UHGV virus genome: UHGV-0280754
Direction: 5' to 3' (one strand)
DNA: 25,851 nt
From: a virus
Numbering within the stretch: position 1 is the stretch's first letter; every line of letters starts with the position of its first letter. The notes under the pieces were generated by a model. That model did not search any database and had not been told where the DNA came from. It worked only from the letters and a program-made list of their open reading frames with translations. The position numbers were made by a program, and so were the translations under genes. Below, piece after piece: positions 1 to 25,851 of this stretch.

Positions 1-34
1 TGATGGCGATCGGGCAGGGCGTCAGGAGGGCGGC

Positions 35-217
35 ATGAGGCGACAGCGACGAAGTTTCACCGACATCATCTGCGAAAACTGCAAATACCTTCCAACGAAG
101 CGCTCCAGAAATAAACCCAAGCCAATCCCAAAAGAATCTGACGTAAAAACCTTCAATTACACGGCTCACCTGTGGGATATCCGGTGGCTTAGAGAACGTG
201 CGAGGAAAACAAGGTGA
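35..217 (+). CDS. ninE: NinE-like protein (60 aa)
   Basis: ORF with AGGAGG 6 nt upstream of the ATG; product [27 protein letters not shown]... matches lambda NinE as I remember it; sits in the expected position in the nin region. Confidence 0.8.
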
Positions 218-384
218 TTGACCAAAATCGAAGTTACGAACAAGGAAGTGTCGAGCGAGCTTTAACGTGCGCTAACTGCGGTCAGAAGCTGCATGTGCTG
301 GAAGTTCACGTGTGTGAGCACTGCTGCGCAGAACTGATGAGCGATCCGAATAGCTCAATGTACGAGGAAGAAGATGATGAGTGA
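214..384 (+). CDS. ninF: NinF-like protein (56 aa), probable GTG start overlapping the ninE stop
   Basis: Hand translation from GTG 214 gives [56 protein letters not shown], which matches lambda NinF from memory; too short to appear in the supplied ORF track. Confidence 0.6.
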
Positions 385-595
385 TTCGTTTAGTAGCTCT
401 GATTATTTGTATTTGGTTTTAGTACCTGTGGCAGAAGTATTCCGCTCTCGATTTCCTGAAGGCTCAGCACCATTTAATGCCATTAGCACTTACTCAAAAT
501 GCAGAGTGAAATTTACAGGTAAGCGGCTGGAAAGAGAGTGGCAGCAATTCTGCAAAAAACATGACCTAAAAAATGACCCTGAACTGGAGTATTAA
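374..595 (+). CDS. Hypothetical protein (73 aa) occupying the slot between ninF and the DUF1364 gene
   Basis: ORF with AGGAAG upstream; overlaps ninF end by 11 nt; the next ORF starts 1 nt after its stop. No family recognised. Confidence 0.4.
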   Translation: MMSDSFSSSDYLYLVLVPVAEVFRSRFPEGSAPFNAISTYSKCRVKFTGKRLEREWQQFCKKHDLKNDPELEY

Positions 596-886
596 ATGGC
601 TAATCTACGCAAAGAAGCACGCGGCAGAGAATGCCAGGTACGTATTTACGGCGTATGCAATGGCAATCCTGAAACTACAGTTCTGGCACATTACCGGATG
701 GCTGGAATTTGCGGAACGGGAATGAAGCCTGACGACCTGATCGGCGCATGGGCTTGTAGCGCGTGTCACGATGAAATCGACCGACGCACCCATAATCTCG
801 ACAACAAAGACGCCAGACTTTACCACCTCGAAGGCGTAATCAGGACGCAGGCGATACTGCTGAAGGAGGGGAAGATTAAGTCATGA
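596..886 (+). CDS. DUF1364-family protein (YbcO-like, 96 aa), Cys/His-rich putative metal-binding nin-region protein
   Basis: 96-aa product with C-x...C...H...C-x2-C-H pattern (CQVRIYGVCNG...LAHY...WACSACHDEIDRR); same size and position as ybcO upstream of rusA in the DLP12-type nin region (from memory); GGAG upstream; stop overlaps rusA start (ATGA). Confidence 0.7.
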   Translation: MANLRKEARGRECQVRIYGVCNGNPETTVLAHYRMAGICGTGMKPDDLIGAWACSACHDEIDRRTHNLDNKDARLYHLEGVIRTQAILLKEGKIKS

Positions 887-1245
887 ACGAATATCAGTTT
901 GTGCTTCCATACCCGCCGTCGGTGAACACCTACTGGCGAAGACGGGGAAGCCAATACTACATCAGCGATAAAGGCCAGAAATACCGAAAAGACGTTCAGC
1001 AAATCATCCGCCAACTCAAGTTAGACATTTTCACCAAATCACGACTCCGCATCAAAGTAATCGCAGACGTTCCAGACTCCCGCCGCCGCGACCTCGATAA
1101 CATCCTGAAAGGTTTACTCGACTCCCTTATCCACGCCGGATTTGCGGAAGACGACGAGCAATTCGATGACATTCGCGTAATTCGTGGTGTGAAAGTACCA
1201 GGCGGACGGCTTGGAATAAAAATCACCGAACTGGAGAAAGTATGA
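883..1245 (+). CDS. rusA: Holliday junction resolvase RusA (120 aa)
   Basis: Product aligns by eye along its length with E. coli RusA (LPYPPSVNTYW..., DLDNILKGLLDSL..., GGRL.I.ITEL); ATGA overlap with upstream gene. Confidence 0.9.
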   Translation: MNEYQFVLPYPPSVNTYWRRRGSQYYISDKGQKYRKDVQQIIRQLKLDIFTKSRLRIKVIADVPDSRRRDLDNILKGLLDSLIHAGFAEDDEQFDDIRVIRGVKVPGGRLGIKITELEKV

Positions 1246-1430
1246 ACGCCACAATTCAAACGATACCAGAGCTTCTTATCCAGACACGAGGCAATCAGAC
1301 CGAAGTGGCGAGGATGCTTTCCTGCGCAAGAGGAACAGTGCTCAAGTACAACCGAGACAGCAAAGGTGAGCGTCACGTAATAGTTAACGGCGTCCTGATG
1401 GTCAAACAGGGCAAGAGGGGTAGACCATGA
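1242..1430 (+). CDS. ninH: NinH-like protein (62 aa)
   Basis: Product contains GNQTEVARML.C.RGTV.KY...G....IVNGVLMV, matching lambda NinH from memory; ATGA overlaps with rusA and with Q. Confidence 0.85.
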   Translation: MNATIQTIPELLIQTRGNQTEVARMLSCARGTVLKYNRDSKGERHVIVNGVLMVKQGKRGRP

Positions 1431-2050
1431 GACTCGAAAGCGTAGCTAAATTTCATTCGCCAAAAAGCCCGATGATGAGCGACTCACCACGGGCCACGGC
1501 TTCTGACTCTCTTTCCGGTACTGATGTGATGGCTGCTATGGGGATGGCGCAATCACAAGCCGGATTCGGAATGGCTGCATTCTGCGGTAAGCATGAACTC
1601 AGCCAGAACGACAAACAAAAGGCTATCAACTATCTGATGCAATTTGCACACAAGGTATCGGGGAAATACCGTGGTGTGGCAAAGCTTGAAGGAAATACTA
1701 AGGCAAAGGTACTGCAAGTTCTCGCAACATTCGCTTATGCGGATTATTGCCGTAGTGCCGCGACGCCGGGTGCAAGATGCAGAGATTGTCACGGTACTGG
1801 CCGGGCCGTTGATATTGCCAAAACAGAACGGTGGGGGAGAGTTGTCGAGAAAGAGTGCGGAAGATGCAAAGGCGTCGGCTATTCAAGGATGCCAGCAAGC
1901 GCAGCATATCGCGCTGTGACGATGCTAATCCCAAACCTTACCCAACCCACCTGGTCACGCACTGTTAAGCCGCTGTATGACGCTCTGGTGGTGCAATGCC
2001 ACAAAGAAGAGTCAATCGCAGACAACATTTTGAATGCGGTCACACGTTAG
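1427..2050 (+). CDS. Q: Late-gene antiterminator Q (207 aa), lambda type
   Basis: 207-aa product (MRLESVAKFHSPKSP...CRDCHGTGRAVD...ECGRCKGVGYSR...) that I recognise as lambda Q almost residue for residue; followed by a pR'-like promoter. Confidence 0.95.
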   Translation: MRLESVAKFHSPKSPMMSDSPRATASDSLSGTDVMAAMGMAQSQAGFGMAAFCGKHELSQNDKQKAINYLMQFAHKVSGKYRGVAKLEGNTKAKVLQVLATFAYADYCRSAATPGARCRDCHGTGRAVDIAKTERWGRVVEKECGRCKGVGYSRMPASAAYRAVTMLIPNLTQPTWSRTVKPLYDALVVQCHKEESIADNILNAVTR

Positions 2051-2092
2051 CAGCATGATTGCCACGGATGGCAACAAATTAACGGCATAATA

Positions 2093-2121
2093 TTGACTTT
2101 TTGAATAAAGTTGGGTAAATT
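2093..2121 (+). promoter_or_regulatory. pR'-like late promoter: -35 TTGACT (2093-2098), 17-bp spacer, -10 TAAATT (2116-2121); qut-type Q loading site expected here
   Basis: Near-consensus sigma70 hexamers with 17-bp spacing about 45 bp downstream of the Q stop, in the position of lambda pR'. Confidence 0.6.
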
Positions 2122-2157
2122 TGACTCAACGATGGATAAATGCACTCGTTAAATAAA

Positions 2158-2185
2158 GCCCTGAGTTAATAGCTCGGGGCTTTTT
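2158..2185 (+). terminator. Intrinsic terminator (tR'-like) about 30-57 nt downstream of the predicted pR' start
   Basis: 8-bp stem GCCCTGAG (2158-2165) pairing with CTCGGGGC (2173-2180, one G-U pair), 7-nt loop, then TTTTT (2181-2185). Confidence 0.55.
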
Positions 2186-2725
2186 GCGTTTGCACAACAG
2201 GTAAGAGCATTGAACCCGCAGACCTCGCGGAATTGGTGAAAGGTGCCGCGCAGTGCTCTTATCGTTGTGGTGAATACGCAGGCTGATGCGTTAATCAGGT
2301 GAACGAGACACCCGCCGGTCCGTGATATGGCACACCGTGCCGGTCATATCTGCCGCGGTTAGGTTTACGAGGATTTCGTAAAGCTGGTCTAGGGTGAAGC
2401 CGTGAAAGCGGAGGAAGTAAAACGAGGCGTCGGTACACGCCTATCGTCATTAAGTCGGAGTTCAGCACCGACCGCCACAACCCAAACTGAGCCGTAGCCA
2501 CTGGCTGTCCTGAATTCATCAGTGATAGTTATGCTGCGGCCTTCTACACATGACCTTCGTGAAAGCGGGTGGCAGGAGGTTGCGCTAACAGCCTCCTGCC
2601 GTTTTGCCCGTGCATATCGGTCACGAACAAATCTGATTACTAAACACAGTAGCCTGGATTTGTTCTATCAGTAATCGACCTTATTCCTAATTAAATAGAG
2701 CAAATCCCCTTATTGGGGGTAAGAC

Positions 2726-3049
2726 ATGAAGATGCCAGAAAAACATGACCTGTTAGCCGCCATTCTCGCGGCAAAGGAACAAGGCATCGGGGCAATCCTT
2801 GCGTTTGCAATGGCGTACCTTCGCGGCAGATATAATGGCGGTGCGTTTACAAAAACAGTAATCGACGCAACGATGTGCGCCATTATCGCCTGGTTCATTC
2901 GTGACCTTCTCGACTTCGCCGGACTAAGTAGCAATCTCGCTTATATAACGAGCGTGTTCATCGGCTACATCGGTACTGACTCGATTGGTTCGCTTATCAA
3001 ACGCTTCGCTGCTAAAAAAGCCGGAGTAGAAGATGGTGGAAATCAATAA
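2726..3049 (+). CDS. S: Holin S (107 aa) with dual-start Met1-Lys2-Met3 motif (holin/antiholin)
   Basis: Product [25 protein letters not shown]... recognised as lambda S; hydrophobic helices; CCCC-TTATT-GGGG hairpin just upstream of the start codons, consistent with the sdi-type structure of lambda S. Confidence 0.95.
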
Positions 3050-3509
3050 TCAACGTAAGGCGTTCCTCGATATGCTGGCGTGGTCGGAGGGAACTGATAA
3101 CGGACGTCAGAAAACCAAAAATAATGGTTATGACGTCATTGTAGGCGGAGAGCTATTCACTGATTACTCCGATCACCCTCGCAAACTTGTCACGCTAAAC
3201 CCCAAACTCAAATCAACAGCCGCCGGACGTTACCAGCTTCTTTCCCGTTGGTGGGATGCCTACCGTAAGCAGCTTGGCCTGAAAGACTTCTCTCCGAAAA
3301 GCCAGGACGCTGTGGCATTGCAGCAGATTAAGGAGCGTGGCGCTTTGCCGATGATTGATCGTGGTGATATTCGTCAGGCAATTGACCGTTGCAGCAATAT
3401 CTGGGCTTCACTGCCGGGCGCTGGTTATGGTCAGTTCGAGCATAAGGCTGACAGCCTGATTGCAAAATTCAAAGAGGCTGGCGGAACGGTCAGAGAGATT
3501 GAGGTATGA
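3033..3509 (+). CDS. R: Endolysin R (lytic transglycosylase, 158 aa)
   Basis: Product [24 protein letters not shown]... recognised as lambda R; start overlaps the end of S as in lambda. Confidence 0.95.
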
Positions 3510-3943
3510 GCAGAGTCACCGCGATTATCTCCGCTCTGGTTATCTGCATCATCGTCTGTCTGTCATGGGCTGTTAATCATTACCGTGATAACGCCATTAC
3601 CTATAAAGAACAGCGCGATAAAGCCACATCCATCATCGCTGACATGCAGAAGCGTCAACGTGATGTAGCAGAACTCGACGCCAGATACACAAAGGAGCTT
3701 GCTGATGCTAACGCGACTATCGAAAGTCTCCGTGCTGATGTTTCTGCTGGTCGTAAGCGCCTGCAAGTCGCCGCCACCTGTGCAAAGTCAACGACCGGAG
3801 CCAGCAGCATGGGCGATGGAGAAAGCCCAAGACTTACAGCAGATGCTGAACTCAATTATTACCGTCTCCGAAGTGGAATCGACAGGATAACCGCGCAGGT
3901 TAACTACCTGCAGGAGTACATCAGGACGCAATGCCTTCGATGA
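3506..3943 (+). CDS. Rz: Rz i-spanin (145 aa)
   Basis: N-terminal transmembrane helix ([18 protein letters not shown]) then coiled-coil periplasmic domain; the N-terminal ~35 residues match lambda Rz from memory, the rest diverges; ATGA overlap with R. Confidence 0.9.
3705..3890 (+). CDS. Rz1: Rz1 o-spanin lipoprotein (61 aa) embedded in the +1 frame of Rz
   Basis: AGGAG (3693-3697) 7 nt before ATG 3705; signal peptide ending in lipobox LVVSAC, then proline-rich mature region; the ORF-track entry 3699 begins at a TTG two codons upstream. Confidence 0.8.
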
Positions 3944-4119
3944 TAGCGATAATTTTACTCATCATCCTTCACATCTGGCTCTGTAGACAGGGTGATGATC
4001 ACTTCTGGAGTGAATCCAGATTAAACATCTCATTGCTGATGCTTGATATTGAGCATCTGGCGCGCGGTAAGGGGCTGCGTTGAGATAAGAGCCAGTTCAT
4101 TACAAATACCCAGGATTTA

Positions 4120-4142
4120 GCCTCGCATTCGCGGGGCTTTTT
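4120..4142 (+). terminator. Intrinsic terminator downstream of Rz
   Basis: Stem GCCTCGC (4120-4126) / GCGGGGC (4131-4137, one G-U pair), loop ATTC, then TTTTT (4138-4142). Confidence 0.55.
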
Positions 4143-4409
4143 ATTCCCAACTCCATAGGTAATTTTATGACCCAGCATATTGGCGTAAAACTGATTAACG
4201 CCTTTCCGATGACGAGACAGGCATATAACGATTTTCGTGGCTGGCAGCTTCCTGCCGGAGAAAACGGCTAGGACGAAGGCTATCTGGTTGAATATCTGGA
4301 TGGCGGAAAACCTAACACCGATCGCTTTGATGGCTACGTTAGCTGGAGTCCAAAAGAAGTATTCGAAAAGGCTTATCGTCCGGTATCAGGGCTAAGTTTC
4401 GGCCTTGCC

Positions 4410-4646
4410 ATGGAAGCGTTAAAACAGGGCAAAAGTTTGCAGCGGGCAGGATGGAATGGGAAAGACCAGTTTGTTTATCTCGTGAAAGGGGAAAAATTAG
4501 CGTCTGCGTTGGGTTATGGCTTTGGCGAATATGTTGGCGAGCCAACTTTCAATGACACGCTTGTATTGAAAAACTCACAGAACCGCCTTGCTACATGGGT
4601 TCCATCCATTGGCGACCTGATGGCTGAAGACTGGCAAATCATTTAA
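4410..4646 (+). CDS. DUF2829-like domain ORF (78 aa); same frame as upstream ORF 4167-4271 and separated from it only by an in-frame TAG (see findings)
   Basis: Product begins MEALKQGKSLQRAGWNGKDQFVYL, the N-terminal motif I associate with DUF2829 (the family that includes Thoeris anti-defence Tad2); no clear SD before ATG 4410, while AGGT precedes ATG 4167. Confidence 0.5.
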   Translation: MEALKQGKSLQRAGWNGKDQFVYLVKGEKLASALGYGFGEYVGEPTFNDTLVLKNSQNRLATWVPSIGDLMAEDWQII

Positions 4647-4940
4647 CCATGTAGGCATTACAAAGCCTATCTACGGGTGGGCTTGATAATGAAACCGGAA
4701 TTTATTCTGGGCAACCAGTTACGGCAGTACAGCGATACAACCCAAGCCAGTAAGTGGGGAAATAACACTGGCAGCCACTGAAAGATGAACCTCCAGCCTT
4801 ATGGCAAAAAAGATTCTTTGTGGTGGCGGACTGATGGAAAGACATCGGATAGAATAAAACAGTGGCTAGGGTAGCTCCCGAAAAGCGGAATCGTCACCGC
4901 CAGCCACTGAATCTATGACGAACAACTAGACGAGGTTGAT

Positions 4941-5183
4941 ATGAGTGAAATTGATAAAATAATAAATGGTACATGTAACTTTCAATCAATGCCGCCAGGT
5001 AGTTATGTAAAACAATGTAGTGAAATAGTTAATTGTCAGCTTGTAATGTCAAATGCAGGACGTGGAGTTTCTACGGATGAAAAAAAATCAATAAATGAAG
5101 CCCTGTTAAGCATCAATGTTTTTGACTTGTTTCGCCCATCTTGGGTTATCTTGCAAAATAGTAGCCAATTCCCACATTATTGA
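4941..5183 (+). CDS. Hypothetical protein (80 aa), AT-rich moron
   Basis: GAGGT 8 nt upstream of ATG; coding sequence visibly AT-rich compared with flanking phage genes; followed by its own terminator; no family recognised. Confidence 0.5.
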   Translation: MSEIDKIINGTCNFQSMPPGSYVKQCSEIVNCQLVMSNAGRGVSTDEKKSINEALLSINVFDLFRPSWVILQNSSQFPHY

Positions 5184-5200
5184 TAATTAATTATTAAATT

Positions 5201-5222
5201 GGTCGCTAAGTCGGCCTTTTTT
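5201..5222 (+). terminator. Intrinsic terminator after the AT-rich moron
   Basis: Stem GGTCG (5201-5205) / CGGCC (5212-5216, one G-U pair), 6-nt loop, then TTTTTT (5217-5222). Confidence 0.45.
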
Positions 5223-5329
5223 ATTGCCATCACAAAAGCCATTCCCTACAGAGTGGCTTTGATAATGGCTTATACCCTACACGGGATAACTTAACTGATA
5301 TCCCTTTTAACGGATAAACGGAGCCAACA

Positions 5330-5572
5330 ATGGCAGAGATTATTCCCATGACTGAAGAACAGAAATTCCAGTTAGAGATTTACAAACTGGTCATGAACCA
5401 GAACGCAGCAGCAGAAGAAGCATTTCAGTTCATTGGCACTGACGAACTGAAGCTTGAGCTATTCAAAATTCACTTCCAGTCAGGCGGCGCTAATTCAGAT
5501 ATCACGACCCGCACTATCGAAACGGTGCGTAAATCGAAGGAAGCGTTAGACCTGTTTACTACCGGAGCATAA
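5330..5572 (+). CDS. Hypothetical small acidic helical protein (80 aa) immediately upstream of the small terminase gene
   Basis: GGAG upstream of ATG; stop 2 nt before the small-terminase start; no family recognised. Confidence 0.5.
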   Translation: MAEIIPMTEEQKFQLEIYKLVMNQNAAAEEAFQFIGTDELKLELFKIHFQSGGANSDITTRTIETVRKSKEALDLFTTGA

Positions 5573-5574
5573 AC

Positions 5575-6015
5575 ATGGCGCGCCCAACAAAGTATCAAGA
5601 GGCGTACGCCGAACAGGCACGCAAACTGTGCTTGCTGGGCTACACCGATGCAGAGCTTGCTGATTTCTTCGAAGTCAGTGAGTCAACTATTAACAAGTGG
5701 AAGCTTGATTATCCTAAGTTTTCGGAGTCCATAAAAAAGGGTAAGGCCGTCGCTGATGCAGAAGTTAGTGATCGTCTTTATCAACGCGCTATGGGCTTCG
5801 TGGCTCCAGATATCGATATTCGTGTTATTGAAAACAGAATTGTCGAAACTCCGCTTGAGAAGTATTACCCGCCTGATACAACCGCTGCCATTTTCTGGCT
5901 TAAGAACCGACAGAAGGATAAATGGCGCGACAAGGTTGATCACGAGCTAACAGGCAAAGACGGCGGCGCAATCCAGATTGAAACATCACCGATGAGCACT
6001 CTATTCGGAAAATGA
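5575..6015 (+). CDS. Terminase small subunit (146 aa), Sf6/P22-like headful type
   Basis: Position directly upstream of and overlapping the large terminase; N-terminal HTH-like segment (GYTDAELADFFEVSESTINKW); size and C-terminal motif resemble Sf6-type small terminase from memory. Confidence 0.75.
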   Translation: MARPTKYQEAYAEQARKLCLLGYTDAELADFFEVSESTINKWKLDYPKFSESIKKGKAVADAEVSDRLYQRAMGFVAPDIDIRVIENRIVETPLEKYYPPDTTAAIFWLKNRQKDKWRDKVDHELTGKDGGAIQIETSPMSTLFGK

Positions 6016-7424
6016 CCTCGATTAATCCTATCTTTGAACCGTTCATTGAGGCGCATCGCTACAAAGTTGCCAAAGGCGGTCGAGGTAGCGGTAAGTCATG
6101 GGCAATCGCGAGACTGCTTGTTGAAGCGGCGCGTCGGCAGCCAGTGCGTATTCTCTGCGCTCGTGAACTGCAAAACAGTATCAGCGATTCGGTAATCCGG
6201 CTGCTTGAAGACACCATAGAGCGTGAAGGGTATACGGCTGAGTTTGAAATTCAGCGTTCCATGATTCGTCATCTCGGAACGAATGCTGAGTTCATGTTCT
6301 ACGGCATCAAAAACAACCCGACGAAGATTAAATCGCTCGAAGGTATTGATATTTGCTGGGTGGAAGAAGCGGAAGCGGTAACGAAGGAATCATGGGATAT
6401 CCTGATACCAACCATCCGCAAGCCGTTTTCCGAAATATGGGTGAGCTTTAACCCGAAGAACATACTCGACGATACCTATCAGCGATTCGTTGTAAATCCT
6501 CCCGATGATATTTGCCTGCTGACGGTGAACTACACCGACAACCCGCATTTTCCTGAAGTTCTCCGTCTGGAGATGGAAGAGTGTAAACGCAGAAATCCGA
6601 CACTGTATCGTCACATCTGGCTTGGTGAGCCAGTGAGCGCAAGTGATATGGCAATCATCAAACGTGAATGGCTTGAAGCTGCAACCGATGCGCACAAGAA
6701 ACTCGGATGGAAAGCGAAAGGTGCGGTTGTCTCTGCGCATGACCCGTCAGATACAGGACCGGATGCTAAAGGTTACGCATCGCGTCACGGTTCGGTAGTT
6801 AAGCGCATTGCCGAAGGTCTGCTGATGGACATCAACGAGGGTGCTGACTGGGCTACTTCGCTGGCGATTGAAGACGGCGCTGACCATTACCTGTGGGATG
6901 GTGATGGTGTTGGTGCCGGGCTACGCAGACAGACAACGGAAGCGTTCTCCGGCAAGAAAATCACCGCCACGATGTTCAAAGGCAGCGAATCGCCATTCGA
7001 TGAAGATGCGCCGTATCAGGCCGGAGCATGGGCTGATGAAGTCGTACAGGGTGACAACGTTCGCACTATTGGCGATGTGTTTCGCAATAAGCGAGCGCAA
7101 TTCTATTACGCGCTGGCTGACAGGCTGTATCTGACATATCGGGCGGTTGTCCACGGTGAGTATGCAGACCCAGACGACATGCTGAGTTTCGACAAAGAAG
7201 CGATAGGCGAGAAGATGCTGGAGAAGCTGTTTGCAGAACTGACGCAGATTCAGCGCAAATTCAATAATAACGGGAAGCTGGAGCTTATGACTAAGGTCGA
7301 AATGAAGCAGAAGCTCGGTATTCCATCTCCTAACCTGGCTGATGCGCTGATGATGTGTATGCATTGCCCGGCATTGGTCCGCGAAGAAACAGAAATATAC
7401 GTTCCCTCATCCTCCGGTTGGTAA
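6012..7424 (+). CDS. Terminase large subunit (470 aa)
   Basis: N-terminal Walker A-like ATPase motif (KGGRGSGKS), Walker B-like ICWVEEAE, C-terminal nuclease-type acidic residues; 470 aa as in Sf6 gp2 (from memory). Confidence 0.92.
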   Translation: MTSINPIFEPFIEAHRYKVAKGGRGSGKSWAIARLLVEAARRQPVRILCARELQNSISDSVIRLLEDTIEREGYTAEFEIQRSMIRHLGTNAEFMFYGIKNNPTKIKSLEGIDICWVEEAEAVTKESWDILIPTIRKPFSEIWVSFNPKNILDDTYQRFVVNPPDDICLLTVNYTDNPHFPEVLRLEMEECKRRNPTLYRHIWLGEPVSASDMAIIKREWLEAATDAHKKLGWKAKGAVVSAHDPSDTGPDAKGYASRHGSVVKRIAEGLLMDINEGADWATSLAIEDGADHYLWDGDGVGAGLRRQTTEAFSGKKITATMFKGSESPFDEDAPYQAGAWADEVVQGDNVRTIGDVFRNKRAQFYYALADRLYLTYRAVVHGEYADPDDMLSFDKEAIGEKMLEKLFAELTQIQRKFNNNGKLELMTKVEMKQKLGIPSPNLADALMMCMHCPALVREETEIYVPSSSGW

Positions 7425-7426
7425 AC

Positions 7427-9553
7427 ATGGCAGAGACATTAGAGAAAAAACATGAGCGGATCATGCTCAGGTTTGACCGCGCCTATTCTCCACAGAAGGA
7501 AGTGCGCGAAAAGTGCATTGAAGCTACGAGGTTTGCTCGTGTCCCCGGAGGTCAATGGGAAGGAGCAACGGCGGCTGGAACTAAGCTTGATGAGCAGTTC
7601 GAGAAGTATCCTAAGTTTGAAATCAATAAGGTAGCAACTGAACTTAACCGCATCATTGCAGAATACCGCAATAACAGAATCACCGTTAAGTTTCGTCCTG
7701 GTGACAGAGAGGCAAGCGAAGAGTTAGCCAATAAATTAAATGGTCTGTTCCGTGCTGACTACGAAGAAACTGATGGCGGTGAGGCTTGCGATAATGCATT
7801 TGACGACGCTGCTACTGGTGGTTTCGGTTGCTTCCGTTTGACGTCGATGCTGGTCAATGAATACGACCCCATGGACGATCGTCAGCGTATTGCTATTGAA
7901 CCAATATACGACCCGTCGCGCTCTGTGTGGTTTGACCCTGACGCTAAGAAGTACGACAAATCTGACGCGTTGTGGGCGTTCTGTATGTATTCGTTGTCAC
8001 CAGAAAAATATGAGGCTGAATACGGAAAGAAACCTCCTACTTCTCTGGATGTAACGTCTATGACCAGTTGGGAATATAACTGGTTTGGTGCAGATGTTAT
8101 TTACATAGCGAAGTATTACGAAGTTCGTAAAGAGTCTGTTGACGTCATCAGTTATCGACATCCAATCACTGGAGAGATTGCAACATACGACAGTGATCAG
8201 GTTGAAGATATTGAAGATGAACTGGCAATAGCTGGATTTCAGGAAGTGGCAAGGCGCTCAGTGAAGCGCCGTCGTGTGTATGTATCCGTAGTGGATGGTG
8301 ATGGTTTCCTTGAGAAACCTCGACGTATTCCTGGTGAGCATATCCCCCTCATCCCGGTTTATGGAAAACGCTGGTTCATTGATGACATTGAGCGTGTCGA
8401 AGGGCACATTGCAAAAGCAATGGATCCACAGCGTTTGTACAACCTTCAGGTTTCAATGCTGGCTGATACTGCAGCGCAAGACCCCGGTCAGATCCCTATA
8501 GTTGGCATGGAGCAAATTCGTGGACTTGAGAAGCACTGGGAGGCTCGCAACAAGAAACGCCCAGCGTTCTTGCCGTTGCGCGAAGTGAGAGATAAATCTG
8601 GCAACATTATCGCTGGAGCTACCCCGGCAGGATATACACAGCCTGCGGTTATGAATCAGGCATTGGCTGCATTACTACAGCAAACCAGTGCTGATATTCA
8701 GGAGGTTACAGGCGGCAGTCAGGCCATGCAGCAGATGCCAAGTAATATTGCTCAGGAAACGGTTAACAACTTGATGAACAGAGCAGATATGGCTTCGTTT
8801 ATCTATCTGGACAATATGGCGAAAAGTCTTAAACGCGCTGGTGAAGTATGGCTGTCAATGGCGCGTGAAGTGTACGGTTCAGAACGTGAAGTGCGCATCG
8901 TTAACGAAGATGGAAGTGATGATATCGCTGTCCTGAGCGCACAGGTTGTTGACAGGCAAACAGGGGCTGTTGTTGCGTTAAATGACCTTTCTGTCGGTCG
9001 ATACGATGTGACGGTTGATGTTGGACCAAGCTACACAGCACGACGTGATGCAACGGTTTCTGTACTGACAAATGTCCTTAGCTCTATGCTTCCAACAGAC
9101 CCAATGCGCCAGGCAATTCAGGGTATTATTCTGGACAATATCGATGGCGAAGGCCTTGATGACTTCAAAGAGTACAACCGAAACCAACTGCTGATATCTG
9201 GTATTGCAAAACCACGCAATGAGAAAGAGCAGCAGATTGTTCAACAGGCGCAAATGGCAGCACAAAGCCAGCCAAATCCTGAAATGGTTCTCGCTCAGGC
9301 GCAAATGGTAGCAGCGCAGGCAGAAGCGCAAAAAGCAACTAACGAAACTGCTCAAACTCAAATCAAAGCATTTACTGCCCAGCAGGATGCGATGGAGAGT
9401 CAGGCAAACACTGTCTATAAACTGGCTCAAGCCAGAAACATCGATGACAAAGCAGTGATGGAGGTAATACGCCTTCTGAAAGATGTCGCCGAGTCACAAC
9501 AACAGCAATTCCAGTCACCACCACAGTCACCGGCAGACTTAATGCCGAGTTAA
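7427..9553 (+). CDS. Portal protein (708 aa from ATG 7427; ORF-track frame opens at 7355)
   Basis: Large protein directly after the terminase with a long Q/A-rich helical C-terminal tail, as in P22/Sf6 portals; start chosen at the first ATG after the terminase stop, start uncertain. Confidence 0.85.
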   Translation: MAETLEKKHERIMLRFDRAYSPQKEVREKCIEATRFARVPGGQWEGATAAGTKLDEQFEKYPKFEINKVATELNRIIAEYRNNRITVKFRPGDREASEELANKLNGLFRADYEETDGGEACDNAFDDAATGGFGCFRLTSMLVNEYDPMDDRQRIAIEPIYDPSRSVWFDPDAKKYDKSDALWAFCMYSLSPEKYEAEYGKKPPTSLDVTSMTSWEYNWFGADVIYIAKYYEVRKESVDVISYRHPITGEIATYDSDQVEDIEDELAIAGFQEVARRSVKRRRVYVSVVDGDGFLEKPRRIPGEHIPLIPVYGKRWFIDDIERVEGHIAKAMDPQRLYNLQVSMLADTAAQDPGQIPIVGMEQIRGLEKHWEARNKKRPAFLPLREVRDKSGNIIAGATPAGYTQPAVMNQALAALLQQTSADIQEVTGGSQAMQQMPSNIAQETVNNLMNRADMASFIYLDNMAKSLKRAGEVWLSMAREVYGSEREVRIVNEDGSDDIAVLSAQVVDRQTGAVVALNDLSVGRYDVTVDVGPSYTARRDATVSVLTNVLSSMLPTDPMRQAIQGIILDNIDGEGLDDFKEYNRNQLLISGIAKPRNEKEQQIVQQAQMAAQSQPNPEMVLAQAQMVAAQAEAQKATNETAQTQIKAFTAQQDAMESQANTVYKLAQARNIDDKAVMEVIRLLKDVAESQQQQFQSPPQSPADLMPS

Positions 9554-9566
9554 CCAGGAGTAATCA

Positions 9567-10451
9567 ATGGAAAACGAACTGATCATCGACGGTCAGGTTA
9601 TTGACCTGTCTGAAACACAGGAAAATGCAGAAGAAACCATCATCCAAACAGAGTCACAGCCTGAGAATGAAAGCCAGGATGACAACGGTAAAGAGGTGGC
9701 AACTGAGCCTGAAAAAACCGAAGAGACACCAGAAGATTACGCCTTGCGTATTGGTGATGAAGAAATTCAGCTTAACGCTGACGATGATGATCACATTGAC
9801 GGGCAACCTGCACCGCAATGGGTGAAAGATCTTCGCAAAGGCTTCAAAGAAACACAGAAAGAAAACCGTGAGTTGCGCCGCCAGCTTGAGGAAGCATTAG
9901 CCAAGCCTGCGGAACATCAGCAACCACAACCAGATGCTATTCCACCAAAACCGACTCTTGAGTCGTGTGATTATGACGAACAGGCGTTTGAACAGGCATT
10001 GACTGATTGGCATGAGAAAAAAGGCCGTGTCGAACAGCAGCAGCAACAAAAACTACGTCAGCAACAGGAATACCAACAGCGTTTCCAGCAAAGGGTAGAA
10101 GCGCATAAACAACGGGCAGCCAAACTTCCTGTGAAAGATTATCAGGAAATGGAGGCCATTGTTCTTAGTGAGCTACCACCAATTCAGCAGGAAATCATCA
10201 TTCACTGTGCAGACGAAGGCTCTGAACTACTCGCCTATGGCTTAGGTAAGAGCCAGCAATTACGCCAGCGTGTAGCCGCTGAGACAGATCCAATTCGCGC
10301 AGCATTCCTCTTGGGGCAGATTAGCAAACAGGTAAGCCTTGCTCCAAAACCAAAGAAAGCCATCAAGCCAGAGCCGGAAGTACGTGGTGGCGGTGCTGAT
10401 GCGAAACAAGACGAATTCAACAAATTATGCCCCGGCGCAAAAATCGAATAA
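9567..10451 (+). CDS. Scaffolding protein (294 aa)
   Basis: AGGAG upstream; highly acidic N-terminus, Q/E/R-rich helical middle, basic C-terminal helix-turn-helix-like end; located between portal and coat as P22 gp8 is. Confidence 0.8.
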   Translation: MENELIIDGQVIDLSETQENAEETIIQTESQPENESQDDNGKEVATEPEKTEETPEDYALRIGDEEIQLNADDDDHIDGQPAPQWVKDLRKGFKETQKENRELRRQLEEALAKPAEHQQPQPDAIPPKPTLESCDYDEQAFEQALTDWHEKKGRVEQQQQQKLRQQQEYQQRFQQRVEAHKQRAAKLPVKDYQEMEAIVLSELPPIQQEIIIHCADEGSELLAYGLGKSQQLRQRVAAETDPIRAAFLLGQISKQVSLAPKPKKAIKPEPEVRGGGADAKQDEFNKLCPGAKIE

Positions 10452-10462
10452 GGAAAAGATAA

Positions 10463-11734
10463 ATGCCTAACAATCTCGACAGTAACGTCAGTCAAATCGT
10501 TCTGAAAAAATTCCTTCCGGGTTTTATGTCAGATTTAGTTCTGGCGAAAACCGTAGACCGTCAGTTGCTGGCAGGTGAAATCAACTCCAGCACTGGCGAT
10601 AGCGTTAGCTTTAAACGTCCGCATCAATTCTCATCCCTCCGTACTCCCACTGGTGATATTTCAGGGAAAAATAAAAACAACCTGATCTCAGGTAAAGCTA
10701 CGGGGCGTGTAGGTAACTACATCACTGTTGCTGTTGAATATCAGCAACTGGAGGAAGCGATCAAGCTTAACCAACTGGAAGAAATTCTCGCGCCGGTTCG
10801 CCAGCGAATCGTTACCGACCTTGAAACAGAGCTTGCTCACTTCATGATGAATAACGGTGCGTTGTCACTTGGTAGCCCCAATACTCCAATCACCAAATGG
10901 TCTGATGTTGCGCAGACGGCATCTTTCCTGAAAGACCTCGGCGTTAATGAAGGTGAAAACTATGCTGTAATGGATCCATGGTCTGCACAGCGACTTGCTG
11001 ATGCGCAGACTGGTTTGCACGCTTCAGATCAATTGGTTCGTACTGCATGGGAGAATGCGCAGATTCCAACCAATTTTGGCGGCATTCGCGCACTGATGTC
11101 TAATGGGCTTGCCTCTCGTACGCAGGGGGCATTTGGAGGAACACTGACAGTCAAAACACAGCCAACTGTTACCTATAACGCAGTTAAAGACTCATACCAG
11201 TTCACTGTAACATTGACCGGAGCGACAGCCAGCGTTACAGGTTTTCTGAAAGCTGGTGATCAGGTTAAATTCACCAATACCTACTGGCTGCAACAGCAGA
11301 CCAAACAGGCGTTGTATAACGGAGCCACACCAATTAGCTTCACTGCAACGGTTACTGCTGATGCTAATTCAGACAGCGGTGGCGATGTGACGGTTACGCT
11401 TTCTGGTGTTCCGATTTATGACACTACAAACCCGCAGTACAACTCTGTAAGTCGTCAGGTAGCGGCAGGCGATGCCGTATCTGTAGTAGGCACTGCTAGC
11501 CAGACAATGAAGCCAAACCTGTTCTATAACAAGTTCTTCTGTGGACTTGGCTCTATCCCACTGCCGAAACTGCACAGTATTGATTCTGCTGTTGCAACAT
11601 ATGAAGGTTTCTCCATCCGCGTACATAAATACGCAGATGGCGATGCCAACGTGCAAAAAATGCGCTTCGACTTACTGCCTGCATATGTGTGCTTTAACCC
11701 TCACATGGGCGGTCAGTTCTTCGGTAATCCGTAA
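10463..11734 (+). CDS. Major coat protein (423 aa), P22/Sf6-type
   Basis: AAGGA upstream; size matches Sf6 coat (423 aa, from memory); followed by a strong terminator as is typical for P22-like coat genes. Confidence 0.9.
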   Translation: MPNNLDSNVSQIVLKKFLPGFMSDLVLAKTVDRQLLAGEINSSTGDSVSFKRPHQFSSLRTPTGDISGKNKNNLISGKATGRVGNYITVAVEYQQLEEAIKLNQLEEILAPVRQRIVTDLETELAHFMMNNGALSLGSPNTPITKWSDVAQTASFLKDLGVNEGENYAVMDPWSAQRLADAQTGLHASDQLVRTAWENAQIPTNFGGIRALMSNGLASRTQGAFGGTLTVKTQPTVTYNAVKDSYQFTVTLTGATASVTGFLKAGDQVKFTNTYWLQQQTKQALYNGATPISFTATVTADANSDSGGDVTVTLSGVPIYDTTNPQYNSVSRQVAAGDAVSVVGTASQTMKPNLFYNKFFCGLGSIPLPKLHSIDSAVATYEGFSIRVHKYADGDANVQKMRFDLLPAYVCFNPHMGGQFFGNP

Positions 11735-11739
11735 TAACA

Positions 11740-11758
11740 AGGGGCTTACGCCCCTTTT
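11740..11758 (+). terminator. Intrinsic terminator after the coat gene
   Basis: Stem AGGGGC / GCCCCT with TTAC loop (11740-11755) followed by TTTT. Confidence 0.6.
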
Positions 11759-11776
11759 ATGTTTTAAGGAAACAAT

Positions 11777-11962
11777 ATGGATCGCATGAGTGTATTCCTT
11801 GCCGCAGATAACGAATCCGGGCATGTACAGGCCGTTATCGCAGAAAAAGACTTCCAGTTTTTCGAAAAGTTGGGCTTTGTTGCCTCAGTTGATGAATTGA
11901 AACCGACCAGTAAGCGAGCTCGTAAGGCGTTAGACAATGGCAACAGTACTGACAAAGGGTGA
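11777..11962 (+). CDS. Hypothetical small protein (61 aa) between coat and gp4-like gene
   Basis: AAGGA 5 nt upstream of ATG; overlaps the next gene by 26 nt; P22-like genomes have a small ORF in this position. Confidence 0.5.
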   Translation: MDRMSVFLAADNESGHVQAVIAEKDFQFFEKLGFVASVDELKPTSKRARKALDNGNSTDKG

Positions 11963-12419
11963 GATCGTCCTTTTTGCGCTTCGTAAGTTTGCTATTGCTT
12001 CTAATGCATCGCTGACTGATGTTGAGCCGCAATCAATTGAAGATGGTGTAAATGATCTGGAAGATATGATGTCCGAGTGGATGATTAACCCCGGCGACAT
12101 TGGTTACGCTTTCGCAACTGGAGATGAGCAGCCATTACCAGATGATGAGTCAGGTCTTCCAAGAAAATACAAACACGCAGTAGGCTATCAGTTATTGCTG
12201 AGAATGCTATCTGATTACAGCCTTGAACCAACTCCGCAAGTTCTCAGTAACGCCCAACGCTCATATGATGCCTTGATGACCGACACTCTGGTTGTTCCTT
12301 CAATGCGACGACGTGGAGATTTTCCTGTAGGGCAGGGTAATAAATATGACGTGTTCACATCTGACCGATATTATCCAGGCGATCTCCCTCTGATTGATGG
12401 CGATATCCCAAACGCATAG
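11937..12419 (+). CDS. gp4-like head-to-tail adaptor protein (160 aa)
   Basis: N-terminus [18 protein letters not shown]...[24 protein letters not shown] aligns by eye with P22 gp4 ([43 protein letters not shown], from memory). Confidence 0.85.
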   Translation: [160 protein letters not shown]

Positions 12420-12427
12420 GTGAATAA

Positions 12428-13846
12428 ATGCCGATTCAGCAACTTCCGCTTATGAAAGGTGTCGGCAAAGACTTTCGAAACGCCGACTATATCGACTATC
12501 TGCCAGTGAATATGTTGGCTACACCCAAAGAAATCCTGAACAGCAGCGGATATCTTCGCTCATTCCCGGGCATTGCCAAACGTTCTGATGTGAACGGTGT
12601 ATCGCGCGGAGTCGAGTACAACATGGCGCAGAATGCTGTTTATCGTGTCTGTGGTGGCAAGCTTTACAAAGGCGAAAGCGAAGTCGGTGACGTCGCCGGA
12701 AGTGGTCGCGTATCAATGGCACATGGTCGGACATCTCAGGCTGTAGGCGTTAATGGTCAACTGGTCGAGTATCGCTATGATGGCACGGTTAAAACCGTCT
12801 CAAACTGGCCTGCAGACAGCGGATTTACGCAGTATGAGTTAGGTTCTGTTCGCGACATTACGCGTTTACGTGGGCGTTATGCGTGGTCAAAAGACGGCAC
12901 TGATTCATGGTTTATCACTGACCTTGAAGACGAATCGCATCCTGACCGTTACAGCGCACAATATCGTGCCGAGTCTCAGCCGGACGGCATCATCGGTATC
13001 GGCACATGGCGAGACTTCATCGTCTGCTTTGGTTCATCGACGATTGAATATTTCTCCCTGACTGGTGCAACCACCGTTGGTGCTGCTTTGTATGTCGCAC
13101 AGCCATCACTGATGGTGCAGAAAGGCATTGCCGGGACTTACTGCAAAACGCCGTTTGCTGACTCGTATGCGTTCATCAGCAATCCGGCAACAGGTGCGCC
13201 GTCTGTATACATCATCGGCTCCGGTCAGGTATCACCAATCGCCAGCGCGAGCATTGAGAAAATACTACGCTCCTACACTGCTGATGAACTGGCTGAAGGC
13301 GTGATGGAATCGCTGCGGTTTGATGCGCATGAGTTGCTGATTATCCATCTTCCGCGCCATGTTCTCGTATACGACGCATCTTCAAGCGCCAATGGTCCGC
13401 AATGGTGTGTATTGAAAACAGGCCTGTATGACGATGTGTACCGCGCTATCGACTTCATTTACGAAGGCAATCAGATAACGTGCGGCGATAAGCTGGAATC
13501 GGTGATCGGGAAATTGCAGTTCGATATCAGCAGCCAGTACGACAAGCAACAGGAACACCTGCTGTTTACTCCGTTGTTCAAAGCGGATAACGCCAGATGC
13601 TTTGATCTGGAGGTGGAATCATCGACTGGTGTTGCGCAGTATGCTGACCGCCTGTTCCTCTCTGCAACCACTGACGGCATAAATTACGGTCGTGAGCAGA
13701 TGATTGAGCAGAATGAACCGTTCGTTTACGACAAACGCGTTTTGTGGAAGAAAGTAGGGCGCATCAGGAAAAACATTGGCTTCAAATTGCGCGTTATCAC
13801 TAAGTCACCTGTCACTCTGTCTGGCTGCCAGATAAGGATTGAGTAA
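12428..13846 (+). CDS. gp10-like tail hub / tail accessory protein (472 aa)
   Basis: Same length as P22 gp10 (472 aa, from memory) and same position between gp4 and the tail needle. Confidence 0.8.
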
Positions 13847-14547
13847 TGGCGGATTCATCACTGAATAATCCTGTCGCGGTTCAGGCTACGCGCCTTGATG
13901 CTTCAATTTTGCCACGCAATATATTCAGCCAGTCTTACCTGCTGTATGTCATAAATCAGGGAGCTGATGTCGGCGCAATTGCCGGGAAGGCAAATCAGGC
14001 TGGTCAGGGCGCTTACGATGCCCAGGTAAAAAACGATGAACAGGATGTCGAACTGGCTGATCACGACGCAAGAATCACCGCAAACACAAAAGCGATAAAT
14101 CTCCTTGAGGTCAGGTTAACAACCGCCGAAGGGAAGATAGTCGTACTGCGTAGCGATGTTGATTACTTGCTGGATGAGGTTATCGATATTCAGGGGCATC
14201 TGGTCACTGTTGACCAAAGACTGGATGACGTAGAAAACGATGTCTCTGGCATTAAGAGTGATTACGTATCGAAAACCGTAACAGAATCGCAGTCTCTTGC
14301 GTCACCGCTGGATGTAAAAACATCATATTCAGTTGATGGAATTCAGGTAGTTGGAGCAAGGCAGACTGGATGGACTGCAGCCACAGGTACGCCACTTCTT
14401 GGCTCATTCAACGCAAACCAGTCATACACTGTCGGCACTACGTACACGCAATCCGAAGTCGCAGCTCTCGCAACAGGTTTGCAGCAGGCGCGGCAGCGTA
14501 TTCTGGCGCTTGAAACGGCACTTAGATTACATGGGCTGATTGACTGA
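13846..14547 (+). CDS. gp26-like tail needle (233 aa, trimeric coiled coil)
   Basis: N-terminus [36 protein letters not shown] and C-terminal ...ALRLHGLID match P22 gp26 from memory; same length. Confidence 0.92.
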
Positions 14548-15002
14548 TGATTACATTCAAACCAACGCGAAACATCGACCTGATAGAAGCCGTAGGAAAT
14601 CACCCTGACATTATCGCCGGTAGCAACAACGGCGATGGATACGACTACAAACCTGAATGCCGTTACTTTGAGGTGAACGTGCACGGGCAGTTTGGCGGCA
14701 TTGTTTACTATCAGGAGATTCAGCCGCAGACATTCGATTGCCACGCCATGTACCTGCCAGAGATTCGCGGCTTCAGCAAGGAAATCGGTCTGGCGTTCTG
14801 GCTATACATTCTGACTAACACCACCGTTCAGTGCGTCACATCGTTCGCCGCACGCAAATTCCGCCACGGGCAGATGTACTGCGCAATGATTGGCCTTAAG
14901 CGTGTAGGAACCATCAAGAAATACTTCAAAGGCGTGGATGACGTAACGTTTTACAGCGCCACACGCGAAGAACTAATCGACTTCCTGAATCACGGGAGAT
15001 AG
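14547..15002 (+). CDS. gp14-like head assembly / ejection-associated protein (151 aa)
   Basis: Assigned by position between the tail needle and gp7-like gene (P22 order 26-14-7-20-16); sequence itself not recognised. Confidence 0.55.
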   Translation: MITFKPTRNIDLIEAVGNHPDIIAGSNNGDGYDYKPECRYFEVNVHGQFGGIVYYQEIQPQTFDCHAMYLPEIRGFSKEIGLAFWLYILTNTTVQCVTSFAARKFRHGQMYCAMIGLKRVGTIKKYFKGVDDVTFYSATREELIDFLNHGR

Positions 15003-15004
15003 CC

Positions 15005-15697
15005 ATGTTATATGCATTTAAGCTGGGCAGAAAACTGCGCGGCGAGGAACCTTATTGCCCTGAAAAGGGTGGGAAAGGTGGCAGCTCTGATAAAAGCGCA
15101 AAGTATGCCGCAGAAGCTCAGAAGTATGCAGCAGACCTGCAAAATCAGCAGTTCAACACCATCATGAACAACCTGAAGCCGTTTACTCCTCTGGCTGAGA
15201 AGTATGTCGGCAGCCTCGAGAACTTATCGTCTCTGGAGGGGCAAGTTCAGGCACTTAACCAGTATTACAACTCTCAGCAGTATAAAGACCTTGCAGGTCA
15301 GGCTCGCTATCAGAGTCTGGCGGCAGCGGAAGCAACAGGTGGATTGGGTTCCACCGCAACCAGTAATCAGTTAGCAACAATCGCACCAACGCTTGGTCAG
15401 CAATGGCTATCTGGACAAATGAACAATTACAACAACCTGGCAAATATCGGTCTTGGCGCTCTTCAGGGACAGGCAAACGCCGGGCAAACATATGCCAACA
15501 ACATGAGTCAGATTTCGCAGCAAAGCGCAGCACTGGCGGCGGCAAACGCCAACCGACCGTCAGCATTGCAGCAGGGTGTTAGTGGTGCTGCATCCGGTGC
15601 GCTTTTGGGTGGTGGCATAGCCAGTGCTCTCGAGCTATCAACTCCGTGGGGGGCTGGTATTGGTGCTGGTCTTGGTCTGCTTGGTTCACTGTTTTAA
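15005..15697 (+). CDS. gp7-like ejection protein (230 aa)
   Basis: N-terminus MLYAFKLGRKLRGEEPYCPEKGGKGGSSDKSAKYAAEAQKYAADLQNQQF and Gly/Ala-rich C-terminus resemble P22 gp7 from memory. Confidence 0.8.
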   Translation: MLYAFKLGRKLRGEEPYCPEKGGKGGSSDKSAKYAAEAQKYAADLQNQQFNTIMNNLKPFTPLAEKYVGSLENLSSLEGQVQALNQYYNSQQYKDLAGQARYQSLAAAEATGGLGSTATSNQLATIAPTLGQQWLSGQMNNYNNLANIGLGALQGQANAGQTYANNMSQISQQSAALAAANANRPSALQQGVSGAASGALLGGGIASALELSTPWGAGIGAGLGLLGSLF

Positions 15698-15707
15698 GGG
15701 TTAATCA

Positions 15708-17057
15708 ATGGCTACGTGGCAACAGGGTATTAATTCTGGTGGTTTTCTGGCTGGCATTGGTACGCAAAATGAGAATGCACCAAAGGCAAGCGACATTAAC
15801 GCAACGCTTGGTCTGATTCGCGAAAACAATGAACTGGCTCGATCAGGTGCAAATAACGTTGGTCTGACCGCGTTACGTGGTCTGGCTGGAGTTGCTGATA
15901 TTTACAATCAGGAACAGCAACAGAAAGCGATTAGTGCGTTCAATAAGGTTCACGCTGATGCATGGGCTTCTGGTGATACATCGGGACTATTTAAGTTTGC
16001 CCAGGAAAATCCAGCGTTTGTTGCACAGGCACAACAGGCGTTTTCCGGTCTTAATGAGCAGCAACGCAACGATATGGGAGATTTAGCCATGAGGGCTAAC
16101 GTCGCTCTTTCTCAGGGACCGGAAGCCTACAGTAAATTCATTACTGACAACAAGGACAGGTTAAATCGCGTGGGCGCGAATGCTGACTGGATGATTCAGA
16201 CAGGTATCCAGAATCCAGAGCAGCTATCACACATGCTGACTACTATGTCTCTCGGTGCGCTTGGACCAGAAAAGGCGTTTGCTGTTCAGGACAAGATGGT
16301 TGGTCGCCAGCAGGAGCAGCAAAGAATTAACGAAACCATTCGCAATAATGACATGACGAATGCGAGGGCTATTAGGGGGCAGGATCTTTCCTATAAGGCT
16401 CAAATGGCAAGACTGAATCACGACAAGTATGTGTTTAAGCAGTCACAGGCGGCCCTTGAAAGAGCAGGACAACTTCAGGATATGGATGTTTTGTCTCTTA
16501 ACTCACAGATAGCAGCGACGGGAATTGATCCTCTAACCGGTAAAGCTGCAACGTCAGCCAGAATGTCTCAGGCTAAGAGATGGCTTGATGGCAACAATAA
16601 TTACAACAATGCGTTGATTACTGGTGAGCGAGGGATAGAGAAAATAGATTCTTTGCTTGGTAAGAAGGATCTTGAAGGTATCGGTCGCTTCGAAGGAAGA
16701 AATATAGATGGCTTCACAAGTGCTGAAGGGCTTGCAAACCGTAATGCGATAGAAGAATTAAAGTCGGGTGCGTTTGTCCAGAACGTGCAGACTATGCGAG
16801 GTATGGGTAGCCTCTCCAATGCTGAAGGACAAAAACTGGAAAACCTTATCGCGAAACTCGATATAACACAGCCTGAAGAGGTCGTCAGAAAACAGTTATC
16901 TGAAATCCGATCGCAATATTCTGTATTTCAAAAGGTTGCAGCAAGGGAGGCTGAATCAATGGGATATAGTTCATCAGGTTATGACACATATGTTAGTGAG
17001 CGAAAATCAGGAAGCGACAGCAATAAGTCCGGTTTCTCGTCTTTATGGGGTGATTAA
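15708..17057 (+). CDS. gp20-like ejection protein (449 aa)
   Basis: Position and size comparable to P22 gp20; low-complexity Gly/Ala/Gln-rich composition typical of ejection proteins. Confidence 0.7.
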
Positions 17058-19225
17058 TGGCTAAAGCATGGAAAGATGTTATCGCTTCTCCACAGTATCA
17101 GGCGTTAACTGAAGAACAGAAAGCACAGGCTCAAGCGCAATATTTTGATGAGGTTGTTGCCCCTAAGGCTGGTGACAAATGGGCTGAAGCAAGAGATCAG
17201 TTTTATGCAGCATACCCTCCGCCTCAGCAGCAGAAAGAAGAACCATCATTGATGCAACAAGCTGGTGATTGGCTCACAGGTGGTCAAAGTGCAGGGCAAA
17301 TTGCAGAACAGGCTGGTCGTGGTCTGGTAAACATACCATTTGACGTATTGCAGGGTGGCGCAAGTCTGATTAATGCAATCAGCCAGGGGCTTGGCGGCCC
17401 CAAGGTTTTGGATGATGTTTATCGCCCTGTCGATCGACCGACAGACCCTTGGGCGCAAGCCGGTGAAACATTTGGTGGGTATCTCCTGCCAATTGGCACA
17501 GCGGCAAAAGTTGCTGGAGCGCCAGCAAAGCTCGCAGGAGACATCGGTTCCGCAGGAAACATGATTGCAGGTTCTCTTGCTGATGCTGCAAATCAGGAGG
17601 GCGACTTTGCACAAAATGCTGCCATTAACGGTGGTATCAATATTGGTGCTCAGGGGATACTTTCTGGGGCTGGAAGGATCTTAACCTCTAAATCACCTCA
17701 AGTTCTTGGTGGCGGGGCAATAAATTCCGCTGCTGATGTTTCGAAAATGGCAAAGTCTGGTACAGGAAGAGAGATTATTGCCAGACAGTCAGCTAATGTG
17801 TCAGACGAAATAGCAAAAGCAGCAGATACTGCTGGAATAGATATCAACGCATTAACTCCTGGCATGAGATCAGGTAGTCGTGGTCTTGCTCAGGCGGAGG
17901 GGATTCTGGCGTCAAAGCCCGGAATTACACAGGATGCACACACCAAAGCATTCAGTGAAATAGAGTCGAAATTTAACTCAGCATTGGATGAGTTTGGGGC
18001 TGAAGCAGGAACTGCATCAGAAAAAAGTGCAGCCATAAAACAAAGGGTTTTGGCAAGTATTGATAAAATGAAAAATTCAGAAAAGGCCGCATGGGATAGC
18101 GTCCGCTCCACGATGCCTGACGCAAAGGCCAGAATGTCAAACCTGAACGCTACAATTCAGGGTGATATTTTGGCTGGCATGCCGCTAACTCCTGAGATGA
18201 AACAATTCGCATCTGCTTATGCTAAAACTGGTAAAAAAGGAATCACGTTTGATGCCATGAAGGCATGGCGAAGTAAACTTGCTGACGCAGAGCAGAAGTA
18301 TATAAGGTCTGGTGAGGCAAATACGGCAAGGCGCATGGCTGAGCTTCGTGATGCAGCAACGGAAGATATGCGCATAATGGCTCAAAATGGCGGTTTTCTT
18401 GATGACTGGCAAAAAGCTAATGATCTGTCAAAGGCAAGATTTACAGCACAAGAACAGGCTGAAGCAGCGTTTGGTAGAGACCTTGCAACTGATCAGTTGG
18501 TAACTAATGGATCTAAGGCGTTACAGGGTTCAGCAAAAAGTGGAACAGGTCAGTTCCATAAAATAATAAGCGCCCTACCTGAGTCGGAACGCGCGCCAGC
18601 AATTGCATCAATATTACAAGATGCAATGTCGCAAGGGGTACGCGGAGGTAAGTCTGAAGAGGCTGGAATTAAGCATATCGCGACTATTCTTACCCCACAA
18701 AACGTGAAGGCAATTAGTCGATATTCTCCAGAACTTGGCAGGATTACAAGTTCATACGGAGAACTTGCACGAGCAGCAACAAAGCCACTTCGATATATTG
18801 AACAGACAGGGCGATCTATGCCAGCCATTAGCACTCTTGAGAATGGCCTTCATCCAGTTTTAGAGAGCGCATTGTCTGGCGCTTTTAGAACTACTGGCAC
18901 TATCGCAGGGTTCTCTGGAGGAGGCGTTATTGGAGCAATAGCGGGTGGCGCTGCAGGTGGGGCAATTGATGCAATGGCAAAAGGAGCGATAGCGAAATTA
19001 TCCGCAACTAGAAGCGGTCGTTACGCTATTGAAAAGGCTGTTCAAGAGGCAACAAAGGCAGTTAAGGTTGGGGCAAGTGATGGTGCATTAGCGGCGGCGG
19101 AACGCAGATTTATGGCAAATAAGGCCGCCGTAAAAGCAATACGCGAGGCACTAGGAAACGAAGAGTTCCAGCGTTTAGCAAGAGCTGGAATTGTGGCATC
19201 GCTAAGCGGAATGGCACAGGAGTAA
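17057..19225 (+). CDS. gp16-like ejection protein (722 aa)
   Basis: Position after the gp20-like gene (ATGA overlap); Gly/Ala-rich with predicted amphipathic segments; longer than P22 gp16 as I remember it. Confidence 0.7.
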
Positions 19226-19555
19226 TTAGTCATCCATGGATGGATTGAGCTTATCTCGTGTTGATGTGGCAATTTTCCCAACATTTTTCAACCAAGATTT
19301 TAAGAAGGATATGTCGTCCTTAATATCATGAATATCCTCATTCTTTATACGATCAACCTTATCCTCTAAGCTCTCTATAGAACGCTCAATGCTAGACAGA
19401 GAGATTTTTAAGTCCCCTTGCTCACGTTCCAGTGAGGATTTGAGAGCACAATATTCGTTTTCTAGAATTCCTATTTTTTTTGTTAGAGAGTGCATTCGAT
19501 ACTCATACACCAAACCAGAAACGACTAATGCAGCCAACAGAAACCATTCAAGCAC
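19226..19555 (-). CDS. Small membrane-anchored coiled-coil protein (109 aa), GTG start; positional analogue of sieA
   Basis: Minus-strand ORF with AAGGAGG 5 nt upstream of GTG; N-terminal hydrophobic helix LEWFLLAALVVSGLVY then heptad-rich acidic coiled coil; its stop abuts the gp16-like stop with zero intergenic bases. Confidence 0.6.
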   Translation of the reverse strand: MLEWFLLAALVVSGLVYEYRMHSLTKKIGILENEYCALKSSLEREQGDLKISLSSIERSIESLEDKVDRIKNEDIHDIKDDISFLKSWLKNVGKIATSTRDKLNPSMDD

Positions 19556-19929
19556 ACCAACCTCCTTAGTTTTGCTCAGGATACCAGATGATACTTTATT
19601 GGTGGAGTGGTGTGTGAAAACGTGTCAACGACAAACCATCCACAACTTGGACGAATGATTTAGCAAAAAGTGCTATTTTTGGTGTTTGGTGTCATAGAAA
19701 AGTGAATAGCTCACTTTTCAACATTGCATGAAACTTGCAGGAAATGTGACATTACCTTATAGGTAACTTCGGCGAAAATGCAGTAAATGTGAAACGTAAT
19801 GGTTTAAACATGTCGCTAAAGTGGTTGTAAGTTAGCCTCCGAAGGATTGCTGATAGCTTTGTTATAGTATTAAATGACATTTGACATAGTTGGATACTTA
19901 GCTGTGGCTATCAAGATGGAGGTGTGTTC

Positions 19930-20373
19930 ATGCTTACTTGTTTTGATGTCGCCGACTACTTCCTGTCGCGGTGTGACGAGGATAGCGGTGACGCAATCTC
20001 TAATTTAAAATTACAAAAGCTTGTTTACTATGCTCAGGGTTTTTCATTGGCGTTGCTTGGCGAGCCTCTTTTTCAGAATAAGATGGAAGCTTGGATGCAT
20101 GGCCCTGTTGTCCCTGAGCTTTATCACCGTTATAAACAATATGGTAATGGTGCTATCCCTTCTCCAGAGTCTTTTGATGCTGAAAAATTCAGCGAAGAAC
20201 AGTTAGAGCTATTAGAAGAAGTCTGGGATGTTTTTGGGCAATTTTCTGCCTGGAAACTGAGGAACATGACACACGAAGAGTCACCATGGAGATCAAACTA
20301 TATTGAGGGTGTTGGTGGTTCTGAAATTAGTTCTAAGGAGATGGCAGAGTACTTTGCAACTCGGATTAACTAA
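19930..20373 (+). CDS. Panacea (DUF4065, SocA/GepA-like) domain protein (147 aa)
   Basis: GGAGGT 6 nt upstream of ATG 19930 (ORF-track entry starts at GTG 19924); motifs NLKLQKLVYYAQGF and EAWMHGPVVPELY are what I remember as hallmarks of the Panacea/COG3600 family; AT-rich relative to flanks. Confidence 0.75.
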   Translation: MLTCFDVADYFLSRCDEDSGDAISNLKLQKLVYYAQGFSLALLGEPLFQNKMEAWMHGPVVPELYHRYKQYGNGAIPSPESFDAEKFSEEQLELLEEVWDVFGQFSAWKLRNMTHEESPWRSNYIEGVGGSEISSKEMAEYFATRIN

Positions 20374-20377
20374 CGAG

Positions 20378-20797
20378 ATGGCAAGAAAATCTAAAAGGAT
20401 TATCCCCCCTGCTGAATCTACAGGTAAGTTAAAGTTAGGGCCGCAGTCAGGGGGGAATTCAGATCAAAAGAAACCGAAATTTTCATTCTGTTACATCCAA
20501 AGCTCTCACTGCATAACGAAATGCCAAAAAGATGAGAAAGCTGGCTTAGCTGATAAATTATACAGATTAAGTCAACTAACATGGGCAGATATTAAGCAGC
20601 AAGGTAGGCATAAGCTTGGATTTGAGAAGATTGCAAGGGGTGCAATTAAAGCAGGTATCCCCAGTCATATAACGGAAGACGTAGATCATTTCTTGGCTTT
20701 TAGATTTGATGATTTGAAAGCCATGGTTGGTTATCGTCTTGGATCGACATTTTTTGTTATATGGCTTGATAGAGAGTTCAACCTATACAAGCACTAA
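20378..20797 (+). CDS. Unrecognised 139-aa protein translationally coupled to the Panacea gene (candidate toxin/effector partner)
   Basis: ATG 4 nt after the Panacea stop; basic Pro/Gly-rich N-terminus (MARKSKRIIPPAESTGKLKLGPQSGG), Cys/His cluster (CYIQSSHCITKC), C-terminal GYRLGSTFFVIWLDREFNLYKH; the ORF-track start at 20303 is an out-of-frame overlap extension and was not used. Confidence 0.6.
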   Translation: MARKSKRIIPPAESTGKLKLGPQSGGNSDQKKPKFSFCYIQSSHCITKCQKDEKAGLADKLYRLSQLTWADIKQQGRHKLGFEKIARGAIKAGIPSHITEDVDHFLAFRFDDLKAMVGYRLGSTFFVIWLDREFNLYKH

Positions 20798-20825
20798 TAA
20801 AACCCACCGTCAGGTGGGTTTTTTG
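20797..20825. terminator. Bidirectional intrinsic terminator between the convergent partner gene and mnt
   Basis: A-run (20797-20800), stem AACCCACC (20801-20808) / GGTGGGTT (20813-20820), loop GTCA, T-run (20821-20825); the mnt stop codon lies inside the hairpin. Confidence 0.65.
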
Positions 20826-21061
20826 TACAAATCCTTCAGCGTATCAAACACCATCTTCCTAACAAGTTCGGACTGCTCATCAGCGATGCGTTCTGCATCG
20901 TCTCGATAGCCTGCAATCGGTGATGGTTTTGATAGCGCATCCTGAACGATTTGTAATAACTCTGAGTTCATTGACCTTCCGTTAGCCTCTGCTCTTAATT
21001 TCAATTTTTCTCTTACTTCCAAAGGCATACGGAAGTTAAAGTGCGGATCGTCTCTAGCCAT
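20810..21061 (-). CDS. mnt: Mnt repressor (ribbon-helix-helix, 83 aa)
   Basis: Product MARDDPHFNFRMPLEVREKLKLRAEANGRSMNSELLQIVQDALSKPSP... matches P22 Mnt nearly residue for residue as I recall it; same length. Confidence 0.92.
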   Translation of the reverse strand: MARDDPHFNFRMPLEVREKLKLRAEANGRSMNSELLQIVQDALSKPSPIAGYRDDAERIADEQSELVRKMVFDTLKDLYKKPT

Positions 21062-21084
21062 GCCATCACTCCAAGTTAGTATCT

Positions 21085-21342
21085 CTAACTTTCGTCTTTA
21101 TTGTTGCTATACATGCATTTCAACTTCTCAACATCATGTTCAAGATCTATCAATCGTGATGCTATAGTTGCAAGGTCTAGTGCTTGAATGTGTTTATTTT
21201 TTTCGGTCCATGCTTCAAGTGCCGCGACCATCTCAGCATTTAATGAACGAGAATTAGCCTCAGCCAGTTCAATAAGACGTTCCTTTATCTCTACAGGAAG
21301 CCTCAGATTCACTTGAGGGTTTTTGTACTTACGATCAGACAT
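21085..21342 (-). CDS. Second Mnt/Arc-family ribbon-helix-helix protein with C-terminal coiled coil (85 aa from ATG 21342; GTG 21348 also possible)
   Basis: RHH signature NLRLPVEIKERLIELAEANSRSLNAEMVAAL; AGGA 7 nt upstream of the ATG on the minus strand; directly upstream of and co-oriented with mnt (23-bp gap). Confidence 0.75.
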   Translation of the reverse strand: MSDRKYKNPQVNLRLPVEIKERLIELAEANSRSLNAEMVAALEAWTEKNKHIQALDLATIASRLIDLEHDVEKLKCMYSNNKDES

Positions 21343-21388
21343 CGGCACATCCTGAATAATTTTTTACCACAGGATATGTAGGTATCTA

Positions 21389-21417
21389 TTGACTATCAAT
21401 GCGTACCTAAATACTAT
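21389..21417 (+). promoter_or_regulatory. Pant-like rightward promoter: -35 TTGACT (21389-21394), 17-bp spacer, -10 TACTAT (21412-21417)
   Basis: Near-consensus hexamers with optimal spacing about 30 bp upstream of arc; overlapping palindrome TGTATG-N7-CATACA (21417-21435) and direct repeats ATGCGTACC (21399-21407, 21420-21428). Confidence 0.55.
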
Positions 21418-21447
21418 GTATGCGTACCACATACAACGGAGGATGCA

Positions 21448-21588
21448 ATGAAGGTAAAAACACTGCGTATGCCAGAGAAGTTAGAAAAAATCCTTGAAGA
21501 GAAAGCAAAGGAAGAGTGTCGCTCATTTAGTGCAGAAGTAATTAAACGGGTGATGGACAGCCTGAAGAGAGAGGGGATAACGGTATGA
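21448..21588 (+). CDS. arc: Arc-like ribbon-helix-helix repressor (46 aa)
   Basis: Hand translation MKVKTLRMPEKLEKILEEKAKEECRSFSAEVIKRVMDSLKREGITV aligns with P22 Arc (…PREVLDLVRKVAEENGRSVNSEIYQRVMESFKKEGRIGA, from memory); GGAGG 5 nt upstream; below the ORF-track size cut-off. Confidence 0.8.
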   Translation: MKVKTLRMPEKLEKILEEKAKEECRSFSAEVIKRVMDSLKREGITV

Positions 21589-21788
21589 GTAAAGAATGTT
21601 GTTTCTGCGGCATTAGCGAATCAGACGCTGATCAAACATACATTTACTCTAAAGAAACAGGTCGGATGCTGTGTAGTGACTGCGTGTTGGACATCATAAG
21701 ATACAAGCATCTTGGATGTTCTGCCAGCATTAGCAATATAGGTGAAGTATATGAAGGGAAAGATATAACTGATAGAGCAGAAAGTTGA
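21585..21788 (+). CDS. Small Cys-rich protein (67 aa), putative zinc-ribbon, between arc and ant
   Basis: ATGA overlap with arc stop; Cys pattern CCFCG ... CSDC; no family recognised. Confidence 0.5.
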   Translation: MSKECCFCGISESDADQTYIYSKETGRMLCSDCVLDIIRYKHLGCSASISNIGEVYEGKDITDRAES

Positions 21789-21851
21789 AGCCCCAACTGC
21801 GGTAACAGTCAGGGCTTCGGTATCGTAAAACCACGCATAGGAATTAACGAC
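21778..21851 (-). ncRNA. Putative sar-like small antisense RNA covering the ant ribosome-binding site and start codon
   Basis: Minus-strand promoter inside the ant 5' end: -35 TTGATA (complement of 21881-21886), 17-bp spacer, -10 TATACT (complement of 21858-21863); about 70 nt downstream on that strand lies a hairpin (21787-21818) followed by a U-rich tract; arrangement matches P22 sar (from memory). Confidence 0.4.
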
Positions 21852-22775
21852 ATGAAAAGTATAGCAACAGCAGTATCTACTATCAATGTACCATTCCACG
21901 GCGCAGAGCTTTATGTTGTCAATCACAACGGTGAGCCGTACACCCCAATGAAACCTATCGTTGAGGGAATGGGTATGGATTGGGCTTCACAGTTTACAAA
22001 GTTAAAACAAAGATTTGCTAAAGGTATTGTGGAAATCGCAATACCTTCAGTTGGCGGTGTGCAGAACATGATTTGCCTTGCTTTACGTAAACTTAATGGC
22101 TGGTTGCAAACCATCAGTCCTAACAAAGTCCGCCCTGAAATCCGCGACAATGTAATCCAGTATCAAGAAGAGTGTGACGATGTGCTATACGAGTACTGGA
22201 CTAAAGGCCATGTAGTTAACCCACGCAAAGCTAAAAAGGCGTTGCCGGGTAAAATCACCACTGAGCAGCAGGAAGCCATTAAACAACTCGTCATGAGTCG
22301 CGGTCAGTCTCTGCCAAAAGAAAAACAGGCTAAGGCGATGATCACCATGTGGTCGTCACTGAAATCCCATTTTGGATGTTCGTACAAAGAAATCAGTGAG
22401 GAGCAGTTTACCGAAGCACTGTCACTTGCAGCTCGAGTTCCACTTGAAGGTGAGTTCATTGGCAAACAAGAGAAGAAAACCGACGAGCTTTCTGCAAAAG
22501 AAGCAAACAGCCTTGTATGGTTATGGGATTATGCCAACCGCTCACAGGCATTATTCCGCGAACTGTATCCGGCGCTAAAACAAATTCAATCGAACTATTC
22601 CGGCAGATGCTACGACTACGGTCATGAATTCTCGTATGTTATCGGAATGGCGAGAGATGTTTTAATTAATCACACACGAGATGTTGATATCAATGAGCCA
22701 GACGGACCAACGAATCTTTCCGCATGGATGAGACTTAAGAATAAAGAATTACCTCCTTCAGTACATAACTACTGA
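21852..22775 (+). CDS. ant: Antirepressor Ant (307 aa)
   Basis: Position after arc and before the tailspike as in the P22 immI region; size close to P22 Ant; N-terminal region resembles the P22 antirepressor N-terminal domain from memory. Confidence 0.8.
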   Translation: MKSIATAVSTINVPFHGAELYVVNHNGEPYTPMKPIVEGMGMDWASQFTKLKQRFAKGIVEIAIPSVGGVQNMICLALRKLNGWLQTISPNKVRPEIRDNVIQYQEECDDVLYEYWTKGHVVNPRKAKKALPGKITTEQQEAIKQLVMSRGQSLPKEKQAKAMITMWSSLKSHFGCSYKEISEEQFTEALSLAARVPLEGEFIGKQEKKTDELSAKEANSLVWLWDYANRSQALFRELYPALKQIQSNYSGRCYDYGHEFSYVIGMARDVLINHTRDVDINEPDGPTNLSAWMRLKNKELPPSVHNY

Positions 22776-22794
22776 CAGATAACCAACGCAACGA

Positions 22795-22817
22795 CCCAGC
22801 TTCGGCTGGGTTTTTTT
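22795..22817 (+). terminator. Intrinsic terminator after ant
   Basis: Stem CCCAGC (22795-22800) / GCTGGG (22805-22810) with TTCG tetraloop followed by seven T (22811-22817). Confidence 0.7.
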
Positions 22818-22875
22818 ATTCCCAAAATTCACCGTAGCCCCGCTGCGGCGATTCCTTGTATCTGGAGCAAATTAA

Positions 22876-25527
22876 ATGACAGACATTACAGCCAATGTGA
22901 TTGTATCGATGCCTTCTCAACTCTTCACTATGGCGCGTTCTTTTAAAGCCGTAGCCAATGGCGAAATTTATATCGGGAAAATTGACACTGACCCGGTAAA
23001 TCCTGAAAACCGGGTTCAGGTTTATGTAGAGAACGAAGACGGCTCTCGCGTTCCTGTTTCGCAACCAATCATCATTAACGCTGCTGGATATCCGGTATAT
23101 AACGGACAGATTGCCAAATTCGTAACCGTGCAAGGCCATTCTATGGCTGTTTACGATGCTTATGGGGCGCAGCAGTTCTATTTTCCAAACATTCTGAAAT
23201 ATGATCCTGATCAGTTTAAACAAGAACTAGAGAATAAGTTTAACAATGGTTCAACTCCATCAATTATAAATTATAAGTACGGTCTTCCAGAAGAAGTAGA
23301 CGGAGCAACACAAAGGACGCTACAGGATAAACTTGATGACCATGTAAATGTTCGCGATTTTGGTGCAAAAGGGGATGGCATTACTGACGATACAGACGCA
23401 ATAACAAATGCCATCATTTACTGCGCATCTAACGGAAAACGCCTGAAGTGGGATTCTGGTGTGTATTTGATTAGCCGCATAAAATGCGGCGGGGATAATT
23501 ATAACTATGACTGGGTAGCTGATGGCAAGGTTGTCTTAAAGTCAACCGCAAAAGAGCCTCTTGGTCCAAACTGGATTGATGATTATTTCATAAGACTCGA
23601 AGGTGGAGATGCCACGCCAATTGACTATAATTCAACAATAAATCCTGGTGACACATCAATATCAATTAACTCAGCATATTCTGTTGATGCAGGCGATATA
23701 ATTATGATTCATGGCAATCGCTTAATTCAGACAGATAATAGAGGACAGGCTTGTGAAGGTGAAATGCATGTTGTTACTGCTTTTGATAATGCAACAAAAA
23801 AAGCGGAGATATCAGGTGCATTTTATTTTTTCTACTCTGCGAGCAATGATTACTCAACGACCGTAACAGCATCTGTATCCGGAGGTGAATTCTCATTTGG
23901 TAATGATGCAACATTAACAAAACAATACAATCAGGTAAAAGTAACAGGTGTCACCGGAGCTAACGCCGGAATATCAAGATACATAACTCATTGGGATTAC
24001 GACACTAAAACAGCAAAATTTGAATATGCTCAGGGACCATTCCCGTTTAAACCATCTGTTGGAGACGTGTTTAAAATCACAAGAAAGGCAAATATATATA
24101 AAAGAAAACCATGCTACGGCAGAATTGTCGGTGATTTCAATTTTGAAAGACCTGTCACGCAGAACGCATCTCCTGGTGATTTGGGGTTCCGTGGTCTTGT
24201 GATAGATGGCGCTGTTGATATGCATATAGAAGGAATAAAACTAATCGGCTTTTCAGAAACTGGAATTTTTCTTGAGTCATGCTACAGAACGAAAATAATA
24301 GAACCATATATTGAATACTCAAACCGTGCATATGATTTAACAAACGGCACTGGTTATGGTGTTGAAATATACAATAGCAGCTATTGCACAGTCGTGGATA
24401 TGATAGCATTTGCTTGCAGGAGGGGGCTTGATGTAAGCGGGACTCAAATGGTATCACTGTATAATAACATTATAAATCCAACGATGATTGGTGGTGGAAC
24501 TGCATATGATGGAGTTAAATTTTTCCCTGATGGCGATACAAGAAATTCATGTTGCGGTGGACACGGCCCATCATACGAAACAACTTTTACAGGCGGAAAT
24601 TCAGTCAATTTGTATTATGCTGGTGTAATACGCGGATTAAATGAAGTGTATGATGGAATGAACGCCAGGGGATTTAGCGGCCCGGCTCCTTTTTTTGTAA
24701 GATATAGTGGTGGTGGGTTCACGATTCAGAACTGTAATTATATTGATGGTTTTACTGAGATGTCTTTGCCATACAACTTGAGGTACAAACCTGTGAATGC
24801 AACTCAACGTAATCACAGACCTCTTGTTTTTATTGAAACAACTCTGGCACAGACAGACAGAAACTCTTACTATAAAGAACTTCCTGTTGTTATTAAGAAT
24901 AATACCGCAAGGACTGTTCTCAAGGGCTTTTTACGTTTTGAGGTTAATGATGGCCTCACCCCTCTAATCCAAAATATTTATTTTGGTGGTAATTTATGCA
25001 TGGCGAACCCAGAAACATCAGATTCTGTATCAGGGCAAACAGAGGCAGTAATGGTTTATTCATCTGTTCCTGGTGCAATAATTGTTCGAAATTTCCATGA
25101 TCTTGGCGGTAACAGAATTGTTCCTGTTGGAGCAGGATACAGATACTGCGGTATGTTCAACACGCCAGATGGAATAGCAGGAACAATAGTTCAACCAGAC
25201 GGAAAATATCTAATAACACTTGAAGCAAACAAATCTACAAGTATCCTTGTTGGTGGATACGTCCCATGTGTTCGCCTTGATATGCACGACATACTTGATA
25301 TTCATGGGGTAATTGCAGTTGGTGTTCTTATTCATCGTGGTGAGGCAATTGATTTTTCTCCTTTAAAAGAAATTAATAAGCAAAATGTTGTATTGAAAAC
25401 CGGAGTTCTTTCAGATAATGATGGTGATGAAAATAACTTAAATATTTCGTTTGACTTTGCAACCATATATTTAAGCAACAAGATGCCAAATAAGATTCAA
25501 CTATCTATTGAAGTATCAGGAGTGTAA
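22876..25527 (+). CDS. Tailspike protein (883 aa): P22-type N-terminal head-binding domain plus right-handed beta-helix (pectate-lyase-fold) receptor-binding/glycanase body
   Basis: Residues 1-~110 (MTDITANVIVSMPSQLFTMARSFKAVANGEIYIGKIDTDPVNPEN...VTVQGHSMAVYDAYG...LKYDPDQ) match the P22 gp9 N-terminal domain from memory; downstream NVRDFGAKGDGITDDTDAITNAI is the classic beta-helix glycosidase motif; GGAG upstream. Confidence 0.92.
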   Translation: MTDITANVIVSMPSQLFTMARSFKAVANGEIYIGKIDTDPVNPENRVQVYVENEDGSRVPVSQPIIINAAGYPVYNGQIAKFVTVQGHSMAVYDAYGAQQFYFPNILKYDPDQFKQELENKFNNGSTPSIINYKYGLPEEVDGATQRTLQDKLDDHVNVRDFGAKGDGITDDTDAITNAIIYCASNGKRLKWDSGVYLISRIKCGGDNYNYDWVADGKVVLKSTAKEPLGPNWIDDYFIRLEGGDATPIDYNSTINPGDTSISINSAYSVDAGDIIMIHGNRLIQTDNRGQACEGEMHVVTAFDNATKKAEISGAFYFFYSASNDYSTTVTASVSGGEFSFGNDATLTKQYNQVKVTGVTGANAGISRYITHWDYDTKTAKFEYAQGPFPFKPSVGDVFKITRKANIYKRKPCYGRIVGDFNFERPVTQNASPGDLGFRGLVIDGAVDMHIEGIKLIGFSETGIFLESCYRTKIIEPYIEYSNRAYDLTNGTGYGVEIYNSSYCTVVDMIAFACRRGLDVSGTQMVSLYNNIINPTMIGGGTAYDGVKFFPDGDTRNSCCGGHGPSYETTFTGGNSVNLYYAGVIRGLNEVYDGMNARGFSGPAPFFVRYSGGGFTIQNCNYIDGFTEMSLPYNLRYKPVNATQRNHRPLVFIETTLAQTDRNSYYKELPVVIKNNTARTVLKGFLRFEVNDGLTPLIQNIYFGGNLCMANPETSDSVSGQTEAVMVYSSVPGAIIVRNFHDLGGNRIVPVGAGYRYCGMFNTPDGIAGTIVQPDGKYLITLEANKSTSILVGGYVPCVRLDMHDILDIHGVIAVGVLIHRGEAIDFSPLKEINKQNVVLKTGVLSDNDGDENNLNISFDFATIYLSNKMPNKIQLSIEVSGV

Positions 25528-25851
25528 ATGTATCAATTTGCTAAATTAAAAAAGGATAAAAATATGGATACAACACCAATAACACATGCAGTATGCGCGG
25601 TTATTGCGCAGATACTGGTTGGCCTTTCTACCGGAAACTGGGCTTACGGTGCGATAGCCGGTTGTACGTTCTTCATTGCGCGTGAACACACCCAGGCAGA
25701 ATATCGCTGGATAGAAAAGTTTGGGAAAGGGAAACGTATCAACCTGCCATGGTGGGGAGGTTTTGATCCACGCGTGTGGGATGTAGGAAGTCTGTTGGAT
25801 TTTTGTTTCCCAATTATCGGATGCTTATTGGTATGGATTCTTGCATCGTAG
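25528..25851 (+). CDS. Small membrane protein (107 aa, two predicted transmembrane helices), start coupled to the tailspike stop (TAAATG)
   Basis: Complete ORF ending with TAG at the window end; hydrophobic segments ITHAVCAVIAQILVGLSTGNWAYGAIAGCTFFIA and VGSLLDFCFPIIGCLLVWILAS; AGGAG upstream; no family recognised. Confidence 0.5.
   Translation: MYQFAKLKKDKNMDTTPITHAVCAVIAQILVGLSTGNWAYGAIAGCTFFIAREHTQAEYRWIEKFGKGKRINLPWWGGFDPRVWDVGSLLDFCFPIIGCLLVWILAS

Follow-up and report, generated by a model that had tools for sequence, protein, structure and literature searches.

Tad2 from phage SPO1 (Gp34.65; PDB 8SME/8SMF/8SMG, 8WJE) is a stand-alone protein of 89 amino acids. Two Tad2 dimers interlock along helix α1 into a tetramer, in which each ligand pocket is shared by protomers from different dimers (10.1101/2023.05.01.538930 and a second structural paper). 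In SPO1 Tad2, the main contacts to 1''-3' gcADPR are made by W25, N26, W73, and D79, while I63, T65, D67, H71, S76, and T78 are secondary or water-coordinating residues (10.1101/2023.05.01.538930). Homologues of Tad2 vary in the signals that they bind (10.1101/2025.08.24.671296), and in AcrIIA7, or HgmTad2 (PDB 8KBI and others), cyclic dinucleotides bind to a long insertion; the anti-Cas9 activity of this protein was not reproduced. Fused sponges are also known, namely Acb4-Tad2, Tad2-Sequestin, and Acb4-Sequestin (PMC12265669), and RyR Tad (gp68 of Pectobacterium phage vB_PatP_CB1) consists of an N-terminal domain followed by a gcADPR sponge domain with the RyR-repeat fold (PF02026).

Here, we describe a Tad2-like gene interrupted by one amber codon within a 25,851-nucleotide stretch of viral DNA (UHGV virus genome UHGV-0280754), referred to below as the window. 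Compared to SPO1 Tad2, the window gene adds an N-terminal domain of ~73 amino acids, differs at five peripheral pocket residues, and has its Tad2 domain behind a stop codon. Its product would have a short, SPO1-like loop where HgmTad2 has the long insertion. Like the fused sponges, it joins Tad2 and a second small phage domain in one polypeptide encoded in an anti-defence slot, but the partner domain is none of Acb4, Sequestin, Lockin, Tad1, or Acb2 and belongs to no Pfam family. The layout is the same as that of RyR Tad gp68, with Tad2 rather than an RyR repeat as the sponge domain.

The intact two-domain gene and its genomic setting

The structural genes of the window are 94–97% identical to those of phages vB_EcoP-611R6, HK620, CUS-3, Sf6, and Kapi1, and the long ORFs from terminase through tailspike match HK620 at 96% identity, which identifies the window as the late region of a P22-like (Lederbergvirus) E. 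coli phage or prophage of the HK620/Sf6/Kapi1 type. The features of the locus are collected in Table 1.

Table 1. Features at and around the interrupted Tad2-like gene (window coordinates).
Feature	Coordinates	Strand	Remark
Lambda-type holin	2726-3049		Upstream of the Tad2-like gene
Lysozyme	3033-3509		Upstream of the Tad2-like gene
Rz-type lysis protein	3506-3943		Upstream of the Tad2-like gene
50-aa ORF			Upstream of the Tad2-like gene
Terminator-like GC-rich hairpin, then a T run	4119-4138	+	Follows the lysis cassette and precedes the Tad2-like gene
AGGT, modest Shine-Dalgarno sequence, 6-nt spacer to ATG 4167	4157-4160	+	Duplex energy -3.7 kcal/mol
Whole interrupted gene, probable pseudogenised allele of two-domain WP_000191869.1 (159 aa)	4167-4646	+	PHROG 872; alignment with E. 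coli copies
Part predicted to be still translated: 34 codons and amber TAG, first half of the N-terminal domain only	4167-4271	+	
Lesion: G-to-T transversion, GAG (Glu35) to TAG	4269	+	Comparison with intact copies
N-terminal domain coding region, residues 1-74	4167-4388	+	No Pfam, NCBIfam, or PDB sequence match; confident AF2 model
Tad2 (PF11195) domain coding region, residues 75-159, now 3' of the stop; product not expected	4389-4643	+	Pfam; comparison with SPO1 Tad2
Residual 78-aa ORF from Met82, no Shine-Dalgarno sequence, lacks the first part of Tad2 helix α1 (SFGLA, including invariant F78)	4410-4646	+	
80-aa ORF			3' of the Tad2-like gene
DUF2560 gene			3' of the Tad2-like gene
146-aa ORF in the small-terminase position			3' of the Tad2-like gene
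Large terminase			3' of the Tad2-like gene

The original prediction, made from the letters of the window, described a frame that starts at ATG 4167 behind an AGGT, meets a TAG at 4269-4271, stays open for 46 further codons, and totals 160 codons. Reading of the region 3900-4900 and the ORF listing agree with this description in full. The TAG is codon 35, codons 36-81 are open, ATG 4410 is codon 82, and the terminal TAA lies at 4644-4646, so that the intact product has 159 amino acids; the listing gives two pieces, of 34 and 78 amino acids, in one frame. When translated through the TAG, the frame matches Pfam PF11195 ("Tad2-like") over residues 77-159 (E 6.5e-22, profile positions 2-73 of 73) with 78.3 bits, against a curated cut-off of 25 bits. 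The 78-aa ORF alone also passes this cut-off (71.4 bits, profile positions 7-73). An end-to-end match is given by PHROG 872, in which residues 1-159 align to positions 13-171 of a 172-position profile (E 2.3e-69). PADLOC and NCBIfam gave no useful match for the intact protein or for its N-terminal domain.

At the corresponding locus, complete E. coli genomes hold an uninterrupted 480-nt coding sequence for WP_000191869.1, a "DUF2829 domain-containing protein" of 159 amino acids. Searching a large protein collection with the restored sequence returned 2914 relatives, and more than 100 clusters of 154-170 amino acids are covered over their full length down to 54% identity, including clusters from Klebsiella, Raoultella, Enterobacter, Citrobacter, and Pseudomonas phage Skulduggery. 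The same two-domain architecture is found in phage N4 (EF056009.1, the ORF labelled gp49). Conservation over the full length across these relatives indicates that the two-domain protein is an established, conserved gene rather than a chance open frame. Comparison of 21 close DNA alleles gave 18 synonymous and 11 missense variant codons, which fits purifying selection. The exact intact protein of 159 amino acids is present on at least 1000 contigs, compared to 10-20 contigs for the 78-aa product, and the intact gene is a known, widely annotated prophage anti-defence gene.

The C-terminal domain aligns without gaps to SPO1 Tad2 at 48% identity and resembles experimentally characterised Tad2 proteins in sequence and fold. 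SPO1 residues W25, N26, W73, S76, and D79 are kept as W96, N97, W144, S147, and D150, and 54 two-domain homologues all share W96, W144, and D150. By all sequence and fold measures applied, this domain is a member of the Tad2 family, as had been proposed from the downstream part of the frame. The identity to SPO1 Tad2 suggests that the intact protein would be a sponge with anti-Thoeris action: as a tetramer, its C-terminal domain would capture the ADP-ribose signals that TIR proteins make (3'cADPR/gcADPR), and Thoeris effectors would consequently not be switched on. Five second-shell or water-coordinating positions are replaced relative to SPO1 Tad2 (I63L, T65N, D67Q, H71A, and T78G), and the ligand could therefore differ. 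Our literature search found no published test of the two-domain E. coli protein, and the supplements of a 2025 preprint on sponge diversity, in which 18 Tad2 homologues were tested, contained none of its sequence motifs.

The original prediction also regarded the place right after the lysis cassette as a typical moron and anti-defence slot, and close relatives lend support to this view. In E. coli 55989, in EC21Z-014, and in one further locus (L048), the gene directly 3' encodes a "Gp49 family" PF13876 protein, and PF13876 is the Acb4 family of anti-CBASS sponges (PMC12265669). Phage vB_EcoP_Kapi1 (MT813197.1) has a positional orthologue, Kapi1_043, flanked by the Rz region on one side and the small terminase on the other. 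Upstream of it, the DNA is near-identical to that of the window; the first 263 nt are 97.7% identical and the N-terminal domain is identical in protein sequence. Unlike the window copy, Kapi1_043 is intact; it has 173 amino acids, and its Tad2-type C-terminal domain is longer and divergent. It is reported to be the top-expressed Kapi1 gene in the lysogen under all conditions and has been proposed to be a Tad2-like anti-defence protein (PMC12922286). The slot between the lysis and terminase genes thus looks like an anti-defence or moron slot, and the window gene would be an accessory gene located between these two sets of genes in an HK620/Sf6/Kapi1-like E. coli prophage. The hairpin in front of the gene is kept in Kapi1, E. 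coli 8GC, and E. coli 55989, and a consensus scan between this hairpin and ATG 4167 gave no sigma-70-like site on the + strand that could serve as the gene's own promoter and account for the expression reported for Kapi1 lysogens.

A nonsense allele at codon 35

The gene for WP_000191869.1 in E. coli prophages, for example those of strains 55989, 8GC, and EC21Z-014, occupies the same position after the lysis cassette and reads GAG at codon 35. An alignment of 521 nt with three intact E. coli copies locates the lesion to one base: the sole difference between the window and the copies in 8GC and 55989 is a T for G at position 4269. All 43 other copies examined have the G; 40 of them are IMG/VR loci, found by a pattern scan with N at the variable base, and three are the E. 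coli loci. A query of 63 nt with codon 35 in its middle found the segment in 45 complete E. coli genomes, none of which matched exactly or carried the TAG. A 37-nt pattern around the codon, again with N at the variable base, gave 0 matches in GTDB genomes, a set with one genome per species that is uninformative either way. The ancestral codon 35 is GAG. The homologue search with the read-through translation, which had been proposed as a check, returned proteins that are full-length across the TAG position; homologues do not consistently consist of two separate genes with a stop there, and the C-terminal ORF has the DUF2829 profile match. Of the three readings offered at the outset, a recently inactivated two-domain gene is the one that these results favour. 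The structural ORFs from terminase through tailspike are long and without interruption, and the amber codon is thus an isolated hit and not part of a general decay.

Other prophages carry disruptions of the same gene. Codon 37 is changed from GAA to TAA (E37*) in SRR29134195 (L046), and codon 42 from GAA to TAA (E42*) in two further entries (L050 and P0157). A product of 46 amino acids (P0154) is consistent with a stop at Gly47, another product is frameshifted (P0155), and a third reaches the end of IS5 near codon 50 (P0156). Further junctions lie at codons 50-51 (P0150, P0158), and fusions to the ends of other sequence occur at Ser59 (P0136, P0137), Tyr57 (L048, P0032), and Leu80 (P0144). The 99 nt in front of the L048 junction are part of a multicopy element: the L048 query was found at up to 26 places per genome and at 1410 places on plasmids, as expected for an IS end. 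We rejected one further candidate (L052), a chimeric metagenome contig of 1 kb in which unrelated upstream sequence is joined to the gene at a short shared word.

These disruptions lie in non-identical prophages and are independent of the window allele. The nonsense alleles, at codons 35, 37, 42, and probably 47, would all be G-to-T changes, and all four fall within codons 35-47. The look-ups could recover stops only in codons 16-81, upstream of Met82, where 8 sites for G-to-T nonsense changes exist, so the clustering is mild and its meaning unproven. Since the queries were limited to disruptions upstream of Met82, no claim of an enrichment or a hotspot is justified. The simplest view is that of a dispensable accessory gene that is occasionally lost in lysogens.

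Taken at this level, the amber codon is best read as a recent, real, and ordinary null allele of a dispensable anti-defence gene and not as a recoding device, a reading to which we assign a probability of roughly 85%. The G-to-T change at 4269 turns Glu35 into an amber codon, translation from ATG 4167 would end after 34 residues, and the Tad2 domain would not be made in useful amounts, although a low level of UAG read-through or of weak internal initiation may occur. The loss of function was probably neutral, an assumption of this reading.

Alternative readings of the amber codon

That the TAG is an error of sequencing or assembly, with the gene in truth intact, was one of the readings proposed at the outset. 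The change concerns a single base and is found in no complete RefSeq E. coli genome, and G-to-T changes are a known class of oxidative-damage artefact. Yet a look-up of the exact 78-aa product in an assembly collection returned 20 contigs, and three of these further assemblies, L044 (ENA ERZ27266787), L045 (Logan ERR4035839), and L047 (SRR23883308), share 4.1-6.2 kb with the window at 100% identity, and this stretch includes the TAG; the L045 contig was seen in three samples. The 34-aa product of 4167-4271 is likewise called in other assemblies: a fourth dataset (L057, metagenome assembly ERZ28657758) encodes both of them, first the 34-aa and then the 78-aa product, with an unchanged gene order, and an NCBI contig of 4,897,927 bp likewise encodes the 34-aa peptide. 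The 78-aa product has NCBI protein accessions (HCS5822695.1 and others). A random error would not recur in this manner, and the same TAG in independent runs and pipelines identifies a real allele of one circulating prophage clone and not a one-off sequencing error, which is extremely unlikely.

The remaining proposal from the outset, a full-length product made only in amber-suppressor hosts or through programmed read-through, with the stop as a regulatory device or an adaptation to such hosts, draws on the perfectly intact frame past the stop and on the place of E35 outside the conserved columns, where glutamine or another suppressor residue would probably be tolerated. A very recent mutation would equally leave the downstream frame intact, however, and nothing has conserved the stop, as it is absent from the 43 other copies and from the 45 complete genomes. 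The allele is private to one clone. ARAGORN found no tRNA anywhere in the 25.8-kb window, the antiterminator-holin gap (2051-2725) included, and hence no cognate suppressor tRNA there. The TAA stops, IS elements, and frameshift of the other strains could not be suppressed by the same route. Dependence of the gene on suppression or read-through is on these grounds highly improbable.

Another possibility is that the gene has been split, the 78-aa ORF still being translated from ATG 4410 and working as a short stand-alone Tad2. Stand-alone Tad2 proteins have ~89 amino acids, gene callers annotate the 78-aa ORF, and this ORF keeps all ligand-contact residues along with its Pfam score above the threshold. 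The start itself speaks against translation. It lies 138 nt past the stop, which makes coupling or re-initiation unlikely, and it has no clear Shine-Dalgarno sequence, as had been noticed at the outset: the anti-SD duplex energy in the 17 nt upstream is -1.7 kcal/mol, weaker than the value for ATG 4167 and than the mean of -2.3 kcal/mol over all 571 ATGs of the window, while most real starts have -4 to -10 kcal/mol. No frame whose start has a ribosome-binding site spans the complete Tad2 domain without interruption. The product from Met82 would in addition lack the beginning of the helix that holds the tetramer together: its Pfam match begins only at position 7, and it is without F78, invariant in the 54 homologues, and without G79 and A81, both conserved at 90% or more among these proteins. 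As a ligand pocket requires protomers from different dimers, a working short Tad2 is very improbable. From the lack of a tRNA in the window, the lack of a Shine-Dalgarno sequence at 4410, and the truncated helix α1, we infer that the allele would yield no functional Tad2.

A null allele could also have been selected. Under this explanation a constitutively made prophage sponge is costly, for example by tripping Panoptes or soaking up host nucleotides, and knock-outs recur for that reason. The at least 8 independent disruptions of one small gene would fit, as would the expression of the Kapi1 orthologue, reported to exceed that of every other prophage gene in the lysogen (PMC12922286). Panoptes can be activated by sponges (PMC12657218), and the affinity of HgmTad2 for c-di-GMP is in the picomolar range. 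Of four Tad2 proteins tested, however, only one gave even a slight Panoptes effect (PMC12657218). Disrupted alleles amount to tens of contigs against the 1000 or more that carry one and the same intact sequence, E. coli has been sampled so deeply that rare null alleles are expected of any accessory gene, and the look-ups were biased towards N-terminal disruptions. Selection for loss is thus unlikely, and we retain the reading of an ordinary null allele, probably lost without consequence for fitness.

The N-terminal module and consequences for annotation

The N-terminal domain is described by the motif RGW.LP.DE.G.DEGYLVEY.DGGKPN...GYVSWSPK.VFE..Y, and residues G38, L40, V41, E42, Y43, D45, G46, G47, N50, G56, Y57, S59, W60, S61, and P62 are invariant in the 54 homologues. 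Along with the searches listed in Table 1 for residues 1-74, the confident AF2 model gave no convincing structural neighbour. The domain also exists by itself, in stand-alone proteins of 73-78 amino acids that are 53-81% identical to it, such as one from Erwinia phage phiEaP8. A profile built from 26 stand-alone proteins matches 2568 representative proteins at E <= 1e-3, in which the domain is N-terminal, C-terminal, or internal. Among the best 144 of these 2568, 107 are fusions to known sponge domains: 46 to Sequestin (PF21825), 43 to Tad2 (PF11195), 16 to Acb4 (PF13876), and 2 to the Acb2/Tad1 hairpin (PF24729). Residues 1-71 of RyR Tad gp68 are homologous to the domain as well (hhalign probability 98%, E 2.5e-13). 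The N-terminal domain of the window gene therefore belongs to the same sponge-associated module as the gp68 N-terminal domain and the stand-alone copies, a module that is fused to five sponge families (Sequestin, Tad2, Acb4, the Acb2/Tad1 hairpin, and RyR Tad).

The module has already been noticed in the literature, where it is left unexplained. By itself, the N-terminal domain of gp68 forms a strand-swapped dimer in the crystal and showed no activity against type I Thoeris (10.64898/2026.06.04.730250). This test covered type I Thoeris only and did not address other signals. Tentatively, the ~73-aa module may be an anti-defence element itself, either a sixth sponge family or a shared accessory for the assembly of sponges or for evading the sensing of sponges. 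Its near-exclusive association with sponges is the most interesting feature of the locus, and the amber at codon 35 cuts the module in half.

For annotation, the prophage should be recorded with a pseudogene, a disrupted Tad2-like anti-Thoeris gene, and not with a 78-aa "DUF2829 protein" or a suppressor-dependent gene. Those who use this phage or its lysogen in studies of defence and counter-defence should expect the Tad2-like counter-defence to be absent. Because gene callers report the 78-aa remnant as a DUF2829 protein, automatic counts of anti-defence genes include dead copies. The module in front of the Tad2 domain, which has no Pfam family and is the commonest unexplained partner of four or five sponge families, is a candidate for inclusion in immune-signal panels.

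Disruption and expression of the Tad2-like gene

Other E. coli prophages carry independent disruptions of the Tad2-like gene, as seen at loci L046, L048 and L050 and in the related proteins P0136, P0137, P0144, P0150 and P0154-P0158. Nonsense alleles elsewhere stop at codons 37 and 42, and a 46-aa product fits termination at codon 47. The remaining disruptions are a frameshift, an IS5 junction at about codon 50 and further junctions within the gene at codons 50-51, 57, 59 and 80. One candidate, L052:1-503, was rejected as a true allele: on this 1-kb metagenome contig, unrelated upstream sequence meets the gene midway at a short shared word, and the contig is almost certainly an assembly chimera. 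As this example illustrates, not every match to the 78-aa product (the residual ORF downstream of the amber codon) on a short contig is a true allele.

The orthologue in phage Kapi1 has been reported as the top-expressed prophage gene in lysogens (PMC12922286), and the region upstream of it is nearly identical to that in the window. This reported expression contrasts with the window, where no sigma-70-like promoter was found between the terminator-like hairpin and ATG 4167 (4119-4166).

Features of the window
Feature	Position	Strand	Details
Terminator-like hairpin	within 4119-4166		28 nt before ATG 4167
N-terminal module, ~73 aa	4167-4388	+	no Pfam family
int-alpA RNA motif (RF02996)	4859-4921	+	Rfam match, 42 bits (gathering score 35.8), E 1.1e-05
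SocA/Panacea-domain protein	19924-20373	+	PF13274, E 8e-25
164-aa ORF	20303-20797	+	overlapped by SocA/Panacea gene; no Pfam match
sar antisense RNA, full-length	21783-21850	-	RF00262, 85.7 bits
P22-type antirepressor	21852-22775	+	P22_AR_N and P22_AR_C domains

The N-terminal module and the naming of relatives

The N-terminal module occurs alone as well as joined to one of several sponge domains: Sequestin, Tad2, Acb4, Acb2/Tad1-hairpin or RyR-Tad (related proteins P0175, P0176, P0208, P0233, P0241 and P0247; locus L055:15143-15355). Fusions to sponge domains account for 107 of the best 144 among 2568 representatives containing the module, and the N-domain of the RyR Tad, gp68, is homologous to it.

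Relatives of the Tad2-like gene are labelled "anti-CRISPR protein" in two phage records (PQ850609.1, Huey; PQ850616.1, Louie). This label probably derives from the link between AcrIIA7 and DUF2829, which was not reproduced by later work. In phage N4 (EF056009.1), the ORF labelled gp49 (L056:680-1162) encodes a protein with the N-domain and Tad2, and is not a member of PF13876.

The immI-like region and its neighbors

The sar RNA adjoins the antirepressor gene, and together they form an immI-like region, as in P22. Between this region and the DNA-transfer genes lie the SocA/Panacea gene and the 164-aa ORF, which may be an inserted pair of the Panacea type, either a toxin-antitoxin system or a defence one.

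The slot downstream of the Tad2-like gene

The int-alpA RNA match is placed between the Tad2-like gene and an 80-aa ORF (4941-5183). In close relatives, a gene of the PF13876 "Gp49 family", the Acb4 sponge family, stands immediately 3′ of the Tad2-like gene (L002:2479-2859, L003:2479-2859 and L048:647-1003), whereas the window carries the unrelated 80-aa ORF at this position. Anti-defence cargo seems to be swapped in the slot downstream of the Tad2-like gene.

What the first reader, a model, noticed from the sequence alone, without database searches (positions are those of the whole stretch)
19226..19555. Leftward small membrane-anchored coiled-coil protein where P22-like phages carry sieA
A minus-strand gene with a strong SD (AAGGAGG) and GTG start encodes one N-terminal transmembrane helix followed by an acidic heptad-repeat coiled coil. 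It sits immediately after the last ejection gene, with its stop codon abutting the gp16-like stop and no terminator between them, so late transcription would run antisense through it. Position and orientation match sieA of P22, but the protein is shorter and I do not recognise it as SieA. It could be a distinct superinfection-exclusion or membrane-acting immunity factor expressed in the lysogen.
Basis: partly seen in the sequence, partly recalled or inferred. Interest (0 to 1): 0.5.

Follow-up and report, generated by a model that had tools for sequence, protein, structure and literature searches.

The report
hkcB cassette in the sieA slot
This small membrane-anchored coiled-coil gene is the long-catalogued but uncharacterised hkcB of phage HK620. 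It sits behind the same short leader sequence as the P22 exclusion gene sieA, so it is a good untested candidate for blocking infection by rival phages.

Summary

**What it is**
- It is not new: it is 98% identical to HK620 HkcB (PHROG 5962, unknown function since 2001).
- The family is tiny and confined to P22-like prophages.
- It is under purifying selection (dN/dS 0.1-0.4).
- It always lies stop-to-stop against one gp16 ejection-protein family.
- It is not a SieA homologue: no sequence similarity, one hydrophobic segment instead of three or more, and no SieA motif.

**The cassette slot**
- hkcB starts at the same GTG behind the same ~30-nt leader as P22 sieA (28 of 30 bases identical).
- In HK620, 83 of the 85 upstream bases match the P22 fragment that drives functional sieA.
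- The exact 33-nt leader precedes 12 unrelated gene families in viral contigs. Eleven of them carry a transmembrane segment or signal peptide, and one is SieA.

**Verdict**
- Charge distribution predicts N-out/C-in topology, so the coiled coil is probably cytoplasmic.
- Best reading (about 0.45): a prophage-expressed inner-membrane factor interchangeable with SieA that blocks phage DNA entry. This is inferred and untested.
- No paper held in the library assigns HkcB a function.

The parts
19226..19555 (-). hkcB coding sequence (109 aa, GTG start, TAA stop)
   Evidence: ORF list and sequence. 98.2% identical to HK620 HkcB by tblastn. phrog_5962 at E 1.9e-61 over the full length. dN/dS 0.11-0.41 between subtypes.
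19505..19555 (-). Codons 1-17: N-terminal hydrophobic membrane anchor (MLEWFLLAALVVSGLVY)
   Evidence: Kyte-Doolittle 1.94 over 17 aa and 2.16 over 15 aa. No K/R before it and 3 K/R in the 15 residues after it, so N-out/C-in is predicted. An equivalent hydrophobic N-terminus is present in every subtype and in the distant homologues P0030 and P0032.
19247..19486 (-). Codons 24-103: acidic heptad-repeat helix (predicted coiled coil)
   Evidence: Heptad scan. AlphaFold2 single helix 2-103, pLDDT 85.5. A PDB profile search hits only designed or generic coiled coils.
19277..19294 (-). Codons 88-93, W-L-K-N-V-G: the family's invariant core, inside an amphipathic, net-positive C-terminal helix (residues 82-99)
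   Evidence: W88, N91, V92 and G93 are invariant in an alignment that reaches 26% identity. The C-terminal third has the lowest dN/dS, 0.11-0.23 against the window copy. Hydrophobic moment is about 0.5 and charge +3.
19553..19585 (-). 33-nt leader GGTATCCTGAGCAAAACTAAGGAGGTTGGTGTG (5' UTR, SD at 19567-19561, GTG start), shared with P22 sieA and other cassette families
   Evidence: 28 of the 30 bases before the start codon are identical to P22. The exact pattern was found in at least 120 viral contigs, ahead of 12 unrelated ORF families.
19588..19618 (-). Candidate weak sigma-70 promoter: TTCACA (19618-19613), 19-nt spacer, TATCAT (19593-19588)
   Evidence: My own scan of upstream classes. It occupies the same position relative to the leader as the annotated P22 PsieA. 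The tool's stricter scan, with 16-18 nt spacers, did not call it. This part is inferred only.
19234..19243 (-). CCATCCATGG, the 3' boundary motif of the cassette slot, here inside the last codons (N-P-S-M-D)
   Evidence: The motif follows the stop codon within 0-6 nt in 7 other cassette families. In L190 the same nucleotides are read in a different frame. The window has 2 copies against 0.09 expected by chance.
17057..19225 (+). Convergent gp16-like ejection (DNA transfer) protein gene. Its C-terminal tail ...[12 protein letters not shown] accompanies every intact hkcB locus examined.
   Evidence: Annotated as a DNA transfer protein. The C-terminal tail is shared by 57 of the 59 hkcB loci that gave a result and by 26 of 28 in the leader set. 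The exceptions are rearranged loci. The tail is also homologous in the distant homologues' loci.

Best explanation
The gene is hkcB. It is one of at least a dozen interchangeable cassettes that P22-like phages carry in the leftward slot right after the last ejection gene, which is the slot P22 fills with sieA.

**Shown**
- It is a conserved coding gene.
- It uses the same leader, ribosome-binding site and GTG start as sieA.
- It is predicted to be a single-pass membrane protein followed by a long acidic helix with a conserved amphipathic C-terminal end.
- It is always found next to one gp16 family.

**Inferred**
- It is transcribed leftward from a weak constitutive promoter, or from an upstream mnt operon in some phages, while the prophage is repressed.
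- It inserts in the inner membrane N-out/C-in and oligomerises through its cytoplasmic coiled coil.
- It interferes with the gp16/gp20 DNA-delivery conduit of superinfecting P22-like phages at the inner membrane, so that their DNA does not enter.
- This would make it a functional analogue of SieA, not a homologue.
For: **Same slot and signals as sieA**
- P22 sieA, HK620 hkcB and this gene share ...GGTATCCTGnnCAAAACTAAGGAGGTTGGTGTG ending in the start codon.
- In HK620, 83 of the 85 upstream bases equal the P22 fragment. PMC10883804 shows that this fragment gives functional single-copy sieA expression.

**Guilt by position**
- The exact leader precedes 118 complete ORFs in 12 unrelated families.
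- Eleven of those families have a transmembrane segment or signal peptide. One is SieA, an experimentally proven inner-membrane exclusion protein (PMC10883804).

**Expression context**
- The gene is transcribed against the late operon.
- In CUS-3 and in the 35%-identical homologue in L190 it lies downstream of, and co-oriented with, mnt-like repressor genes. Mnt is the maintenance-of-lysogeny repressor in P22.

**Other support**
- Membrane anchor plus coiled coil.
- One-sided linkage: every intact hkcB locus has the HK620/CUS-3/epsilon34-type gp16, 65-95% identical overall. This holds for homologues at 35% and 26% identity in hosts of different GC content. The same gp16 tail also occurs with other cassettes or with none.
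- SieA-escape mutations map to gp16 and gp20 (PMC10883804).
- Never found together with SieA: none of the 62 hkcB loci contains the SieA motif.
- Purifying selection.
Against: - No experiment and no homology links HkcB to exclusion. It has no significant match in Pfam, NCBIfam, PADLOC or PDB, its only strong PHROG match is a family of unknown function, and BFVD gives nothing.
- The slot also holds a soluble 140-aa protein, so position alone does not fix the function.
- The promoter in this window is only a weak consensus match with a 19-nt spacer. The standard scan did not call it.
- The linkage to gp16 may be no more than physical adjacency, or dependence on 3'-end signals inside gene 16.
- If the coiled coil is cytoplasmic, it cannot touch the periplasmic gp20 tube. 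It would have to act on the cytoplasmic face of the gp16 channel, for which there is no precedent.
- The topology rests on a charge count, not on a dedicated predictor.
Confidence: 0.45

Rival explanations
1. HkcB is a prophage-expressed membrane protein with a different target. Candidates are abortive-infection or defence activity against unrelated phages, or modulation of host envelope or division physiology, in the way small bitopic coiled-coil proteins such as PspB or YhcB act. It would not block P22-like DNA entry.
For: - The slot is part of the variable 'ant moron' and carries other accessory cargo, such as the Panacea/SocA-like module next door (PMC2629481).
- The predicted N-out/C-in topology puts almost all of the protein in the cytoplasm.
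- The cassette families are structurally heterogeneous.
Against: - No PADLOC or Pfam match. The DpdH hit, at E 0.002 and 16 bits, covers only the transmembrane and coil regions.
- The persistent association with one gp16 family is not explained by this reading.
- The resemblance to PspB and YhcB is recalled from memory and concerns architecture only. The Pfam scan listed no such family at E<=10.
Confidence: 0.25
2. HkcB serves the phage's own cycle in connection with gp16. It might keep newly made gp16 from damaging the membrane, or block re-injection into the already infected or induced cell. It would then be needed mainly after induction rather than in the stable lysogen.
For: - The linkage to one gp16 family is strict and one-sided, with a 0-4 nt gap in the intact loci.
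- P22 sieA itself is reported to be upregulated during induction (PMC10883804).
Against: - The gene is convergent with, and antisense to, the late transcript that makes gp16. This disfavours co-expression.
- The same gp16 family functions in phages that lack hkcB.
- P22 hybrids carrying HK620 or CUS-3 ejection genes are viable (PMC10883804). As described there, only the ejection protein genes were replaced.
Confidence: 0.12
3. It is a lysis-related protein, either an Rz-like i-spanin or a holin/antiholin-like factor.
For: - An N-terminal anchor followed by a coiled coil is the i-spanin architecture.
- There are weak sub-threshold hits to Rz-like spanin (phrog_739, E 0.07), XhlA (E 0.047) and P2 Rz1 (E 0.052).
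Against: - All of these hits are far below threshold.
- The phage has a complete lysis cassette elsewhere: holin 2726-3049, endolysin 3033-3509 and Rz-like spanin 3506-3943 (E 4e-73).
- The gene is on the opposite strand to the late operon.
- The charge distribution predicts the opposite topology to Rz.
Confidence: 0.03
4. The ORF is not functional as a protein. Its conservation would reflect DNA- or RNA-level constraints at the gene 16 boundary.
For: - The nucleotide motif CCATCCRTGG at the 3' end is conserved across reading frames and across unrelated cassettes.
- The DNA conserved between subtypes spans the gene 16 3' end and the hkcB 3' end together.
Against: - dN/dS is 0.11-0.41 over the whole gene while synonymous sites are near saturation.
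- The architecture and the W-x-x-N-V-G core are kept down to 26% identity.
- The gene has a strong SD and a conserved start.
Confidence: 0.03

Closest known systems
HkcB of coliphage HK620 (NP_112088; PHROG 5962). Homologues are epsilon34 gp14, CUS-3 hkcB and a SEN22 ORF.
   Same: It is the same protein family, 98% identical to the HK620 copy. The position is the same, convergent and stop-to-stop with gene 16, and the leader is the same.
   Different: Nothing essential differs. In this window the sequence upstream of the leader is a Panacea/SocA-like module instead of hkcC. The family has no assigned function in any source consulted.
SieA of Salmonella phage P22 (inner-membrane superinfection exclusion protein)
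   Same: - Same slot between genes 16 and 9, same orientation, same leader, SD and GTG start.
- Both are predicted or proven inner-membrane proteins.
- The two are never found together (PMC10883804).
   Different: - No sequence similarity.
- 109 aa with one short anchor and a coiled coil, against 164 aa with at least three hydrophobic segments.
- The FxRYPxEAxxFNK motif is absent.
- It is linked to a different gp16 family.
- Exclusion activity is untested.
HK97 gp15 and other moron-encoded small inner-membrane exclusion proteins (recalled from memory; Cumby et al. 2012)
   Same: A small prophage-encoded inner-membrane protein in an independently expressed moron beside virion genes. It is proposed to block DNA entry at the inner membrane.
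   Different: No homology was tested or expected. The phage type and target differ (tape measure/PtsG route against the gp16/gp20 conduit). This is an analogy only.
Lambda Rz-type i-spanins
   Same: An N-terminal membrane anchor followed by a coiled coil of similar length.
   Different: - No significant match (E 0.07).
- Opposite predicted topology.
- It lies outside the lysis cassette, and the phage has its own Rz.
Boundary sequences of lambdoid phages (Clark et al. 2001, HK620 paper, recalled from memory; 'bsq' features in the CUS-3 record)
   Same: Short conserved sequences flank exchangeable modules. Here these are the 33-nt leader and the CCATCCRTGG motif that flank the cassette.
   Different: As I recall it, the published boundary sequences were defined in the metabolic domain. 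I found no description of this slot's paired boundaries or its 12 cassette families in the papers I could search.

Membership tests
HkcB / PHROG 5962 | Full-length sequence match to the family profile and to HK620 HkcB | tested here: met
   phrog_5962 at E 1.9e-61, residues 2-109 against profile 2-109 of 109. 98.2% identity to HK620 hkcB.
HkcB / PHROG 5962 | N-terminal hydrophobic anchor, helical heptad region and the invariant W-x-x-N-V-G core | tested here: met
   Alignments A1 and A2, hydropathy and the AlphaFold2 helix.
HkcB / PHROG 5962 | Convergent with, and abutting, an HK620/CUS-3-type gp16 gene in a P22-like prophage | tested here: met
   The gap is 0 nt here and in the intact enterobacterial loci. 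It is 3-4 nt in the distant homologues.
SieA (P22 superinfection exclusion A, types A-C) | Sequence homology to SieA | tested here: not met
   BLASTP against P22 SieA (type A) gives no alignment at E<=100. Apart from phrog_5962, the PHROG and Pfam scans at E<=10 returned only weak matches, mostly to families of unknown function or generic coiled coils, none annotated as exclusion. Types B and C were not compared directly.
SieA (P22 superinfection exclusion A, types A-C) | Multi-pass inner-membrane topology | tested here: not met
   P22 SieA has hydrophobic segments near residues 9-27, 81-113 and 112-146. HkcB has one, at residues 1-17.
SieA (P22 superinfection exclusion A, types A-C) | Conserved motif FxRYPxEAxxFNK near the C-terminus (PMC10883804) | tested here: not met
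   A regex finds FGRYPGEANGFNK in P22 SieA and nothing in HkcB.
SieA (P22 superinfection exclusion A, types A-C) | Leftward gene between the gene 16 and gene 9 homologues of a P22-like prophage | tested here: met
   Gene map, with the same leader and start as P22 sieA.
SieA (P22 superinfection exclusion A, types A-C) | Blocks DNA injection by P22-like phages when expressed alone | not testable with these tools
   This needs plating, K+ efflux and lysogenisation assays.
Rz-like i-spanin | Significant profile match, and location in the lysis cassette with an Rz1 partner | tested here: not met
   phrog_739 at E 0.07 only. The lysis cassette with an Rz-like spanin (E 4e-73) is at 2726-3943.
Rz-like i-spanin | N-in/C-out topology (periplasmic coiled coil) | tested here: inconclusive
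   The positive-inside count favours N-out/C-in in all subtypes. No dedicated topology predictor or experiment was available.
   Window 19585-19553 matches exactly.
   Window 19234-19243.

The most novel reading that the evidence does not exclude
The slot after gene 16 is a swap site, flanked by a conserved 33-nt leader and a CCATCCRTGG 3' motif, that holds a diversified arsenal of envelope proteins. Each would be tuned to the ejection-protein (gp16) type that circulates with it. HkcB would be the member that, from the cytoplasmic face of the inner membrane, blocks conduits built from HK620/CUS-3/epsilon34-type gp16. That gp16 family includes HK620's, which partly escapes SieA. It would be a mechanistically new exclusion protein: bitopic, coiled-coil and cytoplasmic.
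Probability: 0.2. Interest if true: 0.65.

Novelty: new variant of a known kind. Interest (0 to 1): 0.42.

Why it matters
Only 22 of 66 sequenced P22-like phages carry sieA (PMC10883804). What the others carry in its place has not been systematically described.

The open question of how the sieA-less P22-like prophages exclude rivals therefore becomes a short, testable list.

HkcB is the commonest entry in the sample. It is present in 154 of 5,426 complete E. coli genomes, so prophages carrying it may affect how P22-like phages plate on such strains.

If HkcB excludes phages by acting on the gp16 channel from the cytoplasmic side, it would also be a new handle on the poorly understood inner-membrane step of podophage DNA delivery.

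If it does not, the finding is an ordinary, already catalogued hypothetical prophage gene.

Tried and rejected
**Homology and structure searches that gave nothing specific**
- Pfam, NCBIfam and PADLOC scans returned only sub-threshold coiled-coil or composition hits: FlaC, BicD, XhlA, the SMC-related ASRP, and DpdH at E 0.002 and 16 bits over the transmembrane and coil regions. I treat these as non-specific.
- A profile search of PDB returned designed coiled coils only.
- Foldseek of the single-helix model against BFVD returned no matches. A lone helix is uninformative, so other fold libraries were not tried.
- A full HMMER search of 1.84 billion cluster representatives found 12 hits. Only P0030 and P0032 are credible new distant members. 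The long proteins P0033-P0037 are coiled-coil noise.
- The genome-contig scan found no relatives, because it was limited by the pattern used.

**RNA and terminator checks**
- Rfam found nothing at hkcB, only sar RNA at 21783-21850.
- I looked for an intrinsic terminator for hkcB inside the gene 16 3' end. There is none within about 650 nt, and local folds are weak.

**Ideas tested and dropped**
- The second 'transmembrane segment plus coiled coil, 109 aa' cassette family as a distant HkcB homologue: hhalign probability 9.5%, rejected.
- The 3' motif as a Mnt/Arc operator: no such sequence lies in this window's immI control region, and by my recollection of the P22 mnt operator the spacing differs. 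Not supported.
- HkcB subtype co-varying with the body of gp16: the HK620-type hkcB occurs with both gp16 clusters, so only the family-level link holds.

**Unavailable**
- Hofer et al. 1995 (PsieA mapping) is not held in the library.

Full report
**1.

- The minus strand of 19226-19555 carries a 109-codon ORF with a GTG start at 19555-19553.
- AAGGAGG lies at 19567-19561, five bases upstream of the GTG.
- The TAA stop (complement of 19226-19228) touches the TAA stop of the 722-aa gp16-like gene (17057-19225, +) with no base between them.
- The protein starts with about 17 hydrophobic residues (MLEWFLLAALVVSGLVY). Kyte-Doolittle is 1.94 over 17 aa and 2.16 over 15 aa, but below 1.6 over 19 aa, so this is a short anchor.
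- The remainder is acidic (net charge -4) and heptad-patterned.
- AlphaFold2 models one helix from residue 2 to 103 at mean pLDDT 85.5.
- A profile search of PDB retrieves only designed and generic coiled coils.

**2. It is the known gene hkcB**

- PHROG 5962 ('unknown function') matches end to end at E 1.9e-61.
- tblastn finds HK620 hkcB at 98% identity and vB_EcoP-611R6 at 99%. Epsilon34 gene 14, CUS-3 hkcB and a SEN22 ORF match at about 50%.
- In HK620 the gene is annotated 'hypothetical protein' in exactly this position.
- The epsilon34 genome paper records it as a gene of unknown function in the variable 'ant moron' between genes 16 and 9 (PMC2629481).
- Full-text searches found no paper that assigns it a function.
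- The window is a P22-like (Lederbergvirus) prophage. An E. coli STEC346 prophage next to ybhB/bioA is 99.9% identical over the 951-bp hkcB region and has the same gene order.

**3. The family is real, small and narrow**

- A search of 5.8 billion proteins gave 26 clusters, from E. coli, Salmonella and Klebsiella aerogenes.
- A profile search of 1.84 billion cluster representatives gave 12 hits. Only two, P0030 (104 aa) and P0032 (96 aa), extend the family, and both have the same architecture.
- In an alignment reaching 26% identity the invariant residues are L31, E34, L49, E73, W88, N91, V92 and G93.
- IMG/VR yielded 62 loci. Sixty complete copies encode 28 distinct proteins in three enterobacterial subtypes.
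- Between subtypes, dN/dS is 0.11-0.41 with synonymous sites near saturation. The C-terminal third is the most constrained, at 0.11-0.23 against the window copy.
- The gene occurs in 154 of 5,426 complete E. coli genomes, always annotated as hypothetical.

**4. It is not SieA, a spanin or any characterised family**

- BLASTP against P22 SieA gives no alignment at E<=100.
- SieA has at least three hydrophobic segments and the motif FGRYPGEANGFNK. HkcB has one segment and no such motif.
- Pfam, NCBIfam and PADLOC give only sub-threshold coiled-coil noise.
- The weak Rz-like hit (E 0.07) is not meaningful. The phage has its own holin, endolysin and Rz-like spanin at 2726-3943.

**5. Topology**

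- In every subtype, and in both distant homologues, there is no K/R before the hydrophobic segment and 2-4 K/R in the 15 residues after it.
- By the positive-inside rule this is an N-out/C-in bitopic protein, so the coiled coil is probably cytoplasmic. It is an inference from a charge count, not from a dedicated predictor.
- The best-conserved stretch (residues 82-99, ISFLKSWLKNVGKIATST) is amphipathic (hydrophobic moment about 0.5) and net positive, unlike the acidic middle.

**6. hkcB and sieA are alternative cassettes in one slot**

*Shared 5' signals*
- P22 sieA is preceded by ...CATGGTATCCTGCACAAAACTAAGGAGGTTGGTGTG.
- HK620 hkcB has ...CATGGTATCCTGCGAAAAACTAAGGAGGTTGGTGTG.
- This window has ...CATCTGGTATCCTGAGCAAAACTAAGGAGGTTGGTGTG.
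- The coding sequences diverge completely from the codon after the GTG.
- The 85 bp upstream of HK620 hkcB are 83/85 identical to the 85 bp upstream of P22 sieA. That P22 fragment suffices for functional single-copy sieA expression (PMC10883804).
- In this window only the last 30 nt are shared (28/30). Further upstream lies a different module.

*What else sits behind the leader*

The 118 complete ORFs that begin at its GTG fall into 12 mutually unrelated families:

| Family | Copies |
|---|---|
| HkcB | 29 |
| 129-aa signal-peptide protein (phage Emek gp14 type) | 24 |
| SieA | 11 |
| Two-segment membrane protein, 62 aa | 10 |
| Two-segment membrane protein, 75 aa | 9 |
| A different anchor-plus-coiled-coil protein, 109 aa (hhalign probability of homology to HkcB 9.5%) | 8 |
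| Four-segment membrane protein, 116 aa | 6 |
| Signal-anchor protein, 149 aa | 5 |
| Soluble protein, 140 aa | 5 |
| Signal-peptide protein, 99 aa | 4 |
| N-terminal-anchor protein, 103-106 aa | 4 |
| Signal-peptide protein, 68 aa | 3 |

- Eleven of the twelve families have a predicted transmembrane segment or signal peptide.
- None of the 62 hkcB loci also contains the SieA motif.

*A shared 3' boundary*
- The motif (G)CCATCC(A/G)TGG(C) follows the stop codon within 0-6 nt in seven families.
- It is degenerate after P22 sieA.
- In hkcB it lies inside the last codons, at 19234-19243.
- In the 35%-identical homologue the same nucleotides are read in another frame.

**7. Expression**

- Upstream of the leader there are at least ten different sequence classes. 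Most carry a -10-like T(A/T)TCAT that overlaps the start codon of a divergent gene.
- In this window the best candidate is TTCACA (19618-19613), 19 nt, TATCAT (19593-19588). It lies at the same place relative to the leader as the annotated P22 PsieA. It is weak, and the standard scan did not call it.
- In CUS-3, and in the genome carrying P0030, hkcB is instead the last gene of a co-oriented run that starts with mnt-like repressor genes. Mnt is the maintenance-of-lysogeny repressor in P22.
- All of these arrangements fit expression in the repressed prophage. None proves it.

**8. Linkage to gp16**

- Every intact hkcB locus has a gp16 ending ...[37 protein letters not shown].
- These gp16 proteins form one family, 65-95% identical overall. 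CUS-3 gp16 is 75% identical to the window's.
- They are unrelated to P22 gp16 beyond residues 64-209.
- The two distant HkcB homologues, in genomes of 55% and 42% GC, are also convergent, 3-4 nt away, with gp16 genes carrying a homologous C-terminal tail.
- The dependence is one-sided. The same gp16 tail occurs with other cassettes or with none.
- Other cassette families are likewise tied to particular gp16 tails, for example SieA with ...VRPLL(V/A)NEATRQ.
- This could reflect mere adjacency, reliance on 3'-end signals inside gene 16, or a functional relationship.
- The last option is notable for two reasons. SieA-escape mutations map to the C-terminal regions of gp16 and gp20, and HK620 ejection proteins partly escape SieA (PMC10883804).

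**9. Interpretation**

- **Best-supported reading (about 0.45).** HkcB is a prophage-expressed inner-membrane protein that is interchangeable with SieA and interferes with DNA delivery by superinfecting P22-like phages.
  - Shown: gene identity, conservation, shared expression signals, the envelope bias of the slot, and the gp16 linkage.
  - Inferred: expression in the lysogen, topology, oligomerisation and the exclusion activity itself.
- **Rivals.**
  - A different prophage-conferred membrane function (0.25).
  - A role in the phage's own cycle linked to gp16 (0.12).
  - A lysis role (0.03).
  - A non-protein constraint (0.03).

**10. Novelty**

- The gene itself is already catalogued.
- If it acts as proposed, it would be a new, non-homologous variant of a known kind of system, prophage superinfection exclusion at the inner membrane.
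- I did not find the shared leader, start codon and 3' motif, or the list of twelve cassette families, described in the papers I could search. Clark et al. (2001) proposed conserved 'boundary sequences' for lambdoid modules (my recollection), and the CUS-3 record annotates 'bsq' features nearby.
- Interest is moderate. The finding turns a vague 'hypothetical protein' into a specific experiment that can be run with existing strains. No surprising biology has been demonstrated yet.

Noticed in passing
window 19234-19243 and 2062-2071; P22 (L008) 13323-13332 and 37821-37830: The motif (G)CCATCC(A/G)TGG(C) is an imperfect palindrome. It marks the 3' end of most cassette families in the sieA slot. 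A second copy in the same orientation lies 11 nt after the stop of the Q-like gene 23, just upstream of the late promoter, both here and in P22. The window has 2 copies against 0.09 expected by chance. Its function is unknown.
   Followed up: partly
IMG/VR loci L071-L189: Twelve unrelated ORF families start at the GTG of the same 33-nt leader, and 11 are predicted envelope proteins. Each family is tied to a particular gp16 C-terminal tail. L137 carries two leader-cassette units in tandem.
   Followed up: partly
window 19924-20373 (+) and 20303-20797 (+): A Panacea/DUF4065 (SocA-like antitoxin) gene (NCBIfam E 1.5e-19) is followed by an overlapping ORF in phrog_8366 with a weak PADLOC NsnC hit (E 7e-6). 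This is probably a PanA-type toxin-antitoxin or defence pair carried in the ant moron. The same module occurs in phages Emek and phiv205-1.
   Followed up: partly
window 21783-21850 (-): sar antisense RNA (Rfam RF00262, 85.7 bits, E 7e-18) sits upstream of the ant-like gene at 21852-22775. Three Arc/Mnt-family genes lie at 20810-21061 (-), 21085-21348 (-) and 21448-21588 (+). The immI region appears intact.
   Followed up: no
window 19588-19617 (+): A 9-codon ORF (MILYWWSGV*) starts at the ATG that overlaps the candidate -10 element. It looks like the remnant of the divergent gene (hkcC in HK620 and P22) whose SD (AGGA) lies in the shared leader. The leader therefore serves translation starts in both directions.
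   Followed up: partly
window 19440-19468 (+), inside hkcB antisense: A promoter-like site, TTGAGA-17-TAGAAT (10 of 12 matches), points rightward towards the Panacea module. Such matches are expected by chance in this AT-rich stretch: 2 were found against 2.7 expected.
   Followed up: no
CUS-3 locus L193 3822-5981 against window 17057-19225: CUS-3 gp16 is 75% identical to this window's gp16, which is itself 95% identical to HK620 gp16. PMC10883804 states that the CUS-3 and HK620 gp16 proteins are only 26% identical. The discrepancy bears on that paper's argument about which protein mediates partial SieA escape.
   Followed up: partly
proteins P0022 and P0023: These are chimeric proteins. An unrelated N-terminal half with no obvious hydrophobic segment is fused to the conserved C-terminal 44 residues of HkcB (VDRIKNEDIH...NPSMDD). 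This shows recombination inside hkcB that leaves the C-terminal module attached to gene 16.
   Followed up: no

Follow-up and report, generated by a model that had tools for sequence, protein, structure and literature searches.

Mnt keeps the antirepressor gene ant off in a P22 lysogen, and an antirepressor made by one prophage is able to inactivate a second prophage's repressor (PMC7380047, PMC11016777). P22 carries a single mnt gene. The locus described here has two Mnt-type genes, one directly behind the other, which raises the question of which of them serves ant and what the other is for. The window, by which we mean the whole stretch of 25,851 nucleotides analysed (UHGV virus genome UHGV-0280754), corresponds to the late region of a phage or prophage of P22-like (Lederbergvirus) type. 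Ejection-protein genes extend up to position 19225 and are followed by a small accessory cassette (19226-20797), which includes a Panacea-domain gene and a 139-aa open reading frame (ORF) on the plus strand (19924-20797), convergent to mnt. The minus strand carries a P22-type mnt of 83 aa (20810-21061), a 23-bp spacer (21062-21084) and an 85-aa ribbon-helix-helix (RHH) gene that we call RHH2 (21085-21342). Across a divergent control region of 105 bp (21343-21447) lie, on the plus strand, a short arc of 46 aa that is not P22-type (21448-21588; Pfam Arc, E 3e-9, 37 bits), a 67-aa Cys-rich ORF with a CxxC...CxxC arrangement (21585-21788; phrog_7150), whose start overlaps the arc stop codon (ATGA), then ant, the target of the circuit (21852-22775; P22_AR_N and P22_AR_C), and beyond ant the tailspike gene. 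As in P22-type immI regions, a sar antisense RNA is retained at the 5′ end of ant (21783-21850, minus strand; Rfam RF00262, 85.7 bits against a cutoff of 43).

RHH2 is a genuine gene and not a chance ORF. Its frame ends with TAG at 21085; the ORF list placed its start at a GTG at 21348, and we place it at the ATG at 21342 because 30 homologues begin MS[DE]R.YK. The protein matches the Pfam Arc family (PF03869) with 40.1 bits against a cutoff of 20.4 (E 3e-10) and matches phrog_795, the PHROG that includes P22 Mnt, over its full length (E 2e-25); its top PDB match is Mnt (1mnt), followed by Arc. In a profile-profile comparison the RHH2 family aligned with P22-type Mnt at 97.6% probability over 74 columns, the C-terminal part included. 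Family members in a large protein database come from Escherichia, Salmonella, Klebsiella, Citrobacter, Yersinia, Morganella, Serratia, Xenorhabdus and Shewanella, and dN/dS of RHH2 against its homologues was 0-0.11. Thus, the sequence-only reading of this locus was right that an Mnt-type RHH gene stands in tandem upstream of mnt. Neither of the two repressors, RHH2 or P22-type mnt, was matched by the PADLOC models.

An AlphaFold2 model of RHH2 (31-sequence alignment, pLDDT 81) places the RHH helices at residues 16-28 and 33-47, followed by a single long helix at residues 56-82. The turn between the RHH helices reads A-N-S-R-S-L-N, in agreement with the conserved G/N-R-S-x-N motif of the fold. 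In the family alignment the 27 residues of the long helix show a 3-4 hydrophobic repeat (L57, I60, L64, L67, V71, L74), and a C-terminal coiled coil is plausible on this model. The N-terminal segment is extended in the modelled monomer, with no strand assigned; the N-terminal strand of RHH proteins is expected to pair solely in the dimer. This segment contains the invariant head of the family, R.YK[NH]PQVNLRLP, which is close to the β-strand of P22 Arc (PDB 1ARR/1PAR; PQFNLRWP) and to that of the Arc-F10V variant (PQVNLRWP; 1BAZ), the best Arc match of RHH2. Arc and RHH2 have in common the Gln-Asn-Arg triad, which contacts bases in the Arc-operator complex. RHH2 differs from Arc in its length of 85 aa with an extra C-terminal helix, in having the position and orientation of mnt, and in lacking an Arc operator in the window.

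The resemblance of RHH2 to P22 Mnt (PDB 1MNT) lies in its architecture, an N-terminal RHH domain plus a C-terminal helix, and in its setting, divergent from arc-ant across a common control region. However, RHH2 is only about 31-36% identical to P22 Mnt, its head reads PQVNLRLP where that of Mnt reads PHFNFRMP, and it gave no match to the Mnt C-terminal tetramerisation domain (PF11423) at E up to 0.1, whereas the P22-type mnt product matches this domain. We therefore describe RHH2 as Mnt-like in architecture rather than as a strict member of the P22 Mnt type. The downstream gene is the near-canonical mnt that it had been taken for: its product is 90% identical to P22 Mnt, matches PF03869 with 96 bits and PF11423 with 63.3 bits against a cutoff of 20.9, and its N-terminal DNA-reading residues, ARDDPHFNFRMP, are identical to those of P22. 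The proposal that the pair is a duplicated repressor fails, since the 36% identity between RHH2 and the downstream Mnt is confined to the RHH domain and each protein has its own lineage; a recent tandem duplication of mnt is ruled out on the same grounds.

The locus is a mosaic with respect to P22. By blastn, P22 homology is limited to 20801-21080 (mnt and a hairpin at its end, 88%) and 21781-21867 (sar and the start of ant, 83%), and the interior between these blocks matches Salmonella phage SEN22. On the mnt side the homology ends at 21080, just past the mnt ribosome-binding site, at what in P22 is the position of the Pant -35 element and Pmnt. A cassette of ~700 bp (about 21081-21780), consisting of RHH2, the control region, the short arc and the 67-aa ORF that closes the non-P22 insert, lies where P22 has a 231-bp segment that comprises Pmnt/Pant, Omnt, Oarc and arc. 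Because the RHH2 cassette occupies the P22 promoter/operator site, the P22-type mnt is left with its ribosome-binding site alone, a native GGAGTG in the spacer (CACTCC on the plus strand, 21067-21072).

Consistent with this, the 17-bp P22 Mnt operator, AGGTCCACGGTGGACCT, was not found with up to 3 mismatches in the 25.8-kb window, in the complete 40.2-kb genome of phage CUS-3, in the STEC346 prophage region (40 kb around an identical locus) or in 80 IMG/VR loci. The P22 Arc operator was likewise not found in the window with up to 3 mismatches, and in its operators the locus departs from P22-type immI. As positive controls, the Mnt operator was found in perfect form beside the single P22-type mnt of P22 and of the E. 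coli prophages L005 and L006, which in addition have retained an Arc operator and an arc of P22 type and are complete P22-type immI modules. We conclude that, with the P22 Mnt operator absent, the downstream Mnt would have nothing to bind in cis.

The gap between RHH2 and mnt is exactly 23 bp, as first reported. A promoter scan, in which the count of promoter-like sites equalled the shuffle expectation, gave no sigma-70-like site at its thresholds on the minus strand between the two genes. Co-transcription, which the sequence-only reading had thought probable, is therefore likely, and any expression of mnt would then depend on read-through from the RHH2 promoter. The candidate for this promoter is TTGATA-17-TATCCT (21371-21399, minus strand), a weak 9/12 consensus match; its -35 element abuts that of a Pant-like promoter, TTGACT-17-TACTAT (21389-21417, plus strand), which is directed towards arc and ant and was recognised by its consensus match alone, at a conserved position. 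At the distal end of the operon, a GC-rich hairpin read from the sequence (20803-20818; CCCACC-gtca-GGTGGG) has A and T runs at its flanks and overlaps the mnt stop codon. This hairpin, also present in P22 and SEN22, looks like a two-way terminator common to the mnt side and the convergent plus-strand cassette. A terminator scan of the window did not flag it, probably since the A/T runs lengthen the stem.

The control region contains a candidate operator array (21378-21434) of three boxes with a GTAyC core in exact 21-bp phase: box 1, GTAGGTATC, at 21378-21386, and boxes 2 and 3, both ATGCGTACC, at 21399-21407 and 21420-21428. The 9-mer ATGCGTACC occurs twice in 25.8 kb, against an expectation of 0.10, and both occurrences are in the ant control region. 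Box 3 lies inside a 17-bp palindrome, GTATGCGTACCACATAC (21418-21434), whose two halves match perfectly in E. coli TW10590, and a larger imperfect palindrome (21375-21413) has its centre at the -35 hexamers. Across genera, 51-58 of the 62 bases of the core (21376-21437) match, whereas nucleotide identity in the flanking genes is 54-81% and their synonymous sites are saturated; in Xenorhabdus all three boxes are ATGCGTACC. The boxes, with their GTAC core and 21-bp phase, bear no relation to the P22 operator AGGTCCACGGTGGACCT, and they are also unlike the Arc operator, even though RHH2 has the Gln-Asn-Arg triad of Arc. They co-occur with the invariant reading head of RHH2 and lie over the predicted promoter. 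An attempt to match individual boxes to either protein, RHH2 or the short Arc, by covariation failed, since box sequence and RHH2 head hardly vary and the arc heads differ only slightly (V/P-T/S-R).

Comparison across phages indicates which of the two Mnt-type genes belongs to this control region. In SEN22, an RHH2 of 84% identity is the sole mnt, beside a near-identical control region and a short arc. The E. coli loci L013-L017 likewise combine this control region and short arc with RHH2 and no second mnt. In phages of Klebsiella, Morganella and Xenorhabdus, whose tails are of other types, RHH2 and a short arc again point away from each other; ant lies beyond the short arc in all of these loci save one in Klebsiella (L018), which has the short arc and no recognisable ant. 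Transcription divergent from arc-ant across a common control region is seen in the window and in most of the homologous loci, in five genera. We conclude from this comparison that RHH2 has been inherited together with the control region and the short arc as one module, of which it is probably the resident repressor, and, judged by sequence, that the three constitute a separate immI type, widespread in phages of Enterobacterales. The roles given to the two genes in the sequence-only reading, in which RHH2 was an added layer over ant, are thus reversed: RHH2 is probably the cognate repressor, able to stand alone as in SEN22 and L013-L017, and the operator-less mnt the add-on.

Among 5,426 complete E. 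coli genomes, RHH2 with its control region was found in 147 (141 at ≥80% query coverage) and P22-type mnt in 323 (157 at ≥80% coverage). The tandem is present in 45 of the 5,426, many of them clonally related K1/ST95-like strains, next to about 96 single RHH2 loci; about 110 further genomes have P22-type mnt without the tandem at ≥80% coverage. Both of the tandem-free loci that were examined (L005, L006) are complete P22-type immI modules, and therefore targets for an Mnt acting in trans exist in the same host species. The sequence-only reading would have lost its point if P22-like phages carried the pair as a matter of routine. They do not, with the pair in 1 of 50,697 phage records and in 45 of 5,426 E. 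coli genomes, although the arrangement is recurrent and already annotated in CUS-3 as two mnt genes, which tells in part against that reading. The segment 20810-21450 is 100% identical in STEC346 and XJ23PTE1, and the tailspike of STEC346 differs.

The downstream mnt was intact in every copy examined (6 E. coli/CUS-3 variants and 9 IMG/VR loci), and the His, Asn and Arg of the reading head were unchanged in all of them; within the first 13 residues, the only changes were D4N (L031) and M12I (L026). Both RHH2 and the downstream mnt are under purifying selection, the latter with a dN/dS of 0.04-0.21 that may in part reflect selection elsewhere, because the gene has probably exchanged segments with single-copy P22-type alleles, the apparent source of much of its synonymous divergence. 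Between tandem variants, dS reaches 0.56 in the downstream mnt, as against 0.02 in RHH2 (window versus CUS-3). The identical junction (…NNKDES-stop, 23 bp, mnt) is found beside four cassettes, namely Panacea-type (the window), YafO-type (CUS-3/UTI89), PIN-type and orf59a-like. It occurs with differing ant and tailspike genes and is kept in two loci in which ant is cut by IS2 or IS66.

Stacking of this kind extends beyond the P22-type gene. A second Mnt-like gene lies directly downstream of RHH2 in 14 of 80 RHH2-family viral loci in IMG/VR, with four reading heads and four junctions. Nine of the 14 have the P22-type gene at a gap of 23, two a third Mnt type whose longest ORF overlaps RHH2 by 26 nt, one a gene with head EPQINIRVS at a gap of 47, and two a gene with head APFGLRMP at a gap of 98. 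In E. coli LI60C3, RHH2 is followed by the third Mnt type (head APYSVRMP) with a 17-nt overlap. This third type is the resident Mnt of an arc-ant module among the tail genes of O157:H7 lambdoid prophages (319 genomes), and no 14-mer of its O157:H7 control region was found at the LI60C3 locus. Both distal Mnts that were examined, the P22-type and the third type, are thus resident repressors of antirepressor modules circulating in the same host species, and both are stacked without their own operator or control region.

We favour a joint reading of these data, with a probability of about 0.6, in which RHH2 is the resident repressor of a non-P22 immI and the P22-type Mnt is a co-transcribed orphan, most likely acting in trans. 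RHH2 and the short Arc would repress the local ant promoter through the conserved boxes, together with sar as in P22. As the second gene of the RHH2 operon, P22-type mnt would be produced along with RHH2 in the lysogen. With its reading head unchanged, the P22-type Mnt could then silence Pant of incoming or co-resident phages that have a P22-type immI, and a foreign Pant silenced in this way would leave the resident prophage shielded from induction by the foreign antirepressor. The proposed mechanism has a parallel in P22, in which the Mnt of a prophage also silences ant of a superinfecting P22; Ant of an invading phage can inactivate the resident repressor. In P22, however, one Mnt serves both in cis and in trans, whereas here a separate Mnt of foreign specificity would act in trans only. 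Phages L and ST64T offer another likeness, as each keeps a Mnt-family gene in the prophage without a cognate ant (their mnt stands without arc or ant). The orphan in these phages is the sole mnt and has its own promoter region, whereas the orphan in the window stands behind a probably functional resident mnt.

The same arrangement could also be a passenger relic, in which mnt was left over when the P22-type control region and arc were swapped for the RHH2 cassette and is now read through without function, as a step towards deletion or a chimera. The mosaic boundaries fall exactly at the edges of the P22 control/arc segment, and loci with the tandem (45) are outnumbered by those with RHH2 alone (about 96). 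Chimeric single alleles point the same way: SEN22 has a ...KKPT tail and B4103/EC28 the ...TLKTMYGKDAK tail of the third type, and single alleles with the C-terminal tail of a neighbouring type suggest deletions between tandem copies. These alleles show that recombination at the locus is frequent, and tandem states could therefore be transient intermediates. However, a relic accounts poorly for downstream mnt copies that are all intact, with His, Asn and Arg conserved and dN/dS at the low values given above, for a pair that persists across four flanking cassettes and with a disrupted ant, or for stacking with different partners that arose independently at least four times. On balance, we think it somewhat improbable that the gene is a mere leftover.

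Readings that keep both proteins, or one of them, at work near the locus fare worse. Both Mnt-type proteins might bind within the local control region and together adjust expression of ant and the activity of their own promoter. One transcript would yield both next to that region, and in its outer bases (TAGGT...ACCTA) the 21375-21413 palindrome is similar to the ends of the P22 Mnt operator. This resemblance amounts to five bases at the wrong spacing (21 bp versus 9 bp), the 17-bp Mnt operator itself is unmatched at up to 3 mismatches, and the control core is essentially the same in loci with RHH2 alone, so that nothing in it is specific to the tandem; we regard layered repression in cis as unlikely. 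Physical proximity, and the autoregulation of toxin-antitoxin-type cassettes that is common for RHH proteins, would suit an alternative in which one of the repressors controls the Panacea-domain gene and 139-aa ORF (19924-20797) or some other phage or host promoter, and control of the neighbouring cassette had been offered in the sequence-only reading. Yet neither the window nor the CUS-3 genome has a Mnt operator, the ATGCGTACC boxes are confined to the ant control region, and at other loci YafO-type, PIN-type or orf59a-like cassettes adjoin this pair, which brings its unrelated neighbours to at least four; we consider this role very unlikely. Finally, RHH2 and P22-type Mnt might form mixed oligomers through their C-terminal helices and act as a hybrid repressor bridging two operator types, given that both have a long C-terminal helix, over which the profile alignment extends. 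However, the two C-termini show little similarity in sequence and differ by 6 residues in length; RHH2 would function alone in most loci, and the second operator type is absent in cis. There is hardly any probability that we would assign to such a hybrid.

A wider form of the favoured joint reading, which we put forward tentatively, is that temperate phages of enterobacteria collect operator-less Mnts of foreign specificity downstream of their own lysogen-expressed mnt, as a stackable 'anti-antirepressor' immunity. Such a modular defence would work at the level of transcription, by shutting down antirepressor promoters of the other immI types that circulate in the host, and an invading phage could then not induce the resident prophage. 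It would differ both from repressor immunity and from exclusion systems. Through its antirepressor, one phage can wake the prophage of another, and the ways in which a prophage may guard against foreign antirepressors have been little explored. If an operator-less second Mnt does act in trans, immI regions would be carriers of stackable cross-immunity besides being circuits for self-control. The orphan mnt genes of phages like L and ST64T would thereby be explained, and prophage-encoded defences would gain one more simple class. The RHH2 family also represents a second, widely spread immI specificity type and offers a natural Arc-head/Mnt-body protein for studies of specificity. Hybrids with an Arc head and a Mnt body were reportedly engineered by Knight and Sauer, and RHH2 resembles these.

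The immI region as a kind is already known, and so is the pair as a sequence, from CUS-3 (GenBank CP000711.1), where both genes are annotated as mnt. Four points are new: the two genes swap roles, the P22-type mnt stands without its operator, the RHH2 operator core is nearly invariant across genera, and stacking recurs. Full-text searches for two tandem mnt genes found no paper that analyses the function or specificity of the pair. CUS-3 and UTI89-type prophages have the same pair, 23-bp junction and control region in their 'ant moron', with 97% DNA identity and 98.8% identity of RHH2 in CUS-3, which differs from the window in its YafO-type accessory cassette, its tailspike and the C-terminus of its mnt. 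The ant morons of CUS-3 and UTI-1 have been described and drawn as six-gene types, with CUS-3 apparently without arc (Villafane et al. 2008; PMC2629481). Two points of annotation are corrected here. The upstream gene of the pair is probably the working Mnt of the module and, contrary to that account, a 46-aa arc is present in CUS-3, as in phages of its type, and is now annotated as arc by PGAP.

In Morganella and Klebsiella loci, the mnt genes of the RHH2 family (RHH2 being the 85-aa Arc/Mnt-family gene of the window) are followed directly by further genes on the same strand: genes for a GmrSD_N and a HEPN protein in Morganella (L020-L022, 2766-4636), and a gene for a 157-aa protein in Klebsiella (L018-L019, 2737-3210). 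These genes look like cargo of a defence type. Their presence suggests that the mnt operon serves generally as a site for cargo expressed in the lysogen.

In the window itself, an accessory cassette (19924-20797, plus strand) lies to the left of the P22-type mnt, runs convergent toward the hairpin and shares this hairpin with mnt. Its first gene encodes a 149-aa protein with a SocA/Panacea domain (Pfam E 8e-25), and its second a 139-aa protein (phrog_8366) with a weak PADLOC match to NsnC (E 4e-6); together the two genes resemble a toxin-antitoxin or defence pair of the Panacea type. The hairpin and the 3′ end of mnt (20792-20846, minus strand) also match STnc420, a Salmonella sRNA, weakly in Rfam (26 bits against a cutoff of 70); this match is probably just the terminator hairpin. 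Further left, a 109-aa ORF (19226-19555, minus strand; phrog_5962; only weak, coiled-coil-type Pfam matches) stands immediately behind the ejection-protein gene, where CUS-3 and HK620 carry hkcB.

In E. coli LI60C3 (L012, 1266-1758), the gene behind RHH2 overlaps it by 17 nt and encodes a third Mnt type (MKTKVRDIAPYSVRMP...). The single RHH2 alleles of B4103 and EC28 end in TLKTMYGKDAK, the C-terminal tail of this third type, and that of SEN22 ends in KKPT, the P22-type tail; apparently, recombination between tandem copies gave rise to chimeras. The third specificity type also occurs in E. coli O157:H7 strain 2149 (L105, 2456-4111), as a mnt-arc-ant module embedded in the tail-gene region of a lambdoid siphophage prophage; the control region of this module carries many CACAGTG/GTGATA repeats. 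This type of module is found in ~319 complete E. coli genomes, most of them O157:H7. In two other loci, MFDS1019527 (L009, 2521-3641) and TW14425 (L011, 2268-3363), ant is truncated and adjoins IS2 and IS66 elements, while the short arc and both Mnt genes are still intact.

Within the window's Pant operon, a 67-aa Cys-rich ORF (21585-21788, plus strand; phrog_7150) precedes sar and ant, and overlaps the arc stop codon in an ATGA. Its CCFCG...CSDC motif is likely a zinc ribbon. The ORF has no PGAP annotation in E50 or STEC346, and other small ORFs (57 and 80 aa) occupy its slot in LI60C3 and B4103.

The immI regions of the window and STEC346 are 100% identical over 20810-21450, whereas the window's tailspike gene (22876-25527, plus strand; 883 aa) is unlike that of STEC346 (2,100 nt). 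The recombination boundary between the two lies between tailspike and ant.

RefSeq phage records (e.g. NC_002371.2) name P22 Mnt and its relatives 'partition protein ATPase' via phrog_795, an ill-fitting name for an 83-aa RHH repressor; the label is spreading among phage records.

Follow-up and report, generated by a model that had tools for sequence, protein, structure and literature searches.

The region just upstream of ant in the window (the whole stretch of 25,851 nt analyzed, from virus genome UHGV-0280754) probably encodes, on its minus strand, a homologue of the sar RNA of phage P22, a putative antisense repressor of ant. We estimate the probability of this reading at about 0.9. Judging from its sequence, the surrounding cassette is the immunity-I region (mnt, arc, ant) of a CUS-3-like, P22-type prophage of E. 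coli. The element itself is ordinary: it belongs to a long-known, curated RNA family and is found by routine scanning with Rfam. By analogy with P22, we infer that its promoter fires, where the RNA begins and ends, and that ant is repressed.

When the whole window is scanned with Rfam, the sar RNA family (RF00262) matches the minus strand at 21783..21850 with 85.7 bits (E = 5.2e-17), against a gathering score of 43. The match covers positions 1-68 of the 68 in the model, and sar is the only Rfam family that reaches its gathering score here. With the same model, the sar genes annotated in P22 and epsilon34 score 97.8 and 95.6 bits. Among phages fetched by DNA similarity, RF00262 also matches CUS-3 (84.6 bits, with one base different in the loop of hairpin II, UCCC in CUS-3 and UACC in the window), phiv205-1, PhiR12_1, Emek, SPN3UB, and TL-2011b. 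A covariance model which we built from P22-type sequences gives 53.2 bits for the window sar. The initial annotation had proposed a sar-like RNA at this place. Its reading is supported by the full-length match to RF00262, by a spacing equal to that of P22 and epsilon34, by the P22-type antirepressor which would be the target, and by the arc- and mnt-like genes found upstream.

As in the immI region of P22, genes for mnt- and arc-type repressors appear to lie around divergent promoters and to be followed by a P22-type antirepressor gene (Table 1). The cassette has the ejection-protein genes on one side and the tailspike gene on the other, and the mnt, arc, sar/ant, tailspike context is the same as in P22. 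The divergent promoter-like pair corresponds in position to Pant and Pmnt of P22, and the terminator 3' of ant lies where P22 has its ant terminator. In the CUS-3 record, the counterparts of both mnt-type genes are labelled mnt, and the antirepressor gene is labelled ant. The window ant also matches phrog_245 ('anti-repressor Ant', 1e-99). In an identical E. coli locus, PGAP names the arc-like gene 'Arc family DNA-binding protein'.

Table 1. Features of the putative immunity-I region and its surroundings, in window coordinates.
Feature	Position	Strand	Size	Basis and description
mnt (P22 Mnt-like)	20810-21061	-	83 aa	Pfam Arc 1e-27, Repressor_Mnt 1.6e-17
Second mnt-type ribbon-helix-helix repressor gene	21085-21348	-	87 aa	Pfam Arc 3e-10
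Divergent promoter-like pair	21371-21417	both		Promoter scan, consensus matches only
Leftward promoter-like site	21399-21371	-		Promoter scan; TTGATA-17-TATCCT
Pant-like site	21389-21417	+		Promoter scan; TTGACT-17-TACTAT
arc-like ribbon-helix-helix repressor gene	21448-21588	+	46 aa	Pfam Arc PF03869 2.9e-9
Cys-rich ORF	21585-21788	+	67 aa	phrog_7150 3.4e-50, full length
sar antisense RNA gene (predicted)	21783..21851	-	69 nt	RF00262; ends by homology to the P22 annotation
sar stem-loop II (predicted terminator)	21787..21818	-		14 bp including three G·U, UACC loop
sar stem-loop I	21822..21851	-	nt 1-30 of sar	Fold and Rfam structure line; helix GUCGU.AA / UUACGAU
ant ribosome-binding region	21839-21854	+		SD AGGA 21839-21842, 9-nt spacer, ATG 21852-21854
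ant (antirepressor)	21852-22775	+	307 aa	Pfam P22_AR_N 3.2e-44, P22_AR_C 1.6e-29
Psar promoter	21858..21886	-		TTGATA (21886-21881), 17-nt spacer ending TGc, TATACT (21863-21858)
Intrinsic terminator 3' of ant	22793-22812	+		Terminator scan; 8-bp stem then TTTTTATT
Tailspike gene	22876-25527	+		P22 head-binding N-terminus

Transcription from Psar, which lies within the first ant codons, would run leftward from about G21851 and stop near 21783, past the 14-bp hairpin; the resulting RNA, of some 69 nt, would be close to the 70 nt expected in the initial annotation. The start is most likely G21851, since the P22 sar begins one base ahead of the ATG. G21851 lies 7 nt past the -10 hexamer and directly precedes the ant ATG. 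The predicted 3' end is AACU, at 21783 or possibly 1-2 nt further. The RNA had been expected to cross both the start codon and the SD of ant: the SD is indeed covered, together with the 5' UTR up to position -1, but the AUG itself is excluded. The SD AGGA is inside the sar element and is fully complementary to sar nt 10-13. Complementarity between sar and the ant leader is perfect, as expected of transcripts from opposite strands of the same DNA.

The geometry is that of the P22 sar region, as had been suggested. In the P22 RefSeq record, sar is annotated at 15021-15090, its terminator at 15021-15058, ant from 15091, and Psar at 15097-15125. The 5' end of sar at -1 of ant and the offset of Psar from the ATG are the same in the window, and the spacing of the annotated Psar, sar, and ant of epsilon34 is also the same. 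Hairpin II (32 nt) and the AACUUU which follows it are identical in P22 and the window. The first 30 nt are different, GUCGUUAAUUCCUAUGCGUGGUUUUACGAU in the window and GUUGGUUUUUCUCCAAGGAUUUACUGAC in P22, with pairing largely kept; in the window they accompany an ant 5' UTR and N-terminus which differ from those of P22. The window sar is 1 nt longer than that of P22. At its 3' end, the P22 sar overlaps the stop codon of arc, while that of the window overlaps the stop codon of the Cys-rich ORF.

The near-consensus promoter reported on the minus strand within the first 35 nt of ant was found again by our promoter scan. It has 10 of 12 consensus matches plus a TG extended -10, and it occupies ant codons 3-12, about +6 to +35 of the gene. 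Its -35 hexamer, TTGATA, is closer to consensus than the GTGTTA of P22. The extended -10, TTGCTATACT, is identical to that of P22 and invariant in seven of nine aligned phages. Among the matches listed in the census described below, 106 of 124 loci have TATACT as their -10, and TTGC stands before the -10 in 119 of 124. This hexamer is encoded by ant codons 3 and 4, where the rare codons AGT and ATA are used. Among the same matches, all 90 Ile residues at codon 4 are encoded by ATA, compared with 7.2% of the Ile codons elsewhere in the same genes, and AGT encodes 97 of the 104 Ser residues at codon 3, compared with 9.9% elsewhere. The rare codons are kept in at least five different Ant N-terminal types. 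It is therefore the nucleotide sequence which is constrained, rather than the protein, as one would expect of a promoter.

The predicted 69-nt RNA folds into two hairpins with -29.8 kcal/mol and a z-score of -6.2, none of 200 shuffled sequences folding as well, and the minimum-free-energy fold coincides with the centroid fold. With this z-score and an Rfam E-value of 5e-17, the complete element greatly exceeds what chance would give. The shape of RF00262 consists of two hairpins, one at the 5' side with about 6 bp and a large loop and one at the 3' side with 14 bp and a tetraloop, and both are found in the window. The P22 sar folds in the same way (-29.5 kcal/mol), also with the anti-SD in hairpin I. 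In the window, hairpin I has one U·U mismatch in its helix and would display the anti-SD UUCCU, complementary to the ant SD, in or next to its loop. Hairpin II is where the initial annotation placed it, but the shape described there (a 7-bp stem, an internal loop, a 4-bp stem, and a hexaloop) is that of the plus-strand fold; the minus strand forms 14 bp closed by a 4-nt loop. It is followed by AACUUUCU. The U-rich tract reported after the hairpin is present but only weakly U-rich: the sequence past the stem is AACUUUCUGCUCU, the tail has only UUUCU, and a generic terminator scan makes no call on hairpin II with its tail. The first six nt of this tail, AACUUU, match the tail of the annotated sar terminator of P22.

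We have also looked at the distribution of the element. An exact-pattern scan of IMG/VR for the hairpin gave at least 120 stretches. Among the matches listed, an ant-like ORF begins 30-34 nt downstream of the hairpin in 124 of the 126 loci with enough flank, and all 17 sequence-distinct sar variants fold into the same two-hairpin shape. With the model built from P22-type sequences only, 101 of the listed matches were aligned, 59 of them distinct. In these 59 sequences, all six pairs of helix I vary on both sides. About 96-98.8% of paired cells can pair, compared with 33-44% when the partners are slid, in an alignment which is itself fitted to the structure of the model; none of 500 shuffles reaches the observed covariation score. 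Pair counts were taken from this alignment, while a MAFFT alignment, which left helix I out of register, was set aside. The invariance of helix II is partly due to the choice of loci by an exact hairpin pattern, and the loci of the census are not independent, as they share ancestry and exchange modules. Over the many ant alleles of the census, Psar receives clean comparative support from the rare codons, and hairpin I from covariation.

The same census bears on a different view of the hairpin, as mainly a recombination 'boundary sequence' of P22-like phages, next to a minus-strand promoter that is silent or irrelevant here. The CUS-3 GenBank record labels 6505-6986, the stretch with arc, the Cys-rich ORF, and sar, as 'bsq2; boundary sequence'. 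Among the matches listed, the 32-nt hairpin is almost invariant amid mosaic DNA, with eight unrelated ORF families on its left and at least five ant/UTR types on its right, and Emek-type loci have a degraded -10, TAAGCT. A pure recombination joint, however, leaves unexplained the covariation of all six pairs of helix I, the -10 held in rare codons, and the strand-specific G·U pairs, and the window promoter is closer to consensus than the Psar of P22, which is functional. We consider it very unlikely that the hairpin is mainly a boundary. The two roles are not mutually exclusive.

The G·U pairs of hairpin II also help to decide which strand is active. The hairpin could belong to the sense strand, as a 5'-UTR element of the ant mRNA (a processing site, a stabiliser, or an attenuator of read-through from Pant/Plate toward ant and the tailspike gene), and not to an antisense RNA. 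In fact, the plus strand can form a hairpin at 21787-21818 as well, and its SD can be included in a second, weak hairpin. Nevertheless, its fold is much weaker (-20.2 against -29.8 kcal/mol, with z-scores of -2.0 and -6.2), no U tract follows it, and the conserved G·U pairs of the minus strand correspond there to an A·C/C·A internal loop. These G·U positions pair in the minus-strand RNA only and are kept across the family, which argues that the minus-strand transcript is the structured molecule; this asymmetry would also explain read-through of rightward ant transcripts. Besides, the P22 sar has been experimentally characterised as a minus-strand RNA, and some structure in a target mRNA complementary to sar is expected anyway, in agreement with the antisense model. 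A sense-strand element is highly improbable.

Promoter matches alone are not above chance: we found 3 promoter-like sites in 2.3 kb, compared with 5.0 +/- 2.4 in shuffled sequences, and TTGCTATACT with at most one mismatch occurs twice in this AT-rich region, compared with 1.7 expected. Still, a fortuitous promoter beside an unrelated hairpin is effectively refuted by the RF00262 matches (E = 5e-17 in the window), by a position kept in more than 120 loci, and by the covariation of helix I. A TTG-initiated minus-strand ORF of 25 aa does exist at 21809-21886; it is unsupported as a gene, and its first codon would lie upstream of the predicted start of transcription.

If the element acts as the sar of P22, its RNA, which is the exact complement of the 69 nt preceding the ant AUG, would pair with this leader, occlude the ribosome-binding site, and block the translation of Ant. 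The antirepressor would then be kept low in late infection and during the establishment of lysogeny, as in P22. The P22 sar is a 68/69-nt RNA which pairs with the ant mRNA and blocks translation initiation (PMC12197685); it is needed for proper lysogeny (PMC12197685; PMC2629481; PMC11016777), and sar reads have been detected in P22 infection (PMC13397905). The primary work is that of Liao et al. 1987, Wu et al. 1987, and Schaefer & McClure 1997, as cited in PMC2629481 and PMC12197685. The OOP RNA of lambda, the anti-Q RNA, and the sas RNA of P22 are also short promoter-to-terminator antisense transcripts, which overlap the start or the end of a regulatory gene and tune the choice between lysis and lysogeny (PMC12197685; PMC13397905). 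They differ from sar in sequence, target, and Rfam family.

The extra Cys-rich gene noted between arc and the antisense terminator is real, though not unusual. Its ATG overlaps the stop codon of arc (ATGA), its TGA is at the base of the sar hairpin, and its last 6 nt overlap the 3' end of sar. The cysteines form the pattern CxxC(21)CxxC. We have detected two homologues, P0002 and P0014, and distant homologues keep the four cysteines. When 1.84 billion representatives were searched with phmmer, most matches were long, repetitive Cys-rich proteins, apparently compositional, with a single credible homologue, P0014 (68 aa). The window protein has no match in Pfam or NCBIfam. The best PDB match of the family profile is the N-terminal zinc-binding domain of ClpX, a weak one (E = 0.008). 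An hhalign comparison gives 68% probability with the N-terminus of E. coli ClpX, for which an approximate sequence was used, and 85% with the ORF found at the same position in another phage. This latter ORF is a clear Pfam zf-C4_ClpX (PF06689, 43 bits with a cut-off of 27). The AlphaFold (AF2) model of the Cys-rich ORF is poor (pLDDT 59), and a Foldseek search of PDB with it gave only generic zinc-finger/RING matches, with E > 0.1. A count of synonymous and non-synonymous changes among close copies found 4 differing sites, too few to be informative. As a lead only, the Cys-rich ORF may possibly be a ClpX-type zinc ribbon.

Other loci have other contents at this place. Among the matches listed there are 99 distinct upstream contexts: in 50 of them arc ends at the hairpin, in 37 arc is followed by one of eight unrelated small ORFs placed before the hairpin, 4 have a truncated Cys-rich ORF, and 8 have no ORF of at least 30 aa. 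In the same matches, every ORF upstream of the hairpin ends with a TAA or TGA which is part of the conserved sequence at the foot of the hairpin. The junction between arc and sar is a position where small cargo genes are exchanged. We have considered a broader proposal: the sar terminator hairpin would double as a fixed recombination joint, and several of the cargo genes, including the Cys-rich ORF, would be stand-alone ClpX-type zinc ribbons, perhaps mimics or competitors of the domain of host ClpX on which substrates and adaptors dock. We regard this as rather unlikely. If it were true, the cargo would be co-transcribed with ant from Pant and would end on the stop codon of the hairpin base, and a cargo that mimics ClpX might, speculatively, tune the stability of phage or host regulators in the decision between lysis and lysogeny.

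From arc to the start of ant, the window is about 97.6-100% identical to CUS-3 (CP000711, an E. coli K1 phage) and to E. coli prophages such as those of STEC346 and UTI89: the locus is 100% identical in the STEC346 prophage, and identity is 97.6-99% for CUS-3. At least part of the 651-bp query covering this interval is matched in 679 of 5426 complete genomes. In the CUS-3 and E. coli prophage records we examined, sar is unannotated. PGAP annotates arc and ant and leaves sar and the Cys-rich ORF without annotation, and the CUS-3 record has no annotation for the Cys-rich ORF either. A comparison published in 2008 considered that CUS-3-type phages apparently lack arc and hence control ant in a different way (PMC2629481). 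In CUS-3 the arc-like ORF is intact and the Cys-rich ORF is identical, so the remark on the absence of arc appears to reflect an annotation gap.

In summary, these results have little general significance in biology: sar is already a textbook case of cis-antisense RNA. The new points are minor, namely an unannotated copy, a CUS-3-type cassette more complete than had been stated, and the cargo position between arc and sar. Extraintestinal pathogenic E. coli commonly harbour CUS-3-type prophages, which, judging from the above matches, carry a complete arc-sar-ant circuit left unannotated in public records.

The CUS-3 GenBank record (CP000711) carries only the label 'bsq2 boundary sequence' for a region where an arc-like gene, which is intact, lies together with the Cys-rich ORF and sar. 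The absence of arc from CUS-3 was inferred in a 2008 paper (PMC2629481); an arc-like ORF with a Pfam Arc match is present in this phage. PGAP annotation of E. coli STEC346 includes neither sar nor the Cys-rich ORF. The positions of these and other features are collected in the table.

Features in the window and in compared sequences
Feature	Sequence	Position	Strand
ORF with Panacea label, left of mnt	window	19924-20373	+
Second ORF, directly left of mnt	window	20303-20797	+
Two tandem mnt-type genes	window	20810-21348	-
Back-to-back promoter-like pair with 9 nt direct repeat	window	21371-21440	
Small Cys-rich ORF upstream of sar hairpin	window	21585-21788	+
Small ORFs upstream of sar hairpin	L059, L034, L050		
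int-alpA RNA (RF02996) match	window	4859-4921	+
'bsq2 boundary sequence'	CUS-3	2511-2992 (in L001)	
Second sar-like element	L035	4268-4337	+
Second sar-like element	L108	8365-8431	+

Across different P22-like phages, the interval between arc and the sar hairpin contains at least eight unrelated families of small ORFs, three or four of which are CxxC...CxxC zinc ribbons. The 60 amino acid ORF of L059 is a clear match to zf-C4_ClpX (Pfam, 4e-11), and the best PDB match for the family of the 67 amino acid ORF in the window, a weak one, is the ClpX N-terminal domain.

P22 has one mnt gene, while the window has two ribbon-helix-helix genes of this type at the same place: the gene farther from the promoters is almost the same as P22 Mnt, and the promoter-proximal one is a different allele. 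The promoter-like pair between them and arc has overlapping -35 hexamers; in P22, Pant and Pmnt overlap almost fully. Around the Pant-like -10 there are two copies of a 9 nt direct repeat, ATGCGTACC, at a distance of 21 bp; they may form an operator for the divergent Arc/Mnt alleles.

CUS-3 has other genes in place of the two ORFs left of mnt. The first of the two ORFs is called a 'Panacea domain-containing protein' by PGAP in the identical E. coli locus. This domain occurs in antitoxins, and the pair may be toxin-antitoxin or defence cargo in the 'ant moron'. Elsewhere in the window, the int-alpA RNA match reaches 42.0 bits (E 1e-5; Rfam gathering threshold 35.8); compared with the model, the sequence has several deletions.

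Phage Emek and seven similar IMG/VR loci among the matches listed have TAAGCT as the Psar -10, and their ant starts with MSSLA and encodes an N-terminus of the KilA-N type. The hairpins of these loci are intact, but sar may be defunct there or expressed only weakly.

The covariance model built only from P22-type sar sequences also detects divergent second elements in L035 (28 bits) and L108 (25.5 bits), in which hairpin II differs in sequence and retains its pairing. Directly downstream of each is another ant-like gene (MNIVAKS...), preceded by a TATTGTAGCAA-type motif, as at the first cassette. Some phages therefore seem to have two sar/ant-like cassettes.

Follow-up and report, generated by a model that had tools for sequence, protein, structure and literature searches.

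A P22-type tailspike of phage UHGV-0280754 carries an exchanged beta-helix body whose hosts share a group 2 capsule locus

The tailspike gene of UHGV-0280754 joins a P22-type head-binding domain to a beta-helix body that is found behind a different type of adaptor in epsilon15-like prophages, and every complete Escherichia coli genome in which we detected this body carries the same infrequent group 2 capsule locus. The explanation that we favor, with a probability of roughly 0.7 for the whole, is that a body cassette imported onto a P22-type spike cleaves one specific capsule, KL53/KL93-like, probably as a lyase. Phages of this group commonly have mosaic tailspikes, and there is nothing new in the architecture: modular tailspikes and swaps of receptor-binding domains are documented in Lederberg- and Uetakeviruses, and exchange between the two groups through anchors ~124 and ~205 aa long has already been described (PMC10408124). 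The new element is a prediction, namely, the assignment of an uncharacterized body family to capsule depolymerases with a KL53/KL93-like target across unrelated O types.

Tailspike gene and phage context

The window (the whole stretch of DNA that was analyzed, 25,851 nt) contains a tailspike ORF on the plus strand at exactly the coordinates given in an earlier note on this sequence (Table 1). Upstream of it, window positions 1 to 22875 are 96 to 97% identical to HK620 and vB_EcoP-611R6 over 76 to 77% of the length, and the ORF directly preceding the tailspike gene (21852 to 22775) contains the P22_AR_N and P22_AR_C antirepressor domains of Pfam. A tailspike position after the immI/antirepressor region is the one seen in P22-like (Lederbergvirus) genomes. 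Because of this backbone and this antirepressor neighbor, the gene is assigned as the tailspike of an HK620/Sf6-like (P22-type, Lederbergvirus) temperate phage, and the source phage is almost certainly a prophage.

A terminator-like hairpin separates the antirepressor gene from the tailspike gene and falls in a stretch that the CUS-3 record labels boundary sequence "bsq1"; the number of such hairpins in the consensus scan was not above that in shuffled sequences, and this one is a candidate only. An antisense ORF of 135 aa (window positions 22816 to 23223, minus strand) overlaps the region coding for the head-binding domain and is most likely spurious.

Table 1. Features of the UHGV-0280754 tailspike region and GC content of selected segments
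Feature	Window positions	Strand	GC	Remarks
Backbone	1..19000		0.483	
Region 19000-22000	19000..22000		~0.41	
Terminator-like hairpin	22793..22812	+		GACCCAGC-TTCG-GCTGGGTT then T run; consensus scan
Tailspike ORF	22876..25527	+		883 aa, ATG start
Head-binding (particle-docking) domain	22876..23217	+	0.439	aa 1-114; Pfam PF09008, PDB and phage matches
Neck/linker, third mosaic piece	23218..23343	+	0.357	aa 115-156; nucleotide comparison
Beta-helix receptor-binding/depolymerase body (predicted)	23344..25527	+	0.388	aa 157-883; cap motif DFGAKGDGITDDT at 23356-23394
Exchanged cassette, body and most of next gene	23344..25803	+		99.35% nucleotide identity to KC-Dl-1 (L001), blastn
Last 182 nt of tailspike gene	25346..25527		0.28	
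Small predicted membrane protein	25564..25851	+		95 aa from Met13 of 107-aa ORF 25528-25851; phrog_1443

The proposal that the first ~110 residues are of the P22 gp9 type was borne out. Pfam family PF09008 (Head_binding) matched aa 1 to 113 over its whole profile (E = 2.6e-64; 215 bits, with a cutoff of 24), and the domain shows 71% amino acid identity (80/113) to P22 gp9 and 88% (100/114) to Sf6 gp14, which is also its closest solved structure in a PDB search. The 667-aa P22 tailspike gp9 in the PDB was matched by phmmer only up to aa ~124 of the query. Among 50,697 phage records searched by megablast, HK620, CUS-3, N7, Sf6, and epsilon34 match the first 341 to 350 nt of the gene with 85 to 93% nucleotide identity; beyond nt ~350, no P22-like phage in these records shares the gene, and at most 13% of the gene is covered in any record.

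Mosaic structure and the exchanged cassette

Comparison with vB_EcoP-611R6 and CUS-3 in bins of 30 nt shows a drop from identities of 80 to 96% to identities of only 23 to 43% at gene nt ~345 to 360. This homology breakpoint corresponds to window positions ~23220 to 23235, in agreement with the breakpoint placed at about 23215 in the earlier note. The gene is, however, a mosaic of three pieces, a head-binding domain, a neck of ~42 aa, and a body, and not of two. The neck (nt ~345 to 468) is common neither to 611R6 and CUS-3 nor to the epsilon15-type protein described below; it is shared with the tailspike of the ECCWS199 type (L003), to which the nucleotide identity is 66 to 90% up to nt ~520. 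It resembles the neck of CBA120 TSP3 (PDB 6nw9, aa 114 to 197), and the confidence of the structural model is low in this part.

Most of the tailspike gene is present in 10 of 5,426 complete E. coli genomes. Four of them carry the chimera, which is full-length in YP3, HB37, and 266917_2 (98.1 to 98.6% identity) and partial in strain 2452 (NZ_CP031833.1), where the match begins only at nt 184, pointing to a possible further recombination junction within the head-binding domain. The remaining six (KC-Dl-1, 1517k, KOr019, 7CC, 201609, and FDAARGOS_1268) carry the body only and match from nt 469 onward with 99.5% identity. There, the body lies within a 924-aa protein annotated as "glycosyl hydrolase family 28-related" and encoded by an epsilon15-like prophage that also has genes for an SLT transglycosylase and a core protein resembling T7 gp14. 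The N terminus of this protein is a 197-aa adaptor of the epsilon15/phiV10 type (71% to epsilon15 gp20 and 100% to phage ZX5), and the 883-aa and 924-aa proteins are 99% identical over aa 143 to 883.

The exchanged block extends beyond the stop codon of the tailspike gene into the next gene (Table 1). Its 5′ junction is in the DNA encoding VNVRDFGAKGDG, and its 3′ junction is inside the phrog_1443 gene. The occurrence of one body, 99% identical, behind different adaptors thus demonstrates the chimeric architecture and horizontal swap that had been claimed for this gene. The view of it as a two-part fusion stands insofar as a P22-type N terminus is mounted on a foreign body, but the neck makes a third piece and the exchange runs past the stop codon. 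The earlier note would have been contradicted by collinearity of the whole protein with a single known tailspike lacking a breakpoint; the collinear full-length copies in three other E. coli prophages are the same uncharacterized chimera and so do not contradict it.

Recombination between homologous sequences at two conserved anchors would be the likeliest mechanism by which the body cassette was gained, the 5′ anchor being the DNA that encodes the VNVRDFGAKGDG cap motif and the 3′ anchor the conserved small membrane-protein gene (phrog_1443).

Base composition

The body had also been described as markedly AT-rich, with a switch in composition at about 23215. GC content at third codon positions does fall from 0.42 in the head-binding part to 0.28 in the body (P = 0.004), and the body lies far below the phage backbone (0.483; P = 9e-19), but "markedly" is too strong a word: the overall GC content decreases only from 0.44 to 0.39, and with all bases the two parts differ weakly (Fisher P = 0.066). 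In a likelihood scan, the strongest change-point in the gene was at nt 2471 (window position 25346), where the AT-rich 3′ end starts. A composition model with a single breakpoint was rejected, as its best change-point falls at this 3′ end and not at the domain junction.

Upstream, the immI-like region with Arc/Mnt-type and antirepressor genes (window positions 19000 to 22000), which varies among related prophages, has a GC content of ~0.41 versus 0.48 in the structural genes.

Fold and family of the body

In an AF2 monomer model, aa 150 to 883 are confidently predicted (pLDDT mostly 85 to 97) and form a right-handed parallel beta-helix, the nearest structures of which are tailspikes. The cap motif of such beta-helices, recognized already in the earlier note, is located at aa 161 to 173 and is covered by a match to PF12708 (aa 157 to 185); these 29 residues are the only match of the body to a Pfam beta-helix family. 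The body was said to bear no likeness to the P22 endorhamnosidase, and this held at both levels: the phmmer match to P22 covers aa 1 to 124 only, and at the fold level the P22 tailspike ranks far below other tailspikes. The best structural neighbors of the body model are lyases. Among the lyase tailspikes, LKA1 gp49, phi297 gp61, AP22 gp54, the Klebsiella K1 lyase, and the K5 lyase share 12 to 18% identity with the body and have no sequence-profile match to it past the cap motif, and the body has ~180 further C-terminal residues in comparison with them.

In searches of solved structures in the PDB, the matches of the 883-aa protein and of a profile of 19 sequences were confined to the head-binding domain and the cap motif. 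Searching sequenced phages with the body by tblastn gave a coverage of at most 32%, the best match being the tailspike of Bacillus phage Mater (25% identity). The family to which the body belongs is small: a set of 5.8 billion clustered proteins contains ~21 full-length relatives, whose N termini are of the head-binding, T7-tail, or other types, and a set of 1.84 billion proteins contains 56 representative clusters at E values of 1e-30 or below. Its PHROGs entry is phrog_14558, "tail spike protein," and cluster P0001, considered below together with the epsilon15/phiV10-type tailspike, has 511 member sequences.

Invariant polar residues (D287, R289, N483/R484, R515/D519, H563, R586/E590, and Y622) are located on successive rungs of the modeled helix, and these rungs are where the substrate groove would be expected. 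No Pfam match to Peptidase_S74 was obtained in the tailspike, and of the endosialidase features only End_N_terminal appeared, below threshold (17 bits, with a cutoff of 26) and overlapping the cap motif. The body is presumably trimeric and would cleave a polysaccharide.

Association with a host capsule locus

Region 2 of the group 2 capsule cluster in KC-Dl-1 contains glf together with genes for an acyltransferase, a nucleotide-sugar dehydrogenase, two GT2 proteins, and two hypothetical proteins. With this region as the query (at least 80% coverage and at least 99% identity), it was detected in 40 of the 5,426 E. coli genomes (0.74%), and all ten hosts of the body are among these 40 (hypergeometric P = 1.4e-22; P = 3.7e-7 when just three of them are counted as independent). 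A second, divergent tailspike gave the same result: the ECCWS199-type gene is present in exactly four genomes (ECCWS199, LH10-b-1, LS45, and XH992), and all four belong to the same set of 40 (P = 2.5e-9). As the prophages adjoin ybhB/bioA, torT, and yfgI, three sites that are all far from kps, the association reflects host range and not linkage.

The 40 genomes contain two variants of the locus that differ essentially in the acyltransferase gene only. The two acyltransferases are 64% identical in amino acid sequence (L014 35204-35872 versus L015 9439-10092), and the rest of the locus shows at least 98.9% nucleotide identity, suggesting that they may represent two forms of one polysaccharide that differ in O-acetylation. 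Hosts with either variant of the locus carry the tailspike body. K53 and K93 capsules have a common GlcA-Galf backbone and differ in O-acetylation, which would fit both the gene content of the locus and its two variants. The target locus is provisionally designated KL53/KL93-like. In the supplement to a study of E. coli K-locus typing, K53 is the type given for ST457 isolates of O11 and for some ST12 isolates of O4:H5, and, among the reference loci given there, which include both KL53 and KL93, glf is present in only three (PMC13171598).

Two further observations concern individual hosts. The kpsM gene of KC-Dl-1 (L014 26788-27564) has an internal stop and is listed as a pseudogene, and this strain may therefore be acapsular, a plausible escape from a capsule-dependent phage. 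In 1517k, an IS110-family element connects dusC (~2.23 Mb on the K-12 map) with aqpZ (~0.91 Mb; L010 3292-6705), which indicates a large chromosomal rearrangement.

Target and chemistry

The earlier note had predicted specificity for a different surface polysaccharide. The genomic association refines this prediction to a group 2 capsule, most likely, and not the O antigen, since a single kps region 2 is common to all hosts, whereas their O-antigen clusters vary. The body could nevertheless act on the O antigen as an endoglycosidase of the kind known from P22, Sf6, and HK620, though for a new O serogroup, as an O-antigen target is the usual one for tailspikes of Lederberg- and Uetakeviruses (PMC10408124). 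KC-Dl-1 carries an O4-family O-antigen cluster, and the O4 wzx-wzy segment, although present in just 36 of the 5,426 genomes, occurs in two of the ten hosts (KC-Dl-1 and YP3), one for each phage type. It is missing from the other eight, however, and O4 specificity was rejected for this reason. Furthermore, 266917_2 has been typed as ST38 O51:H30 (PMC6963479), and 1517k belongs to ST457 (PMC8072826), a sequence type that appears as O11 in the typing supplement (PMC13171598). With the capsule locus in 10/10 hosts, and in 4/4 hosts of the divergent homologue, against 2/10 for O4, this genomic association makes an O-antigen target improbable. The association with the capsule could also be an indirect one, caused by shared ancestry, a shared niche, or targeting of another surface structure, or the capsule could be bound without being cleaved. 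Several hosts are possibly clonal (for example, those of ST457), the counts are small, and the candidates compared were one capsule locus and one O-antigen cluster. Still, no fewer than three unrelated backgrounds are represented among the hosts (ST38, ST457, and an O4 strain with a pks island), the body is carried by two phage backbones at three integration sites, and a divergent homologue repeats the pattern in four more genomes, for a locus with a frequency of 0.74%; we regard such an indirect origin, too, as unlikely.

For a capsule-cleaving body, the chemistry is the least certain step. Beta-elimination at a uronic acid, i.e., a lyase reaction, is the probable one, because the fold neighbors of the body are lyases and the sugar dehydrogenase of the host locus implies a uronic acid, which a lyase could attack. 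RefSeq annotates the epsilon15-type homologue as GH28-type, and a glycoside hydrolase of this type acting on the same target is a serious possibility, albeit one that we do not favor: the GH28 domain PF00295 (Glyco_hydro_28) gave no match to the body even at E values up to 1, and the PF12708 match is confined to the residues around the cap motif. The structural neighbors and the implied uronic acid likewise speak for the lyase.

Proposed function

In the capsule-depolymerase model, the head-binding domain (aa 1 to 114) would attach the spike to the tail, as its P22 and Sf6 counterparts do, and the body would most likely recognize and cleave one specific group 2 capsular polysaccharide. This polysaccharide would be the product of kps region 2, with its UDP-galactopyranose mutase, nucleotide-sugar dehydrogenase, acyltransferase, and glycosyltransferases, and by cleaving it the virion could bore its way through the capsular layer and reach the outer membrane. 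K53 and K93 are missing from the many K specificities covered in a review of capsule depolymerases of E. coli (PMC12488582), and we found no enzyme for the K53/K93 capsule in the literature searched. We propose, tentatively and with somewhat less than even confidence, that phrog_14558 is the first depolymerase for a capsule of the E. coli K53/K93 type, a lyase with an active site unlike those of solved tailspikes, on a cassette circulating between P22-like and epsilon15-like prophages of ExPEC (ST12, ST38, and ST457). If the capsule specificity is confirmed, the enzyme could be used to type and decapsulate strains of lineages such as ST457, ST12, and ST38, and the phage would be the second P22-like prophage, after CUS-3, to target a capsule.

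Comparison with known tailspikes

The tailspike shares with those of HK620, Sf6, and P22 (gp9/gp14) the head-binding domain (71 to 88% amino acid identity), the gene position after the antirepressor in a backbone 96 to 97% identical, and the general plan, in which a neck connects a docking domain with a beta-helix body. The bodies, in contrast, have no sequence relation (the match ends at aa ~124), and whereas HK620, Sf6, and P22 have O-antigen endoglycosidases, the body described here tracks a capsule locus across differing O types. A capsule-specific module also follows the head-binding domain (92.7% nucleotide identity over nt 1 to 341) in CUS-3, a P22-like prophage of E. coli K1, and the two parts are joined there at the same position as in UHGV-0280754. 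The CUS-3 body, however, is an endosialidase for K1 polysialic acid, while ours is a beta-helix of another family with a proposed KL53/KL93-like target.

The epsilon15/phiV10-type (Uetakevirus) prophage tailspike WP_250997070 (with cluster P0001) is 99% identical to the body over aa 157 to 883, and its prophage also has the phrog_1443 gene downstream, within the same block of 99.35% nucleotide identity. It differs in the 197-aa adaptor (71% to epsilon15 gp20) and consequently mounts on a different virion. The ECCWS199-type P22-like tailspike (WP_181026751, L003 4001-6604; 867 aa versus 883 aa) has the same head-binding domain and neck (86% nucleotide identity to nt ~520) and a collinear body of the same family that is only ~30% identical, in hosts with the same capsule locus.

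Downstream gene

The small protein encoded downstream of the tailspike belongs to family phrog_1443 (E = 4e-52) and has no Pfam match; in YP3 and 266917_2, its gene is annotated with a length of 288 nt. This gene lies inside the block of 99.35% identity and may be the 3′ recombination anchor. Its homologues (77 to 88%) are located 3′ of tailspike or tail-fiber genes in P22-like, epsilon15-like, and lambdoid phages.
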